Assembly: GCA_965263355.1 (NCBI GenBank)
Contig: CBDHHL010000056.1
Location: 672,001-736,000 of the forward strand
From: Leptolyngbyaceae cyanobacterium
Lineage (GTDB): Bacteria; Cyanobacteriota; Cyanobacteriia; Phormidesmidales; Phormidesmidaceae
Length of the DNA stretch: 64,000 bases
Direction of reading: 5' to 3'
Shown here: positions 1 through 64,000 of the stretch, one piece after another
Numbering within the stretch: the stretch's first letter is position 1
Layout: the number at the start of each line of letters is the position of its first letter
Notes under the pieces: generated by a model
What the model saw: only the letters and a program-made list of their open reading frames with translations
What the model was told of the DNA's origin: nothing
The model's database searches: none
Made by a program: the position numbers and the translations under genes

Positions 1-506
1 TTGGGATGCAGGGTAATGCCTTCAAACCTGAGGGCAGAACTGTCTTCGGACTTAGCTTTGGATTTGTAGCGGCGGAGTAAGGCCCGACAGCGAGCGATTA
101 ACTCACGCATGCCAAAGGGTTTAGACAGATAATCATCAGCGCCTACTTCTAGGCCAACGACTCGATCCATTTCTGTCCCCTTAGCACTCAGGATCAAAAT
201 AGGCACATCCAGCCCCCGGTGTCGTACCAACCGACATAGATCGAGACCATTCATCCCCGGTAGCATCAAGTCTAGAATCACCAGGCTAATATCTGGAATA
301 GCATCTTTACTGCCATCCACTGACCCCAGTAATTTTTCCAATGCCGTTGGCCCATCGGCAGCGACAACTATTTCAAACCCTTCTTCAGCTAAGGCCAGTG
401 CTACCGTCTCTCTGATTAGCTCTTCGTCTTCGACAACTAAAACCCTTCCCAAACCTACCCGCAGCGAGGACTGGATAGGAGCTAGTCCGCTAGAAACCAT
501 AGCCAT
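1..506 (-). CDS. sphR: OmpR/PhoB-family response regulator, probably SphR (3' end runs off window)
   Basis: Manual translation: MAMVSSG...RVLVVEDEELIRETVALAL...LDLMLPGMNGLDLCRL...ILILSAKGTEMDRVVGLEVGADDYLSKPFGMRELIARCRALLRR; N-terminal extension and motifs resemble cyanobacterial SphR. Confidence 0.7.
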   Translation of the reverse strand, partial: MAMVSSGLAPIQSSLRVGLGRVLVVEDEELIRETVALALAEEGFEIVVAADGPTALEKLLGSVDGSKDAIPDISLVILDLMLPGMNGLDLCRLVRHRGLDVPILILSAKGTEMDRVVGLEVGADDYLSKPFGMRELIARCRALLRRYKSKAKSEDSSALRFEGITLHP

Positions 507-885
507 ATGTATTATGTCGCCCTTATTACCTCTATGGTTGGATTCTATCAGGGATGTTGCAACCGATAACTCTGTTTAATCGGATCATTTGCCGTAAATT
601 TAGCTACACAACTCAGCCAGCAGTACAAACTCCAAGCATTGCTACAGCAGGTTATTGGCCTCAATAATCAGACCAAAACGGTCATGGAAGGTTAACCAAG
701 TTTTTATCTTCTTAAAATCTTTATAGTGTTCTCACCCATGTAAATACACAGTCGGCATAGCTAAATAATCAGCTAAATACCCCTTGACCAATTTGCCCCT
801 ATTACTGGTCTGTCAGTCTGTCAAGTTAGTGGTCTGTCAAGCCTAAGGTTTCGGATAGGCAGGTAAAGATTAAAGAACTTCAAGG

Positions 886-1023
886 GGGTATCCACTCAAG
901 CCGGGAAATTCTGATTAAGTAGGAATCTAGAATCCAGGAGCCAGAATTTAGAAGGGATATGGCTTCTGCCTCCTGACTTCTGACGTCTATCCTTAGGATA
1001 CTTCCCGCTTTAAGTTGTTACCC
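886..1023. mobile_element. MITE copy 1 (138 bp)
   Basis: Imperfect TIRs GGGTATCCACTCAAGCCGGGAA / TTCCCGCTTTAAGTTGTTACCC; 8-bp direct repeat CTTCAAGG at 878-885 and 1024-1031; near-identical copy at 44638. Confidence 0.9.
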
Positions 1024-1101
1024 CTTCAAGGGATTAAGAGTCACTCTTTACTCTTCACTCTTTATCAGTAACCAACCCAAATTTTTAGCGTTGACGCTGC
1101 A

Positions 1102-2601
1102 CTAGGACCATTGGTGCGTTGCTCGACCATAGAGTTCGGTGAGTGTGGTTAGGTGATGACAAAGGGTATTGCTGAGCATGGCAGCATCAAATCGCCATTC
1201 CCAGTTGCCCTCTGCTAATCCGGGGGTATTCATGCGGGCTTCTGAACCTAGGCCCAGCAGGTCCTGTAGAGGAATGATGGCTAGGGTGGCGATGGACGAT
1301 AGCGCTAGCCGGATCATCCCCCAATGGACTGACTCTGGATTTAATGCGCCCACAAATGTTGCCAACCGGTGCTTTTCGTAATCATTGGCGGTGCCATACC
1401 AGCCCAGGGTGGTGTCGTTGTCGTGGGTACCTGTGTAGATGACGAAGTTGCGATCGCAATTAAACGGTAGGTAGGGATTACGATGATCGGAGCCAAAGGC
1501 AAACTGCAGGATCTTCATCCCTGGAAACCCAAACCGGTCTCGCAGAGCCTCAACTTCGGGGGTAATAATGCCAAGATCTTCCGCTAGAAATGGGAGTTTG
1601 CCCAACACCGCTTCAACCCGTTCAAACAGTGCTGCCCCTGGTGCTTGAACCCATTGTCCATGGATGGCCGTTTGTTCCCCTTCAGGCACGGCCCAGTAAG
1701 ATTCAAACCCTCGAAAATGGTCAATACGAATGTGGTCTACATAGGACAATGAAGTTTTAATCCGTTTGAGCCACCAGTCAAACTGAGTTTTTTCCAGCAC
1801 CTCCCAGTTGTAGGTAGGATTACCCCAAAGCTGACCCGTTTCACTGAAATAGTCCGGGGGTACCCCAGCCATTTCTGAGGGCATCAGCGTCGCCGGGTCG
1901 ATCATAAAGTTCTCAGGAAATGCCCATACATCCGCACTGTCATGGGCGACATAGATGGGCATATCCCCAACGATCTGGATATGCCGCTCATTGGCATAGG
2001 CCTTCAGGGCAAACCATTGCCGACAAAACTCAAACTGCAGAAACTTTTGCAAAAAGACAGCATCGGCTAACTTATCGCGCCAGGTCTCCAGGGCTGCTGG
2101 GTCCCGTTTGGCAAGCGCTTGATCCCATGAACTCCAACTCAAACCATGGTTGGCTTCCTTCAGGGCCATAAACAGACTGTAGTCATCTAGCCAAAATGCC
2201 TGGGCCTGACAAAACTCCTGAAACTCTTGCGACTGGTCAGGTTGAAATGCCTGGGCAGCCCGTTTTAGCAAGCCCAACTTATAGGGAATAACCCGCTCGT
2301 AGTCCACCCGCTCAGAGGGAAACTTCGGTACCTCTGTCAGGTCTGCCGTATCCAATAATCCCTGTTCTACCAAACCATCCAGACTGATCAGCATGGGATT
2401 GCCTGCCATCGCTGAATAGCACATATAGGGGGAATTACCATGCCCCGTTGGTCCTAAGGGTAAAATTTGCCAAAGCTGTTGTTTTGTTCTGACTAGAAAG
2501 TCAATAAATTCATAGGCCGTTTGCCCTAGATCTCCAATGCCATGGCGACTGGGTAGCGACGTCGGATGAAGTAATATACCACTAGCTCTAGTAAACGACA
2601 T
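1102..2601 (-). CDS. malQ: 4-alpha-glucanotransferase (amylomaltase, GH77)
   Basis: RASGILLHPTSLP, WQILPLGP, RIDHFRGF, AEDLG, YTGTHDNDT, RMNTPG motifs; likely start MSFTRASG at 2601. Confidence 0.95.
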   Translation of the reverse strand: MSFTRASGILLHPTSLPSRHGIGDLGQTAYEFIDFLVRTKQQLWQILPLGPTGHGNSPYMCYSAMAGNPMLISLDGLVEQGLLDTADLTEVPKFPSERVDYERVIPYKLGLLKRAAQAFQPDQSQEFQEFCQAQAFWLDDYSLFMALKEANHGLSWSSWDQALAKRDPAALETWRDKLADAVFLQKFLQFEFCRQWFALKAYANERHIQIVGDMPIYVAHDSADVWAFPENFMIDPATLMPSEMAGVPPDYFSETGQLWGNPTYNWEVLEKTQFDWWLKRIKTSLSYVDHIRIDHFRGFESYWAVPEGEQTAIHGQWVQAPGAALFERVEAVLGKLPFLAEDLGIITPEVEALRDRFGFPGMKILQFAFGSDHRNPYLPFNCDRNFVIYTGTHDNDTTLGWYGTANDYEKHRLATFVGALNPESVHWGMIRLALSSIATLAIIPLQDLLGLGSEARMNTPGLAEGNWEWRFDAAMLSNTLCHHLTTLTELYGRATHQWS

Positions 2602-2729
2602 GGTTAATAGATAGAAATAGCAATTAGATAAGGCTTTAACAACGTATTGGGCGTTAACCAAAGCCAATTGACTTTAGCATGGTTGCTCGATGCAATACCG
2701 TCCTATTACAGACACTCCGAGTTTTCCCT

Positions 2730-3152
2730 ATGGCCTATCGTAATCCTGCACCCACCGTTGACATTATTATCGAGCTAATTGATCGGCCCCATCGCCCAAT
2801 TATTTTAATTGAGCGTTTAAATCCGCCCTTAGGCTGGGCTATTCCCGGTGGTTTTGTGGACTACGGGGAGTCGGTGGAAACGGCTGCCATACGTGAGGCC
2901 AAAGAAGAGATTGGCCTGGAGATTAAATTGCTAGAGCAGTTTCATGTGTACTCTGACCCCAGTCGAGATCAGCGTAAGCACACGATTAGTATTGTATTTC
3001 TTGCTACAGCAGTCGGAGAACCGATAGCAGGGGACGATGCGATCAACTTCAAACTATTTGAACTCTGGGAATTACCTGATAATCTTTGTTTTGATCACAA
3101 CAAAATTTTACAAGATTACTGGCACTATCGACATTATGGTAAGCGACCATAA
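2730..3152 (+). CDS. NUDIX hydrolase
   Basis: Nudix box [23 protein letters not shown]; start MAYRNP. Confidence 0.9.
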
Positions 3153-3370
3153 CCTTTGCCTACCCGTCCTTTTACGCGTTTAACGTCGTTTCGAGAACGA
3201 AAAATTAGTTTTGCTCCATTAATTTCAATATTTTAGATAATCTTAAGTGGACAGTGTTCTTCCTTAAAATGTCTGTGCAAAGTAGTATCTTAATCTTTTG
3301 AAAAAAGATTGGATTTGGGGCTTGAAGCCACTCTTTGCCCTATTCTGCCGTGCGACTATGTGGATGTAAT

Positions 3371-4573
3371 ATGCGCTCCCGGACTGACATTTTGGCGATC
3401 TTTTCCACATTTATCCAGTTCACGGGGGACCGGTTTGCTGCATGGGTATCTGACCCGCGTCTGGCCAGGACCATGCAGCAGCTATTGCAAAGTAATCAAG
3501 CTGCTCGATCGGAAAATTTTTGGGCATTGCATTGGTTTCGCTTACGGCAGCAGCATCCCCAAGCCATTGGTCATTTGTGGGCCTATTTACAGGAACCTTG
3601 TTATTGGGCGGCAGAACGGATTACCCGTCGCTTTCCCATGGTGCAATGCTCCTTAGCTGATGGGTTTCAGATTGCGATCGCTAATGTAGACCGTATTCTC
3701 AAAGGCTACAACCCCGACTACGGCAGTAGTCTCAAAGCCTATGCGCGCACTGCCTTTGGTAACTATCTGCGGGATCAGCTACGCCAAAGCCATGCCATCA
3801 ACATCAGTAGTGACTGGGGTCTGCTACGAAGACTCAGTAAGACTCAATTAAAACAGGCATTGCTAACGGGCGGATTTGTCCGCACGGAGCCTTATATCTT
3901 GCTTTGGCAATGCTTTAAAGCCGTTTGTCCCCCTGAACCAAGCAAATTAGCTCGGGGATTATCTGCCCCGAGCGAAGCGCAACTAAACGCTATTATTGAG
4001 CATTACAATCAGGGTCACCCCAACCTAAAATCAGCCCCTGAGGTTGTCAACATAGGTACAGACATGGGGACAAATCAGCTGAGGGTGGAACTGGCCCAGT
4101 TAGCCACCATTGTCAGAGCTTATTTAACCCCTGCTGTAACCTCCCTCAATCATCCCCAGTATGATGACTCTGCTGAAGAGCAACAGGACACCCTGTCTGC
4201 AGGCGATACCCCGATGACGCAGCTACTCGCTAGCGAAGCCTACACCGAACAACAACAGATGCTACAACGCATTGGAGTCATCCTAAAAAATGAGCTGCTA
4301 AATCTAGATGCTGCCAACAAAACATTATTAGCGCTCTATTATGGACAAAACCTAACCCAGAGTGAAATCGCCAAGCAGCTTAATATTCAACAATATCAAG
4401 TGTCTCGCAAACTTAGGCAAATTCGTCAGCGACTATTGCTCTCGATTATTATCTGGGGTCAAGAGACATTGCATATCCCAACCGAAACTGCCGTACTTGG
4501 TAATGTTAGTGAAGTGATTCACGAGTGGTTACAGCGTCACTATTCGCTAGAACCATCAGAGGTATCTGAATGA
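3371..4573 (+). CDS. Cyanobacterial sigma-70-like (HetZ-related) protein with C-terminal region-4 HTH
   Basis: FSTF N-terminus, HLWAYLQEPCYW, SDWGLL, LYYGQNLTQSEIAKQL..QYQVSR; coupled to a DUF1822 gene. Confidence 0.75.
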   Translation: MRSRTDILAIFSTFIQFTGDRFAAWVSDPRLARTMQQLLQSNQAARSENFWALHWFRLRQQHPQAIGHLWAYLQEPCYWAAERITRRFPMVQCSLADGFQIAIANVDRILKGYNPDYGSSLKAYARTAFGNYLRDQLRQSHAINISSDWGLLRRLSKTQLKQALLTGGFVRTEPYILLWQCFKAVCPPEPSKLARGLSAPSEAQLNAIIEHYNQGHPNLKSAPEVVNIGTDMGTNQLRVELAQLATIVRAYLTPAVTSLNHPQYDDSAEEQQDTLSAGDTPMTQLLASEAYTEQQQMLQRIGVILKNELLNLDAANKTLLALYYGQNLTQSEIAKQLNIQQYQVSRKLRQIRQRLLLSIIIWGQETLHIPTETAVLGNVSEVIHEWLQRHYSLEPSEVSE

Positions 4574-5703
4574 GCGTATTATTTGACAACCCCGTACAGC
4601 CTGTGTTGGCAATGCCAGCCGATTTGGGCCAGTGGGAACGCACTGCATCTATGTCAGACCCAGCTGTGCGCTGGCGGATTTATTTGCACCAATTAGGCCT
4701 AAAGGCCATCATGTCATGGTTTCAAGAAGAATTTGATCAGACCATTCGCCCATGGCCCTATGCTGCTCCGTTTGATTATTGGCACATTGTTGATGGATTA
4801 AGCCTAACGTTAGGTGAAAGCCGCATTGTAGTCATGCTCTCTGAGGTGATCGAGGCAGCAGAACTTATCGTTCCCCAAGAATGGATTGATCTGTCTGGTT
4901 TATCTGCAGACTATTACATTGCTGCTTACGCTGATGTGGATAAACAGCAGTTAGTACTGTGGGGTTATACCACCTACGGTGAGCTTAAGTCTCAAGGTGA
5001 TTACGATGCCTCTGAACGCACCTATTGCCTTAGGGATACAGACCTGACCCAGGATTTATCTGCTTTTTGGGTGGCCCAACAAATGAGTCAACTGTCATCT
5101 GGGCCAATGAACCAGTTAAGTCCACTATCAACTGTTCAAGCTGAAAGTTTGATACAAAATTTGGCCAAGTCTTCTAAACCACGACTGTTGCTGCCATTTA
5201 GTCAATGGGGTGCTCTTTTGAGTAGTGACCACTGGCGACAGCAGCTATATCAACAGCGACAAACTAATGCTCCTGTCAGCATAGAAGACTGGCTGGAACA
5301 AATTTTTGAACAAGGTTGGTGCACGTTAGAATCATTACTTCCTCAGACGCCAGCTTTGCAGTTTCGATCAGCTGTTAACAGTGCGGCTGTTCTTACCTGT
5401 GGCAAAAAGATTTTCCTAAATACTGCACCGGATGATCTGTTGCTGATGTTTAGTGTGGATATCGAGGCAAACAAACGCCGCAATATCCGGATTCAACTCT
5501 ATCCATCGAGTGACACTCTGCTGCCGAATAATGTGATGTTAGCCTTGGAAATGTCGGAAACTGGAGAATTACTCAAATCTGTAAAAGCTGGGGACCATGA
5601 TGACTATATTCAAATTCCGCCATTTCGTTGTTCGGCGGGTCAACGGTTAAGGGTGCATATTCAACTTGCCGATAGTATTTGTCAAGAGGATTTTATTAGT
5701 TAA
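4570..5703 (+). CDS. DUF1822 family protein
   Basis: VPQEWIDL..ADYYIA..WGY motif, W-rich middle, IQLYP...IQL C-terminal domain; ATGA overlap with the upstream sigma-like gene. Confidence 0.8.
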   Translation: MSVLFDNPVQPVLAMPADLGQWERTASMSDPAVRWRIYLHQLGLKAIMSWFQEEFDQTIRPWPYAAPFDYWHIVDGLSLTLGESRIVVMLSEVIEAAELIVPQEWIDLSGLSADYYIAAYADVDKQQLVLWGYTTYGELKSQGDYDASERTYCLRDTDLTQDLSAFWVAQQMSQLSSGPMNQLSPLSTVQAESLIQNLAKSSKPRLLLPFSQWGALLSSDHWRQQLYQQRQTNAPVSIEDWLEQIFEQGWCTLESLLPQTPALQFRSAVNSAAVLTCGKKIFLNTAPDDLLLMFSVDIEANKRRNIRIQLYPSSDTLLPNNVMLALEMSETGELLKSVKAGDHDDYIQIPPFRCSAGQRLRVHIQLADSICQEDFIS

Positions 5704-5812
5704 GCATTTGCATCATTTCACATAGCCTTACACAAGCATTAAATAGACTTTCCTGGCAGCCCACATCAGACTAGTAGGTCTACAGAATAGACATCAAATA
5801 TAGGTATATTCT

Positions 5813-6409
5813 ATGAAACCTATTTTTACTAGAGGTCGGCTAGTCACCTGGAAAGAAGATAAGGGCTTTGGCTTGATCAAAGCCAATCATGGCGGTAAGG
5901 ATGCTTTTCTGCATATTAGCGTTTTGCCAGAAAATAGCCGTCCCCCCAAGGTTGGAGATACTATTCTGTATCAGCGCATTACTACACCCAAAGGAAAAGT
6001 CCGCGCCACAAAAGCATCCATTATTGGGATAAAACCTCAAGCGCCAAAACCTCAAGCGTCAAACCTCAAGCGCTACAGATTTGGAAAAATTGGCCGAATT
6101 GAAGCCTTGGCTACTGGATTTGGTCTAGCTGCCATTACGTTGGTTATTTTGGCGTTTAGCAATCATCGTTCCCCTGATTTAATTAAAGCTATTTTCAAAT
6201 CGAGCTGCACCCTTAAGGGCAACATTTCTACTAATAGGGGTAACAAGATTTATTACCTACCAGATGCGGATGATTATGAAATTACTGTTATCAGTTCAGA
6301 ATTCTGTTGGCAAAACGTTGTCTACAGGTCATCAGATGATAGCTGTGCTTTTTCCATTAGAAAGTCTCGAATGGTGGCATCTTCGGTAAGGCCAATGGCA
6401 CGAACATAG
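5813..6409 (+). CDS. Cold-shock-domain membrane protein, C-terminus apparently truncated
   Basis: GRLVTWKEDKGFGLI..DAFLHIS CSD, TM helix, CTLKGNIS..KIYYLP module lacking its usual end; ORF runs 88 bp into the convergent gene. Confidence 0.7.
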   Translation: MKPIFTRGRLVTWKEDKGFGLIKANHGGKDAFLHISVLPENSRPPKVGDTILYQRITTPKGKVRATKASIIGIKPQAPKPQASNLKRYRFGKIGRIEALATGFGLAAITLVILAFSNHRSPDLIKAIFKSSCTLKGNISTNRGNKIYYLPDADDYEITVISSEFCWQNVVYRSSDDSCAFSIRKSRMVASSVRPMART

Positions 6410-7554
6410 GCTTGTTGGGCGGCAGCATTGTCTCCTAACTCTGTTAGCAAATGCCCCCGCAGTGCCCAGTAGGGTTGGTAGGTCTGGATGGCCTTAGGAG
6501 AGAGGGTGTTGAGTAATTCTAAGCTTTGTTGCGCCCCTTGGGTTTGGGCAAGTGCCATGCTATACCCCACCAATGCCCCAATTGTCGGCGACATCTGAAT
6601 CAAGCCAGTATACAGCTGTGCTAGCGCGTCCCAATCTGTTTTCTGGGTCACTACCCGTTGAACATGAACCGACTGAATGGCCGCCTCTAGCTGAAATCGG
6701 CCTAGTTTTCCATAGGTCGACGCCAGATGCAGTTCTTTTTCTGCCTGATCGATCATGGATTGAGACCAGAGTGTGGTGTCTTGTTCTGACAGGGGCACAT
6801 AGTCTCCTGTGGGTGAGCGTCGAGCCCTGCGACGAGATGCACAATAGAGCATTAGTGCCAATAGTCCTCTGGCTTCTGGATTTTCCGGTAGTAGTTGGAC
6901 ACAGAGGCGAGCTAGCCAGATTGCCTCATCTGCCAGCCCCCTATGGCGTGGATCACCCCCGATTACCGTATCCCAGCCAGTAGTATAGGCGGCATAGATG
7001 GCGTCTAAAACAGCGGCTAATCGACTGGGTAGTTCTTGGGTATCTGGTACTTTAAAGGGAATGCCCGCATCGCGAATTTTGGCTTTAGCGCGTACTAATC
7101 GCTGGCCCATCGTAGTCGGTGCGACTAAAAAAGCCGACCCAATTTGAGCCGCATTTAAGCCCATGACCGTTTGCAGCATCAGCGGTGTCCGAATGGCTAC
7201 GTTAATGGCCGGATGAGCACAGATAAACAACAGTTTTAGGCGCTCATCGGGAAAAGAGATTTCATCAACAGAGTCCGGTATGTCTACGCCACTGAGGTTG
7301 AGGCTATTAAGTACTTTGGTGTAAGTCTGGGACCGTCGGGCAACATCGATTAATCGTCGTCGGGCAGTCACCAGTAGCCAGGCCTCTGGGTTATTGGGAA
7401 CGCCGTTTTCTGGCCAGGTATTGAGGGCTTTAAGGAAGGCATCGCCGAGGGCGTCTTCGGCAGCAGAAATGTCTTGCGATCGCACCGCCAAATAGGCCAC
7501 CAAGCGACCATAGGAATTTCGTGCTGCCAGTTCTGCCGCTCGACGTACATCCAT
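6322..7554 (-). CDS. ECF sigma factor with C-terminal TPR/DUF6596 extension (ECF42-like)
   Basis: AEDALGDAF..W..GVP.NPEAWL..ARRR, DERLKLLF.CAHPA, TMGQRLVRAKAKI, YVPLSEQD..W; DGPF/YciI gene in the same operon. Confidence 0.85.
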   Translation of the reverse strand: MDVRRAAELAARNSYGRLVAYLAVRSQDISAAEDALGDAFLKALNTWPENGVPNNPEAWLLVTARRRLIDVARRSQTYTKVLNSLNLSGVDIPDSVDEISFPDERLKLLFICAHPAINVAIRTPLMLQTVMGLNAAQIGSAFLVAPTTMGQRLVRAKAKIRDAGIPFKVPDTQELPSRLAAVLDAIYAAYTTGWDTVIGGDPRHRGLADEAIWLARLCVQLLPENPEARGLLALMLYCASRRRARRSPTGDYVPLSEQDTTLWSQSMIDQAEKELHLASTYGKLGRFQLEAAIQSVHVQRVVTQKTDWDALAQLYTGLIQMSPTIGALVGYSMALAQTQGAQQSLELLNTLSPKAIQTYQPYWALRGHLLTELGDNAAAQQAYVRAIGLTEDATIRDFLMEKAQLSSDDL

Positions 7555-7558
7555 GGGT

Positions 7559-8185
7559 TTACCCTTGAGGTGGTTGAGGTGCAGTTTGTTGCCAGGCGGG
7601 CAACGCCTCAATCCGGTCATACCAGGCCCGAATGTGGTCGTACTTTTCTAGGGGAAACTGGGCAATGGCCGCATAGGTTAAATCACTAGCCACCGAAAAG
7701 TCAGCCAAAGTGAGGGTGTTATTCACCAGATAGTCCTTACCCGCCAGGTGAGCATCTAAAACAGTGGCTTCTTGATGGAATGTGGCGATCGATCGCTCTA
7801 ACACTTGTGGATCAGGGTCACCCAACCCCAATACCTTTTTAACAAACCGCTCAAACTGAATCGGCTGACACCCCCTCGACCAGTGGGCCAGCTGCCAACT
7901 TTGCCAGCGCATAATGTCAGCCCGCTGCTGGGCATCATCGGGCCATAGTGGTGTGGCAACCTGGCTGGCCAGATACTGCATAATGGCAGTGGACTCCCAC
8001 AGGGCAAAGTCTCCATCCTGCAGTAAAGGAATTCGTCCAGTGGGATTGAGGGCAAGAAATTCTGCAGTGCGTTGCTGACCTTGCTGGAGATCAACCAGCT
8101 CTAGCTCTACAGGCATCTGCAGATGAAGAGCAACCGCGTGAGCTTTGCGAGAATTGGGGGAAGGAGGAAAGTAATAAAGCTTCAT
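7559..8185 (-). CDS. Glutathione S-transferase family protein
   Basis: SPNSRK, NPTGRIPLL, LWESTAIMQYL, TLADF motifs. Confidence 0.92.
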   Translation of the reverse strand: MKLYYFPPSPNSRKAHAVALHLQMPVELELVDLQQGQQRTAEFLALNPTGRIPLLQDGDFALWESTAIMQYLASQVATPLWPDDAQQRADIMRWQSWQLAHWSRGCQPIQFERFVKKVLGLGDPDPQVLERSIATFHQEATVLDAHLAGKDYLVNNTLTLADFSVASDLTYAAIAQFPLEKYDHIRAWYDRIEALPAWQQTAPQPPQG

Positions 8186-8194
8186 GGCAATTTC

Positions 8195-8536
8195 CTAGTT
8201 TTGATCTACAGACCAGATGGGACGCACTTCTACGCTGCAGAGACCGGCGGCGGGACAACGGGCCGCCCAGTCTAAGGCACTATCAAGATCAGGGACATCA
8301 ATTAGAAAGAAGCCCCCCAACTGTTCTTTTGTATCAGCATAGGGACCATCCTGCACCTGACGTTGCCCCTCTTTGAGACATACTGTGGAGGCGGTATGGC
8401 TAGGGTAGAGCGCTTCACCGCCAGTTATCACACCGGCTTCAGATAGTGCTTGGGAATAGGCATTGTAAGCAGGCATATGCCGCTCTCGATTGGCAAAGTC
8501 CTGTTCCGTTTCGTAAACCAAAATTGCATATTTCAT
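8195..8536 (-). CDS. YciI/DGPF-domain protein
   Basis: DGPYADTKEQLGGFFLIDV.DLD.AL.WA..CP....VEVRP. Confidence 0.9.
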   Translation of the reverse strand: MKYAILVYETEQDFANRERHMPAYNAYSQALSEAGVITGGEALYPSHTASTVCLKEGQRQVQDGPYADTKEQLGGFFLIDVPDLDSALDWAARCPAAGLCSVEVRPIWSVDQN

Positions 8537-8868
8537 CGGATTAACGCGTGGTAAATCACGTGGTAAATCAACAGAGCTGCGGGACATTTTTCCCATGCTC
8601 TACTTCTATAACGAACAAGCAACTGCAATTTCGACATTAGATGCAAAATTGGAAGCCAATCAAATATATTTTTGTATTGACCAACGCGATCGATGCTCTC
8701 GCTGATGCTCAAACCAATGGTAGGGTAGCATTTAGCCAATTGGGAGCACTTATTAATGGGGTAACATGTGCGTAATTGGGGTATTTACAGATGTTTCTTA
8801 CATTAAGGGCGCATTAAACCTGGAAAATTGTGAATAAAGGCCAGGTATAGCGAACGGGCCGCAAAAAC

Positions 8869-9717
8869 ATGAAGAACGTTAGACCAATCCTCAAGAACTT
8901 TGCAACTCACTTTGCAGCCATTTTATTAGGGTTCGGCAGTTTGGGCTGGCTGGCGCTTGTTGTTTCCCACTACGCCAAATCAGACTTTGTGGCGTCTGCG
9001 GACGAGTTTTTTGTTGCCGTTCAACAAGATAACCTGGAAACAGCTTATGGTTATCTCTCTGACGATTTTCAGGATATTGTTAGCAAGGCCGAACTGGATA
9101 ACTATTTGGATGAGATGTCAATTCCAGATGTTAACGGGACAAGTTGGGGAGTTCTCATCACATACAGGGGTGAGGGAGATGGAAAAAGCGGTCTTCGAGG
9201 AAAGATTACAACTGAGTCTGGTGATGTTGTTCCCGTTGAAGTGAGTTTTGTTAACGTTGGAGATGAATTGAAAATATTTGCCCTTAGAAAAGTATCTCCC
9301 CAAAGCATAGAGCTGATACTGCTTGGCAAGATTCTAATGTGGAGTGCTAGCATAGCAGCACTTATGACGGTCTTGCTGTTTAGTCTTACGGCACGTCATG
9401 TGGCCATTGCTGACAGGTTTTTGATGGCCGTCCAACAAAATGATCTGGATGTCGCCTATGGTTATCTTTCCAAAGAGTTTCAGGCAACCACTAACAAGGC
9501 TGAACTCACAGAGAGTCTTCATAAGCTCTTGCCCGCAAATTTTGAGGAGGTCATTTGGAAAACCCGTAATTTACAGGGTAATCAATGTAGTTTGCTAGGG
9601 ACTATTATAACTAAGTCTAAAAGCACTACAGATTTTTGGCTTGGCTTTATTAAAGAAAAGGGCGGTTGGAAAATAACGGTTATTGAGGTGCCTCTTGCAA
9701 AACAACCAGGTGGTTAA
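8869..9717 (+). CDS. Membrane protein with two internally repeated NTF2-like (DUF4864-like) domains
   Basis: Two repeats ADxFxxAVQQxxLxxAYGYLSxxFQxxxxKAEL, each preceded by a hydrophobic helix. Confidence 0.55.
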   Translation: MKNVRPILKNFATHFAAILLGFGSLGWLALVVSHYAKSDFVASADEFFVAVQQDNLETAYGYLSDDFQDIVSKAELDNYLDEMSIPDVNGTSWGVLITYRGEGDGKSGLRGKITTESGDVVPVEVSFVNVGDELKIFALRKVSPQSIELILLGKILMWSASIAALMTVLLFSLTARHVAIADRFLMAVQQNDLDVAYGYLSKEFQATTNKAELTESLHKLLPANFEEVIWKTRNLQGNQCSLLGTIITKSKSTTDFWLGFIKEKGGWKITVIEVPLAKQPGG

Positions 9718-9741
9718 TCACTAAGGAATTTTCGATATCTG

Positions 9742-10176
9742 ATGAAAATTATCGCGTTACTTTTACTAGCCATCTCTACCCTTGGTTTAGATAGGGTTGG
9801 ACAGGGATATGCTGCGGTTTCGTCTGCTCAAGCTGTGGCTGTGTCCGTCGAGCCTAGCTTGGTAGCCCAAGCGAGTACCCTGGTAACTCAAGATTACATC
9901 GTGACAATTTCTCAAAACTGTGTGGAGGGCGATGTAGATTGCGATAATGTCACCTACTATGGCGTCAATACAAATACTGGGGCGTCTTTAGACTTGCAGG
10001 GGAGAACGGTCCATGCACCCTGTACTGATGGCATCACACCCTGTCGATTTATGGGCTATGAGTTTTTTAATGGGGCCTATCGTTACTTTGTGGCTCAAAA
10101 CGGCACACTACAGATTTTCCAGAATGGTCAACGTATCCTGGAACAATCAGGATACTGGGATACGACCAGACGCTAA
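9742..10176 (+). CDS. Secreted hypothetical protein (4 Cys)
   Basis: Signal peptide; CVEGDVDCDNV.Y.G and CTDGITPCRF.GY motifs. Confidence 0.7.
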   Translation: MKIIALLLLAISTLGLDRVGQGYAAVSSAQAVAVSVEPSLVAQASTLVTQDYIVTISQNCVEGDVDCDNVTYYGVNTNTGASLDLQGRTVHAPCTDGITPCRFMGYEFFNGAYRYFVAQNGTLQIFQNGQRILEQSGYWDTTRR

Positions 10177-10260
10177 TAAGCTGAATACCCAAATTCACAG
10201 CCCATTCTCAGGCGGACGCTTTAAGATGTCGAATATCTTAATAAGAGAAGGGGAACAGCA

Positions 10261-11187
10261 ATGGCAAGGCCAATTAGTAGAACCTTGAGTTTGTTACTCC
10301 TGCTGATTGGATGTCAGGATGTGTCGTCTGGCTATGCATCTGAGATTACCCAAGCAACCTGTGAGGCGGTGCCAGGGTTTGCCTATGTAGAGGGTGGGGA
10401 GTTTATTGCGGGGAGCGATCGCACCGAGCGCGACTATGCCTATCGCATCAGTGCAGAGGGCTTTGCCAACGCCCCGGAGGATATAGCTGCAGCAGAAGCA
10501 GGCTACCGCAGACGCCAGTGGTTTGAGCGTGAGCCAGATAGACAAACGGAGCACTTGCCTGCCTTCTGCATGGGGCAAAAGCTGATTACCAATGCAGACT
10601 ACCAAGCATTTGTGCAGGCAACGGGGCATCGGTCACCAGGGATCTCGGCGACGGCGTATCAGGAGCAGGGCTTTTTGGTGCATCCCTACAGTGATGTGGA
10701 ACCGTATCTGTGGAAGGCGGATCAGTACCCGGCGGGACAGGCAAACCATCCAGTGGTGCTGGTGTCTTACGATGATGCCGTAGCCTACGCAAATTGGAAA
10801 TCGGAACACGATGGAGTAAGCTATCGGCTACCAACGGCATTGGAATGGGAAAAGGCTGCACGAGGAATCGATGGGCGCTATTTTCCTTGGGGTAGTGAGT
10901 GGCAAGATGATGGCACTAACTGGGCGAAAAATGGCCCCTATGGGACCAGCGAGGTGGGAGCTTATCCCCTGAGTCAGGGGCCTTATGGCGTTGAGGATAT
11001 GGCAGGAAATGTGTTTGAGTACACGGCTACTTTGACCAGGGGAGGGGCCAAAGTTCTACTCAAGGGCTGCAGCTGGGATGATTTCCCTGGGTTTTGTCGG
11101 GCTGCCTATCAGCATGATCGACCGTTAGAGTCGCGACACATTCTATTTGGGTTTCGCCTGGTTTTAGAAGGCAATATCGACCGTTAG
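10261..11187 (+). CDS. FGE-sulfatase (SUMF1) domain lipoprotein
   Basis: LIGC lipobox; HPVVLVSYDDAVAY, RLPTALEWEKAARG, DMAGNVFE, GFRL. Confidence 0.88.
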   Translation: MARPISRTLSLLLLLIGCQDVSSGYASEITQATCEAVPGFAYVEGGEFIAGSDRTERDYAYRISAEGFANAPEDIAAAEAGYRRRQWFEREPDRQTEHLPAFCMGQKLITNADYQAFVQATGHRSPGISATAYQEQGFLVHPYSDVEPYLWKADQYPAGQANHPVVLVSYDDAVAYANWKSEHDGVSYRLPTALEWEKAARGIDGRYFPWGSEWQDDGTNWAKNGPYGTSEVGAYPLSQGPYGVEDMAGNVFEYTATLTRGGAKVLLKGCSWDDFPGFCRAAYQHDRPLESRHILFGFRLVLEGNIDR

Positions 11188-11223
11188 AACCTGGACGAGT
11201 CTGTGAAAACTGCTTGAGATGAA

Positions 11224-12795
11224 GTGGGGATGTTGGCAAGGACCTTTAATCAGATGGCGAGTCAGTTACGGACATCCTTCGAAACCCTGGAACAGCGAGT
11301 CGCAAAACGAACGGCAGAATTAGCGCAAGCTAAAGAACAGGCCGATGCTGCTAATCAGGCAAAAAGCGAATTTTTGGCGAACATGAGCCATGAGTTGCGG
11401 ACGCCGTTGAATGGCATTATGGGCTACGCTCAAATCCTAGAGCGGACAAAAACCCTAGACCCCAAGCAGCGGAGTGGAGTTAACGTTATCCATCAATGTG
11501 GTTCCCATTTGCTCACATTAATTAACGATATTTTAGATCTTTCTAAAATTGAGGCCCATAAGCTAGAACTGGTATCAGCTGCGGTCCATCTACCGTCTTT
11601 GCTACAAAGCGTGGTGGAAATGTGCGAAATGCGGGTACAGCAAAAGGGTATCGAGTTTGTTTATCAACCTAATTCCCGTTTACCAGACGGGATTGAAATC
11701 GATGAAAAGCGGCTGCGTCAGGTTTTGATTAATCTCTTGAGCAATGCGATTAAATTTACCGACAGTGGTACTGTTACCCTACAGGTGGATAGCCTAGAGC
11801 TATCTGAGACCCATGCCACACTGTTTTTTCAAGTGAGCGATACTGGAGTAGGCATTGCTGAGGATGACCGTGTCAGGTTATTTGAAGCCTTTGAACAAGT
11901 TGGAGACCATAAAAAACAAGCTGAAGGAACTGGACTGGGACTGGCGATTAGCCAACGCATTGTGCAACTCATGGGCAGTAACATCCAGGTTAAAAGTCAC
12001 CTGGGCGAAGGCAGTGAGTTCTTCTTTACTATTGAGGTTCCTCAGGTTACAGATTGGGTTAAGCAACAAGAGATATCAGAAAGCGATCGCATCATCGGTT
12101 ATAAAGTCGTTGGTGCAGACTCTCCAAAAAACACTCGTTACACTATTTTGGTTATCGATGATCGTTGGGAAAACCGAGCCGTGTTAGCCAATCTCCTGGA
12201 ACCTTTGAATTTCAATATAATTGAGGCTATCAATGGCCAGGAAGGGCTGGAACAGCTCAAGTTAATGCAACCTGAACTGGTGATTACCGATTTAGCCATG
12301 CCAGTCATGGATGGATTTGAGTTTTTGCAGCATGTCCGCAGTAGCGAAATTCTGCAGCAAACTAAGGTTATCGTTTTCTCTGCATCGGTGACTCCAGTGG
12401 ATCAGCAGATGGCTTTAGATATGGGTGGGAATGATTTTTTGGCTAAACCTGTGGATGCTAGGAAACTGATGCAATTGTTAGCTACCTATTTGCATCTGGA
12501 GTGGCTCTATGAACCTGATGATAATGATCGGGCATTGCCAAATCCGGCGTTTTCAGACTTTAAGTCTACTGAATTGATTTTACCCCCCCAGGAAACGTTA
12601 GAACGTCTGTTGAGACCTGCCCAGATTGGTGATCTAAAACTGTTGTGTGAGAGGCTTGATCAATTAGTAAGCACAGAGAAAACCTATCTTTCTTTTGCCG
12701 AACCCATTCGACAATTAGCTAAGGATTTCAAAGCAGAAGAAATTGAAGAACTACTTGAGCAGTATATAGCCAAGGAAATTGCTGATGCAAGATAA
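11224..12795 (+). CDS. Hybrid histidine kinase (HisKA-HATPase-REC), N-terminally truncated
   Basis: Begins in the second HAMP helix ([17 protein letters not shown]); [20 protein letters not shown], receiver DLAMP. Confidence 0.85.
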
Positions 12796-14020
12796 AGCCA
12801 CGATTTTAGTTGTTGATGATATCCCTAACAATTTAGAAGTTGTTAGGGATACCCTTACATTTCAGGGGTATACAGCAACTACAGCAATCAGTGGTGAGCG
12901 GGCGTTGAAACGCTTGCAAAAACACGTTCCTGACCTCATTCTGTTAGACGTACAAATGCCGGGAATTGATGGGTTTGAAACCTGTCGCCAAATAAAAAAG
13001 AATCCAGACTGGACGCATATTCCCATTATTTTTTTAACAGCGCTGACCGATACAGACAGTATTGTTAAAGGATTTTCTTTGGGGGCAGTTGATTACATTA
13101 GTAAACCCTTTCAAGAAGCAGAATTACTAGCAAGGGTACGTACCCACTTACAATTACATTCCTTAAATAAAAACTTAGAACGGACTTTAAGTGAATTAAA
13201 AAGGACTCAGGCTCAACTGATTCAATCTGAAAAAATGTCCTCTTTGGGGCAAATAGTGGCTGGCGTTGCCCATGAAATCAACAATCCTATTAGTTTTATA
13301 ATAGGCAATCTTGAACCTCTAGGGGTGTATTTTGAAGACTTGAAGAATTTGTTACAACTTTACCAAAAGGAATATCCCCATCCTAATCCATCGATTCAAT
13401 CGAAACAGGAAGAAATTGATCTGGACTTTTTAGTGCAAGACGTGACAAAAATCCTGCGGTCTATGGGTGTGGGTAGCGATCGCATCCAGCAAATTGTTCT
13501 AAATTTGCAAACCTTTTCTCGTCTAGATGAGTCTTCATGCAAGACCGTTGACATTCACATTGGCCTTGACAGTACGTTGTCAATTGTGAAACCCCGCTTG
13601 AGTGCTACAGGCAAGTTTCCTCAGATCAGCATTATTCGGAACTATGGCAACTTGCCCGCCATTATGTGCTATCCCAGCCAGCTCAATCAAGTATTTTTGA
13701 ATGTTATCAACAACGCCATTGATGCGATTCGAGACTGTGAAGACTGTTGTAAAATGCCTGAAATTCGAATTCATACAGAAGTAATAGATGATAAGCAGGT
13801 TCGAATTTCAATTGCTAATACAGGCAAGACAATTCCTGAAGAAGAACAAAAACGAATTTTTGAGCCATTTTTTACCACTAAACCCGTTGGTAATGGTGTA
13901 GGTTTAGGACTTTTTGTCAGCTATTCGATAATTCAAAAGCATGGTGGAACAATACAAGTGTCTTCCCAACCCGGAAACGAAACTACTTTTGATATCAGCC
14001 TACCTGTAAACCTCCCCTGA
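12785..14020 (+). CDS. Hybrid response regulator-histidine kinase (REC-HisKA-HATPase)
   Basis: [48 protein letters not shown]. Confidence 0.9.
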
Positions 14021-14054
14021 GCAGAGCTAAAGGAGAGGCTGGCTAGGGTTAAGA

Positions 14055-15062
14055 TTATACGATTTTATGACCTCTATTTTTTCTATACTGCTGCTTTGGA
14101 CTACGCGGTTTATCAGGATATTTCATTTCTAATAGTCCTGCCTCCAGGGCTGGCACCAAATAGTTCTTACGAAATGTTGGCCGATGGGATAACCCTAAGC
14201 GCTCCATCAGTGTTTGCGTTGTGAAATAGTCATCATCCATCACTGCCAACAACCGCTTAACTTGGTCGGTAGCTTGGTCGGTAGCTTGGTCGGTAGCTTG
14301 GGAAATTTCTGAATCTACCTGGGTTAGAGCATTGCTAATAATCTCTAGCATAAACTCGATAAAGACAGTACTATTAGCAGCTTGATCAGCTTGTTCTAGG
14401 GTTTGGTAATAGCGCGCTTGCTCATCTTTAATCAAACTCTCAATGGGTAACAGAAAAAAGACTGGATTCCACTGCCCTAAGATTAATGTTTGCCACAGTC
14501 GTCCCATGCGACCATTGCCATCCATAAATGGGTGGATAAACTCTAGCTCATAGTGGAATACAGAACTTTTAATCAGGGCATGGTCGTCTGACTGGTCTAA
14601 CCATTCGAGTAGATCTGCCATTAACAATGGCACCCTTTTCGCAGGTGGGGCCACATGGACCACTTTGCTTTCTTTGTGGATGCCCACACCCGCTCGTCGA
14701 AACTTGCCCGCATCTGTCAGAATATCGCCCATTAAATATTGGTGGGCGGTTAGAAAATCCTCTATTGAGGCAGGTTTCCACTCAGCTAATGCTTCGTAGG
14801 CTCGAATTGCGCCCTGTACTTCGCTAATTTCCCTGGGCTGCCCCAATACTCGCTGACCTTCCAGAATGGCAGTTACCTGTTCTAGAGATAGGGTATTGCC
14901 TTCAATGGCCAAGGTACCCTGGATAGTCCGAATCCGGTTTTGCTTGCGTAATTGAGGCGATGTGCTTAGCCCATGGCTATTCAGTCGCCCCACCTGCTCG
15001 GCAATGACGCTAATCTGGTTGATAACGTTTGCAGTGATATCAAAGGGTGGCTGATAGGGCAT
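14055..15062 (-). CDS. Fic family protein with C-terminal HTH
   Basis: HPFMDGNGRMGR Fic motif; TLAIEG inhibitory-type motif; (QATD)x3 linker. Confidence 0.92.
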   Translation of the reverse strand: MPYQPPFDITANVINQISVIAEQVGRLNSHGLSTSPQLRKQNRIRTIQGTLAIEGNTLSLEQVTAILEGQRVLGQPREISEVQGAIRAYEALAEWKPASIEDFLTAHQYLMGDILTDAGKFRRAGVGIHKESKVVHVAPPAKRVPLLMADLLEWLDQSDDHALIKSSVFHYELEFIHPFMDGNGRMGRLWQTLILGQWNPVFFLLPIESLIKDEQARYYQTLEQADQAANSTVFIEFMLEIISNALTQVDSEISQATDQATDQATDQVKRLLAVMDDDYFTTQTLMERLGLSHRPTFRKNYLVPALEAGLLEMKYPDKPRSPKQQYRKNRGHKIV

Positions 15063-15085
15063 CCACGGGTAGAACAGTATCTATT

Positions 15086-15286
15086 ACTTTGGAAAGTCTA
15101 CAAGAGTATGTGTTAGTTGATTCTGAAACGAAGACAGTTGAGATTTTTCGGCGTGATCAACAGGGCAGATGGGTGTTTATTCCCTATGACGAAAATGATG
15201 AAATCACCCTAATGAGTTTGGAGATTACTCTTGTAATCGATGATATCTATGAAGATGTTGTTCTAACAAAACAAGCGAATAGATAA
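15086..15286 (+). pseudogene. Uma2 (DUF820) endonuclease C-terminal fragment
   Basis: LESLQEYVLVDS....VEIFRR...W...I.L.SL...L.IDDIYEDV; N-terminal part absent. Confidence 0.75.
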
Positions 15287-15364
15287 AAGTTGGGTTAGTT
15301 TGACTTACGATAGCAGTATAACCAAAGTATAACTAGAGGTGGTAATACTGTATGAACGCTGATT

Positions 15365-15598
15365 ATGAAAACGGCAGTATCTCTACCAGATCAAGTATTT
15401 GAGGCGGCAGAAGCCCTGGCAAAACGTTTGGGTATTTCTCGTAGTGAACTCTATGCAAATGCGCTCAAAGCCTATCTGCAAAAGTTTAATCGGGACCATA
15501 TTCTCCAGCAGTTAAATCAGGTTTATGCAGAAGAGGATTCTTCTGTGGATCCGATTTTATCTACATTACAATCCATGTCTTTGCCCCATGAGGACTGA
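15365..15598 (+). CDS. Ribbon-helix-helix antitoxin (ChpI/MazE-like), orphan
   Basis: MKTAVSLPD.VF..AE.LA..LG.SRSELY..AL..YL; no intact toxin follows. Confidence 0.75.
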   Translation: MKTAVSLPDQVFEAAEALAKRLGISRSELYANALKAYLQKFNRDHILQQLNQVYAEEDSSVDPILSTLQSMSLPHED

Positions 15599-15599
15599 T

Positions 15600-15899
15600 G
15601 GTATATGTTTGAAGCTCAGGCTTTACTGGATTATTGGTGCCCGAATTTCCTTAAATTCTATTGTGTATGCCTTTCGTCAAGGGCTATTCCCTGAAAACAT
15701 TGCTCAATCTTACCCATTACTAGGTCTAGAGAAAGTCTACGGTGCAATCACTTTCTACTTGGCCAATCGTTCTGATATTGATGCCTATCTCCTCGCCGAA
15801 GAGCAGGCATTTGACGCTATGCCACACCCCTTAGAGACAGATGCCCCTTCTTTGCATCAAAAGCTGCTTTCAGCTAATCAATCATCACAGCAGGCATAA
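15600..15899 (+). pseudogene. DUF433 antitoxin, 5'-truncated
   Basis: YWIIGARISLNSIVYAF.QG..PE.I..SYP.L.LEKVYGAI.FYL. Confidence 0.65.
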
Positions 15900-15964
15900 T
15901 GGCTAACGTTCAATTTCAAGCGGATGCCACTTAAACCAGGCAATTGTGACAGGCGTAATCCGTT
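15899..15964 (+). pseudogene. DUF5615 (PIN-like) toxin N-terminal fragment, frameshifted
   Basis: MANVQFQADA, then LNQAIVTGVIR in a shifted frame, then the match is lost. Confidence 0.55.
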
Positions 15965-16033
15965 GACAGTCTGACATCAGTCTGAAAAATATCCACCAAA
16001 TTTAGCTGACTGCCCTGTGGCCGCCCTGTAGTT

Positions 16034-16558
16034 TTGGGTAAACCATTAGATAACAAATCAATGCCGAAACAAAATGCTTGGCTAACTACTAAAATGCCGT
16101 TTGGGGTTGCAGTGATGTTGGTATTTATGACCATTTTGGGATGTAATCAGCCCTCTGTGCCCACTGCTGCCAATGAAACCTTACTTAATTCAGATTTAAC
16201 AAGCTTGCTTGAGGAAGAAGTCGGTCAACAACTAGACTGGGCAAACCCTCAGCAACATGAAAAGACGGTTGCTGTTTGTCCTGAAAACTTAGCAAAGGTA
16301 AACGTTGTCATTGACTCGGCCCAGGATAATAAAACCTCTGCCCTATACCTAACTCAGGTAACGATGACAGTGGCCCAAAATGGAGGTTTCCAGATTGAGT
16401 CAGGCGATAGAGGCGAACTCACAAATCTAGGTGATGAGAGTAGCGTTGTAATGGTAGTCCCCTATCTCATTAATTGTTCAAAAGTGAGTCGTTTTAATGA
16501 GCTGTTTGGCCAAAGTATGATTGAAGTTTACGCAGACGGTCGAGTGCAAGTACGTTAA
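16034..16558 (+). CDS. Hypothetical lipoprotein
   Basis: Hydrophobic segment ending ILGC; true start probably downstream (MPKQ or MPFG). Confidence 0.6.
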   Translation: MGKPLDNKSMPKQNAWLTTKMPFGVAVMLVFMTILGCNQPSVPTAANETLLNSDLTSLLEEEVGQQLDWANPQQHEKTVAVCPENLAKVNVVIDSAQDNKTSALYLTQVTMTVAQNGGFQIESGDRGELTNLGDESSVVMVVPYLINCSKVSRFNELFGQSMIEVYADGRVQVR

Positions 16559-16728
16559 GCAAATGCCATAGACCGGTTTTTATATTGACACAAAAAGTGT
16601 CGTCTCTATTACATCAAGCATTCGTTTAGCCGTAGTAAACAGAGTGAGGAGCTGAGAAGCTTTAAGTTTTAAACTATAGTTAATAATATGACGGAGTCAT
16701 GTAGTAAATCTCTCACAAATTATGCCAG

Positions 16729-17997
16729 ATGGCCATCAACGACAACTCCGAACCGACTGAATACGAGCGTCTGCTAGAGCGTCTGCTGGATCAAATCAAA
16801 CGGCTGCCTGAGCCCATCCGCAAGCAAGTCGAAGCCGAGCTAACGGAATTGATGCGACTGGTGCGAGATCGCAGACCGCCCCGTCTTATGCTAGTAGGCA
16901 GACGGGGCGCGGGCAAATCCACCCTCGTCAATGCCATCTTCGGTGCCCCTGTGCGTCAGGTGGGGGCAGTCCAGGCCCAGACGGGCCAAGCCGTTTGGCT
17001 CGACTATCAGCGTGAAGGAAAGTCGCTTGAAATCCTGGATACCCGTGGCGTACAAGAAGGCAGTAAGCCCACAGAAGACGATGCTGCCGCCACAGCCCTG
17101 GATAGTTTGAAAGCTGCGATCGCAGATAAATGCCCCGATATTATCCTATTTTTAATTAAAGCAAAGGAAACTGACTCCGCCATTGACAGTGATATTGCTG
17201 CCCTGGAAGAGCTGCATAAGTTTATTGAGCAAAAATATAGCCGTCAATTGCCAATTGTTGGAGTATTGACCCAGTGTGACGAACTTGATCCGCCAGATAT
17301 TCGCCAACTTCCCACTGATGATGACGAGAAAAACAACAATATCTCCGCTGCCCAATCAGTGTTGGCAAAGCATCTGAAGACTGGTGACATCGGCCAGCAC
17401 CTGGTTGAGATCGTACCAACGGCAGCCTATGTGAGATATCGCGCGGACGGCACTCGGGACGAAACCCGAGACTATCGTTGGAATATTGAATATCTTGTCA
17501 ATCTCCTGCTAGACGAACTCCCAAAGGAAGCAAAGCTTGATTTTGCCAGGCTTGCCGAGGTTAAACGCTTTCAGCGCAAGGTGGCCTTGCAAGTTGTGGA
17601 TACCTGCGCATTAGGCTGTGGTGCCATTGGCATCGAGCCGATTCCCTTTGCCGACCTACCATTTATCACCTCAGTCCAGGCTGTGATGATTTTAGCGATC
17701 GCATATATCTCCGGTCGTCCCCTCTCAATTGAAACAGCTAAGCAGTTTATCATTGCCCTTGGACTTAACATTGGCACTGCGTTTGCCCTGCGTGAAGGTG
17801 TCCGTGCCGTGCTCAAATTGGTACCTGGTTGGGGCAACTATATTTCAGGCGGCGTTGCCGCTTCGGCCACAAAGATTATCGGTAATGCTGCAGTGGCCTA
17901 CTTTATTGACAACAAATCAATCGAAGAAATTAAGCAAACACTCAAGCACCAAGAGACAATACTCCCGCAAGCAGACGAGCAACCTCAAGAAGATTAA
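16729..17997 (+). CDS. Era-like GTPase with C-terminal DUF697/YcjF-like membrane domain
   Basis: GRRGAGKS P-loop, DTRG, TQCD; PIPFADL...Q..MI C-terminal motif. Confidence 0.85.
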   Translation: MAINDNSEPTEYERLLERLLDQIKRLPEPIRKQVEAELTELMRLVRDRRPPRLMLVGRRGAGKSTLVNAIFGAPVRQVGAVQAQTGQAVWLDYQREGKSLEILDTRGVQEGSKPTEDDAAATALDSLKAAIADKCPDIILFLIKAKETDSAIDSDIAALEELHKFIEQKYSRQLPIVGVLTQCDELDPPDIRQLPTDDDEKNNNISAAQSVLAKHLKTGDIGQHLVEIVPTAAYVRYRADGTRDETRDYRWNIEYLVNLLLDELPKEAKLDFARLAEVKRFQRKVALQVVDTCALGCGAIGIEPIPFADLPFITSVQAVMILAIAYISGRPLSIETAKQFIIALGLNIGTAFALREGVRAVLKLVPGWGNYISGGVAASATKIIGNAAVAYFIDNKSIEEIKQTLKHQETILPQADEQPQED

Positions 17998-18213
17998 CAC
18001 AATGCTTAATCGACTTAGGCATTGTCAAGAAACAACTTCACGATTCGAGTTTTATGCACTAAATCTTTCTCAGAAATTGCTCCAGAATATCTATAATCGC
18101 CCTCGTCGTACCCCTAACTTAATGTTATTGGGAATAACCCCGATTTTACTGCGTCTGTCATACCCGTATTGTTGCCAGACGAGTTTTTAGCAATGCCTTA
18201 AAGTAAGCCGATA

Positions 18214-18625
18214 ATGACAGTTGTAGAAGATTTCAACTTTGAGACTGCGGTTAAGGATTTTCTACACGAAGCTCTAAGAAAACGCGGTCACATCAATGTT
18301 CTAATTACTGGGCATACCGGAGTAGGTAAGAGTACCCTTATCAATTTGGTCTTTCAGGGAAATTTTGCAACTACTGGTCAGGGTCGTCAAAAAAACACAA
18401 TCTCATACGATTGTTGCTGGGGCAGCGGCTAGTGCAGCAGGAATTGTTGCTGTACCAATTGCCCGAAATAACGGTGAGCCATCCACATCTGAAGACGTAG
18501 CAGAGGCATTCAAAACCAAGTATCTACCCTCAGTTGCAATCACTTATCAGTTTTGGAAAAACCTTGTGATGAGCATCAGGATAAGCGCTCATGACTACTG
18601 TTGGTATGCCGAAATCTTGTTGTGA
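18214..18625 (+). pseudogene. Fragmented second GTPase/DUF697 gene
   Basis: GHTGVGKSTLIN...ATTGQGR, then frameshifted SHTIVAGAAASAAGIVAVPI and EDVAEAFK pieces with large internal deletions. Confidence 0.7.
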
Positions 18626-18655
18626 GAGATCCCAGCATACCGACCATCGAGATCC

Positions 18656-19282
18656 CTAGGCAATCACCTTCTGGAAACTGGGGCGTTGGTTGATGGAGTC
18701 CCACCAACTCTTTAGTTTTGGTGTTTGAGCCGTCACTGAATCCATCTCAGGGGTATTAGAAAGATAGAACATAACAGGCATCAAATAGAAATCTGCTAGG
18801 GTGATCGTGTTACCCAGCAGAAACGGATCACAACTGGTGATGGATTCGATTGCCCCCAAGGCTGTTTGAACCTCAGGAACAGCACTCTGAATAGCTGTCT
18901 CATCCGGTTGACCTCCTTGGTTAGGAACGATCAAACGCTGAATAGTGATCACACTGATGGAGGGGCTATACAGGTAGCTATCGATGATCGACATAATCTG
19001 ACGCATCTGTGCCTGACCCATGAGATCTTTAGGGGCAAAGGCATGATCAGCCACTGTGGCATTTAAGTATTCAGCGATCGCACTCGTTTCATAGAGGATC
19101 TGGTCATCCACTTTTAGAGTAGGAACCTTACCAAAAGGATTGATCGTAAGGTATTCAGACGTTCTGGCTGTGAAGATGTCCACCGCTTGAAGCTCATAGG
19201 CGGTGTTAGTCTCTTCTAGGATCATGCGAACAGTGCGGACATAGGTGCTGAGCGCCGGACCATAAACAGTAAGTTGAGCCAT
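18656..19282 (-). CDS. Glutathione S-transferase family protein
   Basis: STYVRTV, NPFGKVP, LYETSAI.EYL, TLADF. Confidence 0.92.
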   Translation of the reverse strand: MAQLTVYGPALSTYVRTVRMILEETNTAYELQAVDIFTARTSEYLTINPFGKVPTLKVDDQILYETSAIAEYLNATVADHAFAPKDLMGQAQMRQIMSIIDSYLYSPSISVITIQRLIVPNQGGQPDETAIQSAVPEVQTALGAIESITSCDPFLLGNTITLADFYLMPVMFYLSNTPEMDSVTAQTPKLKSWWDSINQRPSFQKVIA

Positions 19283-19530
19283 GGATAAGGACTTCCGATG
19301 TGATAGTTCAGACTAAGCCTACCTGGAGTGTGGACCCGAACTCAATAAGTGTCTATTCATTTCTCCGGCAGGAAGCCTATCCGAGTCTATTTTTCTGCCC
19401 GTATTCGCGTTGCATTTCTGCAGATAAAGACTCCATCGCACAATATCAAATTCCCTGATGTCTCTAGGGCAAAATATCATCGAATTGTTGTGCCCTAGAG
19501 AACGGTGTATCGACTATCACATCAGGTCCA

Positions 19531-19576
19531 TTTAATAGATTGAAAACCTCGCCTTAACCTGGCTTTGGACTATTGT
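19531..19576 (+). promoter_or_regulatory. Candidate Pho box (SphR site) plus -10 element
   Basis: TTTAATAG-att-GAAAACCT-cgc-CTTAACCT with 11-bp period, then TATTGT 10 bp downstream; precedes a phosphoesterase gene. Confidence 0.6.
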
Positions 19577-19698
19577 TGCCATGGGGGATTTTTAAAATCC
19601 AGACACAAAATGGAGATTGTTATTTTCTTTCTAAAAGGATTGAAAACAACAATCTCTATGACAGTAATACATAGTCAGAGGTATAGGACATCACATCC

Positions 19699-22600
19699 AT
19701 GAGCACTGATATTCGGTTTGCCAGTTTTAACACCTTTCTTAATCGCCCCAGCGAAGGTGAACTAATTACCAATCTATCCACTCCCGATGATACCCAGGCC
19801 CAGGCGGTAGCAGAAATTTTACAGCGTGTGCGCCCAGATGTTGTATTGATCAACGAGTTTGACTTTGATGCAGCTAACGAAGGTATTGAGCTTTTCCAAG
19901 ATAATTATCTTTCCACCGCGCAAGCGGCAGGGTTAGACCCCATTGACTATCCCTATGTTTACAATGCACCCTCCAATACCGGTGTAGCTGCTGGATTTGA
20001 TTTTGACAATAACGGTGAAGTTGTCACCGAACCGGGATCTGTTGGCTATGGTAACGATTCCTTTGGCTTTGGCTTTTTCCCTGGTCAGTTTGCCCAGGTG
20101 TTATTGTCCCAATATCCGATTGTTGAAGAAGATATTCGCACTTTCCAAAACTTTCTCTGGCGAGATATGCCGGGGGCATTGTTACCTGCTGATCCAGAGG
20201 ATGTAGATGGTAATGGCGACACTGAAAATTGGTACACAGAGGAAGAGCTAGAGGTTTTTCGTCTGTCTTCGAAGAGTCATTGGGATATTCCCATCGATGT
20301 GGATGGTGAAGTCATCCATGTATTGGCTAGCCACCCAACGCCTCCTGTATTTGATGGTCCAGAAGATCGCAACGGTACTCGCAACCACGATGAGATTCGC
20401 TTTTGGTCTGACTATGTAACACCGGGGGCCGGTACCTATATTTATGACGATGCGGAGTATGTCGCAGCCGGTAATACTACCCCTGACAATCCCAGTGGTG
20501 GTCTAGCTGCAGGTGAACTCTTTGTGGTCATGGGTGACCAAAATGCTGATCCCTTTGACGGTGACAGTATCCCCGGTGCTATTCAGCAGTTGTTGAACAA
20601 TCCTCTCATTAACATTTCTGTTTCTCCTGGTAGTGTGGGTGGTGAAGATGGGGCCATTCGTCAGGCAGGTGCTAACGTTGGCCAGCTAGGGGATCCTGCG
20701 TTTGATACTGGAGATTTTAACGATGCAGCTCCGGGGAATCTACGGGCTGATTACGTCCTGCCCAGTCGCGATCTTGACATTACTGAAGCGGCCTCTTTTT
20801 GGCCTTCTGAAGGCGATGACCTGTTTGACTTAGTCGGTGTAGGGTTCCCAGTGGTGAGTTCCGACCACCGGTTAGTCTACGCCGATGTCAGTATTCCTGA
20901 AGAACCTTTCAACACTCGTAAAACCGTGGCTGGGGTGGAATTTCTTGGTCAGGCAGTGTTTGAAACTGGCTTTGAATTTGCAGGTACAGAAGTGGGGGGG
21001 CTTTCCGGTATTACCTATGATCCCCTGCGGGATGTTTACTATGCGCTGTCTGATGATCGTGGCAACCGCAGTGGCCCAATTCCTGAAGCTGGTTCTCTAA
21101 GTGAATATATTGGCTTTAGCGATGGCAGTTACTTTATTGAAGTGCCCGACGATGAAATCAATGATTTCTTTGCCTGGGATGAGGCCTATCCAGATCTTGT
21201 TTCCGCACATCGGGGCGGTTTTATCACTGGCTTCCCTGAGAATGCCATTGAGACCTTTGAGCATACCCTCACATTCGCCCCTGCCCTGTTAGAAGTTGAT
21301 GTGCGTCGTACGGCTGACGGTGAATGGATCTTGATGCACGATGACACCCTTGATCGCACGACTACCGGTACTGGCTTAGTGTCTGAAACCACCCTGGCTG
21401 AGATTCAGGAACTTCAGCTGGTAGATAATGAGGGTAATGTGACTGAGTTCAAAGTTCCCACATTGCAGGAAGCCTTGGAATGGGCTGACGGTAAAACTAT
21501 TCTGGAACTGGACCTTAAGTCTGATGACTTCTTTGAAGAAGTGGTACAGATTATCACTGACCTGGATGCTGAGGACCAAACTCGCTTTATTACCCAAAAC
21601 CTGGAGCAGGCGACAGGTATTTATAATCTGAATCCCGATATTCACCTGGGTTTGTTTATTACCTCCAGCAATCAGGCTGATGTCTTTGCCGGGATTGAGA
21701 CGGCTCCTTTTGACTTTGACAATGTTAGTGCCTTTACCGGGGTGCGGCCTGAAACGGAAGAGTTTTATGAGTCCCTGCACAATGAGGGTATTGTCGCTAT
21801 TCAAGGCCTGTTTGGTGATCAAGATTTCTTTGGTGCCAGTACCTTTATTAACGATCTCACTGAGGAGCAACGGACTGAACTGTTTGAGACGGTCTATGAG
21901 CGGGGAGGCGATGCGATCGCATCCGATTTCTACCAACCCATTAGTGAACTGCTCGACTATTCCCAGTCTCCCCTACCCCGCTACTACACCGTTACCATTG
22001 ATATCAACGACGGTAGCCTGGAAGATGGCGATGTTACCTTTACCGATGTCACCGCTCTTCTGGATGCTGAAGGTAATCCCTTCCCAGCCGGTGAACTCGA
22101 TCCCGAAGGCATCACCCTAAACAGTCTAGGCACCCTGTTTATCTCCTCCGAGGGCGACGCCAGAAATCTAGTCGATCCCTTTGTCAATGAATTTTCTCTG
22201 ACCGGACAGCAAATTCGTGAACTGCCCGTACCGGAGAAATTCTTGCCTACAGAGGATGAGAGCACGGGCATTCGCAACAATCAGGCTTTTGAAAGTTTAA
22301 CCATCACCCCTGACCAGCGCACCCTGTATACCGCCACTGAGAATGCCCTCAACCAGGATGGTCCCCGCTCTAGTCTGACTGAGGAAAGTCCCATTCGGAT
22401 TCTGAGCTACGACCTCACCACTGGTGAGCCAGCAGAAGAGTTTCTCTATATCAGTGATACGATTCCAGTTCCCCCAGTGCCAGAAGATAGCTTTGCCGAT
22501 AATGGTTTGGTGGAGCTACTGGCCCTCGATAATGCTGGCACCTTACTAGCCCTGGAGCGTTCTTTTGCAGTCGGTGTGGGTAACAACCTGCGGCTATACG

Positions 22601-24615
22601 AAGTAGACCTGCAAGGCACTAGCGATATCAGTAATATTGACAGTGTTGCCGACAATGATCTGATTCGTACTGCCGACAAGCGTCTACTCCTGGACTTTGG
22701 TGACCTGGGGATTCGTCTGGACAACAGTGAAGCTCTGGTATTTGGTCCTGAGCTAGCAGATGGTCGCCAATCTCTGTTTGTGGTGAGCGACAACAACTTT
22801 AATGCAGGGGCTCAAATCACTCAATTTCTTGCTTTTGCCCTTGATATTGAGTCTGCCCCTCAACCCACCCTATCTGGCTTTGCCTCTTTAGATGCCGATA
22901 CCCTGGCCCCCGGCCCTGACTCCGGTGTCAATGGCCCCATCAGTGACGAGCGTCCCGGTCCCTTTCCCGGTCAACCCGTTGGCGGTTGGAGTGGCGTTCA
23001 GTTTGCCGATGAAGACAGTCTCTGGTTTATTGTTGATAGCCTGTTTGGTGGCAACACAGATACGCTGCTTCGGGTCTACAAAGTAGATCCTGACTTTGCT
23101 GGGTTTGAAAATGGCGATGGCAGTGTGCTCTTAGAAGAAGAGTTTATTACCCTATCTGACCCCAACAACCTGGTACCGTTTGAAATCCAAAATGCAGATG
23201 ATCCCGCCCGACCTCTAACGGGTGCAGACTTTGATACAGAAGCCCTGGTGATTGATGCCAATGGGGATATTTGGGTAGGTGATGAATATGGTCCTTACCT
23301 GTTGCACTTTGACCGTAACGGTGTGCTCCTGGAAGCACCCATTGCCACCCCCAATATTCTCATTGACGGTACGGTGCCAGATGCCCCCAATGATGTGGTG
23401 CGGGCTCCCCAGCATCCTGATGTGGAGGCCGGGCTGGCTGAGTTTAACCTGCGGGGTTCCCGTGGATTTGAGGGCATTGGTTATAGTCCTGATGGCACCA
23501 TTCTTTATCCCATCCTAGAAGCACCTGTGGATGGCGATCCAGAGAATGCCCTGCGGATCTATCAGTACAATATTGCCACAGGTACCTATGCCGATGAGCT
23601 AGTCGGATTCTACCCACTGGATAATCCGGGTGATACTCCCACCTTCCAGTTGGGTGATCTAACCCCGATCAACGAGAGCGAATTCCTGGCCATTGAGCGG
23701 GATGACTTCCAGGGAGATGATGCGTTCTTCAAGAAAGTCTTTAAGATCGATATCTCCCAGGTGGATGAAAATGGCTTTGTTCAAAAAGAAGAAGTCATTG
23801 ACTTGTTGGATATTGCTGATCCCCAGGATCTCAATGGCGATGGCAGTCTGGTCTTTGATTTACCCATTACCAGCATCGAAGATATTTTGATCTTTGATGA
23901 GAGTACTGTGTTGGTGTCAGTGGATAACAACTATCCCTTTGGTAGCTTTGCCACGGGCCGTCCTCCGGCCTTGGATAACAATGAAATTATTCTGGTCAAT
24001 CTGCCTGAGCCGTTGAACCTTGACCCACGCCTGGGTATCGCTGGTTTGACACCGTCTGTTACCGTCGGTGAAGCTGGTGATGATACCTTAGTCGGCGATG
24101 TTGCTGACAATATTATTGCTGGTGGTCTAGGAGATGACATTATTGCTGGTGGTGATGGTGATGATATCCTGCGTGGCGATTTGAATAGCCGTGCGCCTCA
24201 AGGCAATGTGGGTGGTGATGACCTGATCTTTGGTGGGGCTGGCAACGATCGCATTGGTGGTAAAGGCGGCAATGACGAGCTATTTGGTGATGCTGGTGAT
24301 GACCTACTTTGGGGTGATGCTGGTGATGATCTGCTGCGGGGTGATCTCGGTAACGATACCCTAACAGGAGATAATTTCTCCGGTGGTTCTGGCAGTGATA
24401 CCTTTATTCTGGCCATAGGAGAAGGAACTGATATCATTACTGACTTTGAAGTGGGTAATGACCTGATCGGTCTTGCCGATGGGTTGACCTTTGACCAGTT
24501 GACCATTGGTCAGAGTGACGATGCGGCTGTGATCAGCGTTGGTGATGAAGACTTGGCATTGCTTAACAGCGTTGCTGCTTCGGCAATGACAGAGACTGCC
24601 TTTACTGTGGTCTAA
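19699..24615 (+). CDS. Giant secreted phosphoesterase: EEP domain + phytase-like domain with nested GDPD + second phytase-like domain + RTX Ca-binding tail
   Basis: RPDVVLINEFD, RLSSKSHWD, HPTPPVFDG, GDQNAD, SDHRLV (EEP); GGLSGI/DPEG/SDNNF (phytase-like); AHRGG..PEN, EVDV, HDDTLDRTT (GDPD); GGxGxD repeats. Confidence 0.88.
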   Translation: MSTDIRFASFNTFLNRPSEGELITNLSTPDDTQAQAVAEILQRVRPDVVLINEFDFDAANEGIELFQDNYLSTAQAAGLDPIDYPYVYNAPSNTGVAAGFDFDNNGEVVTEPGSVGYGNDSFGFGFFPGQFAQVLLSQYPIVEEDIRTFQNFLWRDMPGALLPADPEDVDGNGDTENWYTEEELEVFRLSSKSHWDIPIDVDGEVIHVLASHPTPPVFDGPEDRNGTRNHDEIRFWSDYVTPGAGTYIYDDAEYVAAGNTTPDNPSGGLAAGELFVVMGDQNADPFDGDSIPGAIQQLLNNPLINISVSPGSVGGEDGAIRQAGANVGQLGDPAFDTGDFNDAAPGNLRADYVLPSRDLDITEAASFWPSEGDDLFDLVGVGFPVVSSDHRLVYADVSIPEEPFNTRKTVAGVEFLGQAVFETGFEFAGTEVGGLSGITYDPLRDVYYALSDDRGNRSGPIPEAGSLSEYIGFSDGSYFIEVPDDEINDFFAWDEAYPDLVSAHRGGFITGFPENAIETFEHTLTFAPALLEVDVRRTADGEWILMHDDTLDRTTTGTGLVSETTLAEIQELQLVDNEGNVTEFKVPTLQEALEWADGKTILELDLKSDDFFEEVVQIITDLDAEDQTRFITQNLEQATGIYNLNPDIHLGLFITSSNQADVFAGIETAPFDFDNVSAFTGVRPETEEFYESLHNEGIVAIQGLFGDQDFFGASTFINDLTEEQRTELFETVYERGGDAIASDFYQPISELLDYSQSPLPRYYTVTIDINDGSLEDGDVTFTDVTALLDAEGNPFPAGELDPEGITLNSLGTLFISSEGDARNLVDPFVNEFSLTGQQIRELPVPEKFLPTEDESTGIRNNQAFESLTITPDQRTLYTATENALNQDGPRSSLTEESPIRILSYDLTTGEPAEEFLYISDTIPVPPVPEDSFADNGLVELLALDNAGTLLALERSFAVGVGNNLRLYEVDLQGTSDISNIDSVADNDLIRTADKRLLLDFGDLGIRLDNSEALVFGPELADGRQSLFVVSDNNFNAGAQITQFLAFALDIESAPQPTLSGFASLDADTLAPGPDSGVNGPISDERPGPFPGQPVGGWSGVQFADEDSLWFIVDSLFGGNTDTLLRVYKVDPDFAGFENGDGSVLLEEEFITLSDPNNLVPFEIQNADDPARPLTGADFDTEALVIDANGDIWVGDEYGPYLLHFDRNGVLLEAPIATPNILIDGTVPDAPNDVVRAPQHPDVEAGLAEFNLRGSRGFEGIGYSPDGTILYPILEAPVDGDPENALRIYQYNIATGTYADELVGFYPLDNPGDTPTFQLGDLTPINESEFLAIERDDFQGDDAFFKKVFKIDISQVDENGFVQKEEVIDLLDIADPQDLNGDGSLVFDLPITSIEDILIFDESTVLVSVDNNYPFGSFATGRPPALDNNEIILVNLPEPLNLDPRLGIAGLTPSVTVGEAGDDTLVGDVADNIIAGGLGDDIIAGGDGDDILRGDLNSRAPQGNVGGDDLIFGGAGNDRIGGKGGNDELFGDAGDDLLWGDAGDDLLRGDLGNDTLTGDNFSGGSGSDTFILAIGEGTDIITDFEVGNDLIGLADGLTFDQLTIGQSDDAAVISVGDEDLALLNSVAASAMTETAFTVV

Positions 24616-24643
24616 TCGTGGCTAAAAAGCGGGCTCAATTGTG

Positions 24644-24737
24644 GGGTATCAACTTTAGCTAGGGCATCTAGACCAGATCAAAATTCGGAGTTCGGAGTTC
24701 GGAATTCGGAAGTCAGAAAGGGTTTGTGCTGATGCCC
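24644..24737. mobile_element. Short MITE related to copies 1 and 2 (94 bp)
   Basis: Ends GGGTATCAACTT...GCTGATGCCC; flanks CAATTGTG / CAATTATG (7/8 match); internal (TTCGGAR)n repeat; absent from the paralogous 3' UTR at 33285-33325. Confidence 0.75.
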
Positions 24738-24764
24738 CAATTATGGGTCTGTCTTTAATTATTG

Positions 24765-24806
24765 AAAAGTGAGCAACGAAGTTAGTTTTCGTTGCTCACT
24801 TTTTTT
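24765..24806 (+). terminator. Rho-independent terminator
   Basis: AAAAGTGAGCAACGAA-loop-TTCGTTGCTCACTTTT plus T tract. Confidence 0.85.
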
Positions 24807-24908
24807 GAGCGAAAATTTTAATTGCCGTTTCTCCCATACATTGTTGCTGCAAGAATATCTGTATCCTTAAACATTAAGTCATTCAAAGTTTCCATAAGAA
24901 CTTTCATT

Positions 24909-24960
24909 CTTAAAGATTCCTTAGCGTTCCCTTATAAACGCCTCAATAGATTCCTATGGT
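24909..24960 (+). promoter_or_regulatory. Pho-box-like 11-bp periodic array
   Basis: CTTA at 24909, 24920 and 24931 and CTCA at 24942, followed by TATGGT. Confidence 0.4.
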
Positions 24961-24993
24961 GACGTGGAGAAGTCAGTTATCCAGATTTCTCTA

Positions 24994-25707
24994 CTAATTT
25001 TGTGTGTCAGGTTGCACCAAGGCAGATCGACTGTTAAAGGAGATCACAATTCGGTCTTGTTGTCCCTGGTACGGTAATCCACTGTGCATCAGATAGGAGG
25101 GAAAAAGCAGCACCATGCCATCCTTTAGTGGAGGATGAACATAGGGCGTATTCAGATATTGATTACCAAAATCCATATAGCTGTTGCCCTTCCATAGGGG
25201 CGAGTAAAATCGGTTGCTTCCATTGGGAGCAGCGGTTCCGTGCTGTTTGCCAGAATCACCAATTTGGAGATAGTAGATGCCACACCAGGAACATCCGGAA
25301 TGGTAGTGGGCATCGTGAAAACCACCATTATTAGTGATATGGAACCAACAGTCGGTAATCTCGACCTGAATCTGTTGTGGATGGATTGAATGGTTGTCAC
25401 CGTTGATCGGGTTGTCCACACCATTCACATGGGCTACGGCCATTTGCACACTTTCCTGCAGAAAGACTTTGAGTTTTTGGAGACCCGTATGATCGTAGGC
25501 CAACAGATCAAAATTGCTCTCGTACAGTCCATAGGCTGACTTGGCTCCGGGGGCCACACCGCTAGCAATATTGTTTGTCTGTTGAGTTTTCAAACCATAC
25601 AAAAAGTCTCGAATTCCAGATGCTTCTTGGGGATGCTCTGGCCACAGGCGGGCGTAAAAGTAAGTAGCCCAAAACGTTTGAACCATTAAGTCGGTTGCTT
25701 TAACCAT
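24994..25707 (-). CDS. Putative 2OG-Fe(II) oxygenase (TIGR02466-like)
   Basis: W.......GFHDAHYH...W.GIYYL, LFPSYL.HS, RIVISFN. Confidence 0.8.
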   Translation of the reverse strand: MVKATDLMVQTFWATYFYARLWPEHPQEASGIRDFLYGLKTQQTNNIASGVAPGAKSAYGLYESNFDLLAYDHTGLQKLKVFLQESVQMAVAHVNGVDNPINGDNHSIHPQQIQVEITDCWFHITNNGGFHDAHYHSGCSWCGIYYLQIGDSGKQHGTAAPNGSNRFYSPLWKGNSYMDFGNQYLNTPYVHPPLKDGMVLLFPSYLMHSGLPYQGQQDRIVISFNSRSALVQPDTQN

Positions 25708-25736
25708 ACAGACCTTTATTAGTTACCAACGGTATT

Positions 25737-28700
25737 ATGGATACAATTTCTCCGATTATCGTTAGTTTAGTGCCCAGCGATGACGCGCAGAATGTGGGCA
25801 CTCGTGCGAATTTAGTCATCACCTTTGATGAACCGGTACGTCCTGGCAGTGGCAATATTACGATTCGACGCAGTGCCGATGATAGCGTCGTTGAAGCCAT
25901 TGATGTTACGTCGGCCCAGGTTACGGCTGAGGGCAACTCGATTGTCGTTGATCCCTCAGCTGATCTGGATGTGGGTGTGGAGTACTACGTTCAGATTAGC
26001 GAGGGTGCGATTACTGACACCGCCAGTACCCAAGTTTTATTTACTGAAGACTTTGAAAGTCTACCGCTGCAGCCCTTTGTGAGCGACACGGAAATTGGGG
26101 GCGATGGTACCGACTGGACCGATGTGCCGCCGGAGGGCTGGACACGGGATAATACCACGACACCTGAAGGTGGACCGGTAGAATTCTTTGGTTGGACATT
26201 TTTGGATAAGGAGTCCTGGGCAACAACGGCAGGCGATCAGGATCGGAACCTGTACACTAACGGTACTGGCACAGTAATGGTGGCGGACCCTGATGAGTAT
26301 GACGATGGGGCCATCAGCATCAGCCCCAATAGCTTTAATGCCTTTATCACCACCCCAGACATTGACCTGACCAATATTGCAGCGGATACGTTAACCGTAA
26401 CGTTTGACTCCAGTTGGCGACCGGAAGACCTGCAGCGGGCGGGGCTGAGTGTTTCCTATGACGGGGGGGAGGCGGTCCCCATTTTTGAATGGACCTCTGA
26501 CCCGGCAGACCCGGTGTTTGATGTCAACAATCTCACTAGCAGCCCTACGTTTAAGCCGGATGGGCTACCCAGCGTCAATGAAACCCTGGAAATTACCCTG
26601 AACAATCCAGCGGATGCGAGCACAGCAAGTCTCACGTTTGGTGTGTTTGAATCAGGTAATGACTGGTGGTGGGCTGTCGATAATATTGTGGTGGCCGGAG
26701 ATGCAGTAGATGGTGTAGACAATGCCTTTGCTGGCATTGATGACAGTAGCACGTGGAATTTTACTGCGATCGCAAGTCTCCCTCCCGAAGTCGCCAATCC
26801 CCTGGGACAGGTTGCTGCCACAGTGGGTGAAACCCAGGTGGTGGATCTATTTGACCTGTTTGAAGATGCCGACAATGCCGACACTGAGCTAACCTATCAG
26901 GTGGTGAACAACAGCAATCCTGATGCCGTCACCGTCTCAGAAATCAGTGCTACCGATGGCCAGTTGAGCCTGACGGTAAATGAAGTGGGGCTAACGGATA
27001 TCACCGTAGAAGCAACAGACCCCAACGGTAGTTCTGTTACCTCCACGTTCCAGGTAAAAGGACAGACCACCGATGCCTTTGTCTTTGCAGTGTTGGGCGA
27101 TACCCAGGACTACAGTACCTTTGCACCGGAAGTGTTTGAAGCTCAAACCCAATGGCTGGTGGATAACCGGGATGCGCTGGGGCTGGAGTTTGTGGTTCAC
27201 GTCGGGGACGTGGTCAACGCCAACAATGAGTTTGAATGGATGCGGGCCGACGGGGCGTTGAGCATTCTCGATGGTGAGGTGCCCTACGCGATTTTGCCAG
27301 GGAACCACGATATGGGGGCTGGTGGTTCGGCCAACGTGCGTGATACGGATCTGCTGAACCAGTTTTTCCCGGTCAGTCGATTTGAAGATACGGCCACCTT
27401 TGGCGGTGTCTATGACCAGGAGCCCGATCGCTACGACAACAACTACCACACCTTCACCGCCCCCGATGGCACCGCCTGGATGGTGTTGTCCCTGGAGTTT
27501 GGTCCCCGTGATGATGTATTACGCTGGGCCAATGAGGTGGTAGCAGCCCATCCTGATCATCGGGTGATTATTTCTACCCACGATTACTTGAACTTTGACC
27601 AGCTCCGTCACAACTCCTTTGATGTATTGGGTGAAGGCGACCCCCGCACCAGCTACGGTATTGGTGATTCTGTCGAAGGGGCCAATGATGGCGATGACAT
27701 TTGGAACAAGTTTGTCCGCAAGCATCCCAATATTTCCTTTGTCTTCGGTGGTCATATTTGCGGCGACGGTGGCGGCGACCTGATTAGCTATGGCGACTAT
27801 GGCAATCCGGTGCATCAAATTTTGGTGAACTATCAGCGCTGTGTTTCCTCAGTAACTCGCAATGGGGTGAACGACACGGGCTACATTCGCCTGTTTACGG
27901 TGAATCCCAGTGACGGCTCGGTGGTGATGGAGAGCTACTCCCCTGTACTCGATACCTTTAATACCGAACTGGAAGGTACCCAACTGCGGGGCCAACAGTT
28001 TGTCTTTGAGAATATCGATCTGGGGACTCCCAACACTGTGTCCCGCGCAGATGCAGGGGACTATCAGGTGGTGACAGCAGCCGGTGAGACAGCAGCCGTG
28101 ACCCTGGATGGCAGTGGCACTAGCGACTCCAGCGGTGATGGATTGCAGTATCAGTGGACGAATGCTGAGGGGAACCTGTTGGCCACAGAGGCGACACCGA
28201 CGGTAGACTTGCCCGTGGGGATAAATGACCTGACCCTGACGATCACCGATACCAACGGGATTACCAATAGCGATACAGTTACCGTCGCCGTGCAAAATGA
28301 CGACACCCTGCTGTACGAAGACTTTAATGATGGCAACTTCGATGGCTGGACAGCACTGGATCAGGGCAATCTCCTGGGTAACTGGTACGTGACCACCGAC
28401 GGTCAACTCTATGAAAGCAGCAATAGCTTTAGCTCTACGGATGAGACTGAGCGCTCTGATCGTCGTGGCCCCATTCTCATTTGGGATGATGCAGCGGCCC
28501 AGGGGTGGACAGACTATGTGGTGGATGCCACCCTGCGATCCACGGATAACGATGGCATTGGCATTGTCTTCCGTTACCAGGATGAGAACAACTACTACAA
28601 GTTAGATCTCGATACCCAGACCAATATCCGTGCCCTTTATAAGGTGCAAGGTGGTGTGGAAACCACCCTGGCCATAGAGGAAAAGGGCTACCCCTTCAAT

Positions 28701-31700
28701 GTGGAGATGGACCTGCAGGTGGCTGTAGTCGGTAAGGAGATTGTTGCCACGCTAAACGGTGAGAGTATTTTTGACGCGCCGATTGTGGATAACAATCCTC
28801 TGATCCAGGGCACGATTGGGCTTTACTCCTACGGCCAGGACCAGTCCATTTTCGACAATATCATGGTCAATTTGCCAACGTTGACGGCCCAGGCGGGACG
28901 GGACCAGACGGTCAGCGATCGCACCGACAGCGGCACCGGCACTACCACCCTACAGGGGGCTGCATCCTTTGCTAACTCAGACGCGGCCATTGCCAGCTAT
29001 GAGTGGATTCTAGACGATACGGTGATCGCCACCGGCATCAATCCCACGGTCACGTTGCCTGTCGGTGAGAATAGGCTCACGCTGCAGGTGACTGACAGTA
29101 ACGGGACGGTTAGTACCGACGAGGTTGTGGTCACAGTTAAGTCTAACGACAGTGTGCTGCTCTTTGATGACTTTAACGATCAGACCTTTGATGGCTGGGC
29201 CATTATCGACCAAGGGACAGAGAATGGCCCGTCAAACTGGAATGCTGTCAGCGGTTCCCTGGGGCAGTTCTCGGATATTGCCAGTCCCCAAACTACAGGC
29301 ACCAATCCCAACGGCGATGTATGGCGGGGTCTTCGTAAAGGTACCCTGGCCATCTATGACCCTGCTGCTGTCAATACTCAACCCATCAACTTTGCTGAAG
29401 ACCGTGATGGCAACGGCACGCTTGAAACCATTGTGAAGCAACTGGACTTCGAGACCAGCGCAGGCGACTTATCCGGGTTGATTTCCTATAATCAGGAATT
29501 GTTAACTGGGTTAGGGACTGAGTCTCTCAATCCTGCCAACAGTCTGGAACTGGACATCGACTTCTTTGGCACGTTGCTCACAGAGGAGGACGACTTCGGG
29601 TTTGACTTCTTCCCGCAGCTGATCTTTGAGAATGGGGTGGCCACCGGCCTGGAATATCAGATTCTTAACGATGACCTGGCTTTCAGCGTATCCAGCGTAT
29701 CCGGCGACCTGACTGTTGACTTTGAACAGGGTCCCTCTGGTGCACCCACCTTAACGGGAACGGGAACTGGGGTAATTGTCCCCTTTAGCGACGGCACTGG
29801 TGGCAACACCGTTGACCCCGCTGTTGACCCTTACACACTAAACAACTATGCCCTGGAAGCCACACTAAATTCCGCTGACGATGACGGCATCGGGCTGTTG
29901 TTCTATTACCAGGATGAGAACAACTACTACAAGCTAGAACTAGATGCGGATGACGGCTTTAGCAAGTTGGTCAAACTGGTGGATGGCATCGAGACCACCC
30001 TGGCACGGGTACCCAACAGCTATGCCTCCGACACCGATCTGCAGGTGCGGGTGGAAATTAGTGATGTGATCGACGTGGATGCTGACGGTGTAGTACAAAT
30101 CCAGGCCTTTGTGGATGGGGAAGACCTGTTTGGTGGTCCCATCACCGATAGTGACCTGGCCAATGGTACGGTGGGTCTCTACTCTTGGGGCAGTGCAGGT
30201 GTTCGCTTCGATAATGTTGAAGTGACCTCCCTGGCCGATGACACCGTCCTCACCCCGGCTGATCTGTTTATCACTAGTCTCTCTCCTGAAGACGACGCGA
30301 CTAATGTGGCAGTAGACGCCGATCTAGTGGGGCGCTTCAATCGGGATGTGCAGACGGGCAGTGGCAATATTGTTATCCGACAAGCGTCCGATGATAGCGT
30401 CGTTGAGACCATTGATGTCAATTCCGATCAGGTGACGGTGCTGGAGAATACGGTGACGGTGGATGCGATCGCAGACCTTGCCCCCGGTACCGACTACTAC
30501 GTCCAAATCGAAGCCGGTGCCTTAGAAGACCCCACGGGCATCACTACCCTTTTCTTTGAGGACTTCGAAGATTTGGCTACCGACCTGGGTCCCTTTGTCA
30601 GTCCCAGTGAGAGTGGCGGTGACGGCACCGACTTCACCAATACCCTGCCCGACGGCTGGAGTCAGACCAACACAACACCTGCAGGTGGCCCCATTGAGTT
30701 CTTTGGCTGGACCTTCCTGGATGCCAGTGCCTGGGTAGAAACCGCAGGCGACCAGAATCGTAGTCAGTTTACCAATGGCTCCGGTGTAGTCGCCGTGGCC
30801 GACCCCGATGAATACGACGATGGCGATACCGACATCGACCCCGATCAGTTCCAGGCTGCCATTACGACTCCTGAAATTGACCTGACGGGCGTTAATGCAG
30901 GCAGTGCTATCCTCACCTTTGACTCCAGTTGGCGACCTGAGGATCTGCAAAAGGCGCGAGTAACTGTCTCCTTCGATGGCGGTGAGGCGACGGAACTCCT
31001 GCTCTGGACCTCCGACCCGGCGGATGCCAACTTTAAGCCCGATGCCACCAACGAAACCCTCGCCCTCGCCCTTGATAATCCTGAGGGAGCCACCAATGCT
31101 GTGGTCACCTTCGAGGTATTTGAGGCCGGTAACGACTGGTGGTGGGCCGTGGACAATATCGAAGTCAAGGGCAGCACTGGGGAAGGACAACCCTTTGCAG
31201 GCATTAGTGACGACAGCACCTGGAACTTCAGCACCCGTCCTCTGGATACCCAAGCACCCCGCGTCATTAGCTTTACCCCGGCTGACAATGGTGTGGATGT
31301 GGCCGTGGATAGCAATCTGGCGATTCAGTTTGATGAGCCAATTCAAGCAGGTGTGGGTACGGTTGCGATCGCCACGGTTGCCGACGACACCATCGTTGAA
31401 ACCATCGATATCACCTCCGACCAAATCACCATCAGCGGCGATACCGTCATCATTGATCCAGCTAATGACCTGGCCAACGGCACCGACTACTATGTCCAGG
31501 TCGATGCAGGGGCCATTCAAGACACCGCCAATAATCCCGCTGCCGGTATCAGCAACTCCAGCAACTGGAACTTTGCCACGGTTGAGTCTGCCGACCCCGA
31601 TCTGATCAACGTCTTCTTTGAAGACTTTGAGAGCTTGAGCACCGATCTCGGTCCCTTCGTCAGTACTAGTGAAAGCGGTGGTGACGGCACGGACTTCACC

Positions 31701-33284
31701 AATACTCTGCCCGACGGCTGGAGTCAGGTGAACAATACCCCGGCTGGCGGCCCCCCTGAGTTCTTCGGTTGGACTTTCCTGGATGCCAACTCCTGGACAA
31801 CCACAGCAGGGGACCAAAACCGCAGTGAGTTCACCCGCGCCAGTGGCGTTGTCGCCGTCGCTGACCCCGACGAATACGACGACGGAGCGATTAGCATCGA
31901 CCCGGATCAGTTCCAGGCCGCCCTTACCACCCCTGAAATTAACCTTTCTGGAGCCGCTGCGGGGACGGCCCGAGTCAGCTTTGACTCCAGTTGGCGACCT
32001 GAAGATCTACAAAAGGCACGTCTGATGGTGTCCTTTGATGGCGGTGAGGCCATTGAACTGTTCCAGTGGACCTCCACCCCTGCCGATGCCACCTTCAAAC
32101 CCGATGCCACCAATGAGCGGGTCATCGTGGATCTAAACAATCCAGAAGGAGCCACCAATGCCGTCCTCACCTTTGAGGTATTCGATGGCGGTAACGACTG
32201 GTGGTGGGCTATAGACAATATCTCTGTCGATGCCCTGCCAGTTGAACAAGAGAGCATCATTCTCTTCACCGAAGACTTTGAAAGCCTGGAGCCTGTCCTG
32301 GGTCCCCTCGTCAGTCCTAGTGAGAGCGGTGGAGACGGCACCGACTTCACTGCCACCCTACCCGAGGGTTGGAGTCAAACCAACGACACCCCCACTGGTG
32401 GCCCCGAAGAATTCTTTGGCTGGACCTTCTTTGATTTCAACTCCTGGGTAACCACTGCCGGTGACCAGGACCGGAGTCAGTTTACCAATGCCTCTGGTGT
32501 AATCGCAGTGGCTGACCCAGATGAGTATGACGACGGCGACATCAGTATTGATCCCGATCAGTTCCAGGCTGTTATTACGACTCCTGACATTGACCTGATG
32601 GAGTCTGCTGCTGGCACCGTAGAAGTCACCTTTGACTCCAGCTGGCGACCTGAAGATCTGCAAAAGGCCCGCTTGATGGTGTCCTTTGACGGTGCCGAGG
32701 CCATCGAAATCTTCCAGTGGACCTCTACCCCCACCGATGCCACCTTTAAGCCAGATGCGGCCAATGAGAACCTCACGTTTGCCCTCGACAATCCAGAAGG
32801 AGCCAGTACCGCTGTTCTCTCCTTTGAAGTGTTTGACGGTGGCAACGACTGGTGGTGGGCTATCGACAACATTGTGGTAAGTGCGACAACAGAACCAATC
32901 GACCCAGTTGTTCCAGTAGAGCCTGTTCCACCCACTACTTTGGTAGGCGTCGCCTCCTTTGTTACGGTCGGTGAAACAGGTGATGATATCTTAGTTGGCG
33001 ATGTTGCTAGCAATATTGTTGCCAGTGGTCTAGGGGACGACATCATTACCGGTGGTAATGGTAGTGATACCTTTATTCTGGCCATCGGTGACGGCACTGA
33101 CACCATTGTTGACTTTGAAGTGGGCACTGACCTGATTGGGTTAACCGATGGGCTGACCTTTGAGCAGTTGTCTTTTGGTCAGCGTACCAATGCTGCTGTG
33201 ATCAGCGTTGGTGATGAGGATTTAGCATTGCTTAACGGCGTTGCTGCCTCAGCCTTAACTGAGAGCGTCTTTACTGTAGTCTAA
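25737..33284 (+). CDS. Giant (2515 aa) acidic secreted protein: SbsA-like Ig domains, 4 GNDWWWA repeat domains, calcineurin-like metallophosphoesterase, PKD-like and lectin-like domains, RTX-type tail
   Basis: GDTQ, HVGDVV, PGNHD, STHDY, GGH metallophosphoesterase motifs; repeated FEDFE..FFGWTF..ADPDEYDD..FDSSWRPED..GNDWWWA; two DxDGIG..F.YQDENNYYKL domains; C-terminus homologous to 19699..24615. Confidence 0.85.
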   Translation: MDTISPIIVSLVPSDDAQNVGTRANLVITFDEPVRPGSGNITIRRSADDSVVEAIDVTSAQVTAEGNSIVVDPSADLDVGVEYYVQISEGAITDTASTQVLFTEDFESLPLQPFVSDTEIGGDGTDWTDVPPEGWTRDNTTTPEGGPVEFFGWTFLDKESWATTAGDQDRNLYTNGTGTVMVADPDEYDDGAISISPNSFNAFITTPDIDLTNIAADTLTVTFDSSWRPEDLQRAGLSVSYDGGEAVPIFEWTSDPADPVFDVNNLTSSPTFKPDGLPSVNETLEITLNNPADASTASLTFGVFESGNDWWWAVDNIVVAGDAVDGVDNAFAGIDDSSTWNFTAIASLPPEVANPLGQVAATVGETQVVDLFDLFEDADNADTELTYQVVNNSNPDAVTVSEISATDGQLSLTVNEVGLTDITVEATDPNGSSVTSTFQVKGQTTDAFVFAVLGDTQDYSTFAPEVFEAQTQWLVDNRDALGLEFVVHVGDVVNANNEFEWMRADGALSILDGEVPYAILPGNHDMGAGGSANVRDTDLLNQFFPVSRFEDTATFGGVYDQEPDRYDNNYHTFTAPDGTAWMVLSLEFGPRDDVLRWANEVVAAHPDHRVIISTHDYLNFDQLRHNSFDVLGEGDPRTSYGIGDSVEGANDGDDIWNKFVRKHPNISFVFGGHICGDGGGDLISYGDYGNPVHQILVNYQRCVSSVTRNGVNDTGYIRLFTVNPSDGSVVMESYSPVLDTFNTELEGTQLRGQQFVFENIDLGTPNTVSRADAGDYQVVTAAGETAAVTLDGSGTSDSSGDGLQYQWTNAEGNLLATEATPTVDLPVGINDLTLTITDTNGITNSDTVTVAVQNDDTLLYEDFNDGNFDGWTALDQGNLLGNWYVTTDGQLYESSNSFSSTDETERSDRRGPILIWDDAAAQGWTDYVVDATLRSTDNDGIGIVFRYQDENNYYKLDLDTQTNIRALYKVQGGVETTLAIEEKGYPFNVEMDLQVAVVGKEIVATLNGESIFDAPIVDNNPLIQGTIGLYSYGQDQSIFDNIMVNLPTLTAQAGRDQTVSDRTDSGTGTTTLQGAASFANSDAAIASYEWILDDTVIATGINPTVTLPVGENRLTLQVTDSNGTVSTDEVVVTVKSNDSVLLFDDFNDQTFDGWAIIDQGTENGPSNWNAVSGSLGQFSDIASPQTTGTNPNGDVWRGLRKGTLAIYDPAAVNTQPINFAEDRDGNGTLETIVKQLDFETSAGDLSGLISYNQELLTGLGTESLNPANSLELDIDFFGTLLTEEDDFGFDFFPQLIFENGVATGLEYQILNDDLAFSVSSVSGDLTVDFEQGPSGAPTLTGTGTGVIVPFSDGTGGNTVDPAVDPYTLNNYALEATLNSADDDGIGLLFYYQDENNYYKLELDADDGFSKLVKLVDGIETTLARVPNSYASDTDLQVRVEISDVIDVDADGVVQIQAFVDGEDLFGGPITDSDLANGTVGLYSWGSAGVRFDNVEVTSLADDTVLTPADLFITSLSPEDDATNVAVDADLVGRFNRDVQTGSGNIVIRQASDDSVVETIDVNSDQVTVLENTVTVDAIADLAPGTDYYVQIEAGALEDPTGITTLFFEDFEDLATDLGPFVSPSESGGDGTDFTNTLPDGWSQTNTTPAGGPIEFFGWTFLDASAWVETAGDQNRSQFTNGSGVVAVADPDEYDDGDTDIDPDQFQAAITTPEIDLTGVNAGSAILTFDSSWRPEDLQKARVTVSFDGGEATELLLWTSDPADANFKPDATNETLALALDNPEGATNAVVTFEVFEAGNDWWWAVDNIEVKGSTGEGQPFAGISDDSTWNFSTRPLDTQAPRVISFTPADNGVDVAVDSNLAIQFDEPIQAGVGTVAIATVADDTIVETIDITSDQITISGDTVIIDPANDLANGTDYYVQVDAGAIQDTANNPAAGISNSSNWNFATVESADPDLINVFFEDFESLSTDLGPFVSTSESGGDGTDFTNTLPDGWSQVNNTPAGGPPEFFGWTFLDANSWTTTAGDQNRSEFTRASGVVAVADPDEYDDGAISIDPDQFQAALTTPEINLSGAAAGTARVSFDSSWRPEDLQKARLMVSFDGGEAIELFQWTSTPADATFKPDATNERVIVDLNNPEGATNAVLTFEVFDGGNDWWWAIDNISVDALPVEQESIILFTEDFESLEPVLGPLVSPSESGGDGTDFTATLPEGWSQTNDTPTGGPEEFFGWTFFDFNSWVTTAGDQDRSQFTNASGVIAVADPDEYDDGDISIDPDQFQAVITTPDIDLMESAAGTVEVTFDSSWRPEDLQKARLMVSFDGAEAIEIFQWTSTPTDATFKPDAANENLTFALDNPEGASTAVLSFEVFDGGNDWWWAIDNIVVSATTEPIDPVVPVEPVPPTTLVGVASFVTVGETGDDILVGDVASNIVASGLGDDIITGGNGSDTFILAIGDGTDTIVDFEVGTDLIGLTDGLTFEQLSFGQRTNAAVISVGDEDLALLNGVAASALTESVFTVV

Positions 33285-33332
33285 TCGCTTGTAAAAAGTG
33301 GGCCTAATCATAGGTCCATCTTTATTCTCAAC

Positions 33333-33369
33333 AACGCGCAACGAAAACTAGTTCGTTGCGCGTTTTTTT
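33333..33369 (+). terminator. Rho-independent terminator
   Basis: AACGCGCAACGAA-loop-TTCGTTGCGCGTT plus T tract. Confidence 0.85.
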
Positions 33370-33505
33370 GAACGGTCCGGAAACGAAAACCCATCCAAAC
33401 AATTCCTATTCGGATATGATCGCGAACTTGATCCAGGAGTTTTCTAGGACGCGTTTCCATTGATGATGTGTACAGAACGTATGTATCATTTTTTTTGTAG
33501 ATACA

Positions 33506-33928
33506 GTGCTTTTCTCTCTAAAACTATTCAATGAGGTTGAGGGATTGAGGATGGAAATTACTTCGGAACGTACTATAAAACCACAGCGAAAAGCTATCCG
33601 TCCCGATATAAGTATTTGGAGAGAAGATACTTTACTAGCTGCTATTGAATGTAAAACTCAACTTGGATGGAAACGACACACCTGGGAAGCTGAGTTTAAT
33701 GAGCGTGAAAAAAAGCTTAAAGAAGCTTTTCCTACAGCTAAGTTGTTTTTGCTAGTAATGACAACCTGTAACTGGACAGGCTTCAAAAAAGATGATCCAA
33801 GATTAGGTACGCAATTATTCTGTCTGCTTAAAGACTTATGGCCGACACAGGTGTCTGAGAAAAACTTTAACCCATCGATTATAGAAACTCCGATTGAGGG
33901 ACTGTTAAAGCAAATTAAGCAATTGTGA
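33506..33928 (+). CDS. PD-(D/E)XK nuclease-like hypothetical protein, possibly 5'-truncated
   Basis: RPDISIW....AAIECK motif; AT-rich. Confidence 0.55.
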   Translation: MLFSLKLFNEVEGLRMEITSERTIKPQRKAIRPDISIWREDTLLAAIECKTQLGWKRHTWEAEFNEREKKLKEAFPTAKLFLLVMTTCNWTGFKKDDPRLGTQLFCLLKDLWPTQVSEKNFNPSIIETPIEGLLKQIKQL

Positions 33929-34041
33929 ACACCTGTAGCCGTTGCAGGATATATACTGAGATGTGAGGGGTTATGCTAACGTCCGATCATCCATATATTT
34001 GGGGCCTATGACTGCTTTAGGTCAAGAAATTCTTAATAATT

Positions 34042-34308
34042 TTGAGAAGCTGCCTAATACTGAGCATAGTAGCGGTACCAGTACCTATTGTTGGTCCAGC
34101 AATAGGTGCAACAGTTGGTGCAGGAATTGGCGTATATAAAAATCTTACTAAGCCAGGACAATCACCACAAGTTACTGAAACTCAAAAAGAAAAAGTTGAT
34201 ATTTATGGTGAAATGCTCAAACTTGAGGACTTAAAGCAAAAGGGAATCCTGACCGAAGAGGAATTTATGGATATGAAAAAGCGACTCCTCAGCGATAGTC
34301 AATCTTAA
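34042..34308 (+). pseudogene. Glycine-zipper plus SHOCT-domain protein fragment
   Basis: GPAIGATVGAGIG; LKLEDLKQKGILTEEEF..MKKRLL; no convincing start. Confidence 0.6.
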
Positions 34309-34540
34309 TTTTAAACAGTAGAAACACATTTGGCATACCTGACTACTCAGACCTGGTTAGGGCACTCAACCTATACACGACTGAACACGTTTTATTTGTC
34401 CTAATCAAATTCCACAGGGTTCAGATGACACTCTAATCTCTCTGTGGGGACACTACAAATCCTGAGCTGATCCAATTGACTTGTTTAGCCAGCCAATTAG
34501 ACATTTGCTACTATTGTAAAGTGATAAATTCGCTTGGCTG

Positions 34541-34873
34541 ATGACTCTAGCAATTGCCCTTGAACCTGCACCTATAGAGACGGATATCCATGGGGTTGTA
34601 CGAGTTGCTAAAACTCGTGTCACCTTGGATACCGTTGTAACGGCTTTTCTTGAAGGATGTACATCTGAAGAAATAGGTGAGCAATATACATCGCTAGAGC
34701 TATCAGATATTTATCTAGTTATTGGTTACTACCTCAGACATCGGGATGAGGTGAATGCTTACTTGGCAGAGCGGCAACGTCAGGCGGATGCGATTCGGCA
34801 GGAAGCCGAACAACGGTTTAATCCAGTTGGAATCCGTGAACGTTTGCTTTCTAGACAGAGTCAGGTCAGGTAG
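34541..34873 (+). CDS. DUF433 family antitoxin
   Basis: RVAKTRVTLDTVV..F..G...EEI...Y..L.L.DIY..I.YYL. Confidence 0.9.
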   Translation: MTLAIALEPAPIETDIHGVVRVAKTRVTLDTVVTAFLEGCTSEEIGEQYTSLELSDIYLVIGYYLRHRDEVNAYLAERQRQADAIRQEAEQRFNPVGIRERLLSRQSQVR

Positions 34874-34879
34874 CCAAAA

Positions 34880-35233
34880 ATGATTAAGTTTCTGGCTGAC
34901 GAAAATTTTAACAACCAGATTGTAAGAGGCGTCCTTCGTCAAAATCCAGATATTGATATTGTACGTGTTCAAGATGTCGGCTTGAAAGGGGCAGATGACC
35001 CGGATGTGTTATCTTGGGCTGCTCAAGAGAAACGGATTGTGTTAACCCATGATGTTGCTACGATGATAACGTTTGCTTACGAACGGATTCAAGCAGGTTT
35101 ACCAATGCCTGGATTATTTGAAGTTAAGCGACGTGTTCCGGTAGGATTAGTTATAGAAGAGATTCTTTTAATTGCAGAGTGTAGCCTTGATGGGGAGTGG
35201 GAAGGGCAGGTAAGATTCTTACCTCTCAAATGA
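34880..35233 (+). CDS. DUF5615 PIN-like toxin
   Basis: FLADENF, GL.GADD..VL.WA..E.RIVLTHD. Confidence 0.9.
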   Translation: MIKFLADENFNNQIVRGVLRQNPDIDIVRVQDVGLKGADDPDVLSWAAQEKRIVLTHDVATMITFAYERIQAGLPMPGLFEVKRRVPVGLVIEEILLIAECSLDGEWEGQVRFLPLK

Positions 35234-35250
35234 TCAGGCTATCGGTCGCC

Positions 35251-35333
35251 GTCTAACATAACGCAGGAGCGGACTGAACTTAAGTATCGGCTAATCTGAA
35301 AGATGCTGGCAGGCGCTCAGCTTCACGTTCGGC
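35251..35333 (+). other. attC-like recombination site 1
   Basis: R'' GTCTAAC, 5 nt, L'' GCAGGAGC ... L' GCTCAGC, 5 nt, R' GTTCGGC; lies just after the toxin stop. Confidence 0.65.
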
Positions 35334-35740
35334 TGCAATCGAGAAAAGAGAGTTTGCCAAGGGCCAGATCGGTGGTGGAGCAATCGCCCGTTGGTCAGTT
35401 GAGCATAATTCAGGTGTCCCAACTCGCGCTAGGTCCCATAAAGTTGTCGTCGATAGCGTCAGCATACATCTTGTCAACGACTGGCCAAGCCTCAAAAGTT
35501 CCACCAGCTATCGGCGGTCGCTTGCCTCAATATTGCGATCGCCAATCGCATTAACGACGAGTGCGCTCGGTAGGTGTGCGGGGTCTGCCAAGTGGCCAAG
35601 ATTAGGTTCTGTCAACGGTTGGTCAGTGGCCAAGGTCCCAATGGATATCGGTGGATCGCCCAGGGTAAATGGTTTTTAGCGGTTGGAGAGTGGGATGGGT
35701 GCGGGTTGAGATCGTGTCAGCCCCCGCCGGAAGTTTTGCC

Positions 35741-35827
35741 CCCGAACACTGCGTTGGAGTGGTCTGAGCGAGAAATATCGGATAAAATTAAAAAGTGTTG
35801 TACAGCTGCTCAGCTCCACCGTTCGGT
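35741..35827 (+). other. attC-like recombination site 2
   Basis: R'' CCCGAAC, 5 nt, L'' GTTGGAGT ... L' GCTCAGC, 6 nt, R' GTTCGGT. Confidence 0.65.
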
Positions 35828-36006
35828 AGTAGTTATAGCGTTTTTTTAGTTTTCTATAATTGAGCCACTGTCAGACAGCCTGGAGTGGTCTGAGCGAGAA
35901 ATATCGGATAAAATTAAAAAGTGTTGTACAGCTGCTCAGCTCCACCGTTCGGTAGTAGTTATAGCGTTTTTTTAGTTTTCTATAATTGAGCCACTGTCAG
36001 ACAGCC
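35755..36006. repeat. Exact 126-bp tandem duplication
   Basis: 35755-35880 is identical to 35881-36006. Confidence 0.95.
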
Positions 36007-36042
36007 TATAATCTATGAATAGAACGACTTTGGTATAGAGAT

Positions 36043-36690
36043 ATGATCGCGATCGCGCCTATCAAATCGTTACCAGATGGCTCAGTGGCAACTATCCCAA
36101 TGAGCTGGGCAGAGTACCAGCAACTGGTTGCTAACCGAGGAGATCGCAGTACTCCGCGCCTTAAATATGCTAACGGATACCTGACCCTCAAGATGCCAAC
36201 CTTCGAGCACGGCCAGCTAGATGCCATTGTTGCTGATTTAATTGTTGCTATTCTCAACCAACAGCTGCGCGATTACGTTCGAACGACGCCCGTCACCCTA
36301 CAAATTCCCGAACAGGCAGGCATTGAACCCGACCATTGTTTTTGGCTCAGCAACATTGAACCCGACCATTGTTTTTGGCTCAGCAACTGGTCCGCTGTAA
36401 GCGGCAAAAGTCGAATTGACTTGGCAACTGATCCGCCCCCCGATATTGCAGTTGAAGTAGATGTGACTAACTTCACGAATATCGCAGATTACGAACTTTT
36501 TAAGGTTCCTGAAGTATGGCTAATTCGAGGGGATGTTCTAACAATCTTTATTCTAGCGTCTGGGGGGTACACTCAAACAGAGTCTAGTCAGTTTTTCCCT
36601 GATATTGCTATACCGAAACTCTATCAGCAGGTGATTTCAGCAGTTGCCGAAGGTGCTAGTCCTCCTAGAGCAATTCGATCAATTGTCTAA
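36043..36690 (+). CDS. Uma2 (DUF820) family endonuclease with an 11-aa in-frame duplication
   Basis: MP..EHG, IEPDHCF, PPPDIAVEVD, VPEVW; IEPDHCFWLSN occurs twice (36321-36386). Confidence 0.9.
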   Translation: MIAIAPIKSLPDGSVATIPMSWAEYQQLVANRGDRSTPRLKYANGYLTLKMPTFEHGQLDAIVADLIVAILNQQLRDYVRTTPVTLQIPEQAGIEPDHCFWLSNIEPDHCFWLSNWSAVSGKSRIDLATDPPPDIAVEVDVTNFTNIADYELFKVPEVWLIRGDVLTIFILASGGYTQTESSQFFPDIAIPKLYQQVISAVAEGASPPRAIRSIV

Positions 36691-36774
36691 ATCGCTAGGA
36701 CAACGGATACAAAGCGCCACCAATGCACTATCAAAACAGCTTATGCATTCTTGAAACAAGCCGATCGCTGCCTA

Positions 36775-36951
36775 ATCGGGATAGGGAGAATCCTCACGAA
36801 TCCCCCCTCCCACACCACCCGGCATGCGGGTCCGCACCGGGCGGTTCAGTATCACGGAGCAAACACTAACCTGCGTCATCAAACGTAGCCTTGGGCTTTC
36901 ATCCACAAATCTCGTATCGACAACAATCCCTGTTGTGCTAACCACTCATTG
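36775..36951 (-). mobile_element. Group IIC intron 3' remnant (end of RT ORF, domains V-VI)
   Basis: Minus strand GAACCGCCCGGTGCGGACCCGCATGCCGGGTGGTGTGGGAGG...CCCTATCCCGAT; preceded by NEWLAQQGLLSIRDLW resembling an RT/maturase C-terminus. Confidence 0.88.
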
Positions 36952-37139
36952 GCAAGGTCAGCCACATAGCTTTCGACTGGCCCAGCCTGCGGCAATGCTG
37001 CAAGGGTTTGTTCGACTGCTTCTAGCTTTGCGGCGTTCCGTCCGTGAATCAAAACAGTATGGCCCTGGGAAACGAGCAGATTGGCGGTTTCCAAACCGAT
37101 GCCGTCCGTCGTGCCTATGAGCAGAATGGTTTTTGACAT
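36879..37139 (-). pseudogene. SDR oxidoreductase N-terminal fragment fused to the intron ORF tail
   Basis: KTILLIGTTDGIGLETA...HGRN..KL....ADLA, then a switch to intron sequence. Confidence 0.8.
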
Positions 37140-37238
37140 TGTCCTGGGTTCCTGGACTTACTGAATCGAGAAGCTGATTGTGAATGGCGTTGAAATGATA
37201 TGGCTTTCTAGCCCTAAAATCGCCTGAGACACGATCTA

Positions 37239-38432
37239 TCATTCTTGGATTTTCAGTTTTGCTTCAGAATTATTAGCAACGCTTAACCTAAATGATAGAC
37301 AAGCAATTAATAAGATCAATGCAAAAATTGGCTGATAAGGTAAAAATGCGCTCAAGCCAATCAATACAGCAAAAAAGAGTAAGCAGGAACTATGCACATC
37401 ATTTAATTGATAGCGATCTCGTACTAACCATAAACCGAGCACGTATAAAGCTAGAGGAATTGTAACTGCCCAAGCTGCAGCTTCTGGTGAAAGGTGCTGT
37501 CCTTCAAGCTGTTTCGTACTCATGAGTTCTGCCATTAAGCTTAAGCCAGCCCCAGTCGCTGCTCCAGATGAAAATACGACAAAATGACCATACGCCCAAA
37601 CAAAAGTACGTTTATTTTCTATACTTTCCAAATGCTCTTCTTCACAAAAATAAAGCCACCACATCGTGAAAGTAATCGCGGCAGCGGCGATCGCTAGAAC
37701 CATTAGAGAAAGATTAAAACTACCACTAATAGATGCTTCGACAGAATGAACGCTGCTAAGCAAAATTTCCCCTAAAACAATAATATTCAGCAAACCAAAG
37801 CGTTCAATAACATGATGACGATGCCAAGGAGTATTTCGTGCTTGCTCCGCGAACCATGGAAGATAGAGTTCTGCAACAATAGCAATCGCTACTGAAACAA
37901 TAAACATCATGCTCCAAGGCTCTACCATAAAGACAATGTAGGCCCAGAAACTCTGGATTAATATTTGTCCTATGACATTCCTTTGCACGGTAACTTTTAG
38001 TTGAGGATTCTTGTCTTTAATTCTTAGCCATAAAACAACAGCGGCACTTCGCAAAATCACATAGCCAATAAATCCATAGATGATTGCTCCACCCTGGAAA
38101 ATAGTAGGAATACTGGCCGCTACCAACATGATTCCACTCATCATTACCATTACACTGATACGATAAGCAGCATCATCGTTATCAAAGCCACTGGCAAACC
38201 AGGTAAACAAGTTCCAAGGCCACCACAAAATAAAGAAGGCTAGGAGGAATTTGATAATTCCCATGAAAAAGTGACCTTCAATTAATTCATGAGTCAATCC
38301 ATGGGCTGAAGTTGCGATCGCGATTACGACTACTAAATCAAAAAGTAGTTCTAGTTGAGTAGCAGCGCGATGAGGTTCATGGGGATCTCGAGCTACAAGA
38401 GAAGCGAAATAATTTTTCTTGGGTAAAGGCAT
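37239..38432 (-). CDS. Low temperature requirement protein A family membrane protein
   Basis: HRAAT.LELLFDLV.V, HH..ERFGLL.IIVLGE, W.YGH motifs. Confidence 0.9.
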   Translation of the reverse strand: MPLPKKNYFASLVARDPHEPHRAATQLELLFDLVVVIAIATSAHGLTHELIEGHFFMGIIKFLLAFFILWWPWNLFTWFASGFDNDDAAYRISVMVMMSGIMLVAASIPTIFQGGAIIYGFIGYVILRSAAVVLWLRIKDKNPQLKVTVQRNVIGQILIQSFWAYIVFMVEPWSMMFIVSVAIAIVAELYLPWFAEQARNTPWHRHHVIERFGLLNIIVLGEILLSSVHSVEASISGSFNLSLMVLAIAAAAITFTMWWLYFCEEEHLESIENKRTFVWAYGHFVVFSSGAATGAGLSLMAELMSTKQLEGQHLSPEAAAWAVTIPLALYVLGLWLVRDRYQLNDVHSSCLLFFAVLIGLSAFLPYQPIFALILLIACLSFRLSVANNSEAKLKIQE

Positions 38433-38667
38433 AGGTTCTTACAGCTAGAGCATCAAAATTAAAAATGATAAAAGTACCTAGGACCCTGCGATTAAAATTA
38501 TTTTTGACATGGTTTTAACAGCCTCAATTAATAAAATCAGTTTCCATTTTTTTTAGGCAGTCTGGGTCACTTCATAGAGAGTGAAGTCTTCGACTACAAC
38601 CAAAGTAGCTCTTCGAGAAAAACCATGGCTTCTAACGTTGGAGCGGTTTATGATTATCTTCCTACTG

Positions 38668-39072
38668 TTAATTGTCAATGAACACTTGCTTCACATGAAG
38701 CGTGTCCAAATATTCTCGAATCGAAGTAATCTTGCCGTTGGAGAGAATCACTAAGAAGTGATAGAAATTGTTATAAACAATTCCATTACGCTTCACAGCA
38801 TATGACTCCATTTCGAGCGCCACGCGATCGCCTTCGGCAGTCCAACCAGTTGGCGTTAACCGCATTCCATCTGGGAAAGCTGCCTTAACATTTTCAATCA
38901 GCCCACCGATCGCTGACTTGTCCATTTCACCGGACATAGGCAAGCCACCTTCGCGCCCCATGGCTCGCCAAATGATCGCATCATCGAGCAATTCGAGAGT
39001 TCCTCCGACATCTGCCGCAGAAAATCGCTCAAAAAACTTGCCGACAATTTGTTTGTTTTGCTCAGTATTCAC
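38668..39072 (-). CDS. SnoaL/NTF2-like protein
   Basis: NKQIV..F, AEGDRVA.E, Y.N.Y.F, I..IREY.DT; start codon uncertain. Confidence 0.85.
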   Translation of the reverse strand: MNTEQNKQIVGKFFERFSAADVGGTLELLDDAIIWRAMGREGGLPMSGEMDKSAIGGLIENVKAAFPDGMRLTPTGWTAEGDRVALEMESYAVKRNGIVYNNFYHFLVILSNGKITSIREYLDTLHVKQVFIDN

Positions 39073-39917
39073 TAGTTTATTTCCTGAACTTTCATCACCA
39101 AATCATTCCAGTTCCGCTGGTTCTCCATGTCATGCTCCATACCTTTCTCATCAGCAATGGTAAAACGCTTAACGGCAGCGGTTTTGCTGGTTGCTTGATA
39201 GAGCCAGTAAGCTTCCGCCTTGAGAGCTTCATCAATGGGCTTGTCAATGGACTCATAAACCATCTGTTTACAGGCATTGATAGACTCTGCCGGGAATTTA
39301 GCAATACGATTGGCTAGCTCGTCAACGTAGGGACCGATCTCATCGGGGTCGAGTGCTTTATTGATTGTGCCGTATGCTTCAGCTTCATCCGCAGTAAAGT
39401 CACGGGCGCTGAGGATAATTTCCAATGCCCGACCCAGACCGACCTGACGCGCCATACGGGATGCACCACCGCCACAGGGCAAGATGCCCATACCGACTTC
39501 CATCTGCATAAACTTAAATTTCCCCCGTGCCGCAAAACGCATATCACAAGCGAGTGCAAATTCATGACCACCACCGCGTGCAAAGCCTTCGAGTTTAGCA
39601 ATGGTGGCTTGTGGCAACTTGCTGATGCGTTCTAAAACAGATTGCAGATCCAGCAATTTAGCTTCTTCGCGGGAGACGGCTTCCATCGACATATCCTTCA
39701 ACAAATTTGTGTCGTAGTGGCAAACCCAGATTTCTGGATGGGCTGACTGGAAAACAACGACTTTGACTTCGCGATCGCGTTCTAGCCTTAACGCAAGGCT
39801 ATTTAGATCAGCCAGCATTTCCTGCCCCTGAACATTAACCGGGGGATAGTCGAAGGTGACCCAGGCAATCGCATTTTCAACCGTAACCTTGCAGGTTGTG
39901 AAGTTTTCGTACGGCAT
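39072..39917 (-). CDS. Enoyl-CoA hydratase/isomerase family protein
   Basis: IAKLEGFARGGGHEFALACDMRFA, EVGMGILP.GG. Confidence 0.92.
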   Translation of the reverse strand: MPYENFTTCKVTVENAIAWVTFDYPPVNVQGQEMLADLNSLALRLERDREVKVVVFQSAHPEIWVCHYDTNLLKDMSMEAVSREEAKLLDLQSVLERISKLPQATIAKLEGFARGGGHEFALACDMRFAARGKFKFMQMEVGMGILPCGGGASRMARQVGLGRALEIILSARDFTADEAEAYGTINKALDPDEIGPYVDELANRIAKFPAESINACKQMVYESIDKPIDEALKAEAYWLYQATSKTAAVKRFTIADEKGMEHDMENQRNWNDLVMKVQEIN

Positions 39918-40010
39918 TTTGTATCTCCTAATTTTTGACTAGAGAAATCCTATCTGGCATATCGATGCCAATACAGGGACTTGTTGTTTTTAGCTGGCTA
40001 GACAACTAAA

Positions 40011-41000
40011 TCAATTCTCAATGACGACCTTGCCCATGGCCTTTCGGCTTTCCAAACGAGCATAGGCCTGTCCCGCTTCTTCCAACCCATAGCGTTCTTC
40101 ATCCAGCACGGGCTTGAGTCCACCCGACTCGACAATCTCAGCTAAGCGGCCCAGGATTTCCGCGTGTTGTTCCCGCTTAAAGTTGTGCAGCATCGGAATG
40201 AGCATAAACACAACATGCAATGACAAGCCTTTGAAGTGAGCCAAGGTCAAATCCAGTTCGCACAGCGACACCGTGGATGCCACTTGACCATTCAGGGCAG
40301 CCGCTTCAAATGAATTGAGCATATTTGCACCACCAACAGAATCGAACACCAGATCAAAACCGGTCCCAGCGGTGTGCTTCGCAACGTACTGTTCAACCGA
40401 TTCCGTTTTGTAATTGATGCCAGTGGCACCCAGCTGTTCGATCAGGGCCAACTGTTTGTCGCCACCGCCCGTGGAATAGACATCAGCGCCAAAGTGCTTT
40501 GCCAGTTGTAAAGCAACATGGCCCACCCCGCCAGAACCACCATGAACCAGAACTTTCTGGCCTGCCTTGATGCCCGCACGGGTTAGACCTTCATAGGCCG
40601 TAATCGCCACGAGCGGCAAAGCAGCAGCTTCACGCATCGACAGGTTTTTCGGCTTATGAGCAACTAGATTGGCATCCGCCACAATGTAGTCCGCCAAGGT
40701 GCCTGGCAAGTCAGCCAGTCCCCCAGCACAGCCATAAACCTCATCCCCCGCAGCATAGGTTGACACGCCCTCGCCGACGGCCTCGACTGTTCCGGCAAAG
40801 TCCATGCCGAGAATTGCAGGCGTGTCGGGTGAAAGGGGCAACTCTTTTCCCATCTTACGAATCATCGTATCGACCGTATTCACGCTCGATGCCGCGATCT
40901 TGATGAGGACATGGCCTGGTTTGACCTGGGGTTTTTCGATATCTACAAGTTCAAACTTGGCGTCCTCGCCATACGAGCTTAAGAGCATTGCTTTCATCAC
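40011..41000 (-). CDS. MDR superfamily (quinone oxidoreductase-like) dehydrogenase
   Basis: SVN.VD, ILG.D.AG.V, AAALP...TA, VLVHGGSGGVG, GKVV. Confidence 0.92.
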   Translation of the reverse strand: MMKAMLLSSYGEDAKFELVDIEKPQVKPGHVLIKIAASSVNTVDTMIRKMGKELPLSPDTPAILGMDFAGTVEAVGEGVSTYAAGDEVYGCAGGLADLPGTLADYIVADANLVAHKPKNLSMREAAALPLVAITAYEGLTRAGIKAGQKVLVHGGSGGVGHVALQLAKHFGADVYSTGGGDKQLALIEQLGATGINYKTESVEQYVAKHTAGTGFDLVFDSVGGANMLNSFEAAALNGQVASTVSLCELDLTLAHFKGLSLHVVFMLIPMLHNFKREQHAEILGRLAEIVESGGLKPVLDEERYGLEEAGQAYARLESRKAMGKVVIEN

Positions 41001-41104
41001 TTCACCTCCACAGGAGTCGTCTAACCATTGCTTTGATAGTAATTTTTTGAATAGAAAAGATAAATAGGCTTTTAGCGAAATGATAATTCGGATATTTTTG
41101 ATAA

Positions 41105-41989
41105 ATGGATATTCTATCGCTCCGTTTATTTCTGAGAATCGCAGAGCTGAGTGGGGTCACCGCAGCAGCGCAAGACCTTTCGCTCTCCCCCGCCAGTGCC
41201 AGCGCCCGTCTGGTCAAGCTGGAAGAAACCATAGGGATTCGTCTGTTCAACCGAACGACCCGCGCCGTGTCTTTGACCACCGATGGCGAGGCGTTTTTGC
41301 CCTATGCCCAAGAGATGATTACAACGCTGGAAACGGGCCTCAGTGCCGTTAAAGGGGAGGATGCAAAGGCTAAGGGAATATTGAGAATTACCATGCCAGG
41401 TTCCTTTGGCCGGATGTATATCATTCCCACCCTGGCTGAATTTCATGCCCGCCATCCCCTAGTCAGTCTGGATTTGCGTCTATCCGATGCAGTTTTGGAT
41501 GTTGTTGAAGGGGCCTATGACCTAATTATTCGCAATGCACCGTTGGTGGATAGCAGCTTAATTGTGCGCAAACTGGCCTCTGATCGGCGTATTCTCGTGG
41601 CTTCTCCTGACTATCTCGAACGATATGGCGAGCCGACCACACCTGATGATTTGCTAAATCATCAATGCGTCTGTCTTGCTGGAGCAACTAAATGGGCGTT
41701 TGAAAATGGACAAACGGTAAGCGTTCCGCGATCGTTCGTGATTAATGACGGTGAGGCGCTACGCAAGATGGTTGAGCAGGGCCTGGGAATTGGCATCAAG
41801 TCGCTGTGGAATGCTAGCGACAGCTTGAAAGCTGGGCGGCTAGTCGAAATCATGACAGAATTTCCCCTTACTACCAACACTGCAATTTGGCTCTTGTACC
41901 CCAGTCGCCGGATCATGGCTCCGAAAGTTCACGCCATGATTGATTTTTTGATTGAACAATTCCAGCCTGTTCCACCTTGGGAGGGCTAA
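41105..41989 (+). CDS. LysR-type regulator (CrgA-like), divergent from the MDR/ECH operon
   Basis: N-terminal HTH ..RLFNRTTR.VSLT.DG; ASPDYL..G.P..P.DL..H.C. Confidence 0.93.
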   Translation: MDILSLRLFLRIAELSGVTAAAQDLSLSPASASARLVKLEETIGIRLFNRTTRAVSLTTDGEAFLPYAQEMITTLETGLSAVKGEDAKAKGILRITMPGSFGRMYIIPTLAEFHARHPLVSLDLRLSDAVLDVVEGAYDLIIRNAPLVDSSLIVRKLASDRRILVASPDYLERYGEPTTPDDLLNHQCVCLAGATKWAFENGQTVSVPRSFVINDGEALRKMVEQGLGIGIKSLWNASDSLKAGRLVEIMTEFPLTTNTAIWLLYPSRRIMAPKVHAMIDFLIEQFQPVPPWEG

Positions 41990-42471
41990 TAAAGTAGCAA
42001 GTAATATCTCTGTTATATTGCCTCCCTCAATAAATCTCAAGCTCACTTACAACAACCCCACACTCTACAAGATGGGTGGCTTTCCTAATTGGGCTCCCCA
42101 AAACTGTCCAGAGTGTTGACGTTGGAGGAGTTTAGAAAATTATTAATTATTAAAGATGTAAGTGATTAACCTAAAGCTTCTTATGCCGCATAACATAGGC
42201 CCTGAGGCGGACGAGGTCAATAGCAAAGGCTAAAATTCTTTTTCTGCTTTAGCTTTAGCGCGGATTCAGACGTTCAAAATTGACCTAATAGTCAGGTGTT
42301 CAGGGAGACTGAACCTGCGCTATTAGATGGGGCTGCGTTGCTGAATGATCATTGATACGGGTTAGCTGTTCATAAGATATTTCTCCAAGTGACTGCATAG
42401 AGTGCTCGATCTTGTTTTGGTTGTTACTGTTTTTATTGCTTGTTTTCAAGTGCAATTTGTTCTTCTTGCAC

Positions 42472-43755
42472 TTATTGTTTAGGTTGTTGTTGAACGCCTA
42501 ATAGCTTTACTAGTGGTGATTTTTTACGTCTCAGTGCAGCCAGATATTTCTCCTCGTCATAGGGTACACCATCTTGCCAACAACGCCAGAGAATTCTCCC
42601 CCACTTATAGGCCAAGGCTCGAATCGCTTTTTGATGTGACTTACCCTTTAGTCGTTGTTGTTGATAAAACGCTTGTGACCAAACCGAGCGAGGCCTGGCA
42701 TGAGCAACCCACTCGACAAAGGTTTGTCTTAGAAAGATGGGGCAAGACCAACGCCAATGAACCCATCGCTTTTTGCCACTCTCTTCTTTGACTGGCGCGA
42801 TGCCAATGTAACTCAAAAAAGACTGAGCGCAATTAAAGCGAGTTCGGTCTTCACCAAAGGCCGCTAACAATCGTGGCGCTAAATGAGGCCCAGCCCCTGG
42901 CAATGCCTTAAAAAGTTCTGCATCCGGCAGCGATTCAAATAACGAGGCAATTTGACGCTCAAACACAATCAATTGCGACAAGACTACTTTCAATAAAGCG
43001 ACTAAGCCTTGCATTAACGCTTGGGCTGGAATGGTGATAGCGTCGTCTCGCGTCAAGGGTGGCCCAGCGTCTTGAATTTGCTGAGTTCGCCGTTGAATCG
43101 TGGTTTTGCGAATGATGTGATGGCTACGAAAGAAGTCTCTCAAGACATCAGCTGTAGCAGCTTGAGCCTCTTGTAAATTGGGAAACTGTTCAAGGAATTC
43201 ACAAAACGCAATGGTGTCTTTATCTTCAAACCAGTCGAGCACTTGAGGAAAATAGGATTTGAGTGCGGCGGTGATCCGATTCGTCAGCCGGACCTTCTCA
43301 CCCACTAACATGCGACGGGACTCAACCCATTGTCTCAATGCACGATGCTTCGGACAACCTGATGTCCAGATATCAAGTTTTTCACCATGTTTTTGCATCA
43401 ATTCGACGATCAGTTTGGCATCGATGGGATCCGATTTGGCCCGCGAGGGCTGAAACGCTTTGCGATAGTTCGCGACCGTTCGAGGATTAACGGGCACCAG
43501 CACCAAATTCTCGTATTGACATAGGCCATAAAGGAGGGGGCCGCGTTTCTGCTCCAACCCAACCAGCAACTTGGACTCTCCATAGGTTTTTCGTAAGCGA
43601 TTGACCCAATCTGCAATGGATTGGGGCTTGGATTGAATCGTGCAATGCTCCCAGGTTTCGTTCTGGCAGTCATAGAGCGCAATATCATGTTTACGATCTG
43701 CCCAGTCAATCCCGATATAAGCCGCATATGCTGTTGGACTTTGATTGAGTTTCAT
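42472..43755 (-). CDS. IS110-family transposase/recombinase
   Basis: DEDD RuvC-like motifs YIGIDWAD, GLEQ, KSDPIDA; LPGAG; GIAP...ESG serine loop. Confidence 0.95.
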   Translation of the reverse strand: MKLNQSPTAYAAYIGIDWADRKHDIALYDCQNETWEHCTIQSKPQSIADWVNRLRKTYGESKLLVGLEQKRGPLLYGLCQYENLVLVPVNPRTVANYRKAFQPSRAKSDPIDAKLIVELMQKHGEKLDIWTSGCPKHRALRQWVESRRMLVGEKVRLTNRITAALKSYFPQVLDWFEDKDTIAFCEFLEQFPNLQEAQAATADVLRDFFRSHHIIRKTTIQRRTQQIQDAGPPLTRDDAITIPAQALMQGLVALLKVVLSQLIVFERQIASLFESLPDAELFKALPGAGPHLAPRLLAAFGEDRTRFNCAQSFLSYIGIAPVKEESGKKRWVHWRWSCPIFLRQTFVEWVAHARPRSVWSQAFYQQQRLKGKSHQKAIRALAYKWGRILWRCWQDGVPYDEEKYLAALRRKKSPLVKLLGVQQQPKQ

Positions 43756-43798
43756 TGTGCTAAATTGAGGGTGTTTTTGTTTGACGGAGAGTCTGCCA

Positions 43799-44066
43799 CC
43801 AGTCGCCTTGCGAAGTGATTATGGAAAGGGTTATTTCCCTGCTCCCTGAGGATTCGTTGGGCAGCGATTGGACTGGCTTGAAGGGCGATTCGATATGTTA
43901 GTAGTCATCTTCTGACTGGCGCTGCATAGTCGTCCCCCCAAGCTAGCAGATTCTCTCCTTTCTTGACTCTATGCTTTTTTCCAGATTTAGAACATCTAAA
44001 GGGAGGAGCGATACGATATGTTAGTAGACATCTATACTGTCGTCCAATGCATAGTCGTCTCCTCCC
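43799..44066 (-). ncRNA. Candidate bridge RNA with three stem-loops (two target-type, one donor-type)
   Basis: Hairpins at 44001-44066, 43876-43943 and 43799-43876; compensatory change GACA/TGTC vs GTCA/TGAC; G-U pairs favour the minus strand; loops match element ends and flanks. Confidence 0.75.
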
Positions 44067-44171
44067 GTTTTTCTATGCTCGTCCCCCCATAAATCCCAAT
44101 GCACACCGACCATACAAAGGTTGAATTCTTAGAACTCAATTTTGGTGACGGCGGGTGATTGGGAACGTTTT

Positions 44172-44393
44172 CTAGGTTTGTTCTAATTCTTCTAATAACG
44201 TTTCGATAGCTTGCAGCTTACTTTCATACTGCTGTACCCGATAAGTTAACTCATACTTTGCTTCTGAGTCTGACTTAACTGTTAGTTCCTGCTTCAGCCA
44301 CTTTAACTTTTTTCGAATCTCCTGATACTCTTCTTCAAGATCTTCACGTTTTTGTTGAATGCGTCTTTGAGCAGCTGTTGAAGAAAAAGACAT
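44172..44393 (-). CDS. Small coiled-coil protein (resembles cyanobacterial effector-associated domain EAD9)
   Basis: QRRIQQKREDL...Y....KL..L...L....D...K..L pattern; family call from memory only. Confidence 0.45.
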   Translation of the reverse strand: MSFSSTAAQRRIQQKREDLEEEYQEIRKKLKWLKQELTVKSDSEAKYELTYRVQQYESKLQAIETLLEELEQT

Positions 44394-44637
44394 GGTAGTT
44401 GCTCCTAGGGAGACTGGTTCCGCCTGATGGGATGATTCAGCCAAAACGCTTGTAATTCAAGGGATACAGCCGCTTTAGAAGAAGATCATTCAAACCGTTA
44501 CTCTATAGGCCTTTCAGGCATTTTTCCCATTACACAGAGCCAGTGCCACAGATTGCCAAAGAGCTAAATTTGAACAAAGATAATATTCAGAAAAGGAGAA
44601 TCTTTTCTTAAATCAGATAACAAAATAATTATGGTTA

Positions 44638-44776
44638 GGGTATCCACTCAAGCCGGGAAATTCTGGTTAAGTAGGAATCTAGAATCCAGGAGCCAGAATT
44701 TAGAAGGGATATGGTTTCTGACTCCTGACTTCTGACGTCTATCCTTAGGAAAACTTCCCGCTTTAAGTTGGTACCC
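44638..44776. mobile_element. MITE copy 2 (139 bp)
   Basis: Near-identical to 886-1023; 8-bp direct repeat TATGGTTA at 44630-44637 and 44777-44784. Confidence 0.9.
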
Positions 44777-44959
44777 TATGGTTATTACCATAGGTTTATT
44801 AAGACGTAGACTGTTGACTGGGTTAAGTAGTGACGCAGAGTTCATACATTTTTGACAGTATCTGGACAATTGATGGGTACAGCTGTCATAACTAGTGGGG
44901 ACACGGTCAAAACCCTCTATATCCTTTTAATTTTTGGGAGTTTTCAATCCAAAAAACCT

Positions 44960-45811
44960 ATGCCCACCCTGTATGTTTCAGACCTTGATGGCACTCTACT
45001 TACTCCCACAGCCAACCTCTCTACTTACACCAGAGACACCCTAAATCGCTTACTTGCCGATGGCCTGCCTTTTACCGTAGCCACCTCCCGCAGCGTTAGT
45101 TCTATAGGCCCTATCTTTCAGGGGGTGTCGCCGCTACCATTGCCGGTAATTGAACTCAATGGTGCCTACATTACTGACCTGGCTACAGGACAGCATTTGA
45201 TTGTTAATGATATTGCCACGGATCTGGCGACTGAAGTGCTTAGCTTGGTACAGTCCTGGGAGATTAAACCGCTAATTTCTAGTGATAACGGTCAAGCTGA
45301 CCATGTGTATTTCACCACGGATGTAAACCCCGGCATCCAATGGTATATCGATGATGCCGACCGCAATGAAGATGGCCGCTGGCACTGCTGTGCCGATCTG
45401 ACACAAATTTTGGATGAACAGATCATGCGGTTTACTTTGATTGATACCAAAGAGCGGTTGACTGAGCTAGAACAGGCGTTGAAAAAACATTTTCCCGACT
45501 GCCTTGATATGCATCTATTTGAAAACCCCTATCAGCCAGACTGGTACTGGTTGACTTTACAAGACCAGCAGGCGACAAAAGCCAATGGTATTTGCAAACT
45601 GCAAGAACTTTACGACCTGCACGATCACGATTTGACGGTATTTGGGGATCACAACAACGACATCTCGATGTTCAAACTGGCGAACGCAGCCGTAGCTACG
45701 GCGAATGCTACCCCCGAACTGCAGAAACATGCAACCGAAATCATTGGTCACCACAGTGAAGATAGCGTGGTGAAATATTTGGAATCCCGTTGGTCAATGG
45801 TGAATGTCTAA
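44960..45811 (+). CDS. Cof-type HAD-IIB hydrolase
   Basis: SDLDGTLL, ATSR, ATKA, VFGD..NDISMF. Confidence 0.92.
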   Translation: MPTLYVSDLDGTLLTPTANLSTYTRDTLNRLLADGLPFTVATSRSVSSIGPIFQGVSPLPLPVIELNGAYITDLATGQHLIVNDIATDLATEVLSLVQSWEIKPLISSDNGQADHVYFTTDVNPGIQWYIDDADRNEDGRWHCCADLTQILDEQIMRFTLIDTKERLTELEQALKKHFPDCLDMHLFENPYQPDWYWLTLQDQQATKANGICKLQELYDLHDHDLTVFGDHNNDISMFKLANAAVATANATPELQKHATEIIGHHSEDSVVKYLESRWSMVNV

Positions 45812-47117
45812 AGCTAAATCCTCTGATAACTTATCCGGCAGCTCATCTGATAAATCCTCTGATAAAGTACCTAAGCGTTTGTCGATACATACCAAATTAG
45901 CCAAACGTAAAAAACGCTGGCGCTATTGGGCATTGGCTATGGCGACGGTATGGTTAGTGCTGGCCTGTTGGCAGGCTCCGACAGTCAAACTGGCCAACAG
46001 CAACCAGATTCGAGGGGTGTGGATGACCAATGTGGCGGCGGCCATAAACTACTTTAGCTTTCGTTTAGATGATGCGGTGGCCAATCTAGCGGAGCATCGG
46101 ATCAATACTCTTTACCCCAGTGTTTGGAACCAGGGATATACGCTGTACCCTAATCAGGTGACAAAACAGGCGGGGGGGACGTGTTGCGATCGCATTGCCA
46201 ATGTTCCGTTCTACCCCTTTGACGACATTCTCCATAGCCTCACCCGTCAGGCCCATCGCCATAATATGCGTCTGATCCCCTGGTTTGAATACGGTCTGAT
46301 GGTTCCCGCAACATCCCCCGTTGCCAGAGCCCACCCCGAGTGGTTAACCACTAACCGCACAGGAGAGATTATCCCAGCCCCCCTATCTCCTCACCCCCTA
46401 TTTCCTAAACCCCTGCAAAATTTCCAAATGGAAATTACCGGTGGCAATATTGCCTGGCTCAACCCCATGCACCCAGAGGCTCGACAGTTTCTCATCGATC
46501 TAATTGTCGATGTGGTTAAACGCTATCCCGTCGACGGAATTCAGCTAGATGACCACTTTAGCCTGCCCATATCCATGGGCTACGATCCTTACTCAGTCCA
46601 GCTTTACCAGGACAGCCATGGAGGTGCACTACCCCCAGATGATCCTAGCGCCCCAGATTGGATAGCCTGGCGGGCCGATTTTATTACGTCACTATTAACC
46701 GAGATTACCCAAGCCGTAAAACAAGTAAGGCCAGACGCCATCATTTCAGTTTCTCCCAACCCACCTGGGTTTGCCTATCGCAAGTATCTCCAGGACTGGG
46801 TTAACTGGGTTAATCTGGGCATCGTCGATGAAGTGGTCGTACAGCTATATCGCGATGACCTAACCATCTTTGAAAACGACCTATACAACAGCGGATTTCA
46901 TAACCTGCGCAATCAGGTCCCCATTGCCATTGGTCTCTATACAGGTCCAATGGAGGCCGCCAAAGACTTTAATCGTACAGTGGATGAGATTTCAGCTGTA
47001 CAACAGGCAGGCTATCGCGGGGTTGCTTTTTTCTCGTGGGAAACAACATTCTGGATGATGAAAAAAGCCTCTGACTTAGAAGTGAGACAAACCTTAGAAA
47101 GGTTATTTCAGTCTTAG
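45804..47117 (+). CDS. Glycoside hydrolase-like family 10 (DUF187) protein
   Basis: IRGVWMT, IPWFEYG, WLNP.HPE, Y.VDGIQLDDHF, QDW..W, QLYR. Confidence 0.9.
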   Translation: MSKAKSSDNLSGSSSDKSSDKVPKRLSIHTKLAKRKKRWRYWALAMATVWLVLACWQAPTVKLANSNQIRGVWMTNVAAAINYFSFRLDDAVANLAEHRINTLYPSVWNQGYTLYPNQVTKQAGGTCCDRIANVPFYPFDDILHSLTRQAHRHNMRLIPWFEYGLMVPATSPVARAHPEWLTTNRTGEIIPAPLSPHPLFPKPLQNFQMEITGGNIAWLNPMHPEARQFLIDLIVDVVKRYPVDGIQLDDHFSLPISMGYDPYSVQLYQDSHGGALPPDDPSAPDWIAWRADFITSLLTEITQAVKQVRPDAIISVSPNPPGFAYRKYLQDWVNWVNLGIVDEVVVQLYRDDLTIFENDLYNSGFHNLRNQVPIAIGLYTGPMEAAKDFNRTVDEISAVQQAGYRGVAFFSWETTFWMMKKASDLEVRQTLERLFQS

Positions 47118-47313
47118 TGCAGTATCCTGCAATGCCCCTACTGGGAGGGGGCACGGAAGGTAGGAATCTTAGCTAGTTCAGCAAAATCAGAAAACGTAAA
47201 TATAACTCAACAGCTTTTAAGGTTCATAGAAAATCAGACGGTTTACAGGCTGACTTCAGCCTAGATTAAGGCAGCATTTGTAACGTCTAAAGCAGGTATG
47301 TAATTTTTAGGCC

Positions 47314-49026
47314 ATGGGATTCTCTAAGGTCAAACGCTATGTCCTATGGTTAGCCCTAGGCTTGTCTTTAGCTATTTTTAGTTGCCAGCAGGCAGTATCG
47401 CGCCCTGCACCAGCGGTAGACGTCACACAATTGAGCGAACCACTTGTGCCGTTGAGTCAACCGGGGACCTGGGCTGAAGTCAGTCACCTGATTAGCTATG
47501 GTGATCGACTGTGGTTTGCCAATAGCATGGTTTTTAATAACCATAACTCTGCCGATATCTATAGTTATGGTCCCAGTAAGGGGGATACTCGCCTGGAGCA
47601 ACACCTATTTAGCCAAAGTACAGGGGAGCCAGTTGTGGCCAATGACCTGCTGTATTGGCCATTTGAAGACCCTCGTTTTTCAGCCGATATCGGGGAATAT
47701 ATGGTGACCAACGGTGACCAATGGCAATGGCATATTTTGCCTCAGGGTGAGGCCTTTCATGTGCATGCCATGGCTAGTTATGGTGATCAGCTTTGGGCTG
47801 CTACCGGAGCCTGGAGTGGCGGTGTTCAGCGTTCTACCGATGGTGGTAAAACATGGGAGTTGGTCTATACCTATCCCACACCAGCCAGGCGGGTGAGTCG
47901 TGTTACTAATTTAGTATCGCTAGACGATCGACTATTTGCTGAGATTATGGCTTTCCATGAGCGAGGCAGTAAAGTATTGCTGTGGCAGGAGGATACCTTT
48001 CAGCCTGTGGCTAGCTGGCCCAATGGCAAACGAGTTAAAGCCTTAACGGCTTTTCAAGGGCATGTGTATGGGGTTAACCAAAATCTAGACGATAGTTATC
48101 GGGTTTGGCGCACTGATGGTAAACGCACGGAACCGCTCACTGATCTAGATGGCCAGCTTGTGCGAGCATTTGTGGCGACAGAGGATACTTTGTGGGCCGT
48201 AAGCTCCGCCCAGGGTACTGGCTACCTGTGGCGTAGTCAGAATGGGTTGGAATGGACGGCGGTGCAGCACTTGAAAGACATGCGTCCATTGGATGTGGCT
48301 GTCCATGCTGGCAACGTTTATGTGGGGGGACGGGGTAATAATGGCCGGGGTGTTTTGTGGGGACCACCGTCTTCTAAAACTTTATCGTCTCAAACTGCAG
48401 CCCATGATAGTCAGAAAAAAACTAGCTCGCTGCCTGAACAACGCGTATCTCCCATTGACTCCCAGCAACAATTCTCGAATTTGACAGAGTTGGAGACTGT
48501 TCTGACGAGTCAATCCACCTACACTGATGGTAATGCTCAAGATGTGTTGGCTAAGGCATTAATGCCTGTGGCAATGGGCCATAAACCTGAGATTGGCGAG
48601 CAATTAACTGGTTATCTTGATCAACCCTTACCAGTTGAATCAGCTCAGTTATTTGCAGGAAATGCATCGGCATCGGCAACCCACGTAATGCAGTGGTATG
48701 TGCTGTGGGCGATGGGGCTAAATGGCCATGGTCAAGTACCTCTGGAAATTTTACAGGAACCCTGGACCGAAGCCGCTAACGACCGAGAGAAATATTGGCA
48801 TCCTGCTCCAGCCGCCGCATGGACGGTTGCACAGCTGGGTCAAGATGATGAGGCAACTATAGGGGCCATCATTGAACGGTTAACAACCCAAGACAATCCC
48901 CTTTGGCTAGTGGGAGATTTTGTCGGTGCTTTGCATACGCTGACGGATGAACAGTTTGGCTATGACATAACGGCATGGCGACAGTGGTGGACTGAGCAGC
49001 ATGAGAATAATTCATCAGATAACTGA
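47314..49026 (+). CDS. Hypothetical lipoprotein, beta-propeller-like N-part with helical C-terminal domain
   Basis: IFSC lipobox; STDGGKTW Asp-box; W-rich blades; L..LT...FGYD...W..WW end. Confidence 0.7.
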   Translation: MGFSKVKRYVLWLALGLSLAIFSCQQAVSRPAPAVDVTQLSEPLVPLSQPGTWAEVSHLISYGDRLWFANSMVFNNHNSADIYSYGPSKGDTRLEQHLFSQSTGEPVVANDLLYWPFEDPRFSADIGEYMVTNGDQWQWHILPQGEAFHVHAMASYGDQLWAATGAWSGGVQRSTDGGKTWELVYTYPTPARRVSRVTNLVSLDDRLFAEIMAFHERGSKVLLWQEDTFQPVASWPNGKRVKALTAFQGHVYGVNQNLDDSYRVWRTDGKRTEPLTDLDGQLVRAFVATEDTLWAVSSAQGTGYLWRSQNGLEWTAVQHLKDMRPLDVAVHAGNVYVGGRGNNGRGVLWGPPSSKTLSSQTAAHDSQKKTSSLPEQRVSPIDSQQQFSNLTELETVLTSQSTYTDGNAQDVLAKALMPVAMGHKPEIGEQLTGYLDQPLPVESAQLFAGNASASATHVMQWYVLWAMGLNGHGQVPLEILQEPWTEAANDREKYWHPAPAAAWTVAQLGQDDEATIGAIIERLTTQDNPLWLVGDFVGALHTLTDEQFGYDITAWRQWWTEQHENNSSDN

Positions 49027-49138
49027 TAAAAGCTCATTTGAGGTTCAGCAAAATCTAAGATTAGAAAAAAGGGTTGATGCAAAGATACCTGTGGTGCTCA
49101 AGCGTAATACCCTCTAGCCCTTAGGAATTATCAGGCCC

Positions 49139-49980
49139 ATGAAAATTAAGTACCTTTCTACTCTTATTGCTGCCTCAATTGTTAGTGTTACCACTGTAAT
49201 TGCGCCTACTCAGTTTATTACTGCCCAAGCCAATCCTTGTGCAGCTACTGCCCAAGCTAACCCTTGCGCAGCGAATCCCTGTGCAGCGAATCCTTGCGCA
49301 GCTAACCCTTGTGCAGCTAACCCTTGTGCGGCGAATCCCTGTGCGGCGAATCCCTGTGCGGCTAACCCTTGTGCGGAATCCCTGTGCGGCTAACCCTTGT
49401 GCGGCGAATCCCTGTGCGGCGAATCCCTTGTGCGGCTAACCCTTGTGCGGCTAACCCTTGTGCGGCGAATCCCTGTGCGGCTAACCCTTGCGCAGCTAAC
49501 CCTTGTGCGACAGCAGCCAATCCTTGTGCAGCAGCGACAGCGTCTGATATCCCAGCTGTTTTTTCTGATCCTCAAGCGGACAACAATCTGGCGATCCGAG
49601 GCTATGACCCAGTAGCTTACTTTACAGCTGGTGCACCTGTTGAGGGGAGCAGCAGCTATGAGTATGAGTGGAATGGTGCTACCTGGCGTTTTTCTAGTGC
49701 CGCTAATAAAGCACTGTTTGCGGCTAATCCCGAAACCTATGCACCTCAGTATGGTGGCTATTGTGCTAAGGCCTTAAGTGAAGGCAATATTGCTTCAACC
49801 GTGCCTGAGGCCTGGGATATCGTTGATGGCAAGCTTTATCTAAATTACAGTCTGGATGTGCAGAAACAGTGGAAGGGAGATGTGCCTGGTAACATTGCTA
49901 AGGCTAATGCCCTATGGCCGAATATTCTAAATACTTCCAATGTTGTGTACTACGACACCGTTGGGGCTGTTTATTTCTAG
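49139..49980 (+). CDS. Secreted NPCAA-repeat plus YHS-domain protein, frameshifted within the repeat in this sequence
   Basis: Signal peptide (AQA); 19 NPC motifs; AIRGYDPVAYF, F.S..N...F..NP..YAPQYGGYCA, I.DGKLYLNY, I.KA...WP. Confidence 0.8.
49226..49533 (+). repeat. 15-bp tandem repeat (GCN AAY CCY TGY GCN)
   Basis: Read directly; units vary mainly at synonymous positions. Confidence 0.95.
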
Positions 49981-50050
49981 GTGGCTCATCTCTCGCTAGA
50001 GACAAGATTTTGTCGGAGGGCACAGCTATGTCCCCCGACAGTTTCTCTCT

Positions 50051-51082
50051 CTACGGGCTTTCGTTTAAGGCAAGCTCAATCAGATGGGGAACCTGTTGAA
50101 TCTGTTCTTCTGTCACCATTAAATTAGTCACAGCTCTGATGGCATTCTGCCCTACAGTCAAAACGTAAACGCCTTTTAACCTAAGGCGATCTACGAGTAC
50201 TTGAGCGGGCACTGTTTTGGTTTGAAAAACAACAATATTGGTCTCGACTGTTTTGGGATCAATCTCAATCCCAGGGATTGATTTTAGTCCTTGGGCTAAG
50301 GTCTGGGCATTGATGTGGTCTTCTTTGAGATGGGCTCGATGGTGTTTGAGGGCATAGATGGCTCCTGCGGCCATCATGCCAGCCTGACGCATGCCGCCGC
50401 CAAACATTTTGCGAAAACGTCGGGCCCGTTCGATAAAGTCTTTTGATCCGGCTAACATCGAGCCCATGGGGGCTCCTAATCCTTTGGAGAAACAAACGCT
50501 GACGGAGTCAAAGGCTCTGACGTAGTCTATTTCGGACGTATTGGTAGCGATACAGGCATTCCAAAGGCGGGCACCATCGAGGTGAAGTTTTAGACCATAC
50601 TGCTGACAGATTGATGCGATCGCATCGATCTCTGCCAACGGATAAATTTTGCCGCCGCCTCGATTATGGGTATTTTCCAGACAGACTAATTTGGTTTTGG
50701 GAAAGTGTACATCGTTAGGGCGTAGGACCTTTTCCAAATCCGCTGCGGTGAAAACGCCTCGATTCCCATCAATCAGACGACACATAACGCCTGAAAGGGC
50801 TGCTGGCGCTCCGCCCTCATAGTAGTAAATGTGGGCCTGGGACTCCAGGATCACCTCATCCCCAGGTTCCGTATGGGCCCGCAGTGCCACCTGATTGGTC
50901 ATCGTACCAGAGGGCATGTAGACCGCTGATTCTTTACCTAAAAGACCTGCGACAAATCGCTCCAACTGCTGCACCGTGGGATCGTCACCCAAAACATCGT
51001 CGCCCACCTCAGCAGTGGAAATGGCCTCTCTCATGCCATCGGTAGGTTGTGTAACTGTGTCACTTCTTAAATCAATTGGCAT
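50051..51082 (-). CDS. ltaE: Low-specificity L-threonine aldolase
   Basis: IDLRSDTVT.P, VGDDV..DPT, SGTM.NQ, LENTHN, HLDGARL.NA, CFSKGLGAP.GS. Confidence 0.95.
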   Translation of the reverse strand: MPIDLRSDTVTQPTDGMREAISTAEVGDDVLGDDPTVQQLERFVAGLLGKESAVYMPSGTMTNQVALRAHTEPGDEVILESQAHIYYYEGGAPAALSGVMCRLIDGNRGVFTAADLEKVLRPNDVHFPKTKLVCLENTHNRGGGKIYPLAEIDAIASICQQYGLKLHLDGARLWNACIATNTSEIDYVRAFDSVSVCFSKGLGAPMGSMLAGSKDFIERARRFRKMFGGGMRQAGMMAAGAIYALKHHRAHLKEDHINAQTLAQGLKSIPGIEIDPKTVETNIVVFQTKTVPAQVLVDRLRLKGVYVLTVGQNAIRAVTNLMVTEEQIQQVPHLIELALNESP

Positions 51083-51125
51083 GGGTTTGGGGGTATCCTA
51101 TGGGCCTTTTCTTGTCGGCAGACCG

Positions 51126-51566
51126 CTATAATCGGCAGGCTTCCTCGGGCTGACAGCGCTGGTTGCGTTGGGCAATGATGGTGGCTAAATCAGGACGACC
51201 CGTCAGTTTCAAACGCCAGTCGGCCCAAATGTCATAAAACTTGTCTACCAGAGGACCAAGGAGAGGCCATTGGGTCGGTGCATACATCCAGCCAATCCCT
51301 AGCACCGTATACACCTGGCGAAACACCTCGATATTTTGAATCACACTACCATCGGGTAGAACCGCGTGAATACGGTCCATGGCTGCTTCAAAGGAAACAC
51401 CACCATTGGCAGCTGGATCGTAATCGTCAGCTGCAATGTCTGTAAACGATACTAAACCACGACCATTGTCTTTCTTTTGCAAGAAATTCACCTCGCGCAG
51501 ACACAAGGGGCAATCGCCGTCGTAAAGCAGCTTAACTTTCCAGTCGGTCATGGAGATGAGGTTCAA
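51126..51566 (-). CDS. DCC-family thiol-disulfide oxidoreductase (DUF393)
   Basis: LLYDGDCPLC.REV; start could be 51551. Confidence 0.9.
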   Translation of the reverse strand: MNLISMTDWKVKLLYDGDCPLCLREVNFLQKKDNGRGLVSFTDIAADDYDPAANGGVSFEAAMDRIHAVLPDGSVIQNIEVFRQVYTVLGIGWMYAPTQWPLLGPLVDKFYDIWADWRLKLTGRPDLATIIAQRNQRCQPEEACRL

Positions 51567-51825
51567 TGGGGTTTGTGTACACTGGTAGTCTAAATTGGTT
51601 TGTTAATTCTTGCTGGCGAGGGGTTGCCATGAGCGCCATAATCCTTAACTGGCCCAAAGGGGAGTCAGTAGATCGGGGATAATACTAGCCAGACCATAAA
51701 ATTCTTTCAGCTGATAACGGCATTGATCCGAAATTCTAGGTAATCTAAACTGCAATCTCCACCAAAAGAACTGCAGAAATCCAGTAATTTCGCTATTGAA
51801 TCATTGAATTATTCAATTTCCTTTC

Positions 51826-52704
51826 ATGTCCCTTGTCGCCTTCCTTGGAGCTATTGAAACCGGTTTGCTCTATGGCTTTCTAAGCCTTGGAGTTTACCTT
51901 TCGTTTCGAGTACTCAAGTTTCCTGATCTGACGGTAGACGGTAGTTTTCCCCTGGGGGCAGCGGTGGTGGCCACCCTGATTACCCAAGGTGTAAATCCTT
52001 GGATGGCTACCGTCGTTGCCATGGTAGCCGGGGCGTTAGCTGGGCTATGCACCGCCATTCTGAGTGTGCGGTTTAATATCCTTAACTTGTTGGCCAGCAT
52101 TCTTACTATGATTGCGCTTTATTCCATTAATTTGCGCATTATGGGACGGCCCAATGTACCTTTGCTGAATAAAGCTACGCTGTTTGATGGTTTGGAGTCC
52201 ATTGTGCCTATCTGGGTTCTTTTGCTGGTAGGTCTAGGGGTAACCAAACTGCTGCTCGACTTTTTTCTGACGTCGGACTTAGGGCTGGCGATGCGGGCAA
52301 CGGGAATGAATCCGGTGATGGCCAGTGCCCAAGGCATTTTTGCTGACCGGCTGATTTTGCTGGGTATGGCTATGAGCAATGCTCTGGCGGCGTTATCAGG
52401 CGCTTTGTTTGCCCAGGTAAATGGGTTTGCAGATGTGTCTTTGGGAGTGGGTACAGTCGTGGTTGGTTTAGCTACGGTGATTTTAGGGGAAGCGATTTTT
52501 CCTAGTCGCACGGTGCGCTGGGCGACGCTGGCGGTCGTTTTGGGCTGTCTTATTTATCGTTTGGTGATTGCTGTGGCTCTAAATGCTGATTTTCTGGGGT
52601 TACGGGCCCAGGATCTAAATCTGGTGACGGCTATTATTGTGGTGATGGCGTTAGTGTTGCCTAAGGTGACTGTGTTGGCGAAATTTAAGACCATTGACCA
52701 TTGA
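51826..52704 (+). CDS. ABC transporter permease
   Basis: FPDLTVDGSF.LG, G..MRATG.N, G.G..V.GLA.VI.GE. Confidence 0.9.
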   Translation: MSLVAFLGAIETGLLYGFLSLGVYLSFRVLKFPDLTVDGSFPLGAAVVATLITQGVNPWMATVVAMVAGALAGLCTAILSVRFNILNLLASILTMIALYSINLRIMGRPNVPLLNKATLFDGLESIVPIWVLLLVGLGVTKLLLDFFLTSDLGLAMRATGMNPVMASAQGIFADRLILLGMAMSNALAALSGALFAQVNGFADVSLGVGTVVVGLATVILGEAIFPSRTVRWATLAVVLGCLIYRLVIAVALNADFLGLRAQDLNLVTAIIVVMALVLPKVTVLAKFKTIDH

Positions 52705-52797
52705 CCATTGCTGTGGTTTGTTGGGTTTCGTGCCTCTGCCTACGGCCCATTGACCATTGCTGTGGTTTGTTGGGTTTCGTGCCTCTACCCAACCTAC
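52698..52797. repeat. 40-bp direct repeat with GACCATT short tandem repeats and a REP-like palindrome
   Basis: 52698-52737 equals 52747-52786; TTGGGTTTCGTGCCTCTACCCAACCTAC. Confidence 0.8.
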
Positions 52798-52816
52798 GGT
52801 TTACGGTTTATTGCCT

Positions 52817-53602
52817 ATGATTTCCCTGACCGATATTTATGTCACGTTTAATTCTGGGACGCCGTTGGCTAAACCGGCGTTATTGGGGATTAATTTGGAT
52901 ATTGTGGCTGGGGAATTTATTACGGTAATCGGTAGTAATGGGGCGGGTAAATCTACGCTGCTTAATATTATTAGTGGTGATAATCGGTGTGACCGGGGAC
53001 GGATCGCCGTTGATGCTCAGGATGTGACGGCTTGGCCAACGGCCCGACGGGCTGCTCTGGTGTCGCGGGTGTTTCAAAATCCCCTGGCTGGGTCCTGTGC
53101 TGATTTGACTATTGAAGAAAATTTGGTACTCGCGCTTCGGCGGGGCCAGCTACGGGGGCTGAGACCAGCTCTCAATCATCGTTTGCGGGATCAGTTTCGG
53201 GCGCGGTTAGCCAGTTTAGAGTTGGGGTTAGAAAATCGACTTTGCGATCGCATCGGTTTACTATCCGGTGGTCAACGTCAGGCTATAAGCCTAGTCATGG
53301 CCACCCTGGCCCCAGCCAAAATCCTATTACTCGATGAACATACCGCCGCCCTAGACCCCAAAACAGCCCATTTCATCATGCAGCTCACGGACCAACTTGT
53401 AAACGAGCATCGCCTAACCACCCTAATGGTGACCCACAGCATGCGTCAGGCCCTATCCGTAGGTAACCGGCTGCTGATGCTCCACGAAGGCCGGGTTGTC
53501 TTTGATGCCGACTCATCCGAGAAAGCGCATCTTTCCGTTAATAATCTCCTGGAACGCTTTGCTAGTGATGGTCTGAGTGACGATAGTCTGTTGCTGAGCT
53601 AA
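52817..53602 (+). CDS. ABC transporter ATP-binding protein
   Basis: GSNGAGKS, LSGGQRQ, LLLDEHTAALDP, MVTH. Confidence 0.93.
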   Translation: MISLTDIYVTFNSGTPLAKPALLGINLDIVAGEFITVIGSNGAGKSTLLNIISGDNRCDRGRIAVDAQDVTAWPTARRAALVSRVFQNPLAGSCADLTIEENLVLALRRGQLRGLRPALNHRLRDQFRARLASLELGLENRLCDRIGLLSGGQRQAISLVMATLAPAKILLLDEHTAALDPKTAHFIMQLTDQLVNEHRLTTLMVTHSMRQALSVGNRLLMLHEGRVVFDADSSEKAHLSVNNLLERFASDGLSDDSLLLS

Positions 53603-54209
53603 TGGGGCACAGGCGTCAGGGTAAACAAAGCAATCGCTTATCAAGCTGTTAACATACCGTGACTTAAATTTGCAAAAACTGGCTCAAAATACCGCAGATT
53701 GAGTCTAAAAACTTAATCTGATAGGTCGTATTTATTTAACTTCATTAAAAAATACTTAACGACTTAACGATGCTTTTGTCACGATTGATGCAGCCTAGTC
53801 CATATAAATCAGGTATTCTATGACTCAATTGATAGGGGACAGTCAGGTAAGATTAAAAAATCTACTAGAGGAATAATTCTATCTCTAATAAAAGTTACAT
53901 TACTTAAAATATGCTAATCTGGGTTTACTAGAGAGCGGCATTACTATTTCTGTTCAGTAGTCCGTACAATTTTCTTGATCTATCTAATTTATCTGTGTAC
54001 TTGTAACCGTCGTTTATGTAGTTGTCTCAATATCTGCAAACGTTCTTTGTTATTGCGAAACATCCTTCGGTTTCGATGCGACTGGTGTTTCAAGAGTTTT
54101 CAGATATATTTCATTTCGCATTTGTTTGCGTTTCATCTGTTTATTTAATTTTTCCCACCCTGGTTAAGGGGCATTGATTTCTCTCTGTAGTTTGTGATTT
54201 AGCATATCT

Positions 54210-55166
54210 ATGAAAGCTGCTCAAACATCCAGCGATTTGGTTCGCACATATCTCAAGGAAATTGGGCGAGTACCGCTGTTAACCCATGAGCAAGAAGTTG
54301 TCTATGGAAAGCAGGTACAAAGACTCGTCACTCTTCACGGTTACAGAACTGAGCTTCAGGAAAGTCTGGGATGTCAGCCTAGTAAGTCGGAATGGGCTAA
54401 GGCTGCTGGTGTTTCTGTTGATGAGTTAACTAAGGCCATTAATGCTGGCGAACTAGCCAAGCGTCGCATGGTAGAAGCTAACCTGCGTTTAGTTGTGTCA
54501 GTGGCCAAGAAGTATATTAAGCGTAATGTGGACTTGCTGGACTTGATTCAGGAAGGCACCATCGGCATGCAGCGTGGGGTGGAAAAGTTTGACCCACTCA
54601 AAGGGTACCGTTTTTCCACCTATGCCTACTGGTGGATTCGACAAGCCATTACTCGTGCTATTGCGGAGAAGAGTCGTACTATCCGTTTACCGATTCATAT
54701 TACAGAGAAGCTCAACAAGATTAAGAAAGCTCAACGTCAGTTATCCCAAAAGCTAGGGCGGGCTGCGACTGTTGCTGAACTGGCGGAAGAGGTACAACTT
54801 ACGCCTAAGCAGGTTAGGGACTACTTAGAAAAGTCTCGTACGCCCCTTTCTTTGGATCTGCGTATTGGTGATAACCAAGATACAAATCTGGGTGACTTGT
54901 TGGAGGATCCGGGACAGTCACCTGAAGACTATGCTACTCAATCTCTGCTGCGTAAGGATCTCGATGTCCTGATGGCAGAATTAACCCCACAGCAGCAGCG
55001 TGTGTTAAATCTGCGATTTGGTTTAGATGATGGCAAGCACATGACCTTGGCAAAAATTGGAGAGATATTGAGCATTAGCCGTGAGCGGGTGCGTCAAATC
55101 GAGCGAGAAGCACTAACTCGGTTACGCAAGCGTCAGGCTGATATGCGTGAGTACTTGGCTAGCTAA
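54210..55166 (+). CDS. sigD: Group 2 sigma factor (SigD/RpoD3-like)
   Basis: [62 protein letters not shown]; the SigD paralog assignment is less certain than the family. Confidence 0.8.
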
Positions 55167-56108
55167 ATGGTAAAACTTGTTCCCAATGGTCCTGAAATTT
55201 CGCCGTTAGGCGTGGGCACCTGGTCCTGGGGAGATTCTTTATTTTGGCAGTACGGCAAAGGCTATGGTGCCAGCGATGTACAGCAGGCATTTGCCGCTTC
55301 TCTGGCCGTAGGTGTAACCTTCTTTGATACGGCTGAGATTTATGGGTTAGGTAAATCTGAAGAGCTGTTGGGGCAATTTATCCAGGCGACCGAGACGCCA
55401 GTGGTCGTAGCGACCAAGTATTTCCCATTGCCCTGGCGATTTAATGCCCAAGCAGTGGCGGATGCGCTGACGGCTAGTCTAAAGCGATTGCAACTACCAA
55501 CGGTGGCACTCTATCAAGTCCATTGGCCCTTTGATTTTTTGATGGGGCAAAAAACATTGATGAATGCTCTGGCGGATGAAGTTAAGCAGGGTCGCATTCA
55601 GTCCATTGGGGTGAGTAATTATTCCGCTAGCCAGATGCATCAGGCCCATGGTTATCTGGCTGAGCGAGGAATTCCCCTGGCGGTTAATCAGGTGCAATAT
55701 TCTCTTTTGCATCGCAAGCCTGAATCTAATGGGGTGCTTGATGCTGCTAAAGATCTAGGCATGACAATTTTGGCCTACAGTCCGCTGGCCCAAGGTTTGG
55801 TGACTGGCAAGTATACGGTGGAGAACTATCAGCCACCTACGGGAGCACGTCGCCTTGACCCACGGTTTAGTAAAGACGGTTTGCGCAAAATTGAACCAGT
55901 GATTGCGGTGCTTCAAGACCTGGGGCAGCAGTACAATAAAACCTCTGCCCAAGTTGCCCTTAACTGGCTCATGGGTCAGGGTGATGTAGTACCGATTCCA
56001 GGGGCAAAAAATGCTCAGCAGGCAGAGCAAAATGCGGCTGCCCTAGGGTGGTCAATGACCTCGGCAGAGCGAGAACAGATTAGAGCTGTGACTGAACCCT
56101 GGCTTTAG
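55167..56108 (+). CDS. Aldo/keto reductase
   Basis: LGVGTW, FDTAEIYG.G.SE, GVSNY, AYSPLAQG, PIPGAK. Confidence 0.93.
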   Translation: MVKLVPNGPEISPLGVGTWSWGDSLFWQYGKGYGASDVQQAFAASLAVGVTFFDTAEIYGLGKSEELLGQFIQATETPVVVATKYFPLPWRFNAQAVADALTASLKRLQLPTVALYQVHWPFDFLMGQKTLMNALADEVKQGRIQSIGVSNYSASQMHQAHGYLAERGIPLAVNQVQYSLLHRKPESNGVLDAAKDLGMTILAYSPLAQGLVTGKYTVENYQPPTGARRLDPRFSKDGLRKIEPVIAVLQDLGQQYNKTSAQVALNWLMGQGDVVPIPGAKNAQQAEQNAAALGWSMTSAEREQIRAVTEPWL

Positions 56109-56382
56109 ACAGGAATTCTAAATTCGGTCATGTCCCATAGGAAATCGGATTACCTGCGACCGATATTCCAGGGCGGACACAAGGCACCGCACCTACCAGG
56201 TTGGTTTTCTATTTAAAATCGAAGGGCATCCACAAGGGAGTGCCCCTACGGGATTGTCCATTTTTAATCGGGTTTAATGAATTCGGATTTGGTGTAACTT
56301 CTGCATTTCGTAGAGCTTTGCTCTTCTCGCAGAGTATTTCGCATTCTAACCCAGCCAAGATTTCCCGACTAATGTTGATACC

Positions 56383-58746
56383 CTATAGTTGCTTAATCGG
56401 CAGCGTAATGGTGAAAGTTGTTCCCTGGCCCGGTGCAGTATCGTAATTGATGGTGCCACCATGGGTTTCAGTAATAATTTGATAGCTGATCGATAGACCG
56501 AGACCGCTGCCTTTTCCCACTGGTTTAGTCGTAAAGAAGGGATCAAAAATGTGTTCGATGGCACGCTGATGGATGCCTGGACCATTGTCGCAAATTGCGA
56601 TCGCAACTGCCGGATGCGTTAACTGCCCCAGCAACTGAGTCCAAATTTTAATCGTACTGGGCTCCTGTTCCATCTGTTGCCAAGTGCGATGTTTATCCCG
56701 CTCTTCCAAAGCATCCACCGCATTGCTCAACAGGTTCATAAAGACCTGATTGAGTTGGCCAGCATAACATTCAATTTTTGGTAGCTGGCCATACTCTTTG
56801 AACACTTGAATGGCTGGACGCCAGGGTTGGGCCCTTAGCCGGGTTTTCAAAATAGTCAGCGTACTATCTAGACCGTCATGCAGATCTACCTGCTTAATTT
56901 CCGCCTCATCTAGACGAGAAAACAACCGTAGGGATTTGACGATCTCTCGGATGCGTTCAGTCCCCACTTCCATGGATTGAAACAGTTTTGGCAAATCATC
57001 CTTTAGAAAGTCCAATTCGATATCATGGATGGTGGCCTGAATATCAGGGTGGGCGTTGGGATAATGAGATTGATAACGCTCAATTAGAGTGACTAAACCC
57101 TGGGTATAGTTCTTAGCATGGACGAGATTTCCATAGATAAAACTCACCGGATTATTAATCTCATGGGCTACCCCTGCTACCATTTGTCCAAGGCTAGACA
57201 TTTTTGCGCTTTGTACTAATTGAGATTGGGTTTTTTGTAGCCGAATAAGCAGTGTTTCTAATTCTTTATTGGACGTCAGCAGTGCTTGTTCAACCTGCAT
57301 ACGTTCTATTTCTGCCCCTGCCCGTGCTGCAAAAATCTCTAAAATAAATGCCTGCAATTCTCTCTCCGGCCCCATAGGATCAGTGTCAACGACCGAAATA
57401 AATCCTAAGAGATTGCCGCTAGAATCTGAAACTGGAACACCAATATAACTTTCGGCACCGAGGACGACAAGAAGACCTTCTTCAGGAAATTGTTTTTGAA
57501 CGGAATGCTCATAACGACAGATCTCATGGGTCTGAACGATTTTAGAGCAGGGATTGTTTACTAAAACATACTGAAAATTATCACCAAACTCTGAATTGTT
57601 CCAAAATGCCAGGGTTCTAGCAAATTTTTGATCTGCTTCTTGAACAACTTCAGCAATCAGCGCATAGCGGCCATCAAGGGCTAAGGCTAAATGTTTAACA
57701 CAGGCTTGAAAAAAAGCTTCGCCAGTTTGGGTAGCAGTGCCTTCTACAATCAGGCGCAGCGCCTGCTCCTGACGTTTACGTTCAGCGTCCAGTTGGATGC
57801 GCTCACGGATATCTTGTAAAACGCATAGGGCATGAAGTTTTCCTTGATACAGATAAGGAATTCCCCTAATTTCAAGCTCAATGAAACTGCCATCACGATG
57901 AACATTCTTCGTTTGCCCCATATAGATATCGCCCGTTTGCACAACTGCGATCAATTCTTGGTAAACGTACTGAAATTCTGGATGGATATAGGTTTCAGGT
58001 GGTAGATAGATAAAGTCTTGATAGGGATAACCATGCATTTGGTAGTAGGCCGGATTGGCTTCTATCAATTCTCCAGTTTCCAGATTTAGAATCCCTAGAC
58101 CATCGGTAACCGTTTCAAAAATTTGTTGATATTGAGCTTGTTGCTGATGTAATCGTTCCTCAGCCTGTTTTCGACCGGTGATGTCGCGTGATACCCCAAC
58201 CGTTAAGCTAATCTCTCCTTGAGAATTGCGAATGGCAGATTTAATTGTGTTAAAGTGTCGGACTTCGCCATCATGGCGAGTAATCGGTTCTTCTACTTCA
58301 ATCGATTGCCCGGATGTAAACACATAGGCATCGTCACGAATATATTGTTGCGTGTAATCAGGGTCATTAAAATCAGCATCAATCAGGTCTTGGAGCTCGT
58401 CATTGCCCATATCGTAGTAGCTTCGAAATGCCTGATTGGCCCAGACGATATGGGAATTTTCACGCTTCACTAGTACCATATCGGTAATAGAGTCAAGTAT
58501 TTTATGAGCTGTAGTATCCATAAGTGTTCCTGAAACACCTATAACGGCACCTTGGGAATCATGCAGTTGTGTCTGCAGACTCTGTAGCTCATTACGTACA
58601 TCCTGAAGTGCTTGGGTTGTTTGCTGGTGTGCTTTTTGCTCGTTAGCTAATTGCTCTTGCAGGCGTTGGTTAACGGCCTCTAGCTCCCCCATTCGTTGCT
58701 GATAATTTTCCAGATTTTTATCCATCAGTATTTTGAATATGAGCAA
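56383..58746 (-). CDS. PAS-PAS-GAF sensor histidine kinase
   Basis: SRDIT.RK and QDI.ER PAC ends; [31 protein letters not shown]. Confidence 0.92.
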   Translation of the reverse strand: MLIFKILMDKNLENYQQRMGELEAVNQRLQEQLANEQKAHQQTTQALQDVRNELQSLQTQLHDSQGAVIGVSGTLMDTTAHKILDSITDMVLVKRENSHIVWANQAFRSYYDMGNDELQDLIDADFNDPDYTQQYIRDDAYVFTSGQSIEVEEPITRHDGEVRHFNTIKSAIRNSQGEISLTVGVSRDITGRKQAEERLHQQQAQYQQIFETVTDGLGILNLETGELIEANPAYYQMHGYPYQDFIYLPPETYIHPEFQYVYQELIAVVQTGDIYMGQTKNVHRDGSFIELEIRGIPYLYQGKLHALCVLQDIRERIQLDAERKRQEQALRLIVEGTATQTGEAFFQACVKHLALALDGRYALIAEVVQEADQKFARTLAFWNNSEFGDNFQYVLVNNPCSKIVQTHEICRYEHSVQKQFPEEGLLVVLGAESYIGVPVSDSSGNLLGFISVVDTDPMGPERELQAFILEIFAARAGAEIERMQVEQALLTSNKELETLLIRLQKTQSQLVQSAKMSSLGQMVAGVAHEINNPVSFIYGNLVHAKNYTQGLVTLIERYQSHYPNAHPDIQATIHDIELDFLKDDLPKLFQSMEVGTERIREIVKSLRLFSRLDEAEIKQVDLHDGLDSTLTILKTRLRAQPWRPAIQVFKEYGQLPKIECYAGQLNQVFMNLLSNAVDALEERDKHRTWQQMEQEPSTIKIWTQLLGQLTHPAVAIAICDNGPGIHQRAIEHIFDPFFTTKPVGKGSGLGLSISYQIITETHGGTINYDTAPGQGTTFTITLPIKQL

Positions 58747-58929
58747 GCCAGTTCAATGGTTAGCTAGTCGATAGGCAAATGCATTATCAAATAGATTTTT
58801 GACTATCAAAAAATAATAAAATTTATGATGGCTTTAGAGCGGACTTATTCAAGTATTGAAGCTGTATGGGGAGATTGAGTTCCTTTTTACTGGGTTACAT
58901 CACTGATCAACCATGTTAGGGCATACACA

Positions 58930-59730
58930 ATGACAATAAATACATTGACAGAGGGCAAAACTCAGGACGTTTACGGTGTTTTGAGTCAGACTCAACGCCA
59001 GCGGGTTAGTGATGGTATCGAGTCTACATTGCTAACAACTGCGACCAAGCAGCTGGTACTGGTTTGGCCCCAGCTGGGTGACTTTGATAGTTTGGAATAT
59101 GCCTGGTGGCTGCAACGGGGTGCTAGGGAGCTGGCGGCCAAGGGCTTCACTGTAAGGGCGGTTGGTATTGGCGATCGCAACTCAGGCAAAGCGTTTTGTG
59201 ACTATACAGGCTTTCCCGAAGAGTCGCTGCTGTTAGACCCAGACGCTACCCTCCACAAGCAATTGGGCCTTTACCCAGGTCTGACACTTGCCATACCCGG
59301 ATTAAATCAGCGTCAGAATGCCTGGTTAAATCTGTTGCTGATGTGTGCAGGCATTGGCAGTCCTGGGACGCTGTCGGAAGTATTTCGAGGGTATTTGGGC
59401 GATCGCAATGCGCCCCAGCTGATTGAGGAGGATGAAATAGTCCAGGCAATGCCACTGCCACCGATTAAGGGAAAATTCTTTAATCGGGCTGGGGGCAAGG
59501 GTTTTCAGCGACCGTTTGAGTTGGCCACACTACGCCTACGAAATATGGTGGAAGTGTTGGGCAAATGGACGACCTATGTGCCAGACGTGAGTCACATTAC
59601 CCAGCGTGGGGCCACCTATGTGATTGTCAATAGTGCGGTAGTTTATGGGCATTGCGATCGCAACATTCTGGGGTTTGCCGCCAACATGAGTCGTCCCCTA
59701 TCATTTCTAGATGAGTTAGAAATACCTTAG
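58930..59730 (+). CDS. Peroxiredoxin-like (AhpC-TSA_2) family protein
   Basis: QLGDFDS.EY, MCAGIGSPGTL.EV.RGY, RPFELATLRL.NM, TQRG.T. Confidence 0.8.
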   Translation: MTINTLTEGKTQDVYGVLSQTQRQRVSDGIESTLLTTATKQLVLVWPQLGDFDSLEYAWWLQRGARELAAKGFTVRAVGIGDRNSGKAFCDYTGFPEESLLLDPDATLHKQLGLYPGLTLAIPGLNQRQNAWLNLLLMCAGIGSPGTLSEVFRGYLGDRNAPQLIEEDEIVQAMPLPPIKGKFFNRAGGKGFQRPFELATLRLRNMVEVLGKWTTYVPDVSHITQRGATYVIVNSAVVYGHCDRNILGFAANMSRPLSFLDELEIP

Positions 59731-59749
59731 AAACATCGATGTGCCCCAG

Positions 59750-60583
59750 TTACACACGCTGACGTGAGAGTTTTTGCTCCAACTGTGTGATCAATATGCC
59801 AGGGAAACCAGGCTCCCGATATAAATGAGAGGGAATTTTATCCTTAATCTCGTCATGCAGCTTCGGCAGCTCGCTCCAGTGGCGTCCACATTGAAGATGA
59901 TGGGCCGTATGGTATCCCAAATTACAGGTAAAAAAGTTATACCACCGATCGGTAATGTTGTAAGTCGCTTGATAGGGATCTGGGTGATCTAACCCGGCAT
60001 GGTGATAGTAGGTTTTGTGGATAGTCATAAAGAACAATATGACCATCGGAATAATGAAAATAGTCAAGGCTTTGAGCCAGTTTATCCAAAGAAACAGCCC
60101 TAGAACCGATAGGGTCAACACAATATTTTGAATTAGCCTGTAGCGAGATTTTGGGTAACGTTTTCCCACATTGAATGCCGTTGGATAAGCCATCAGACCA
60201 ACCATAAAGGTATATTCCATCTGGGACATTACCTTACCCTCTGGGGTTTTCCAGGCAGATTCATCTTTAGACTGGTCCAGGTAATTGATATGGTGACCCA
60301 AGGTATGGTGTAAAACCCAGCCTTCACCAACAATTCCTGTCTGTAAGCCCATTATCAATTCGATCAGGCGGTTGGCCCAAGGACGGGTAAAAAAATTGCA
60401 GTGTTGGTGATTATGGTTCCAGCTGCAGATTAAGCCTTTAATAATAAGACTCGCGCTTACCCATAGAATCGGGACAACGATGGCAGTACTGAACAGAAAA
60501 ACGCCTAAATCAATTACAAAAATAAATAATATGACTGTAACAGGATAATAATCAATCCGGTTTCTGACCAGCGTTGTGCTCAT
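59750..60583 (-). CDS. Membrane di-iron fatty acid desaturase-family protein
   Basis: His boxes HNHQH, HHTLGHH, YHH, YHTAHH. Confidence 0.85.
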   Translation of the reverse strand: MSTTLVRNRIDYYPVTVILFIFVIDLGVFLFSTAIVVPILWVSASLIIKGLICSWNHNHQHCNFFTRPWANRLIELIMGLQTGIVGEGWVLHHTLGHHINYLDQSKDESAWKTPEGKVMSQMEYTFMVGLMAYPTAFNVGKRYPKSRYRLIQNIVLTLSVLGLFLWINWLKALTIFIIPMVILFFMTIHKTYYHHAGLDHPDPYQATYNITDRWYNFFTCNLGYHTAHHLQCGRHWSELPKLHDEIKDKIPSHLYREPGFPGILITQLEQKLSRQRV

Positions 60584-60703
60584 AGTTGGGCAGAGTTTTT
60601 AACAATGGTGACTTTAGTAGTCGTTTTTTCACTATACGGTCTCCGTCTGCCTAATAATTGAAGTCTGTATCACAAAGCGAAGCCATCAGAGCTTTAATCC
60701 GCC

Positions 60704-61429
60704 TTAGCCTGCCGTACCCCAAAGCAGCATTATCCCTAAAGCAATTAGCAACATAGATATCAGGTGCTTAAAACGTCGAGGTGAAATTCGTTGATTGAGG
60801 TAACGCCCTATGCCGACTCCGGCCAAAATCCCTGGAATACTCCAAAGGTAAAGACTGATGACCTGCTCGGTCCATGAACCTGCTAAGCCATGGCTAACGA
60901 GGATAGTAAGGGCGGTAGGCAGAAAATAGCCCTGGAGGGTTGCCTGAAATCGGGTTGGGGGCCACTGTTGCATGGTTCCATAGATGACGACAGGTGGACC
61001 GCTGGTGTTGTAAGCTCCCCCTAAAATGCCAGCAACAAAGCCAAAGCCGTAGCCCCAACTAGGGTAATGCAACTTTGGCAAGGGAGCATTGGTACAACGA
61101 TAGATGCCGAAAAGGATCAGCAGAATTCCTAACGCTCCGACTACTAATGGTTCGGGTACAGTGCGAATTAGTACAATGCCCAAGGGGACTCCTACAACGG
61201 TACCTAGAAATAACCGCCATGCTGGCCCGATAAAAATCTTTTTCCAGTTCAGCAGCACAATGCAAAAGGTGGCAGTGGTTGCCGCCAGGTTGAAGAGGGG
61301 GGCCGCTGTTTGCAGACCTAACACTGCTGTCAGCAAAGGCATGGATAGTAAGGCAGCGCCAAAACCAAAGGTGGCGGATGTTGCGATCGCGACAAACAGA
61401 ATAAGGGCGATCAAAAGGGGTAAGGGCAT
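60704..61429 (-). CDS. TauE/SafE sulfite exporter family protein
   Basis: GFG..L..MP, G..GG....GPP..IY, multiple TM helices. Confidence 0.9.
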   Translation of the reverse strand: MPLPLLIALILFVAIATSATFGFGAALLSMPLLTAVLGLQTAAPLFNLAATTATFCIVLLNWKKIFIGPAWRLFLGTVVGVPLGIVLIRTVPEPLVVGALGILLILFGIYRCTNAPLPKLHYPSWGYGFGFVAGILGGAYNTSGPPVVIYGTMQQWPPTRFQATLQGYFLPTALTILVSHGLAGSWTEQVISLYLWSIPGILAGVGIGRYLNQRISPRRFKHLISMLLIALGIMLLWGTAG

Positions 61430-61533
61430 TTGTGATACGGTACCGCGTTAATGGTCGAACGCATCTACCGTATCAGGCAAGGGGAGGATTTTAGGTAAGG
61501 AGAGAATGCGATCTCATTATCCAACTCATTGGT

Positions 61534-62127
61534 CTACTCTCCAGAGACTCTTCTAAGCACAAAAAAGAAGGGTTGAGGGGACTCTTTAAAGTCCATGAGT
61601 CCTAAAACCGTATTGTCATCTACTTTTCTAAAGACATCATTGATGGGAAGATAGTCATAAATCATGGTGGCGCTGACTTTGCCGCGATAGTCCATCATCC
61701 GCAGTCTGGCTTGACTTTGTTCTGTTTTTAATAGCGAATTAGTTAGACCCAGCAGGGGTTTCATCCATTCATTCTTAGTAACGGGTATTTTCAACGCCCA
61801 TTTCATGGCCATGGGTTTGGGTTCTACTTTAATAATCTCTCCTTGACCATCTAAAAACAACAACGGATGTACGGTCTCGGGGTCGACACAACCATCTAAA
61901 AACAACAACGGATGTACGGTCTCGGGGTCGACAAATTCTTTGCCGTACCAGTTGGAGGCTTCTAGTAGGCCATCCATGGGGTGGGCGGTGTGGAGGCCGG
62001 AGCCTTGCCAGCGGCCTTGCATAAAGCCTAGATTGACGGGGTCTAGGGAATCAAATAGCTGTAATGCTTTTTCAGTTGTTGTTTTGCCTGCTTGCAGGAT
62101 TGACTGGAGGCTTTCTAGGGTTTCCAT
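61534..62127 (-). CDS. GXWXG/DUF4334 protein with a 15-aa in-frame duplication
   Basis: GRWQG....HP.DG.L....WYGK.F; ARLR...RG..SATMIYD..PI.D.FR; VDPETVHPLLFLDG occurs twice. Confidence 0.88.
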   Translation of the reverse strand: METLESLQSILQAGKTTTEKALQLFDSLDPVNLGFMQGRWQGSGLHTAHPMDGLLEASNWYGKEFVDPETVHPLLFLDGCVDPETVHPLLFLDGQGEIIKVEPKPMAMKWALKIPVTKNEWMKPLLGLTNSLLKTEQSQARLRMMDYRGKVSATMIYDYLPINDVFRKVDDNTVLGLMDFKESPQPFFFVLRRVSGE

Positions 62128-62732
62128 TGGTGTTGTTTGGTGGTAACTACTCAGACAGCTAAATTGTTTTCTGGTGGATAAAGACAGCATATAATGAGCC
62201 TCCTCCATTCGACTAAAGGATTTGGACGTCTAATGAAGTGGTAGATTCCTGAGATTGTGTATCAAATCTCAGCGGCATAAAAGAATAGCTCCTCCAGAGA
62301 TTCGTCCGGAGGTGACGGTCTATTCACTTTGTATTCTTTTATTATAGAAGATCCTCAAAAGAACGTTCAGAAAACATTCCCCGACAAGGATACCTTCAGT
62401 AGGTAGAACTTCTTATTTATAGGAGTAAGTTTTGTGATGAGCATATTGCACTAGGTAGAGCCATATTTCCTGATCCACCAAGTTTTATACAGTTAGAGGG
62501 ATCCTCCAGACCTAGACAATTAATGTCATAGGCGAATCTTTCAACAACTGCTTAGCAAAAATAAAAGATATTTTTCTTATCAAAACTCCACAAGCTAATT
62601 TTTCTCTCCCATGATGAAGATATAGGCTAACGTATTTTCACTCGCTTCTCTGGCCTTAGTGATTTGACATTCACAAGTTCCTCAACTTTCTGAATTAATC
62701 TGGGAGCAGAACAAAAGTATTTCTGATAGTCT

Positions 62733-63233
62733 TTGGGATATCTACCGATGAGACACAATGTACAACCTAGGAATGCTACGTCTGGATTGCCTCGAATAGT
62801 ATTTTTTGGTGCCTTTCGTCTCAGCATGTTTTGGGATTTGCTGACCACCTTTTTGGGCACGTTGTTAATTTTGGATGGTACTCACTTTATTGCCATTGGT
62901 CTTAGTTTAGTGGGTACTCTGATTGCCTGGGCATTTAACTTTTTCACCTGGCCCATTTGGAATATCAAGGGAATTAAGTCGATCGAGCGATATTCGCTAA
63001 GGTTTGCCTTAATTTTGGCGATTGTTTTTGATTTTGTTACATCTTTTATTTGTAATGCCTCTTACGTTGCTTTAGGGCAATTTACATTTGGCCGATCCGT
63101 CATTTTTAATGAAATTTTCTCAATGCTAACACTTGATCAGTGCATTCTTATTTTTGTGCTGACGGTGTTCACTACGATTAGTCCAATGATGCTGCGGCGT
63201 ATACGATACGATAGCCCTAATTTTTTGGTATAA
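62733..63233 (+). CDS. Hypothetical membrane protein
   Basis: About four hydrophobic segments; start uncertain. Confidence 0.6.
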   Translation: MGYLPMRHNVQPRNATSGLPRIVFFGAFRLSMFWDLLTTFLGTLLILDGTHFIAIGLSLVGTLIAWAFNFFTWPIWNIKGIKSIERYSLRFALILAIVFDFVTSFICNASYVALGQFTFGRSVIFNEIFSMLTLDQCILIFVLTVFTTISPMMLRRIRYDSPNFLV

Positions 63234-63456
63234 AATTACTTCTCAATGCAATGTCTGTTAAAACCCTAGCTTTGATCAATTGACCCTTATTATGGACCCT
63301 TATTGATCCGACCTGTAGGAACAGGTTACCTACTGATTATGATTTGAATATTTATTCTATTTGATATCTTCTCACAAGTTCCTCAAGCTTCTGACATACA
63401 AAGTGAGTTACAGGAGGCTCCTGATTTACTATAGTTACTGTTGAGGAAGGACAATT

Positions 63457-64000
63457 ATGTTACTTGTGAAAGATATAATGACTAAGCCGGTTATTGTCGT
63501 TCGCAGCTCAGCTACGGTAGAAAATGCTATTTGGCTAATGCGAACTAAACGGGTAAGATCATTAATTGTAGAGGAGTTCTATGAACAAGGTCCCTATGGG
63601 ATCTTAACTGAACGAGATATTGTCTATAACGTTATTGCTAGGAGTAGGTCTCCTCATTTTGTTCGTGTACATCAAATTATGCGGCAGCCTTGTATTTGTA
63701 TGCCGATGAACGCCACATTAAAAGAGGCAGCCCAAATCTTCTCAGAGACTGGAATTCATCGGGCTCCTATAATTGAAAATGAACAACTTCTGGGAATTGT
63801 TTCATTAACGGATATTTTGATGAAGGGGTATCCAGGAGCCATATCTCGGGACGAACTATCCCAGCGAGTTAATACTGCCCTTCAACATACGCGTGTCATT
63901 GATGACAAAGATGCACAGATTCAACAAGAATGTGATATTGCCTGGCAGGTGTTTGAGGATATTCAATCAAATCCTGGAGTTAATAACCAGTTGATAGATG
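63457..64000 (+). CDS. CBS-pair protein with degenerate CP12-like C-terminus (runs off window)
   Basis: Manual translation: MLLVKDIMTKPV...YGILTERDIVY.V...IMRQPC...GIHRAPII...LLGIVSLTDIL...ECDIAWQVFED; RBS GAGGAAGG. Confidence 0.85.
   Translation, partial: MLLVKDIMTKPVIVVRSSATVENAIWLMRTKRVRSLIVEEFYEQGPYGILTERDIVYNVIARSRSPHFVRVHQIMRQPCICMPMNATLKEAAQIFSETGIHRAPIIENEQLLGIVSLTDILMKGYPGAISRDELSQRVNTALQHTRVIDDKDAQIQQECDIAWQVFEDIQSNPGVNNQLID

Follow-up and report, generated by a model that had tools for sequence, protein, structure and literature searches.

A cyanobacterial IS110-group element in an integron attC site and its predicted bridge RNA with two target-binding loops

The window (the whole stretch of DNA that was analysed, 64 kb in length) contains an attC site interrupted by an IS110-family insertion sequence. 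The element carries an intact recombinase gene and, in the non-coding end upstream of this gene, a predicted guide RNA with three loops. The features of the locus are as follows.

42188..42194, plus strand: R'' box of attC, the left half of the split site by its sequence, joined to 44092 in the empty allele.
42195..44091, minus strand: IS110-family insertion sequence, lying antisense to attC; its 1897 bp count the single shared base (42195 or 44092) once.
42200..42207, minus strand: left-donor sequence at the element 3' end, matched by the left donor guide.
42206..42215, minus strand: imperfect sub-terminal inverted repeat, 9/10 match to its partner at 44078-44087.
42215..42220, minus strand: outward -35 box TTGACC of a putative promoter.
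42472..43755, minus strand: intact DEDD bridge recombinase of 427 aa (Pfam PF01548, E 4e-27; PF02371, E 3e-15).
43810..43857, minus strand: donor-binding loop, predicted from guide matches to the joined ends of the element; right donor guide at 43818-43824 (7/7 to the junction as corrected below), left donor guide at 43844-43851 (8/8 to 42200-42207).
43880..43939, minus strand: target-binding loop 2, next to the donor loop, predicted from fold and guide matches; right guide CTAACAT at 43895-43901, reading the R'' side; left guide TGCAGCGCC at 43918-43926 (5/9 to the window site).
44001..44066, minus strand: target-binding loop 1, the extra loop upstream, predicted from fold and guide matches; right guide CTAACAT at 44018-44024, reading the R'' side; left guide TGCATTGGA at 44043-44051 (8/9 to the window site).
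44092..44173, plus strand: rest of attC (6-nt spacer, L'', variable terminal structure, L' and R').
44095-44103, plus strand: left-target match for the guide, inside the right half of attC.
44098-44105, plus strand: L'' with an extrahelical G, part of the split attC.
44167-44173, plus strand: degenerate R', part of the split attC.

The limits of the insertion are seen in an uninterrupted allele. Logan contigs of runs X1, X2 and X3 (contig depths of 22.2, 23.7 and 5, respectively) join 42194 to 44092, skipping 1897 bases, and one base at the joint fits either side. The three runs, all of organism A and from one study with two samples, may include the source of the window and are therefore not independent; the carriers of the empty allele may be a sister strain or a subpopulation. 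The first-pass annotation had proposed that an IS110 insertion splits an attC-like site and that an empty site might be found in related strains. The split is borne out by this allele together with the attC covariance score given below, and the empty site is present in the contigs of the three runs; in five close genomes, a search with the right flank matched only a short repeat. One contig of run X1 covers 42205-44092 with zero differences, and the contig depth over the element in this run (53.9 versus 22 and 21 for the flanks) gives at most a hint of further copies. The junction rows of relatives show that the element ends are conserved.

The core shared by element and target is a single T on the minus strand, since one base is shared in the empty allele and the AT at 44093-94 is part of the spacer of attC. 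The AT letters at 42195-96 and 44093-94 had been read correctly; the 1898-bp excision with a 2-base AT core that was built on them, and the longer junction that goes with it, are rejected by the empty allele, in which 1897 bases are skipped and one is common. Across 43 left junctions of relatives, the bases at the AT position are TT (23), GT (11), AT (6) or others (3), and TAT stands directly before the target GT(T/C) in 41 of 45 right junctions. As the crossover register moves by one base, the predicted circle junction becomes one T shorter than the sequence first proposed, which the empty allele shows to be one T too long; the right donor guide, fully matched to the corrected junction, would match the earlier one at 6 positions.

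The TTGACC at 42215-20 on the minus strand faces outward as described before, and the corrected circle junction would set a TATTAT (-10) 17 nt from it, the integrated state being TATGTT. For junctions built likewise, this spacing is 17-18 nt in 39 of 43 relatives; the remaining four have one T more, probably a 2-base TT core, and a right guide changed to match. The 3'-end motif CTCAG(G/A)G is found in 45 junction rows, having formed part of the search pattern, and the sub-terminal 10-bp repeat shows a best match of 4-10 of 10 across relatives. The joints listed for the contigs, in which rare forms are dropped, do not include the circle junction. A natural end-to-end join in the corrected register exists in locus L053 (~4660-4690), the left flank of which is a 3'-end remnant of a related element fused to the 5' end of the L053 element as a donor-type junction, possibly by donor-donor recombination.

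The target of the insertion is a genuine cyanobacterial attC. The rejoined DNA is, as had been noticed, an imperfect palindrome, and it folds as an attC-like hairpin: the bottom strand reaches -15.2 kcal/mol, with none of 300 mononucleotide shuffles as low, and for the top strand 5 of 300 shuffles are as low. A covariance model, the means of scoring suggested earlier, was made from 30 intact attC sites in loci of relatives, in the alignment of which 95% of cells are paired and compensatory changes occur in 9 of 15 pairs (0/500 shuffles). Its match to the right half of the split site (44092-44166; 30.1 bits, E 4e-5) begins at model position 8, which is the base directly following R''. The score is partly circular, as a rule taken from the window site helped to seed the model. 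The circularity spares the position of the model matches beside intI. The R' box is degenerate, as already recorded, and for this reason a rule-based attC scan missed the rejoined site. The R''-L'' spacer had been given as 5 nt; it is 6 nt in the empty allele, and five relatives show the same length in 13 of their 14 intact sites of this sequence type. Rfam returned no model for the split site or for the guide RNA.

Five related genomes contain 25-87 matches to the attC model each, some in arrays beside integron integrases, and an intI above the TIGR02249 cut-off is present in four of the five. In G006 contig C1, for instance, intI lies at 607110-608045 and the attC-model matches at 610093-620812. 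An antisense model match abuts 43 of the 58 unique left flanks of relatives, so that attC targeting is a property of the lineage; the other 15 flanks are without a model match, one of them being a mis-called end. The copy in the window sits in a solitary, probably stranded attC, because no intI was found in the 64 kb, no cassette ORF directly precedes R'' (a LysR gene ends ~200 bp upstream), and R' is degenerate.

The upstream end of the element (336 nt) folds better than shuffles (z -3.8, 0/100), and the downstream end (276 nt) no better than shuffles (z -0.4, 60/200). The earlier placement of a guide RNA upstream of the ORF agrees with this structured end, from the loops of which the guides can be read. 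An internal repeat (78% identity over 55 nt) forms the two target loops, each copy being a stem, an internal loop and an apical hairpin. Each has a left guide of 9 nt and, as right guide, CTAACAT, complementary to the junction on its R'' side. The two loops share this reading of the attC R'' box and differ in their left guides, and the left guide precedes the right guide in all three loops. Among 27 aligned ends, the loop scaffolds and right guides are near-invariant and the left guides variable, with compensatory changes in 20 of 47 consensus pairs. In the consensus fold the closing stem of loop 1 pairs with the element 5' end, and in the single-sequence fold it pairs locally. The predicted bridge RNA would consist of two target-binding loops and one donor loop; its expression, circle formation and handshake role are assumed by analogy with IS621, as described in the available parts of PMC11208160, PMC11208158 and bioRxiv 2025.05.14.653916.

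A survey of loci L001-L100 and the window gave 80 donor-loop matches, the rows including repeats of one record. The left end was recognisable in 63 rows: 44 have two loops, 17 have one (15 with short ends, two with long ends in which the pattern missed one loop), and two have none that was recognised. To compare guides and sites, duplicates, flanks <14 nt and L053 (with its donor-like left flank) were left out, and a register shift of 0-3 nt was permitted. The best fit among 36 unique sites was to loop 1 in 22 and to loop 2 in 13, with one tie, and the best-of-two match exceeded permutations (p 5e-5, optimistic like all p-values here, since sites are related by descent and the register is free to slide). 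At several sites both guides fit poorly (5-6 of 9).

Our preferred reading, to which we give a probability of roughly 0.7, is that an ISEsa2-related IS110-group element inserts antisense into attC just inside R'' and uses two alternative target loops. The second target loop probably lets a single element reach two attC variants, as far as guide and site sequences can tell. It is unlikely, though the strongest of the competing readings, that loop 1 alone selects sites and that loop 2 is a structural or processing part of the RNA; loop-2-like sites would then come from mismatch tolerance, given the right guide and a shared TGCA, or from related elements in trans. Most of the signal is indeed in loop 1, which tracks sites with 0/20000 permutations as good, against p 0.37 for loop 2 alone (p 0.04 given loop 1), and half-match insertion is reported for IS621 in the accessible part of bioRxiv 10.64898/2026.08.31.748434. 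Against this reading, loop 2 occupies the position of the sole loop in one-loop relatives, 73-81 nt before the donor loop, and these single loops track sites (12 sites, p 0.002); moreover, the left guide of loop 2 takes different attC-type sequences, as expected of a guide.

A choice model over the attC pool (40 sites, 82 choices, three wobble weights, the pool leaving out 14 loci picked by a loop-1-type pattern) was best with two loops under all three weights. With half weight for wobble, logL was -164.9 for two loops, -168.7 for loop 1 only and -174.9 for loop 2 only, and loop 1 took a weight of 0.59. The gain from loop 2 was reached by random attC-derived guides in 3, 0 and 0 of 200 trials (0/200 at half wobble weight) and by loop-2 guides permuted among elements in 16, 9 and 12 of 200. 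When each guide pair was limited to one site, random guides reached it in 1/100 twice and permuted loop-2 guides in 15 and 8 of 100. Part of the reason why permuted guides match the gain this often is that the same loop-2 guide recurs in many elements.

The genome of Leptothermofonsia ETS-13 holds five donor-loop-pattern matches in all, every one to the same element, with copies 99.2-99.7% identical. One site of these copies is of loop-1 type (7 vs 4 of 9) and is not an attC-model match; three are of loop-2 type (7 vs 4; 6 vs 3, the 16-base flank of the latter being seen twice). Three sites fitting loop 2 in a genome with one element alone argue against selection by loop 1 only. Taken as a whole, there is strong support for loop 1 choosing sites and moderate support for loop 2 doing so, the latter helped by the position and conservation of loop 2. 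The window copy itself would have been placed by loop 1, judging from 8/9 versus 5/9 matches. At a threshold of at least 7/9, the two window guides match 12 and 4 of 47 intact attC arms, together 16, in a set that included the 14 loci picked by a loop-1-type pattern.

On the preferred reading of two alternative loops, transposition would proceed as follows. The element would form a circle, as IS621 does, and a promoter completed by the joined ends (TTGACC, 17 nt, TATTAT) would drive transcription of a bridge RNA of ~300 nt and of the recombinase. One recombinase dimer would take the donor loop and the circle junction and the other dimer either target loop and an attC, with strand exchange at the single shared T; bases after the right target guide might then pair with donor-derived DNA in a handshake. 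The same right guide in both target loops would read the conserved R'' box and the differing left guides two variants of the variable spacer/L'' arm, so that the element would carry two alternative addresses for one diverse class of sites. According to the available text of PMC11208158, the target and donor loops of IS621 act as separate modules from two RNA molecules; a second target loop would therefore need no new chemistry. Related elements could also act in trans.

A further role for the two loops, besides that of alternative addresses, would be to synapse two attC sites and recombine them, an integrase-independent, RNA-guided excision or shuffling of cassettes. Both loops address the same attC register, and such sites form direct-repeat arrays in these genomes; all the same, we consider this improbable.

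The age of the second loop bears on whether it could be a neutral tandem duplication or an assembly artefact. Loop 1 of different elements shares a scaffold identity of 0.77 and loop 2 one of 0.78, and loops 1 and 2 share 0.67, within the same element or not. On the recombinase tree of 48 proteins (21 dual), which has long branches and an unsure root, the dual label needs two changes against a shuffled mean of 14.1, in keeping with a single gain and a single loss, the latter in L025. These identities and the two changes point to one old duplication that was kept, and, loop 2 being the one in the position of the sole loop of one-loop relatives, loop 1 is the added module. A neutral or artefactual origin might be read from L025, which lost a loop, apparently by recombination between repeats, and from L012 and L064, which carry insertions in a loop. 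Such an origin is rejected as very improbable, both scaffolds being conserved in a single old duplication with copies that are still 78% alike; dozens of independent records contain two-loop copies, the identity of their recombinases reaching down to ~65%, and the X1 contig without differences speaks against an artefact.

The exceptional loci deserve description. In L025 (4785-4900), a one-loop element is nested among two-loop ones, and an intI gene lies in the same locus; the element keeps a loop-2-type guide in a loop-1-like position at a loop-1-type site, which suggests, at the level of sequence, loss of a loop by deletion between repeats after insertion. L012 has an element of ~100 bp with short terminal inverted repeats (~4640-4745) directly behind the loop 1 right guide, and its site fits loop 2 better. 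In L064, 25 nt are inserted in the closing stem of loop 2. The element is patchy in distribution, because the donor-loop pattern matched in 9 of 172 genomes of the order; a strict pattern found one genome in an even sample of 401 cyanobacterial genomes and missed its own centre genome. At the protein level, 6484 matches came up at E ≤ 0.001, the majority from outside this clade. Among viral contigs there was one match, a tandem repeat that by eye is without the layout of the element.

In family placement, the protein combines a DEDD RuvC-like domain with a Tnp domain carrying the catalytic serine, and D17, E68, D109, D112 and S326 (motif positions) lie in motifs matching the catalytic set of IS621, to which it is similar at E 1e-11. 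With the non-coding end and its loops complementary to target and joined ends, it belongs to the IS110 family, and the Pfam domains, the empty allele and the attC model together sustain the first-pass view of an attC-targeting member of this family in a cyanobacterium. The guide RNA upstream of the ORF and the bottom-strand match 5' of the top-strand match are those of the IS110 group; two target loops with one donor loop depart from its canonical one of each. One mixed trait is the imperfect sub-terminal repeat of 10 bp, longer than that of IS621, the repeat in the IS110 group being absent or short and imperfect. The nearest named recombinase is that of ISEsa2 (42% over 408 aa, 337 bits).

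Insertion into attC, antisense and near its 5' end, is shared with the IS1111-attC group, in which the element had first been filed. Least probable of all the readings, membership of this group with a 2-base AT core draws on the target type and orientation, which are as for ISPa21 and ISPst6 in the available part of PMC3001079, and on the 10-bp imperfect repeat, and is rejected by the upstream position of the guide RNA (the IS1111-type seekRNA lies downstream with the top-strand match first), by the guide order, by the one shared base of the empty allele and by the recombinase, which scores ≤45 bits against five IS1111 references. Phylogeny, proposed earlier as a check, groups the recombinase with ISEsa2 and outside the IS1111 clade, the five IS1111 references forming a separate 100/100 branch in the tree, which is without ISKpn4, ISPa21 and ISPst6; ISEsa2 is 16.3% identical to each of these three in the portion seen of the source data of PMC11187229, and the guide-order rule for the two groups is from the available text of the same paper. 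The element appears, on sequence grounds, to work like IS1111-attC elements without being a member.

Bridge RNA mechanisms have been known as a class since 2024, at least from the available part of PMC11208160, and IS1111 members and group IIC introns are known to target attC, as the accessible sections of PMC11187229 and PMC3001079 describe. As far as the available text of the IS621 papers goes (PMC11208160, Durrant et al. 2024; PMC11208158, Hiraizumi et al. 2024), the window element resembles IS621 in a DEDD plus serine recombinase, an upstream guide RNA, internal loops with the bottom-strand guide before the top-strand guide and, here by sequence, a donor loop spelling the joined ends, a junction promoter and handshake-like bases. 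It differs in having two target loops instead of one, a single shared base where IS621 has a CT core, left guides that leave 1-3 nt to the crossover and accommodate attC spacers of 5 or 6 nt, a sub-terminal repeat of 10 bp instead of 2-3 bp, and a protein that is distantly similar.

With ISKpn4, ISPst6, ISPa21 and ISPa25 of the IS1111-attC group, it shares RNA-guided insertion at one attC end, antisense to the cassette array, as presented in the parts available of PMC11187229 (Siddiquee et al. 2024) and PMC3001079 (Leon et al. 2010). Unlike these, so far as the same parts describe them, the window element is on another branch of the family, with an upstream guide RNA, the opposite guide order, two target loops and cyanobacterial attC sites as targets. 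ISEsa2, of the ISEsa2/ISCfr13/ISCps4 cluster of IS110, resembles it in the 3' end and in an upstream non-coding end whose donor loop opens with the same motif; the one ISEsa2 copy examined lies outside attC, and by eye no second loop was seen in it. For the IS1111-attC group, Tetu and Holmes 2008 and Post and Hall 2009 are also cited. Group IIC-attC introns, by the available account of PMC3001079, are likewise RNA-based mobile elements entering the attC bottom strand; they are unrelated, being reverse-transcriptase retroelements and not DNA recombinase elements.

In the text of openly accessible papers, neither a two-target-loop bridge RNA nor the present cyanobacterial lineage was found described, and no two-loop RNA appears in the available parts of PMC11208160, PMC11187229, bioRxiv 2025.05.14.653916, 2026.08.14.744561 and 2026.10.21.760802, and PMC13604230. 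In the one paper found to join IS110, bridge RNA and attC, attC occurs only among the references. The lineage is a second IS110-family branch converging on attC, beside IS1111-attC elements and group IIC introns. Characterised bridge RNAs have one target and one donor loop; the window RNA, if correctly read, would be a natural multi-guide bridge system, would show how a mobile element follows a diverse class of sites (16/47 attC arms by both guides) and would provide a ready-made scaffold with which one RNA could address two sites. It would also give a guide-based handle on the little-studied cyanobacterial integrons. Targeting of attC by other IS110-group elements may already lie unremarked in public data; some of the target sequences in a supplement of Durrant et al. 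2024 appear to resemble attC bottom strands.

Elsewhere in the window, three more attC-like sites lie on the plus strand at 35251-35333 (26.6 bits), 35741-35827 (43.1) and 35870-35953 (20.0), on the same strand as the split site, with a DUF433/DUF5615 gene pair (34541-35233) upstream of them. The third is inside an exact 126-bp tandem duplication (35755-36006), and the group looks like a decayed cassette cluster without an integrase. At 36775-36846 on the minus strand there is a remnant of group II intron domain V/VI just above the Rfam cut-off, and no intron protein was seen among the listed ORFs nearby. A repeat of ~135 bp occurs at 886-1023 and 44638-44776 (copies 97% identical); with a contig depth >1000 in run X1, against ~21 for unique DNA, and many loose ends, it is a high-copy MITE-like element. 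An Ala-Asn-Pro-Cys-Ala repeat protein at 49139-49980 is broken across frames by apparent small frameshifts in an array of 15-bp repeats, possibly an assembly error. The stretch 19699-33284 holds two ORFs of great length (1638 and 2515 aa), which contain internal repeats and have a higher G+C.

Follow-up and report, generated by a model that had tools for sequence, protein, structure and literature searches.

A candidate bridge RNA with two target-binding loops, predicted to address integron attC sites, in a cyanobacterial IS110-group element

Introduction

In the descriptions given so far, a bridge RNA is bispecific: it has a single target loop and a single donor loop. In the bridge RNA of IS621, as presented in the available part of PMC11208160, each of these two loops holds a left guide in the same sense as the DNA that it recognizes and a right guide in antisense. 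The locus described here lies in a 64,000-nucleotide stretch of DNA from a Leptolyngbyaceae cyanobacterium (the whole stretch that was analysed, hereafter the window), and it does not follow this plan: upstream of an IS110-type recombinase gene, we found two target-type loops (A and B) and one donor loop (C). The question is whether a single bridge RNA carries guides for two kinds of target at this locus, and whether both guides are used. Our literature search yielded no description of a dual-target-loop bridge RNA; the supplements of a survey preprint (10.64898/2026.10.21.760802) may show such forms.

Results

The element and its ends

The recombinase ORF matched two Pfam families above their cut-offs, PF01548 (DEDD_Tnp_IS110; 95.2 bits, E = 4.4e-27) and PF02371 (Transposase_20; 57 bits, E = 2.6e-15). 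An N-terminal DEDD (RuvC-like) domain together with a C-terminal Transposase_20 domain is characteristic of the IS110 group. Between the left end of the element and the recombinase ATG lie 336 nt of non-coding DNA, and this upstream location is the IS110-group position. According to the available sections of PMC11187229, IS110 elements have their non-coding region upstream of the gene, and IS1111 elements have theirs downstream.

The ends of the element were fixed by an empty-site joint, which skips exactly 1897 nt in three DNA runs. Contigs of these runs (X1, X2, and X3) connect position 42194 directly to 44092, with an ambiguity of 1 nt. The depth at the joint was 22.2 in X1, and 23.7 and 5 in the other two runs. 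The occupied left junction was spanned by a contig of depth 6.6, and other contigs also crossed the occupied junctions; no circle junction was observed. The presence of empty and occupied forms indicates that the insertion is polymorphic in the source material. The public runs listed as containing the stretch comprise these three DNA runs and no RNA run. Furthermore, the similarity of three relatives (L001, L002, and L016) to the element stops at these same end positions.

In the orientation of the element, the empty site reads TGCATTGGGA-TT-GTTATGC (..GGGA-TT-GTTATGC), and the element consists of a body from 44091 to 42197 together with one copy of the 2-nt core (Table 1). We observed no terminal inverted repeats, no long duplication, and a short core at both ends, all of which are IS110-group traits. 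A four-letter TATG core shared by the two ends was ruled out because the empty-site joint lacks TAT, and a pattern tied to that idea, TAAC...TATGTTAG, was not more frequent than in a reversed control. The element is an intact, recently mobile insertion sequence of the IS110 group. Read from the sequence, joining of its ends in a circle would give TTGACC-N17-TATTAT, with TATTAT as the -10 box; this would make a candidate junction promoter of the kind described for the IS110 and IS1111 families in the available text of PMC11187229.

Table 1. Features of the element, its predicted bridge RNA, and its insertion site (positions in the window)
Feature	Position	Strand	Basis
Intact IS110-family element, including one 2-nt core copy	42195..44091	minus	1897 bp; empty-site joint
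Recombinase ORF, 427 aa	42472..43755	minus	PF01548 and PF02371
Left core copy TT, target-derived	44092..44093	minus	Empty-site sequence
Right core copy AT	42195..42196	minus	Empty-site joint; same AT in both right guides
TTGACC, -35-like box in the right end	42215..42220	minus	Read from sequence; TTGAC kept in most relatives
Target-binding loop A (hairpin A)	44001..44066	minus	Fold -24.8 kcal/mol, z -3.81 against shuffles
Target-binding loop B (hairpin B)	43876..43943	minus	Fold -22.0 kcal/mol, z -2.80 against shuffles
Donor-binding loop (hairpin C)	43799..43876	minus	Fold -22.6 kcal/mol, z -2.23 against shuffles
Linker between loops A and B, 57 nt	43944..44000	minus	No stable fold, z 0.49; conserved A-rich motif
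Loop A left target guide TGCATTGGAC	44042..44051	minus	First 8 nt equal left flank 44103-44096
Loop A right target guide CTAACAT (reverse complement of AT + GTTAG)	44018..44024	minus	Near invariant in relatives
Loop B left target guide TGCAGCGCCA	43917..43926	minus	Sequence; flanks of L002 and L016
Loop B right target guide CTAACAT	43895..43901	minus	Same letters as loop A; conserved
Left donor guide CCTCAGGG	43844..43851	minus	Equals right end of the element, 42207-42200
Right donor guide CCATAAT (reverse complement of AT + TATGG)	43818..43824	minus	Complementary to core AT + left-end TATGG (44091-44087)
attC-like site, larger part, left of the element	44093..44173	minus	Model R1, 39.6 bits, E = 1.6e-8
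attC core site GTTATGC, right of the element	42188..42194	minus	Fits GTTRRRY save one letter; GTTAGRC in relatives

Two target-type hairpins and one donor-type hairpin

Hairpins A, B, and C, each folded alone, exceeded shuffles in stability, and the linker between A and B did not (Table 1). A and B are built on a common scaffold, which consists of GACGAC and YA, a variable segment of 10 nt, an inner stem of 4 bp, CTACTAACATATCG, and an outer stem. Hairpin A has GACA/TGTC as its inner stem and hairpin B has GTCA/TGAC, which corresponds to a compensatory swap. The two hairpins have the 3' loop segment TACTAACAT in common, whereas their 5' segments differ (TGCATTGGAC in A and TGCAGCGCCA in B). 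The stem-loop is of the short target type in A and B, and long in C.

The loop segments match the DNA on which they would act. In hairpin A, TGCATTGG (44051-44044) is identical to eight bases of the left flank (44103-44096); the calculated chance of an 8-mer common to a loop segment of ~12 nt and a flank of ~12 nt is ~4 in 10,000. On the other side, ATGTTA at the right junction (42196-42191), of which TGTTA is present in the empty site, has its reverse complement in TAACAT (44023-44018) of hairpin A. In hairpin C, CCATAA (43824-43819) is the reverse complement of TTATGG (44092-44087). The matches thus amount to 8 nt and 7 nt between loop C and the ends of the element, and to 8 nt on the left and 6 nt in antisense on the right between loop A and the site. 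In the window, as well as in the consensus of the relatives, the left guides (target TGCATTGG, donor CCTCAGGG) end 2-3 nt before the core.

A sequence-only reading had proposed an IS110 element with three upstream hairpins, A and B being of target type and C of donor type. All of its coordinates and strings for the hairpins were confirmed when we re-read the sequence, and we arrived at the same single scaffold for A and B with its compensatory stem change. The two Pfam domains and the long non-coding region upstream bear out the family assignment. The same-sense 5' guides and antisense 3' guides, arranged as in IS621, agree with the proposed roles of the loops, and the correspondence between hairpin C and the element's own ends (the 8-nt identity on one side and the antisense match to TTATGG on the other) was recovered in full. 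The reading had also equated loop A with the real flanks of the insertion. The 8-nt and 6-nt matches hold, but the letters of TAACAT that fall at 42195-42196 are the element's own core copy and not flank.

A search against Rfam 15 returned no family at E values up to 1. A repeat (D17; 5934-5967 versus 43926-43959) was dismissed as a chance likeness, as its surroundings are devoid of bridge-RNA features.

The targets are integron attC sites

An attC site is delimited by two inverse core sites, RYYYAAC and GTTRRRY, which are separated by about 60-130 bp. It forms an imperfect palindrome in which one arm has unpaired bases; arrays of such sites adjoin the integron integrase gene. When the empty sites of 30 loci were rebuilt, they formed one aligned family, in which GYYTAAC marks the far end, the two arms are complementary, and the core is immediately followed by GTTAGRC. 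In the relatives, GYYTAAC and GTTAGRC are ~88 nt apart. TAAC was present 70-88 nt upstream in 51 of 73 unique flanks, whereas a control span contained it in 13 of 73, and an alignment of 45 flanks showed a 12-bp consensus helix, in which the unpaired bases were read by eye.

We built an attC covariance model from the natural left flanks of 45 relatives, with the window left out. Its best match in the window is the sequence adjoining the element on the left (44093-44173), which begins at the stop codon of a 90-aa ORF (44172-44444); three further matches lie at 35258-35953. The far box of the site is degenerate (GAAAAC), and the near end is GTTATGC. A scan for integron integrases in 39 of the window's 49 ORFs of at least 150 aa found none. 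Judged by these features, the window site is a lone, degenerate attC-like site outside any integron array. The copy in the window itself occupies a loop-A site.

In the genomes of five relatives, the model detected from at least 13 to 38 sites per genome, some of them clustered. In one of them (G006), five matches at 610-621 kb adjoin intI at 607-608 kb. The integron integrase family TIGR02249 scored 444-480 bits (cut-off 265) in four of the five relatives' genomes and exceeded the cut-off in none of 14 control genomes. Unoccupied natural sites end in arm-NT-GTTAGRC, in agreement with the empty site of the window. The elements of the relatives were found in and beside integron arrays, and in G028 seven of 29 model matches are occupied by elements of this group; on account of this occupancy, the elements likely shape cassette arrays. 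By their sequence characters, the targets are attC sites, as the sequence-only reading had suggested; the model from which the window was withheld matches its flank, and the integrase is present in most of the relatives' genomes.

We also detected, in three genomes, an attC-model match located just upstream of intI and on the strand of intI. The usual integron layout has intI and the attC array in divergent orientation; given this layout, the attC end hit by the elements would be R''-L'', the end named in the sequence-only reading.

Conservation of the two-loop layout

Relatives were collected by four routes. A protein scan of species-representative genomes yielded 59 loci, almost all of them from cyanobacteria. 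When 401 genomes of the same class were searched with DNA, 42 had matches. Additional stretches were fetched as well. A metagenome scan with an invariant 14-mer gave 119 stretches, nearly all of which were chance matches, with six real loci (L140, L142, L151, L178, L184, and L192). The motif census comprised 85 distinct records, 49 of them complete from the left end through the donor loop. Two target loops were present in 39 of these 49 complete relatives, and one in the other ten.

A structure of 43 pairs was evaluated on 30 aligned relatives. Pairing was possible in 90.2% of the cells, versus 85.0 ± 0.4 in shuffles (0/500), and changes on both sides were observed in 15 of the 43 pairs, a number reached by 1 of 500 shuffles. 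The covariation score was 0.182, versus 0.036-0.105 with slid partners. In the outer stems, seven of eight pairs in hairpin B and three of eight in hairpin A had changed on both sides; the inner stem of hairpin C covaries as well. The compensatory changes in the outer stems of A and B indicate that both hairpins have been kept as RNA helices.

A tree of 33 recombinases (quick IQ-TREE, unrooted, with an unreliable, long-branched row, L224) grouped six of the eight single-loop rows and one unclassified row in one clade with a support of 99. Two other single-loop rows, L025 and L017, are isolated within two-loop clades of this unrooted tree, and the loop-number label requires at least three changes on it. 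In the main clade, A and B have different inner stems (GACA/TGTC versus GTCA/TGAC). In a second two-loop clade, which is sister to the single-loop clade, GACA/TGTC stems occur in both loops, and the two loops have other letters in common too.

Insertion flanks sort by loop at the class level

Left flanks were available for 42 unique two-loop elements, of which 24 fit loop A better and 16 fit loop B better, with two ties. The best match of the flanks to their own loops scored 263, versus 230.7 ± 8.1 when the bridge RNAs were permuted among the loci (0/500). Shuffling of the six variable letters lowered the score of either loop, to 174.2 ± 5.5 for loop A (observed 215) and to 172.2 ± 5.3 for loop B (observed 195), and the observed values were reached in 0/1000 shuffles each.

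The guides and flanks were then assigned, by the fifth letter alone, to a TGCAT class or to the other class. The TGCAT class includes 30 of 42 guides of loop A and 0 of 42 guides of loop B. The flanks of the 30 elements with a TGCAT loop A were divided into 14 of the TGCAT class, 14 of the other class, and two unclassed. Going by their letters, the other-class flanks of these elements would fit only loop B, and not loop A.

Individual genomes show the same division. Five copies in G006 have one identical bridge RNA with the guides TGCAGTGAGC and TCCAACGTCA; three of them have flanks of the loop-2 type (TCCAACAACAG once and ACCAACGCAG twice), one has a flank of the loop-1 type (TACAGTGA), and the flank of the fifth (TCAGAGGCGA) scores equally with both loops. 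A subfamily in G028 with the guides TGCATCGCGC and TCCAACGAGA occupies the sites TGCATCGCGC-TT, TCCAACGAC-TT, and TCCAGCCGGG-TT, the first of which agrees with loop A in 10 of 10 letters and the second with loop B in 8 of 9. The loop-B guide of the window is also present in L002 (flank TGCAGCTTTT) and L016 (flank TACAGCGTCTT).

We also carried out a fine-scale test, in which the flanks were classed without reference to the guides and own loops were compared with permuted loops. For loop B, 24 class-II flanks scored 128 versus 113.3 ± 7.3, a modest difference reached in 47 of 2000 permutations; for the 14 class-II flanks of elements with a TGCAT loop A, the score was 76 versus 71.6 ± 5.3, reached in 470 of 2000. 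The result for class-I flanks and loop A was not significant (99 versus 96.8, reached in 637 of 2000), which is attributable to the likeness of all these guides. Covariation between guides and targets is strong when judged by class, and modest when loop B is taken by itself.

Guides and flanks match imperfectly, in most cases over 6-8 letters. There are flanks that fit neither loop (L006 and L240: TCCAACCGGG), and L025 has a single, B-like loop and a site of the TGCAT class. Guide matches were not enriched at unoccupied attC sites in the two genomes in which these were scored, namely G028 (guide A 5/22, guide B 6/22; reached by 110/500 and 73/500 shuffles) and G006 (3/24 and 4/24; 111/500 and 73/500). 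The exact loop-A word had 22 matches in four relatives' genomes, versus 14 in the control. The exact loop-B word had 31 matches, versus five in the control; none of the 20 that were inspected is an attC site. As the inspected matches are ordinary, mostly coding sequence, the excess of this word over the control is compositional.

The sequence-only reading had asked whether flanks fall into loop-A and loop-B types, and at the class level they do. It had also spelled out the loop-B word as a 16-mer and taken it for an attC variant. The 16-mer as spelled disregards a spacer of 2-4 nt that separates the left guide match from the core, and the 20 inspected matches of the exact loop-B word, out of 31, include no attC site.

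Discussion

A proposed bridge RNA for two attC-arm classes

We favour dual targeting, in which two target loops and a donor loop are parts of one bridge RNA and each target loop addresses its own class of attC arm, and we assign to this prediction a probability of roughly three in four. The upstream non-coding region would encode a bridge RNA of three modules, A and B for the target and C for the donor. The 5' guide of a target loop, T[GC]CA followed by ~6 variable letters, would pair with the bottom strand of one attC arm, while the invariant 3' guide would pair with the 2-nt core and with GTTAG, the conserved core site; loop C would pair likewise with the joined ends of the element. Loop A is predicted to address TGCAT(T/G)GG arms, and loop B T(G/C)CA(G/A)CG arms. 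By analogy with IS621, either loop A or loop B, each with a recombinase dimer, would meet the complex of loop C and the donor. In the available part of PMC11208158, one IS621 synaptic complex takes its target loop and its donor loop from two different RNA molecules, recombination also proceeds with split loops, and the stem-loop of the target loop is shorter than that of the donor loop. Since A and B have short, target-type stem-loops and C has a long one, two target modules and one donor module would fit the known mechanism, with no new step. The sequence data establish the ends, the guide matches, the conservation and stem covariation of the loops, the sorting of the flanks, and the attC character of the targets. 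The function of loop B is inferred from comparison among the relatives; the bridge RNA is presumably transcribed, recombinase would load on both loops, and the window copy, itself in a loop-A site, may use loop B.

The main alternative, which we consider unlikely, is that just one of the target loops works, the other being a retained but idle duplicate, with insertions into the other class arising by tolerant or half-match recombination through the shared right guide and the GTTAG core site. Half-match insertion is reported for IS621 in the accessible part of 10.64898/2026.08.31.748434, and insertion through the shared right guide alone could produce some of the class-II placements without loop B. 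The weak fine-scale covariation of loop B (47/2000, and 470/2000 in the subset), the imperfect guide matches, the lack of enrichment at unoccupied attC sites, and the sufficiency of a single loop in 10 of 49 complete relatives are all in keeping with this alternative. An idle hairpin, however, would not be expected to retain its stem by compensatory changes, which are even more numerous in B than in A (7/8 and 3/8 of the outer pairs), together with the invariant right guide. Furthermore, the left guides have been kept different, with no TGCAT-class guide among 42 loops B; the flank match falls when the variable letters of either loop are shuffled (0/1000 each); and one subfamily in one genome (G028) occupies near-perfect sites of both the A type and the B type. 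These observations argue for dual targeting.

We regard as improbable that the second target-type loop has another job, such as extra recruitment of recombinase, a decoy that tunes activity, or the pairing of two attC sites for cassette rearrangement. We found no direct support for such roles; the full target-loop anatomy of both hairpins, by which each should bind a recombinase dimer, and the location of the elements in and beside integron arrays would accommodate them. A decoy, however, needs no variable left guides that track the flank classes, and target-target recombination does not occur with IS621, in which the contact made by the donor-loop stem would be missing, as far as the available part of PMC11208158 states. 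A reading of the hairpins not as an RNA guide but as DNA-level repeats or protein-binding sites of the left end agrees with the lack of an Rfam match and is very improbable, as the guides match target and element ends in the same-sense and antisense arrangement of IS621, the stems covary as RNA helices do, and the guide letters vary with the flanks.

Dual targeting may be taken a step further, to a layout that has been selected as a natural multiplexed guide, in which each loop opens a different class of attC arm to elements that are dedicated parasites of cyanobacterial integrons; we advance this extension only tentatively, and doubt is in order. Such a layout has perhaps arisen more than once, a possibility raised by the inner stems, which differ between A and B in the main two-loop clade and are alike in the second, and by the sister relationship of the second to the single-loop clade.

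Comparison with known systems

The element resembles IS621 in its recombinase, which combines DEDD and Transposase_20 domains, and in a non-coding RNA, predicted here, that is encoded upstream at the left end. Target and donor internal loops with 5' same-sense and 3' antisense guides, a 2-nt core, and a short target stem-loop with a longer donor stem-loop are further similarities. The candidate promoter that the joined ends would form, read here from sequence, may be another. It differs from IS621 in having two target loops rather than one. The left guides of IS621 cover the core too, and the core dinucleotide is present in all four guides, according to the portion of PMC11208160 at hand; in contrast, the left guides here stop before the core, and the core AT is present in the right guides only. 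In addition, the guide core is AT, whereas the natural targets have NT, and the core copy is TT on the left but AT on the right. The target of IS621 is a REP element, whereas here it is attC, and the hosts are cyanobacteria.

The IS1111-attC group is reportedly the subject of works by Tetu and Holmes (2008) and Post and Hall (2009). The available sections of PMC11187229 describe its members (ISKpn4, ISPst6, and relatives) as inserting at one attC end, in one orientation, under the guidance of a seekRNA. Like them, the element of the window has a DEDD-type transposase, is inserted at an attC end, and encodes an RNA guide (predicted here). These sections give the group a downstream non-coding region, subterminal inverted repeats, and one target-recognising part, whereas the window element has its non-coding region upstream, as in the IS110 type, and two target loops. 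ISEc21 is also an IS110-type element with an upstream non-coding region. In the same sections of PMC11187229, this region is required for circle formation and transposition, and the abutted ends make a promoter; ISEc21 differs in having one target loop and a linear target inside IS3-family transposase genes.

Implications

The conserved form with two target loops suggests that a bridge-RNA transcript can accommodate additional target modules and that these are apparently put to use, which is of direct relevance to genome engineering with multiplexed or fallback targeting. If the layout did arise more than once, the addition of target loops would be an evolvable means of extending the range of a bridge recombinase, and the layout could provide a template for engineered multi-target bridge RNAs. 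The findings also point to an IS110-type lineage that homes to cyanobacterial attC sites, a habit previously described for proteobacterial IS1111-type elements. The layout is kept in many cyanobacterial relatives, and its two loops between them match both main kinds of attC site that these elements enter.

Occupied and Empty Forms of the Target Site

Contigs from three public DNA runs (X1-X3) contained both the occupied and the empty form of the site within the same runs (window 41800-44500). In X1, the depth was 22.2 at the empty joint, which skips the 1897-nt element (42194/44092), and 6.6 for the contig spanning the occupied left junction. Across this region in the three runs, the depth of the element body was approximately 2.5 times that of the flanks. 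Contigs with loose ends at 44092-44093 continued into other attC-like flanks (GTCCGCTGCATTTGAA and ..CTGCTCCAACAGG), and therefore more copies of the element exist.

Altered Copies and Relatives of the Element

Two separate attC sites in genome G028 (L353 and L354; G028:C1 ~1920440-1921052 and ~4836370-4836980) each carry only a stub of ~77 nt, comprising the element left end and the 5′ part of target-binding loop A. At both, the DNA of the right guide (..CTAACAT-AT) is fused straight to the GTTAG of attC, and the fused sequence, CTAACATATGTTAG, is a perfect palindrome. An internal deletion running from the guide-coding DNA to the right junction thus seems to have occurred repeatedly.

In genome G007, the two halves of an integron integrase gene (intI, profile TIGR02249) are 770 kb apart (L012 and L271; G007:C1:1521605-1522105 and 751494-752060). 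The 3′ half, which covers profile positions 148-314 with one stop, borders an element copy; the 5′ half covers positions 1-189. The split may reflect a rearrangement at an attC site or at an element.

The elements of the single-loop clade (L018, L021, L027, L034, L039, L048, and others) have an unrelated hairpin, ..CTGAAGC..GCTTCAG.., at the place of loop A, and the inner stem of their sole target loop is GACA/TGTC.

Likeness of the Right End to an attC Arm

The right end of the element, CGTCCGC-CTCA-GGGMC, resembles an attC arm (CGTCCGC-TGCA-NNNNN). In genome G002 (G002:C5:7966744-7966825), with a partial intI 2 kb away, an attC-like left half continues into ..CGTCCGTCTCAGGGCCTATGTTAG, the letters of the element right end plus junction. 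These sequence resemblances hint that the donor end was derived from an attC arm.

Further Features of the Window

The attC model, a covariance model built from the left flanks of 45 relatives, gave three additional matches on the minus strand at 35258-35953 (E 6.9e-6 to 0.0087).

Repeats, attC-like site, and neighboring ORF in the window
Feature	Coordinates	Strand	Remarks
Unoccupied attC-like site	35258-35333	-	attC-model match; end reads ..TCCTGCGTT-AT-GTTAGAC
Two identical tandem copies of a 126-nt segment	35755-35880 and 35881-36006		Contains two of the three attC-model matches
Uma2-family ORF	36043-36690		Adjoins the three attC-model matches
15-nt unit AAYCCYTGYGCRGCK, at least 14 copies	49232-49539		Within and upstream of YHS-domain ORF 49369-49980

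The region 19699-33284 contains two ORFs of very large size (1638 and 2515 aa) with internal repeats of 650-1060 nt; among the domains that they encode are phytase-like, endonuclease/exonuclease/phosphatase, GDPD, RTX, Big_5, and metallophosphatase domains.
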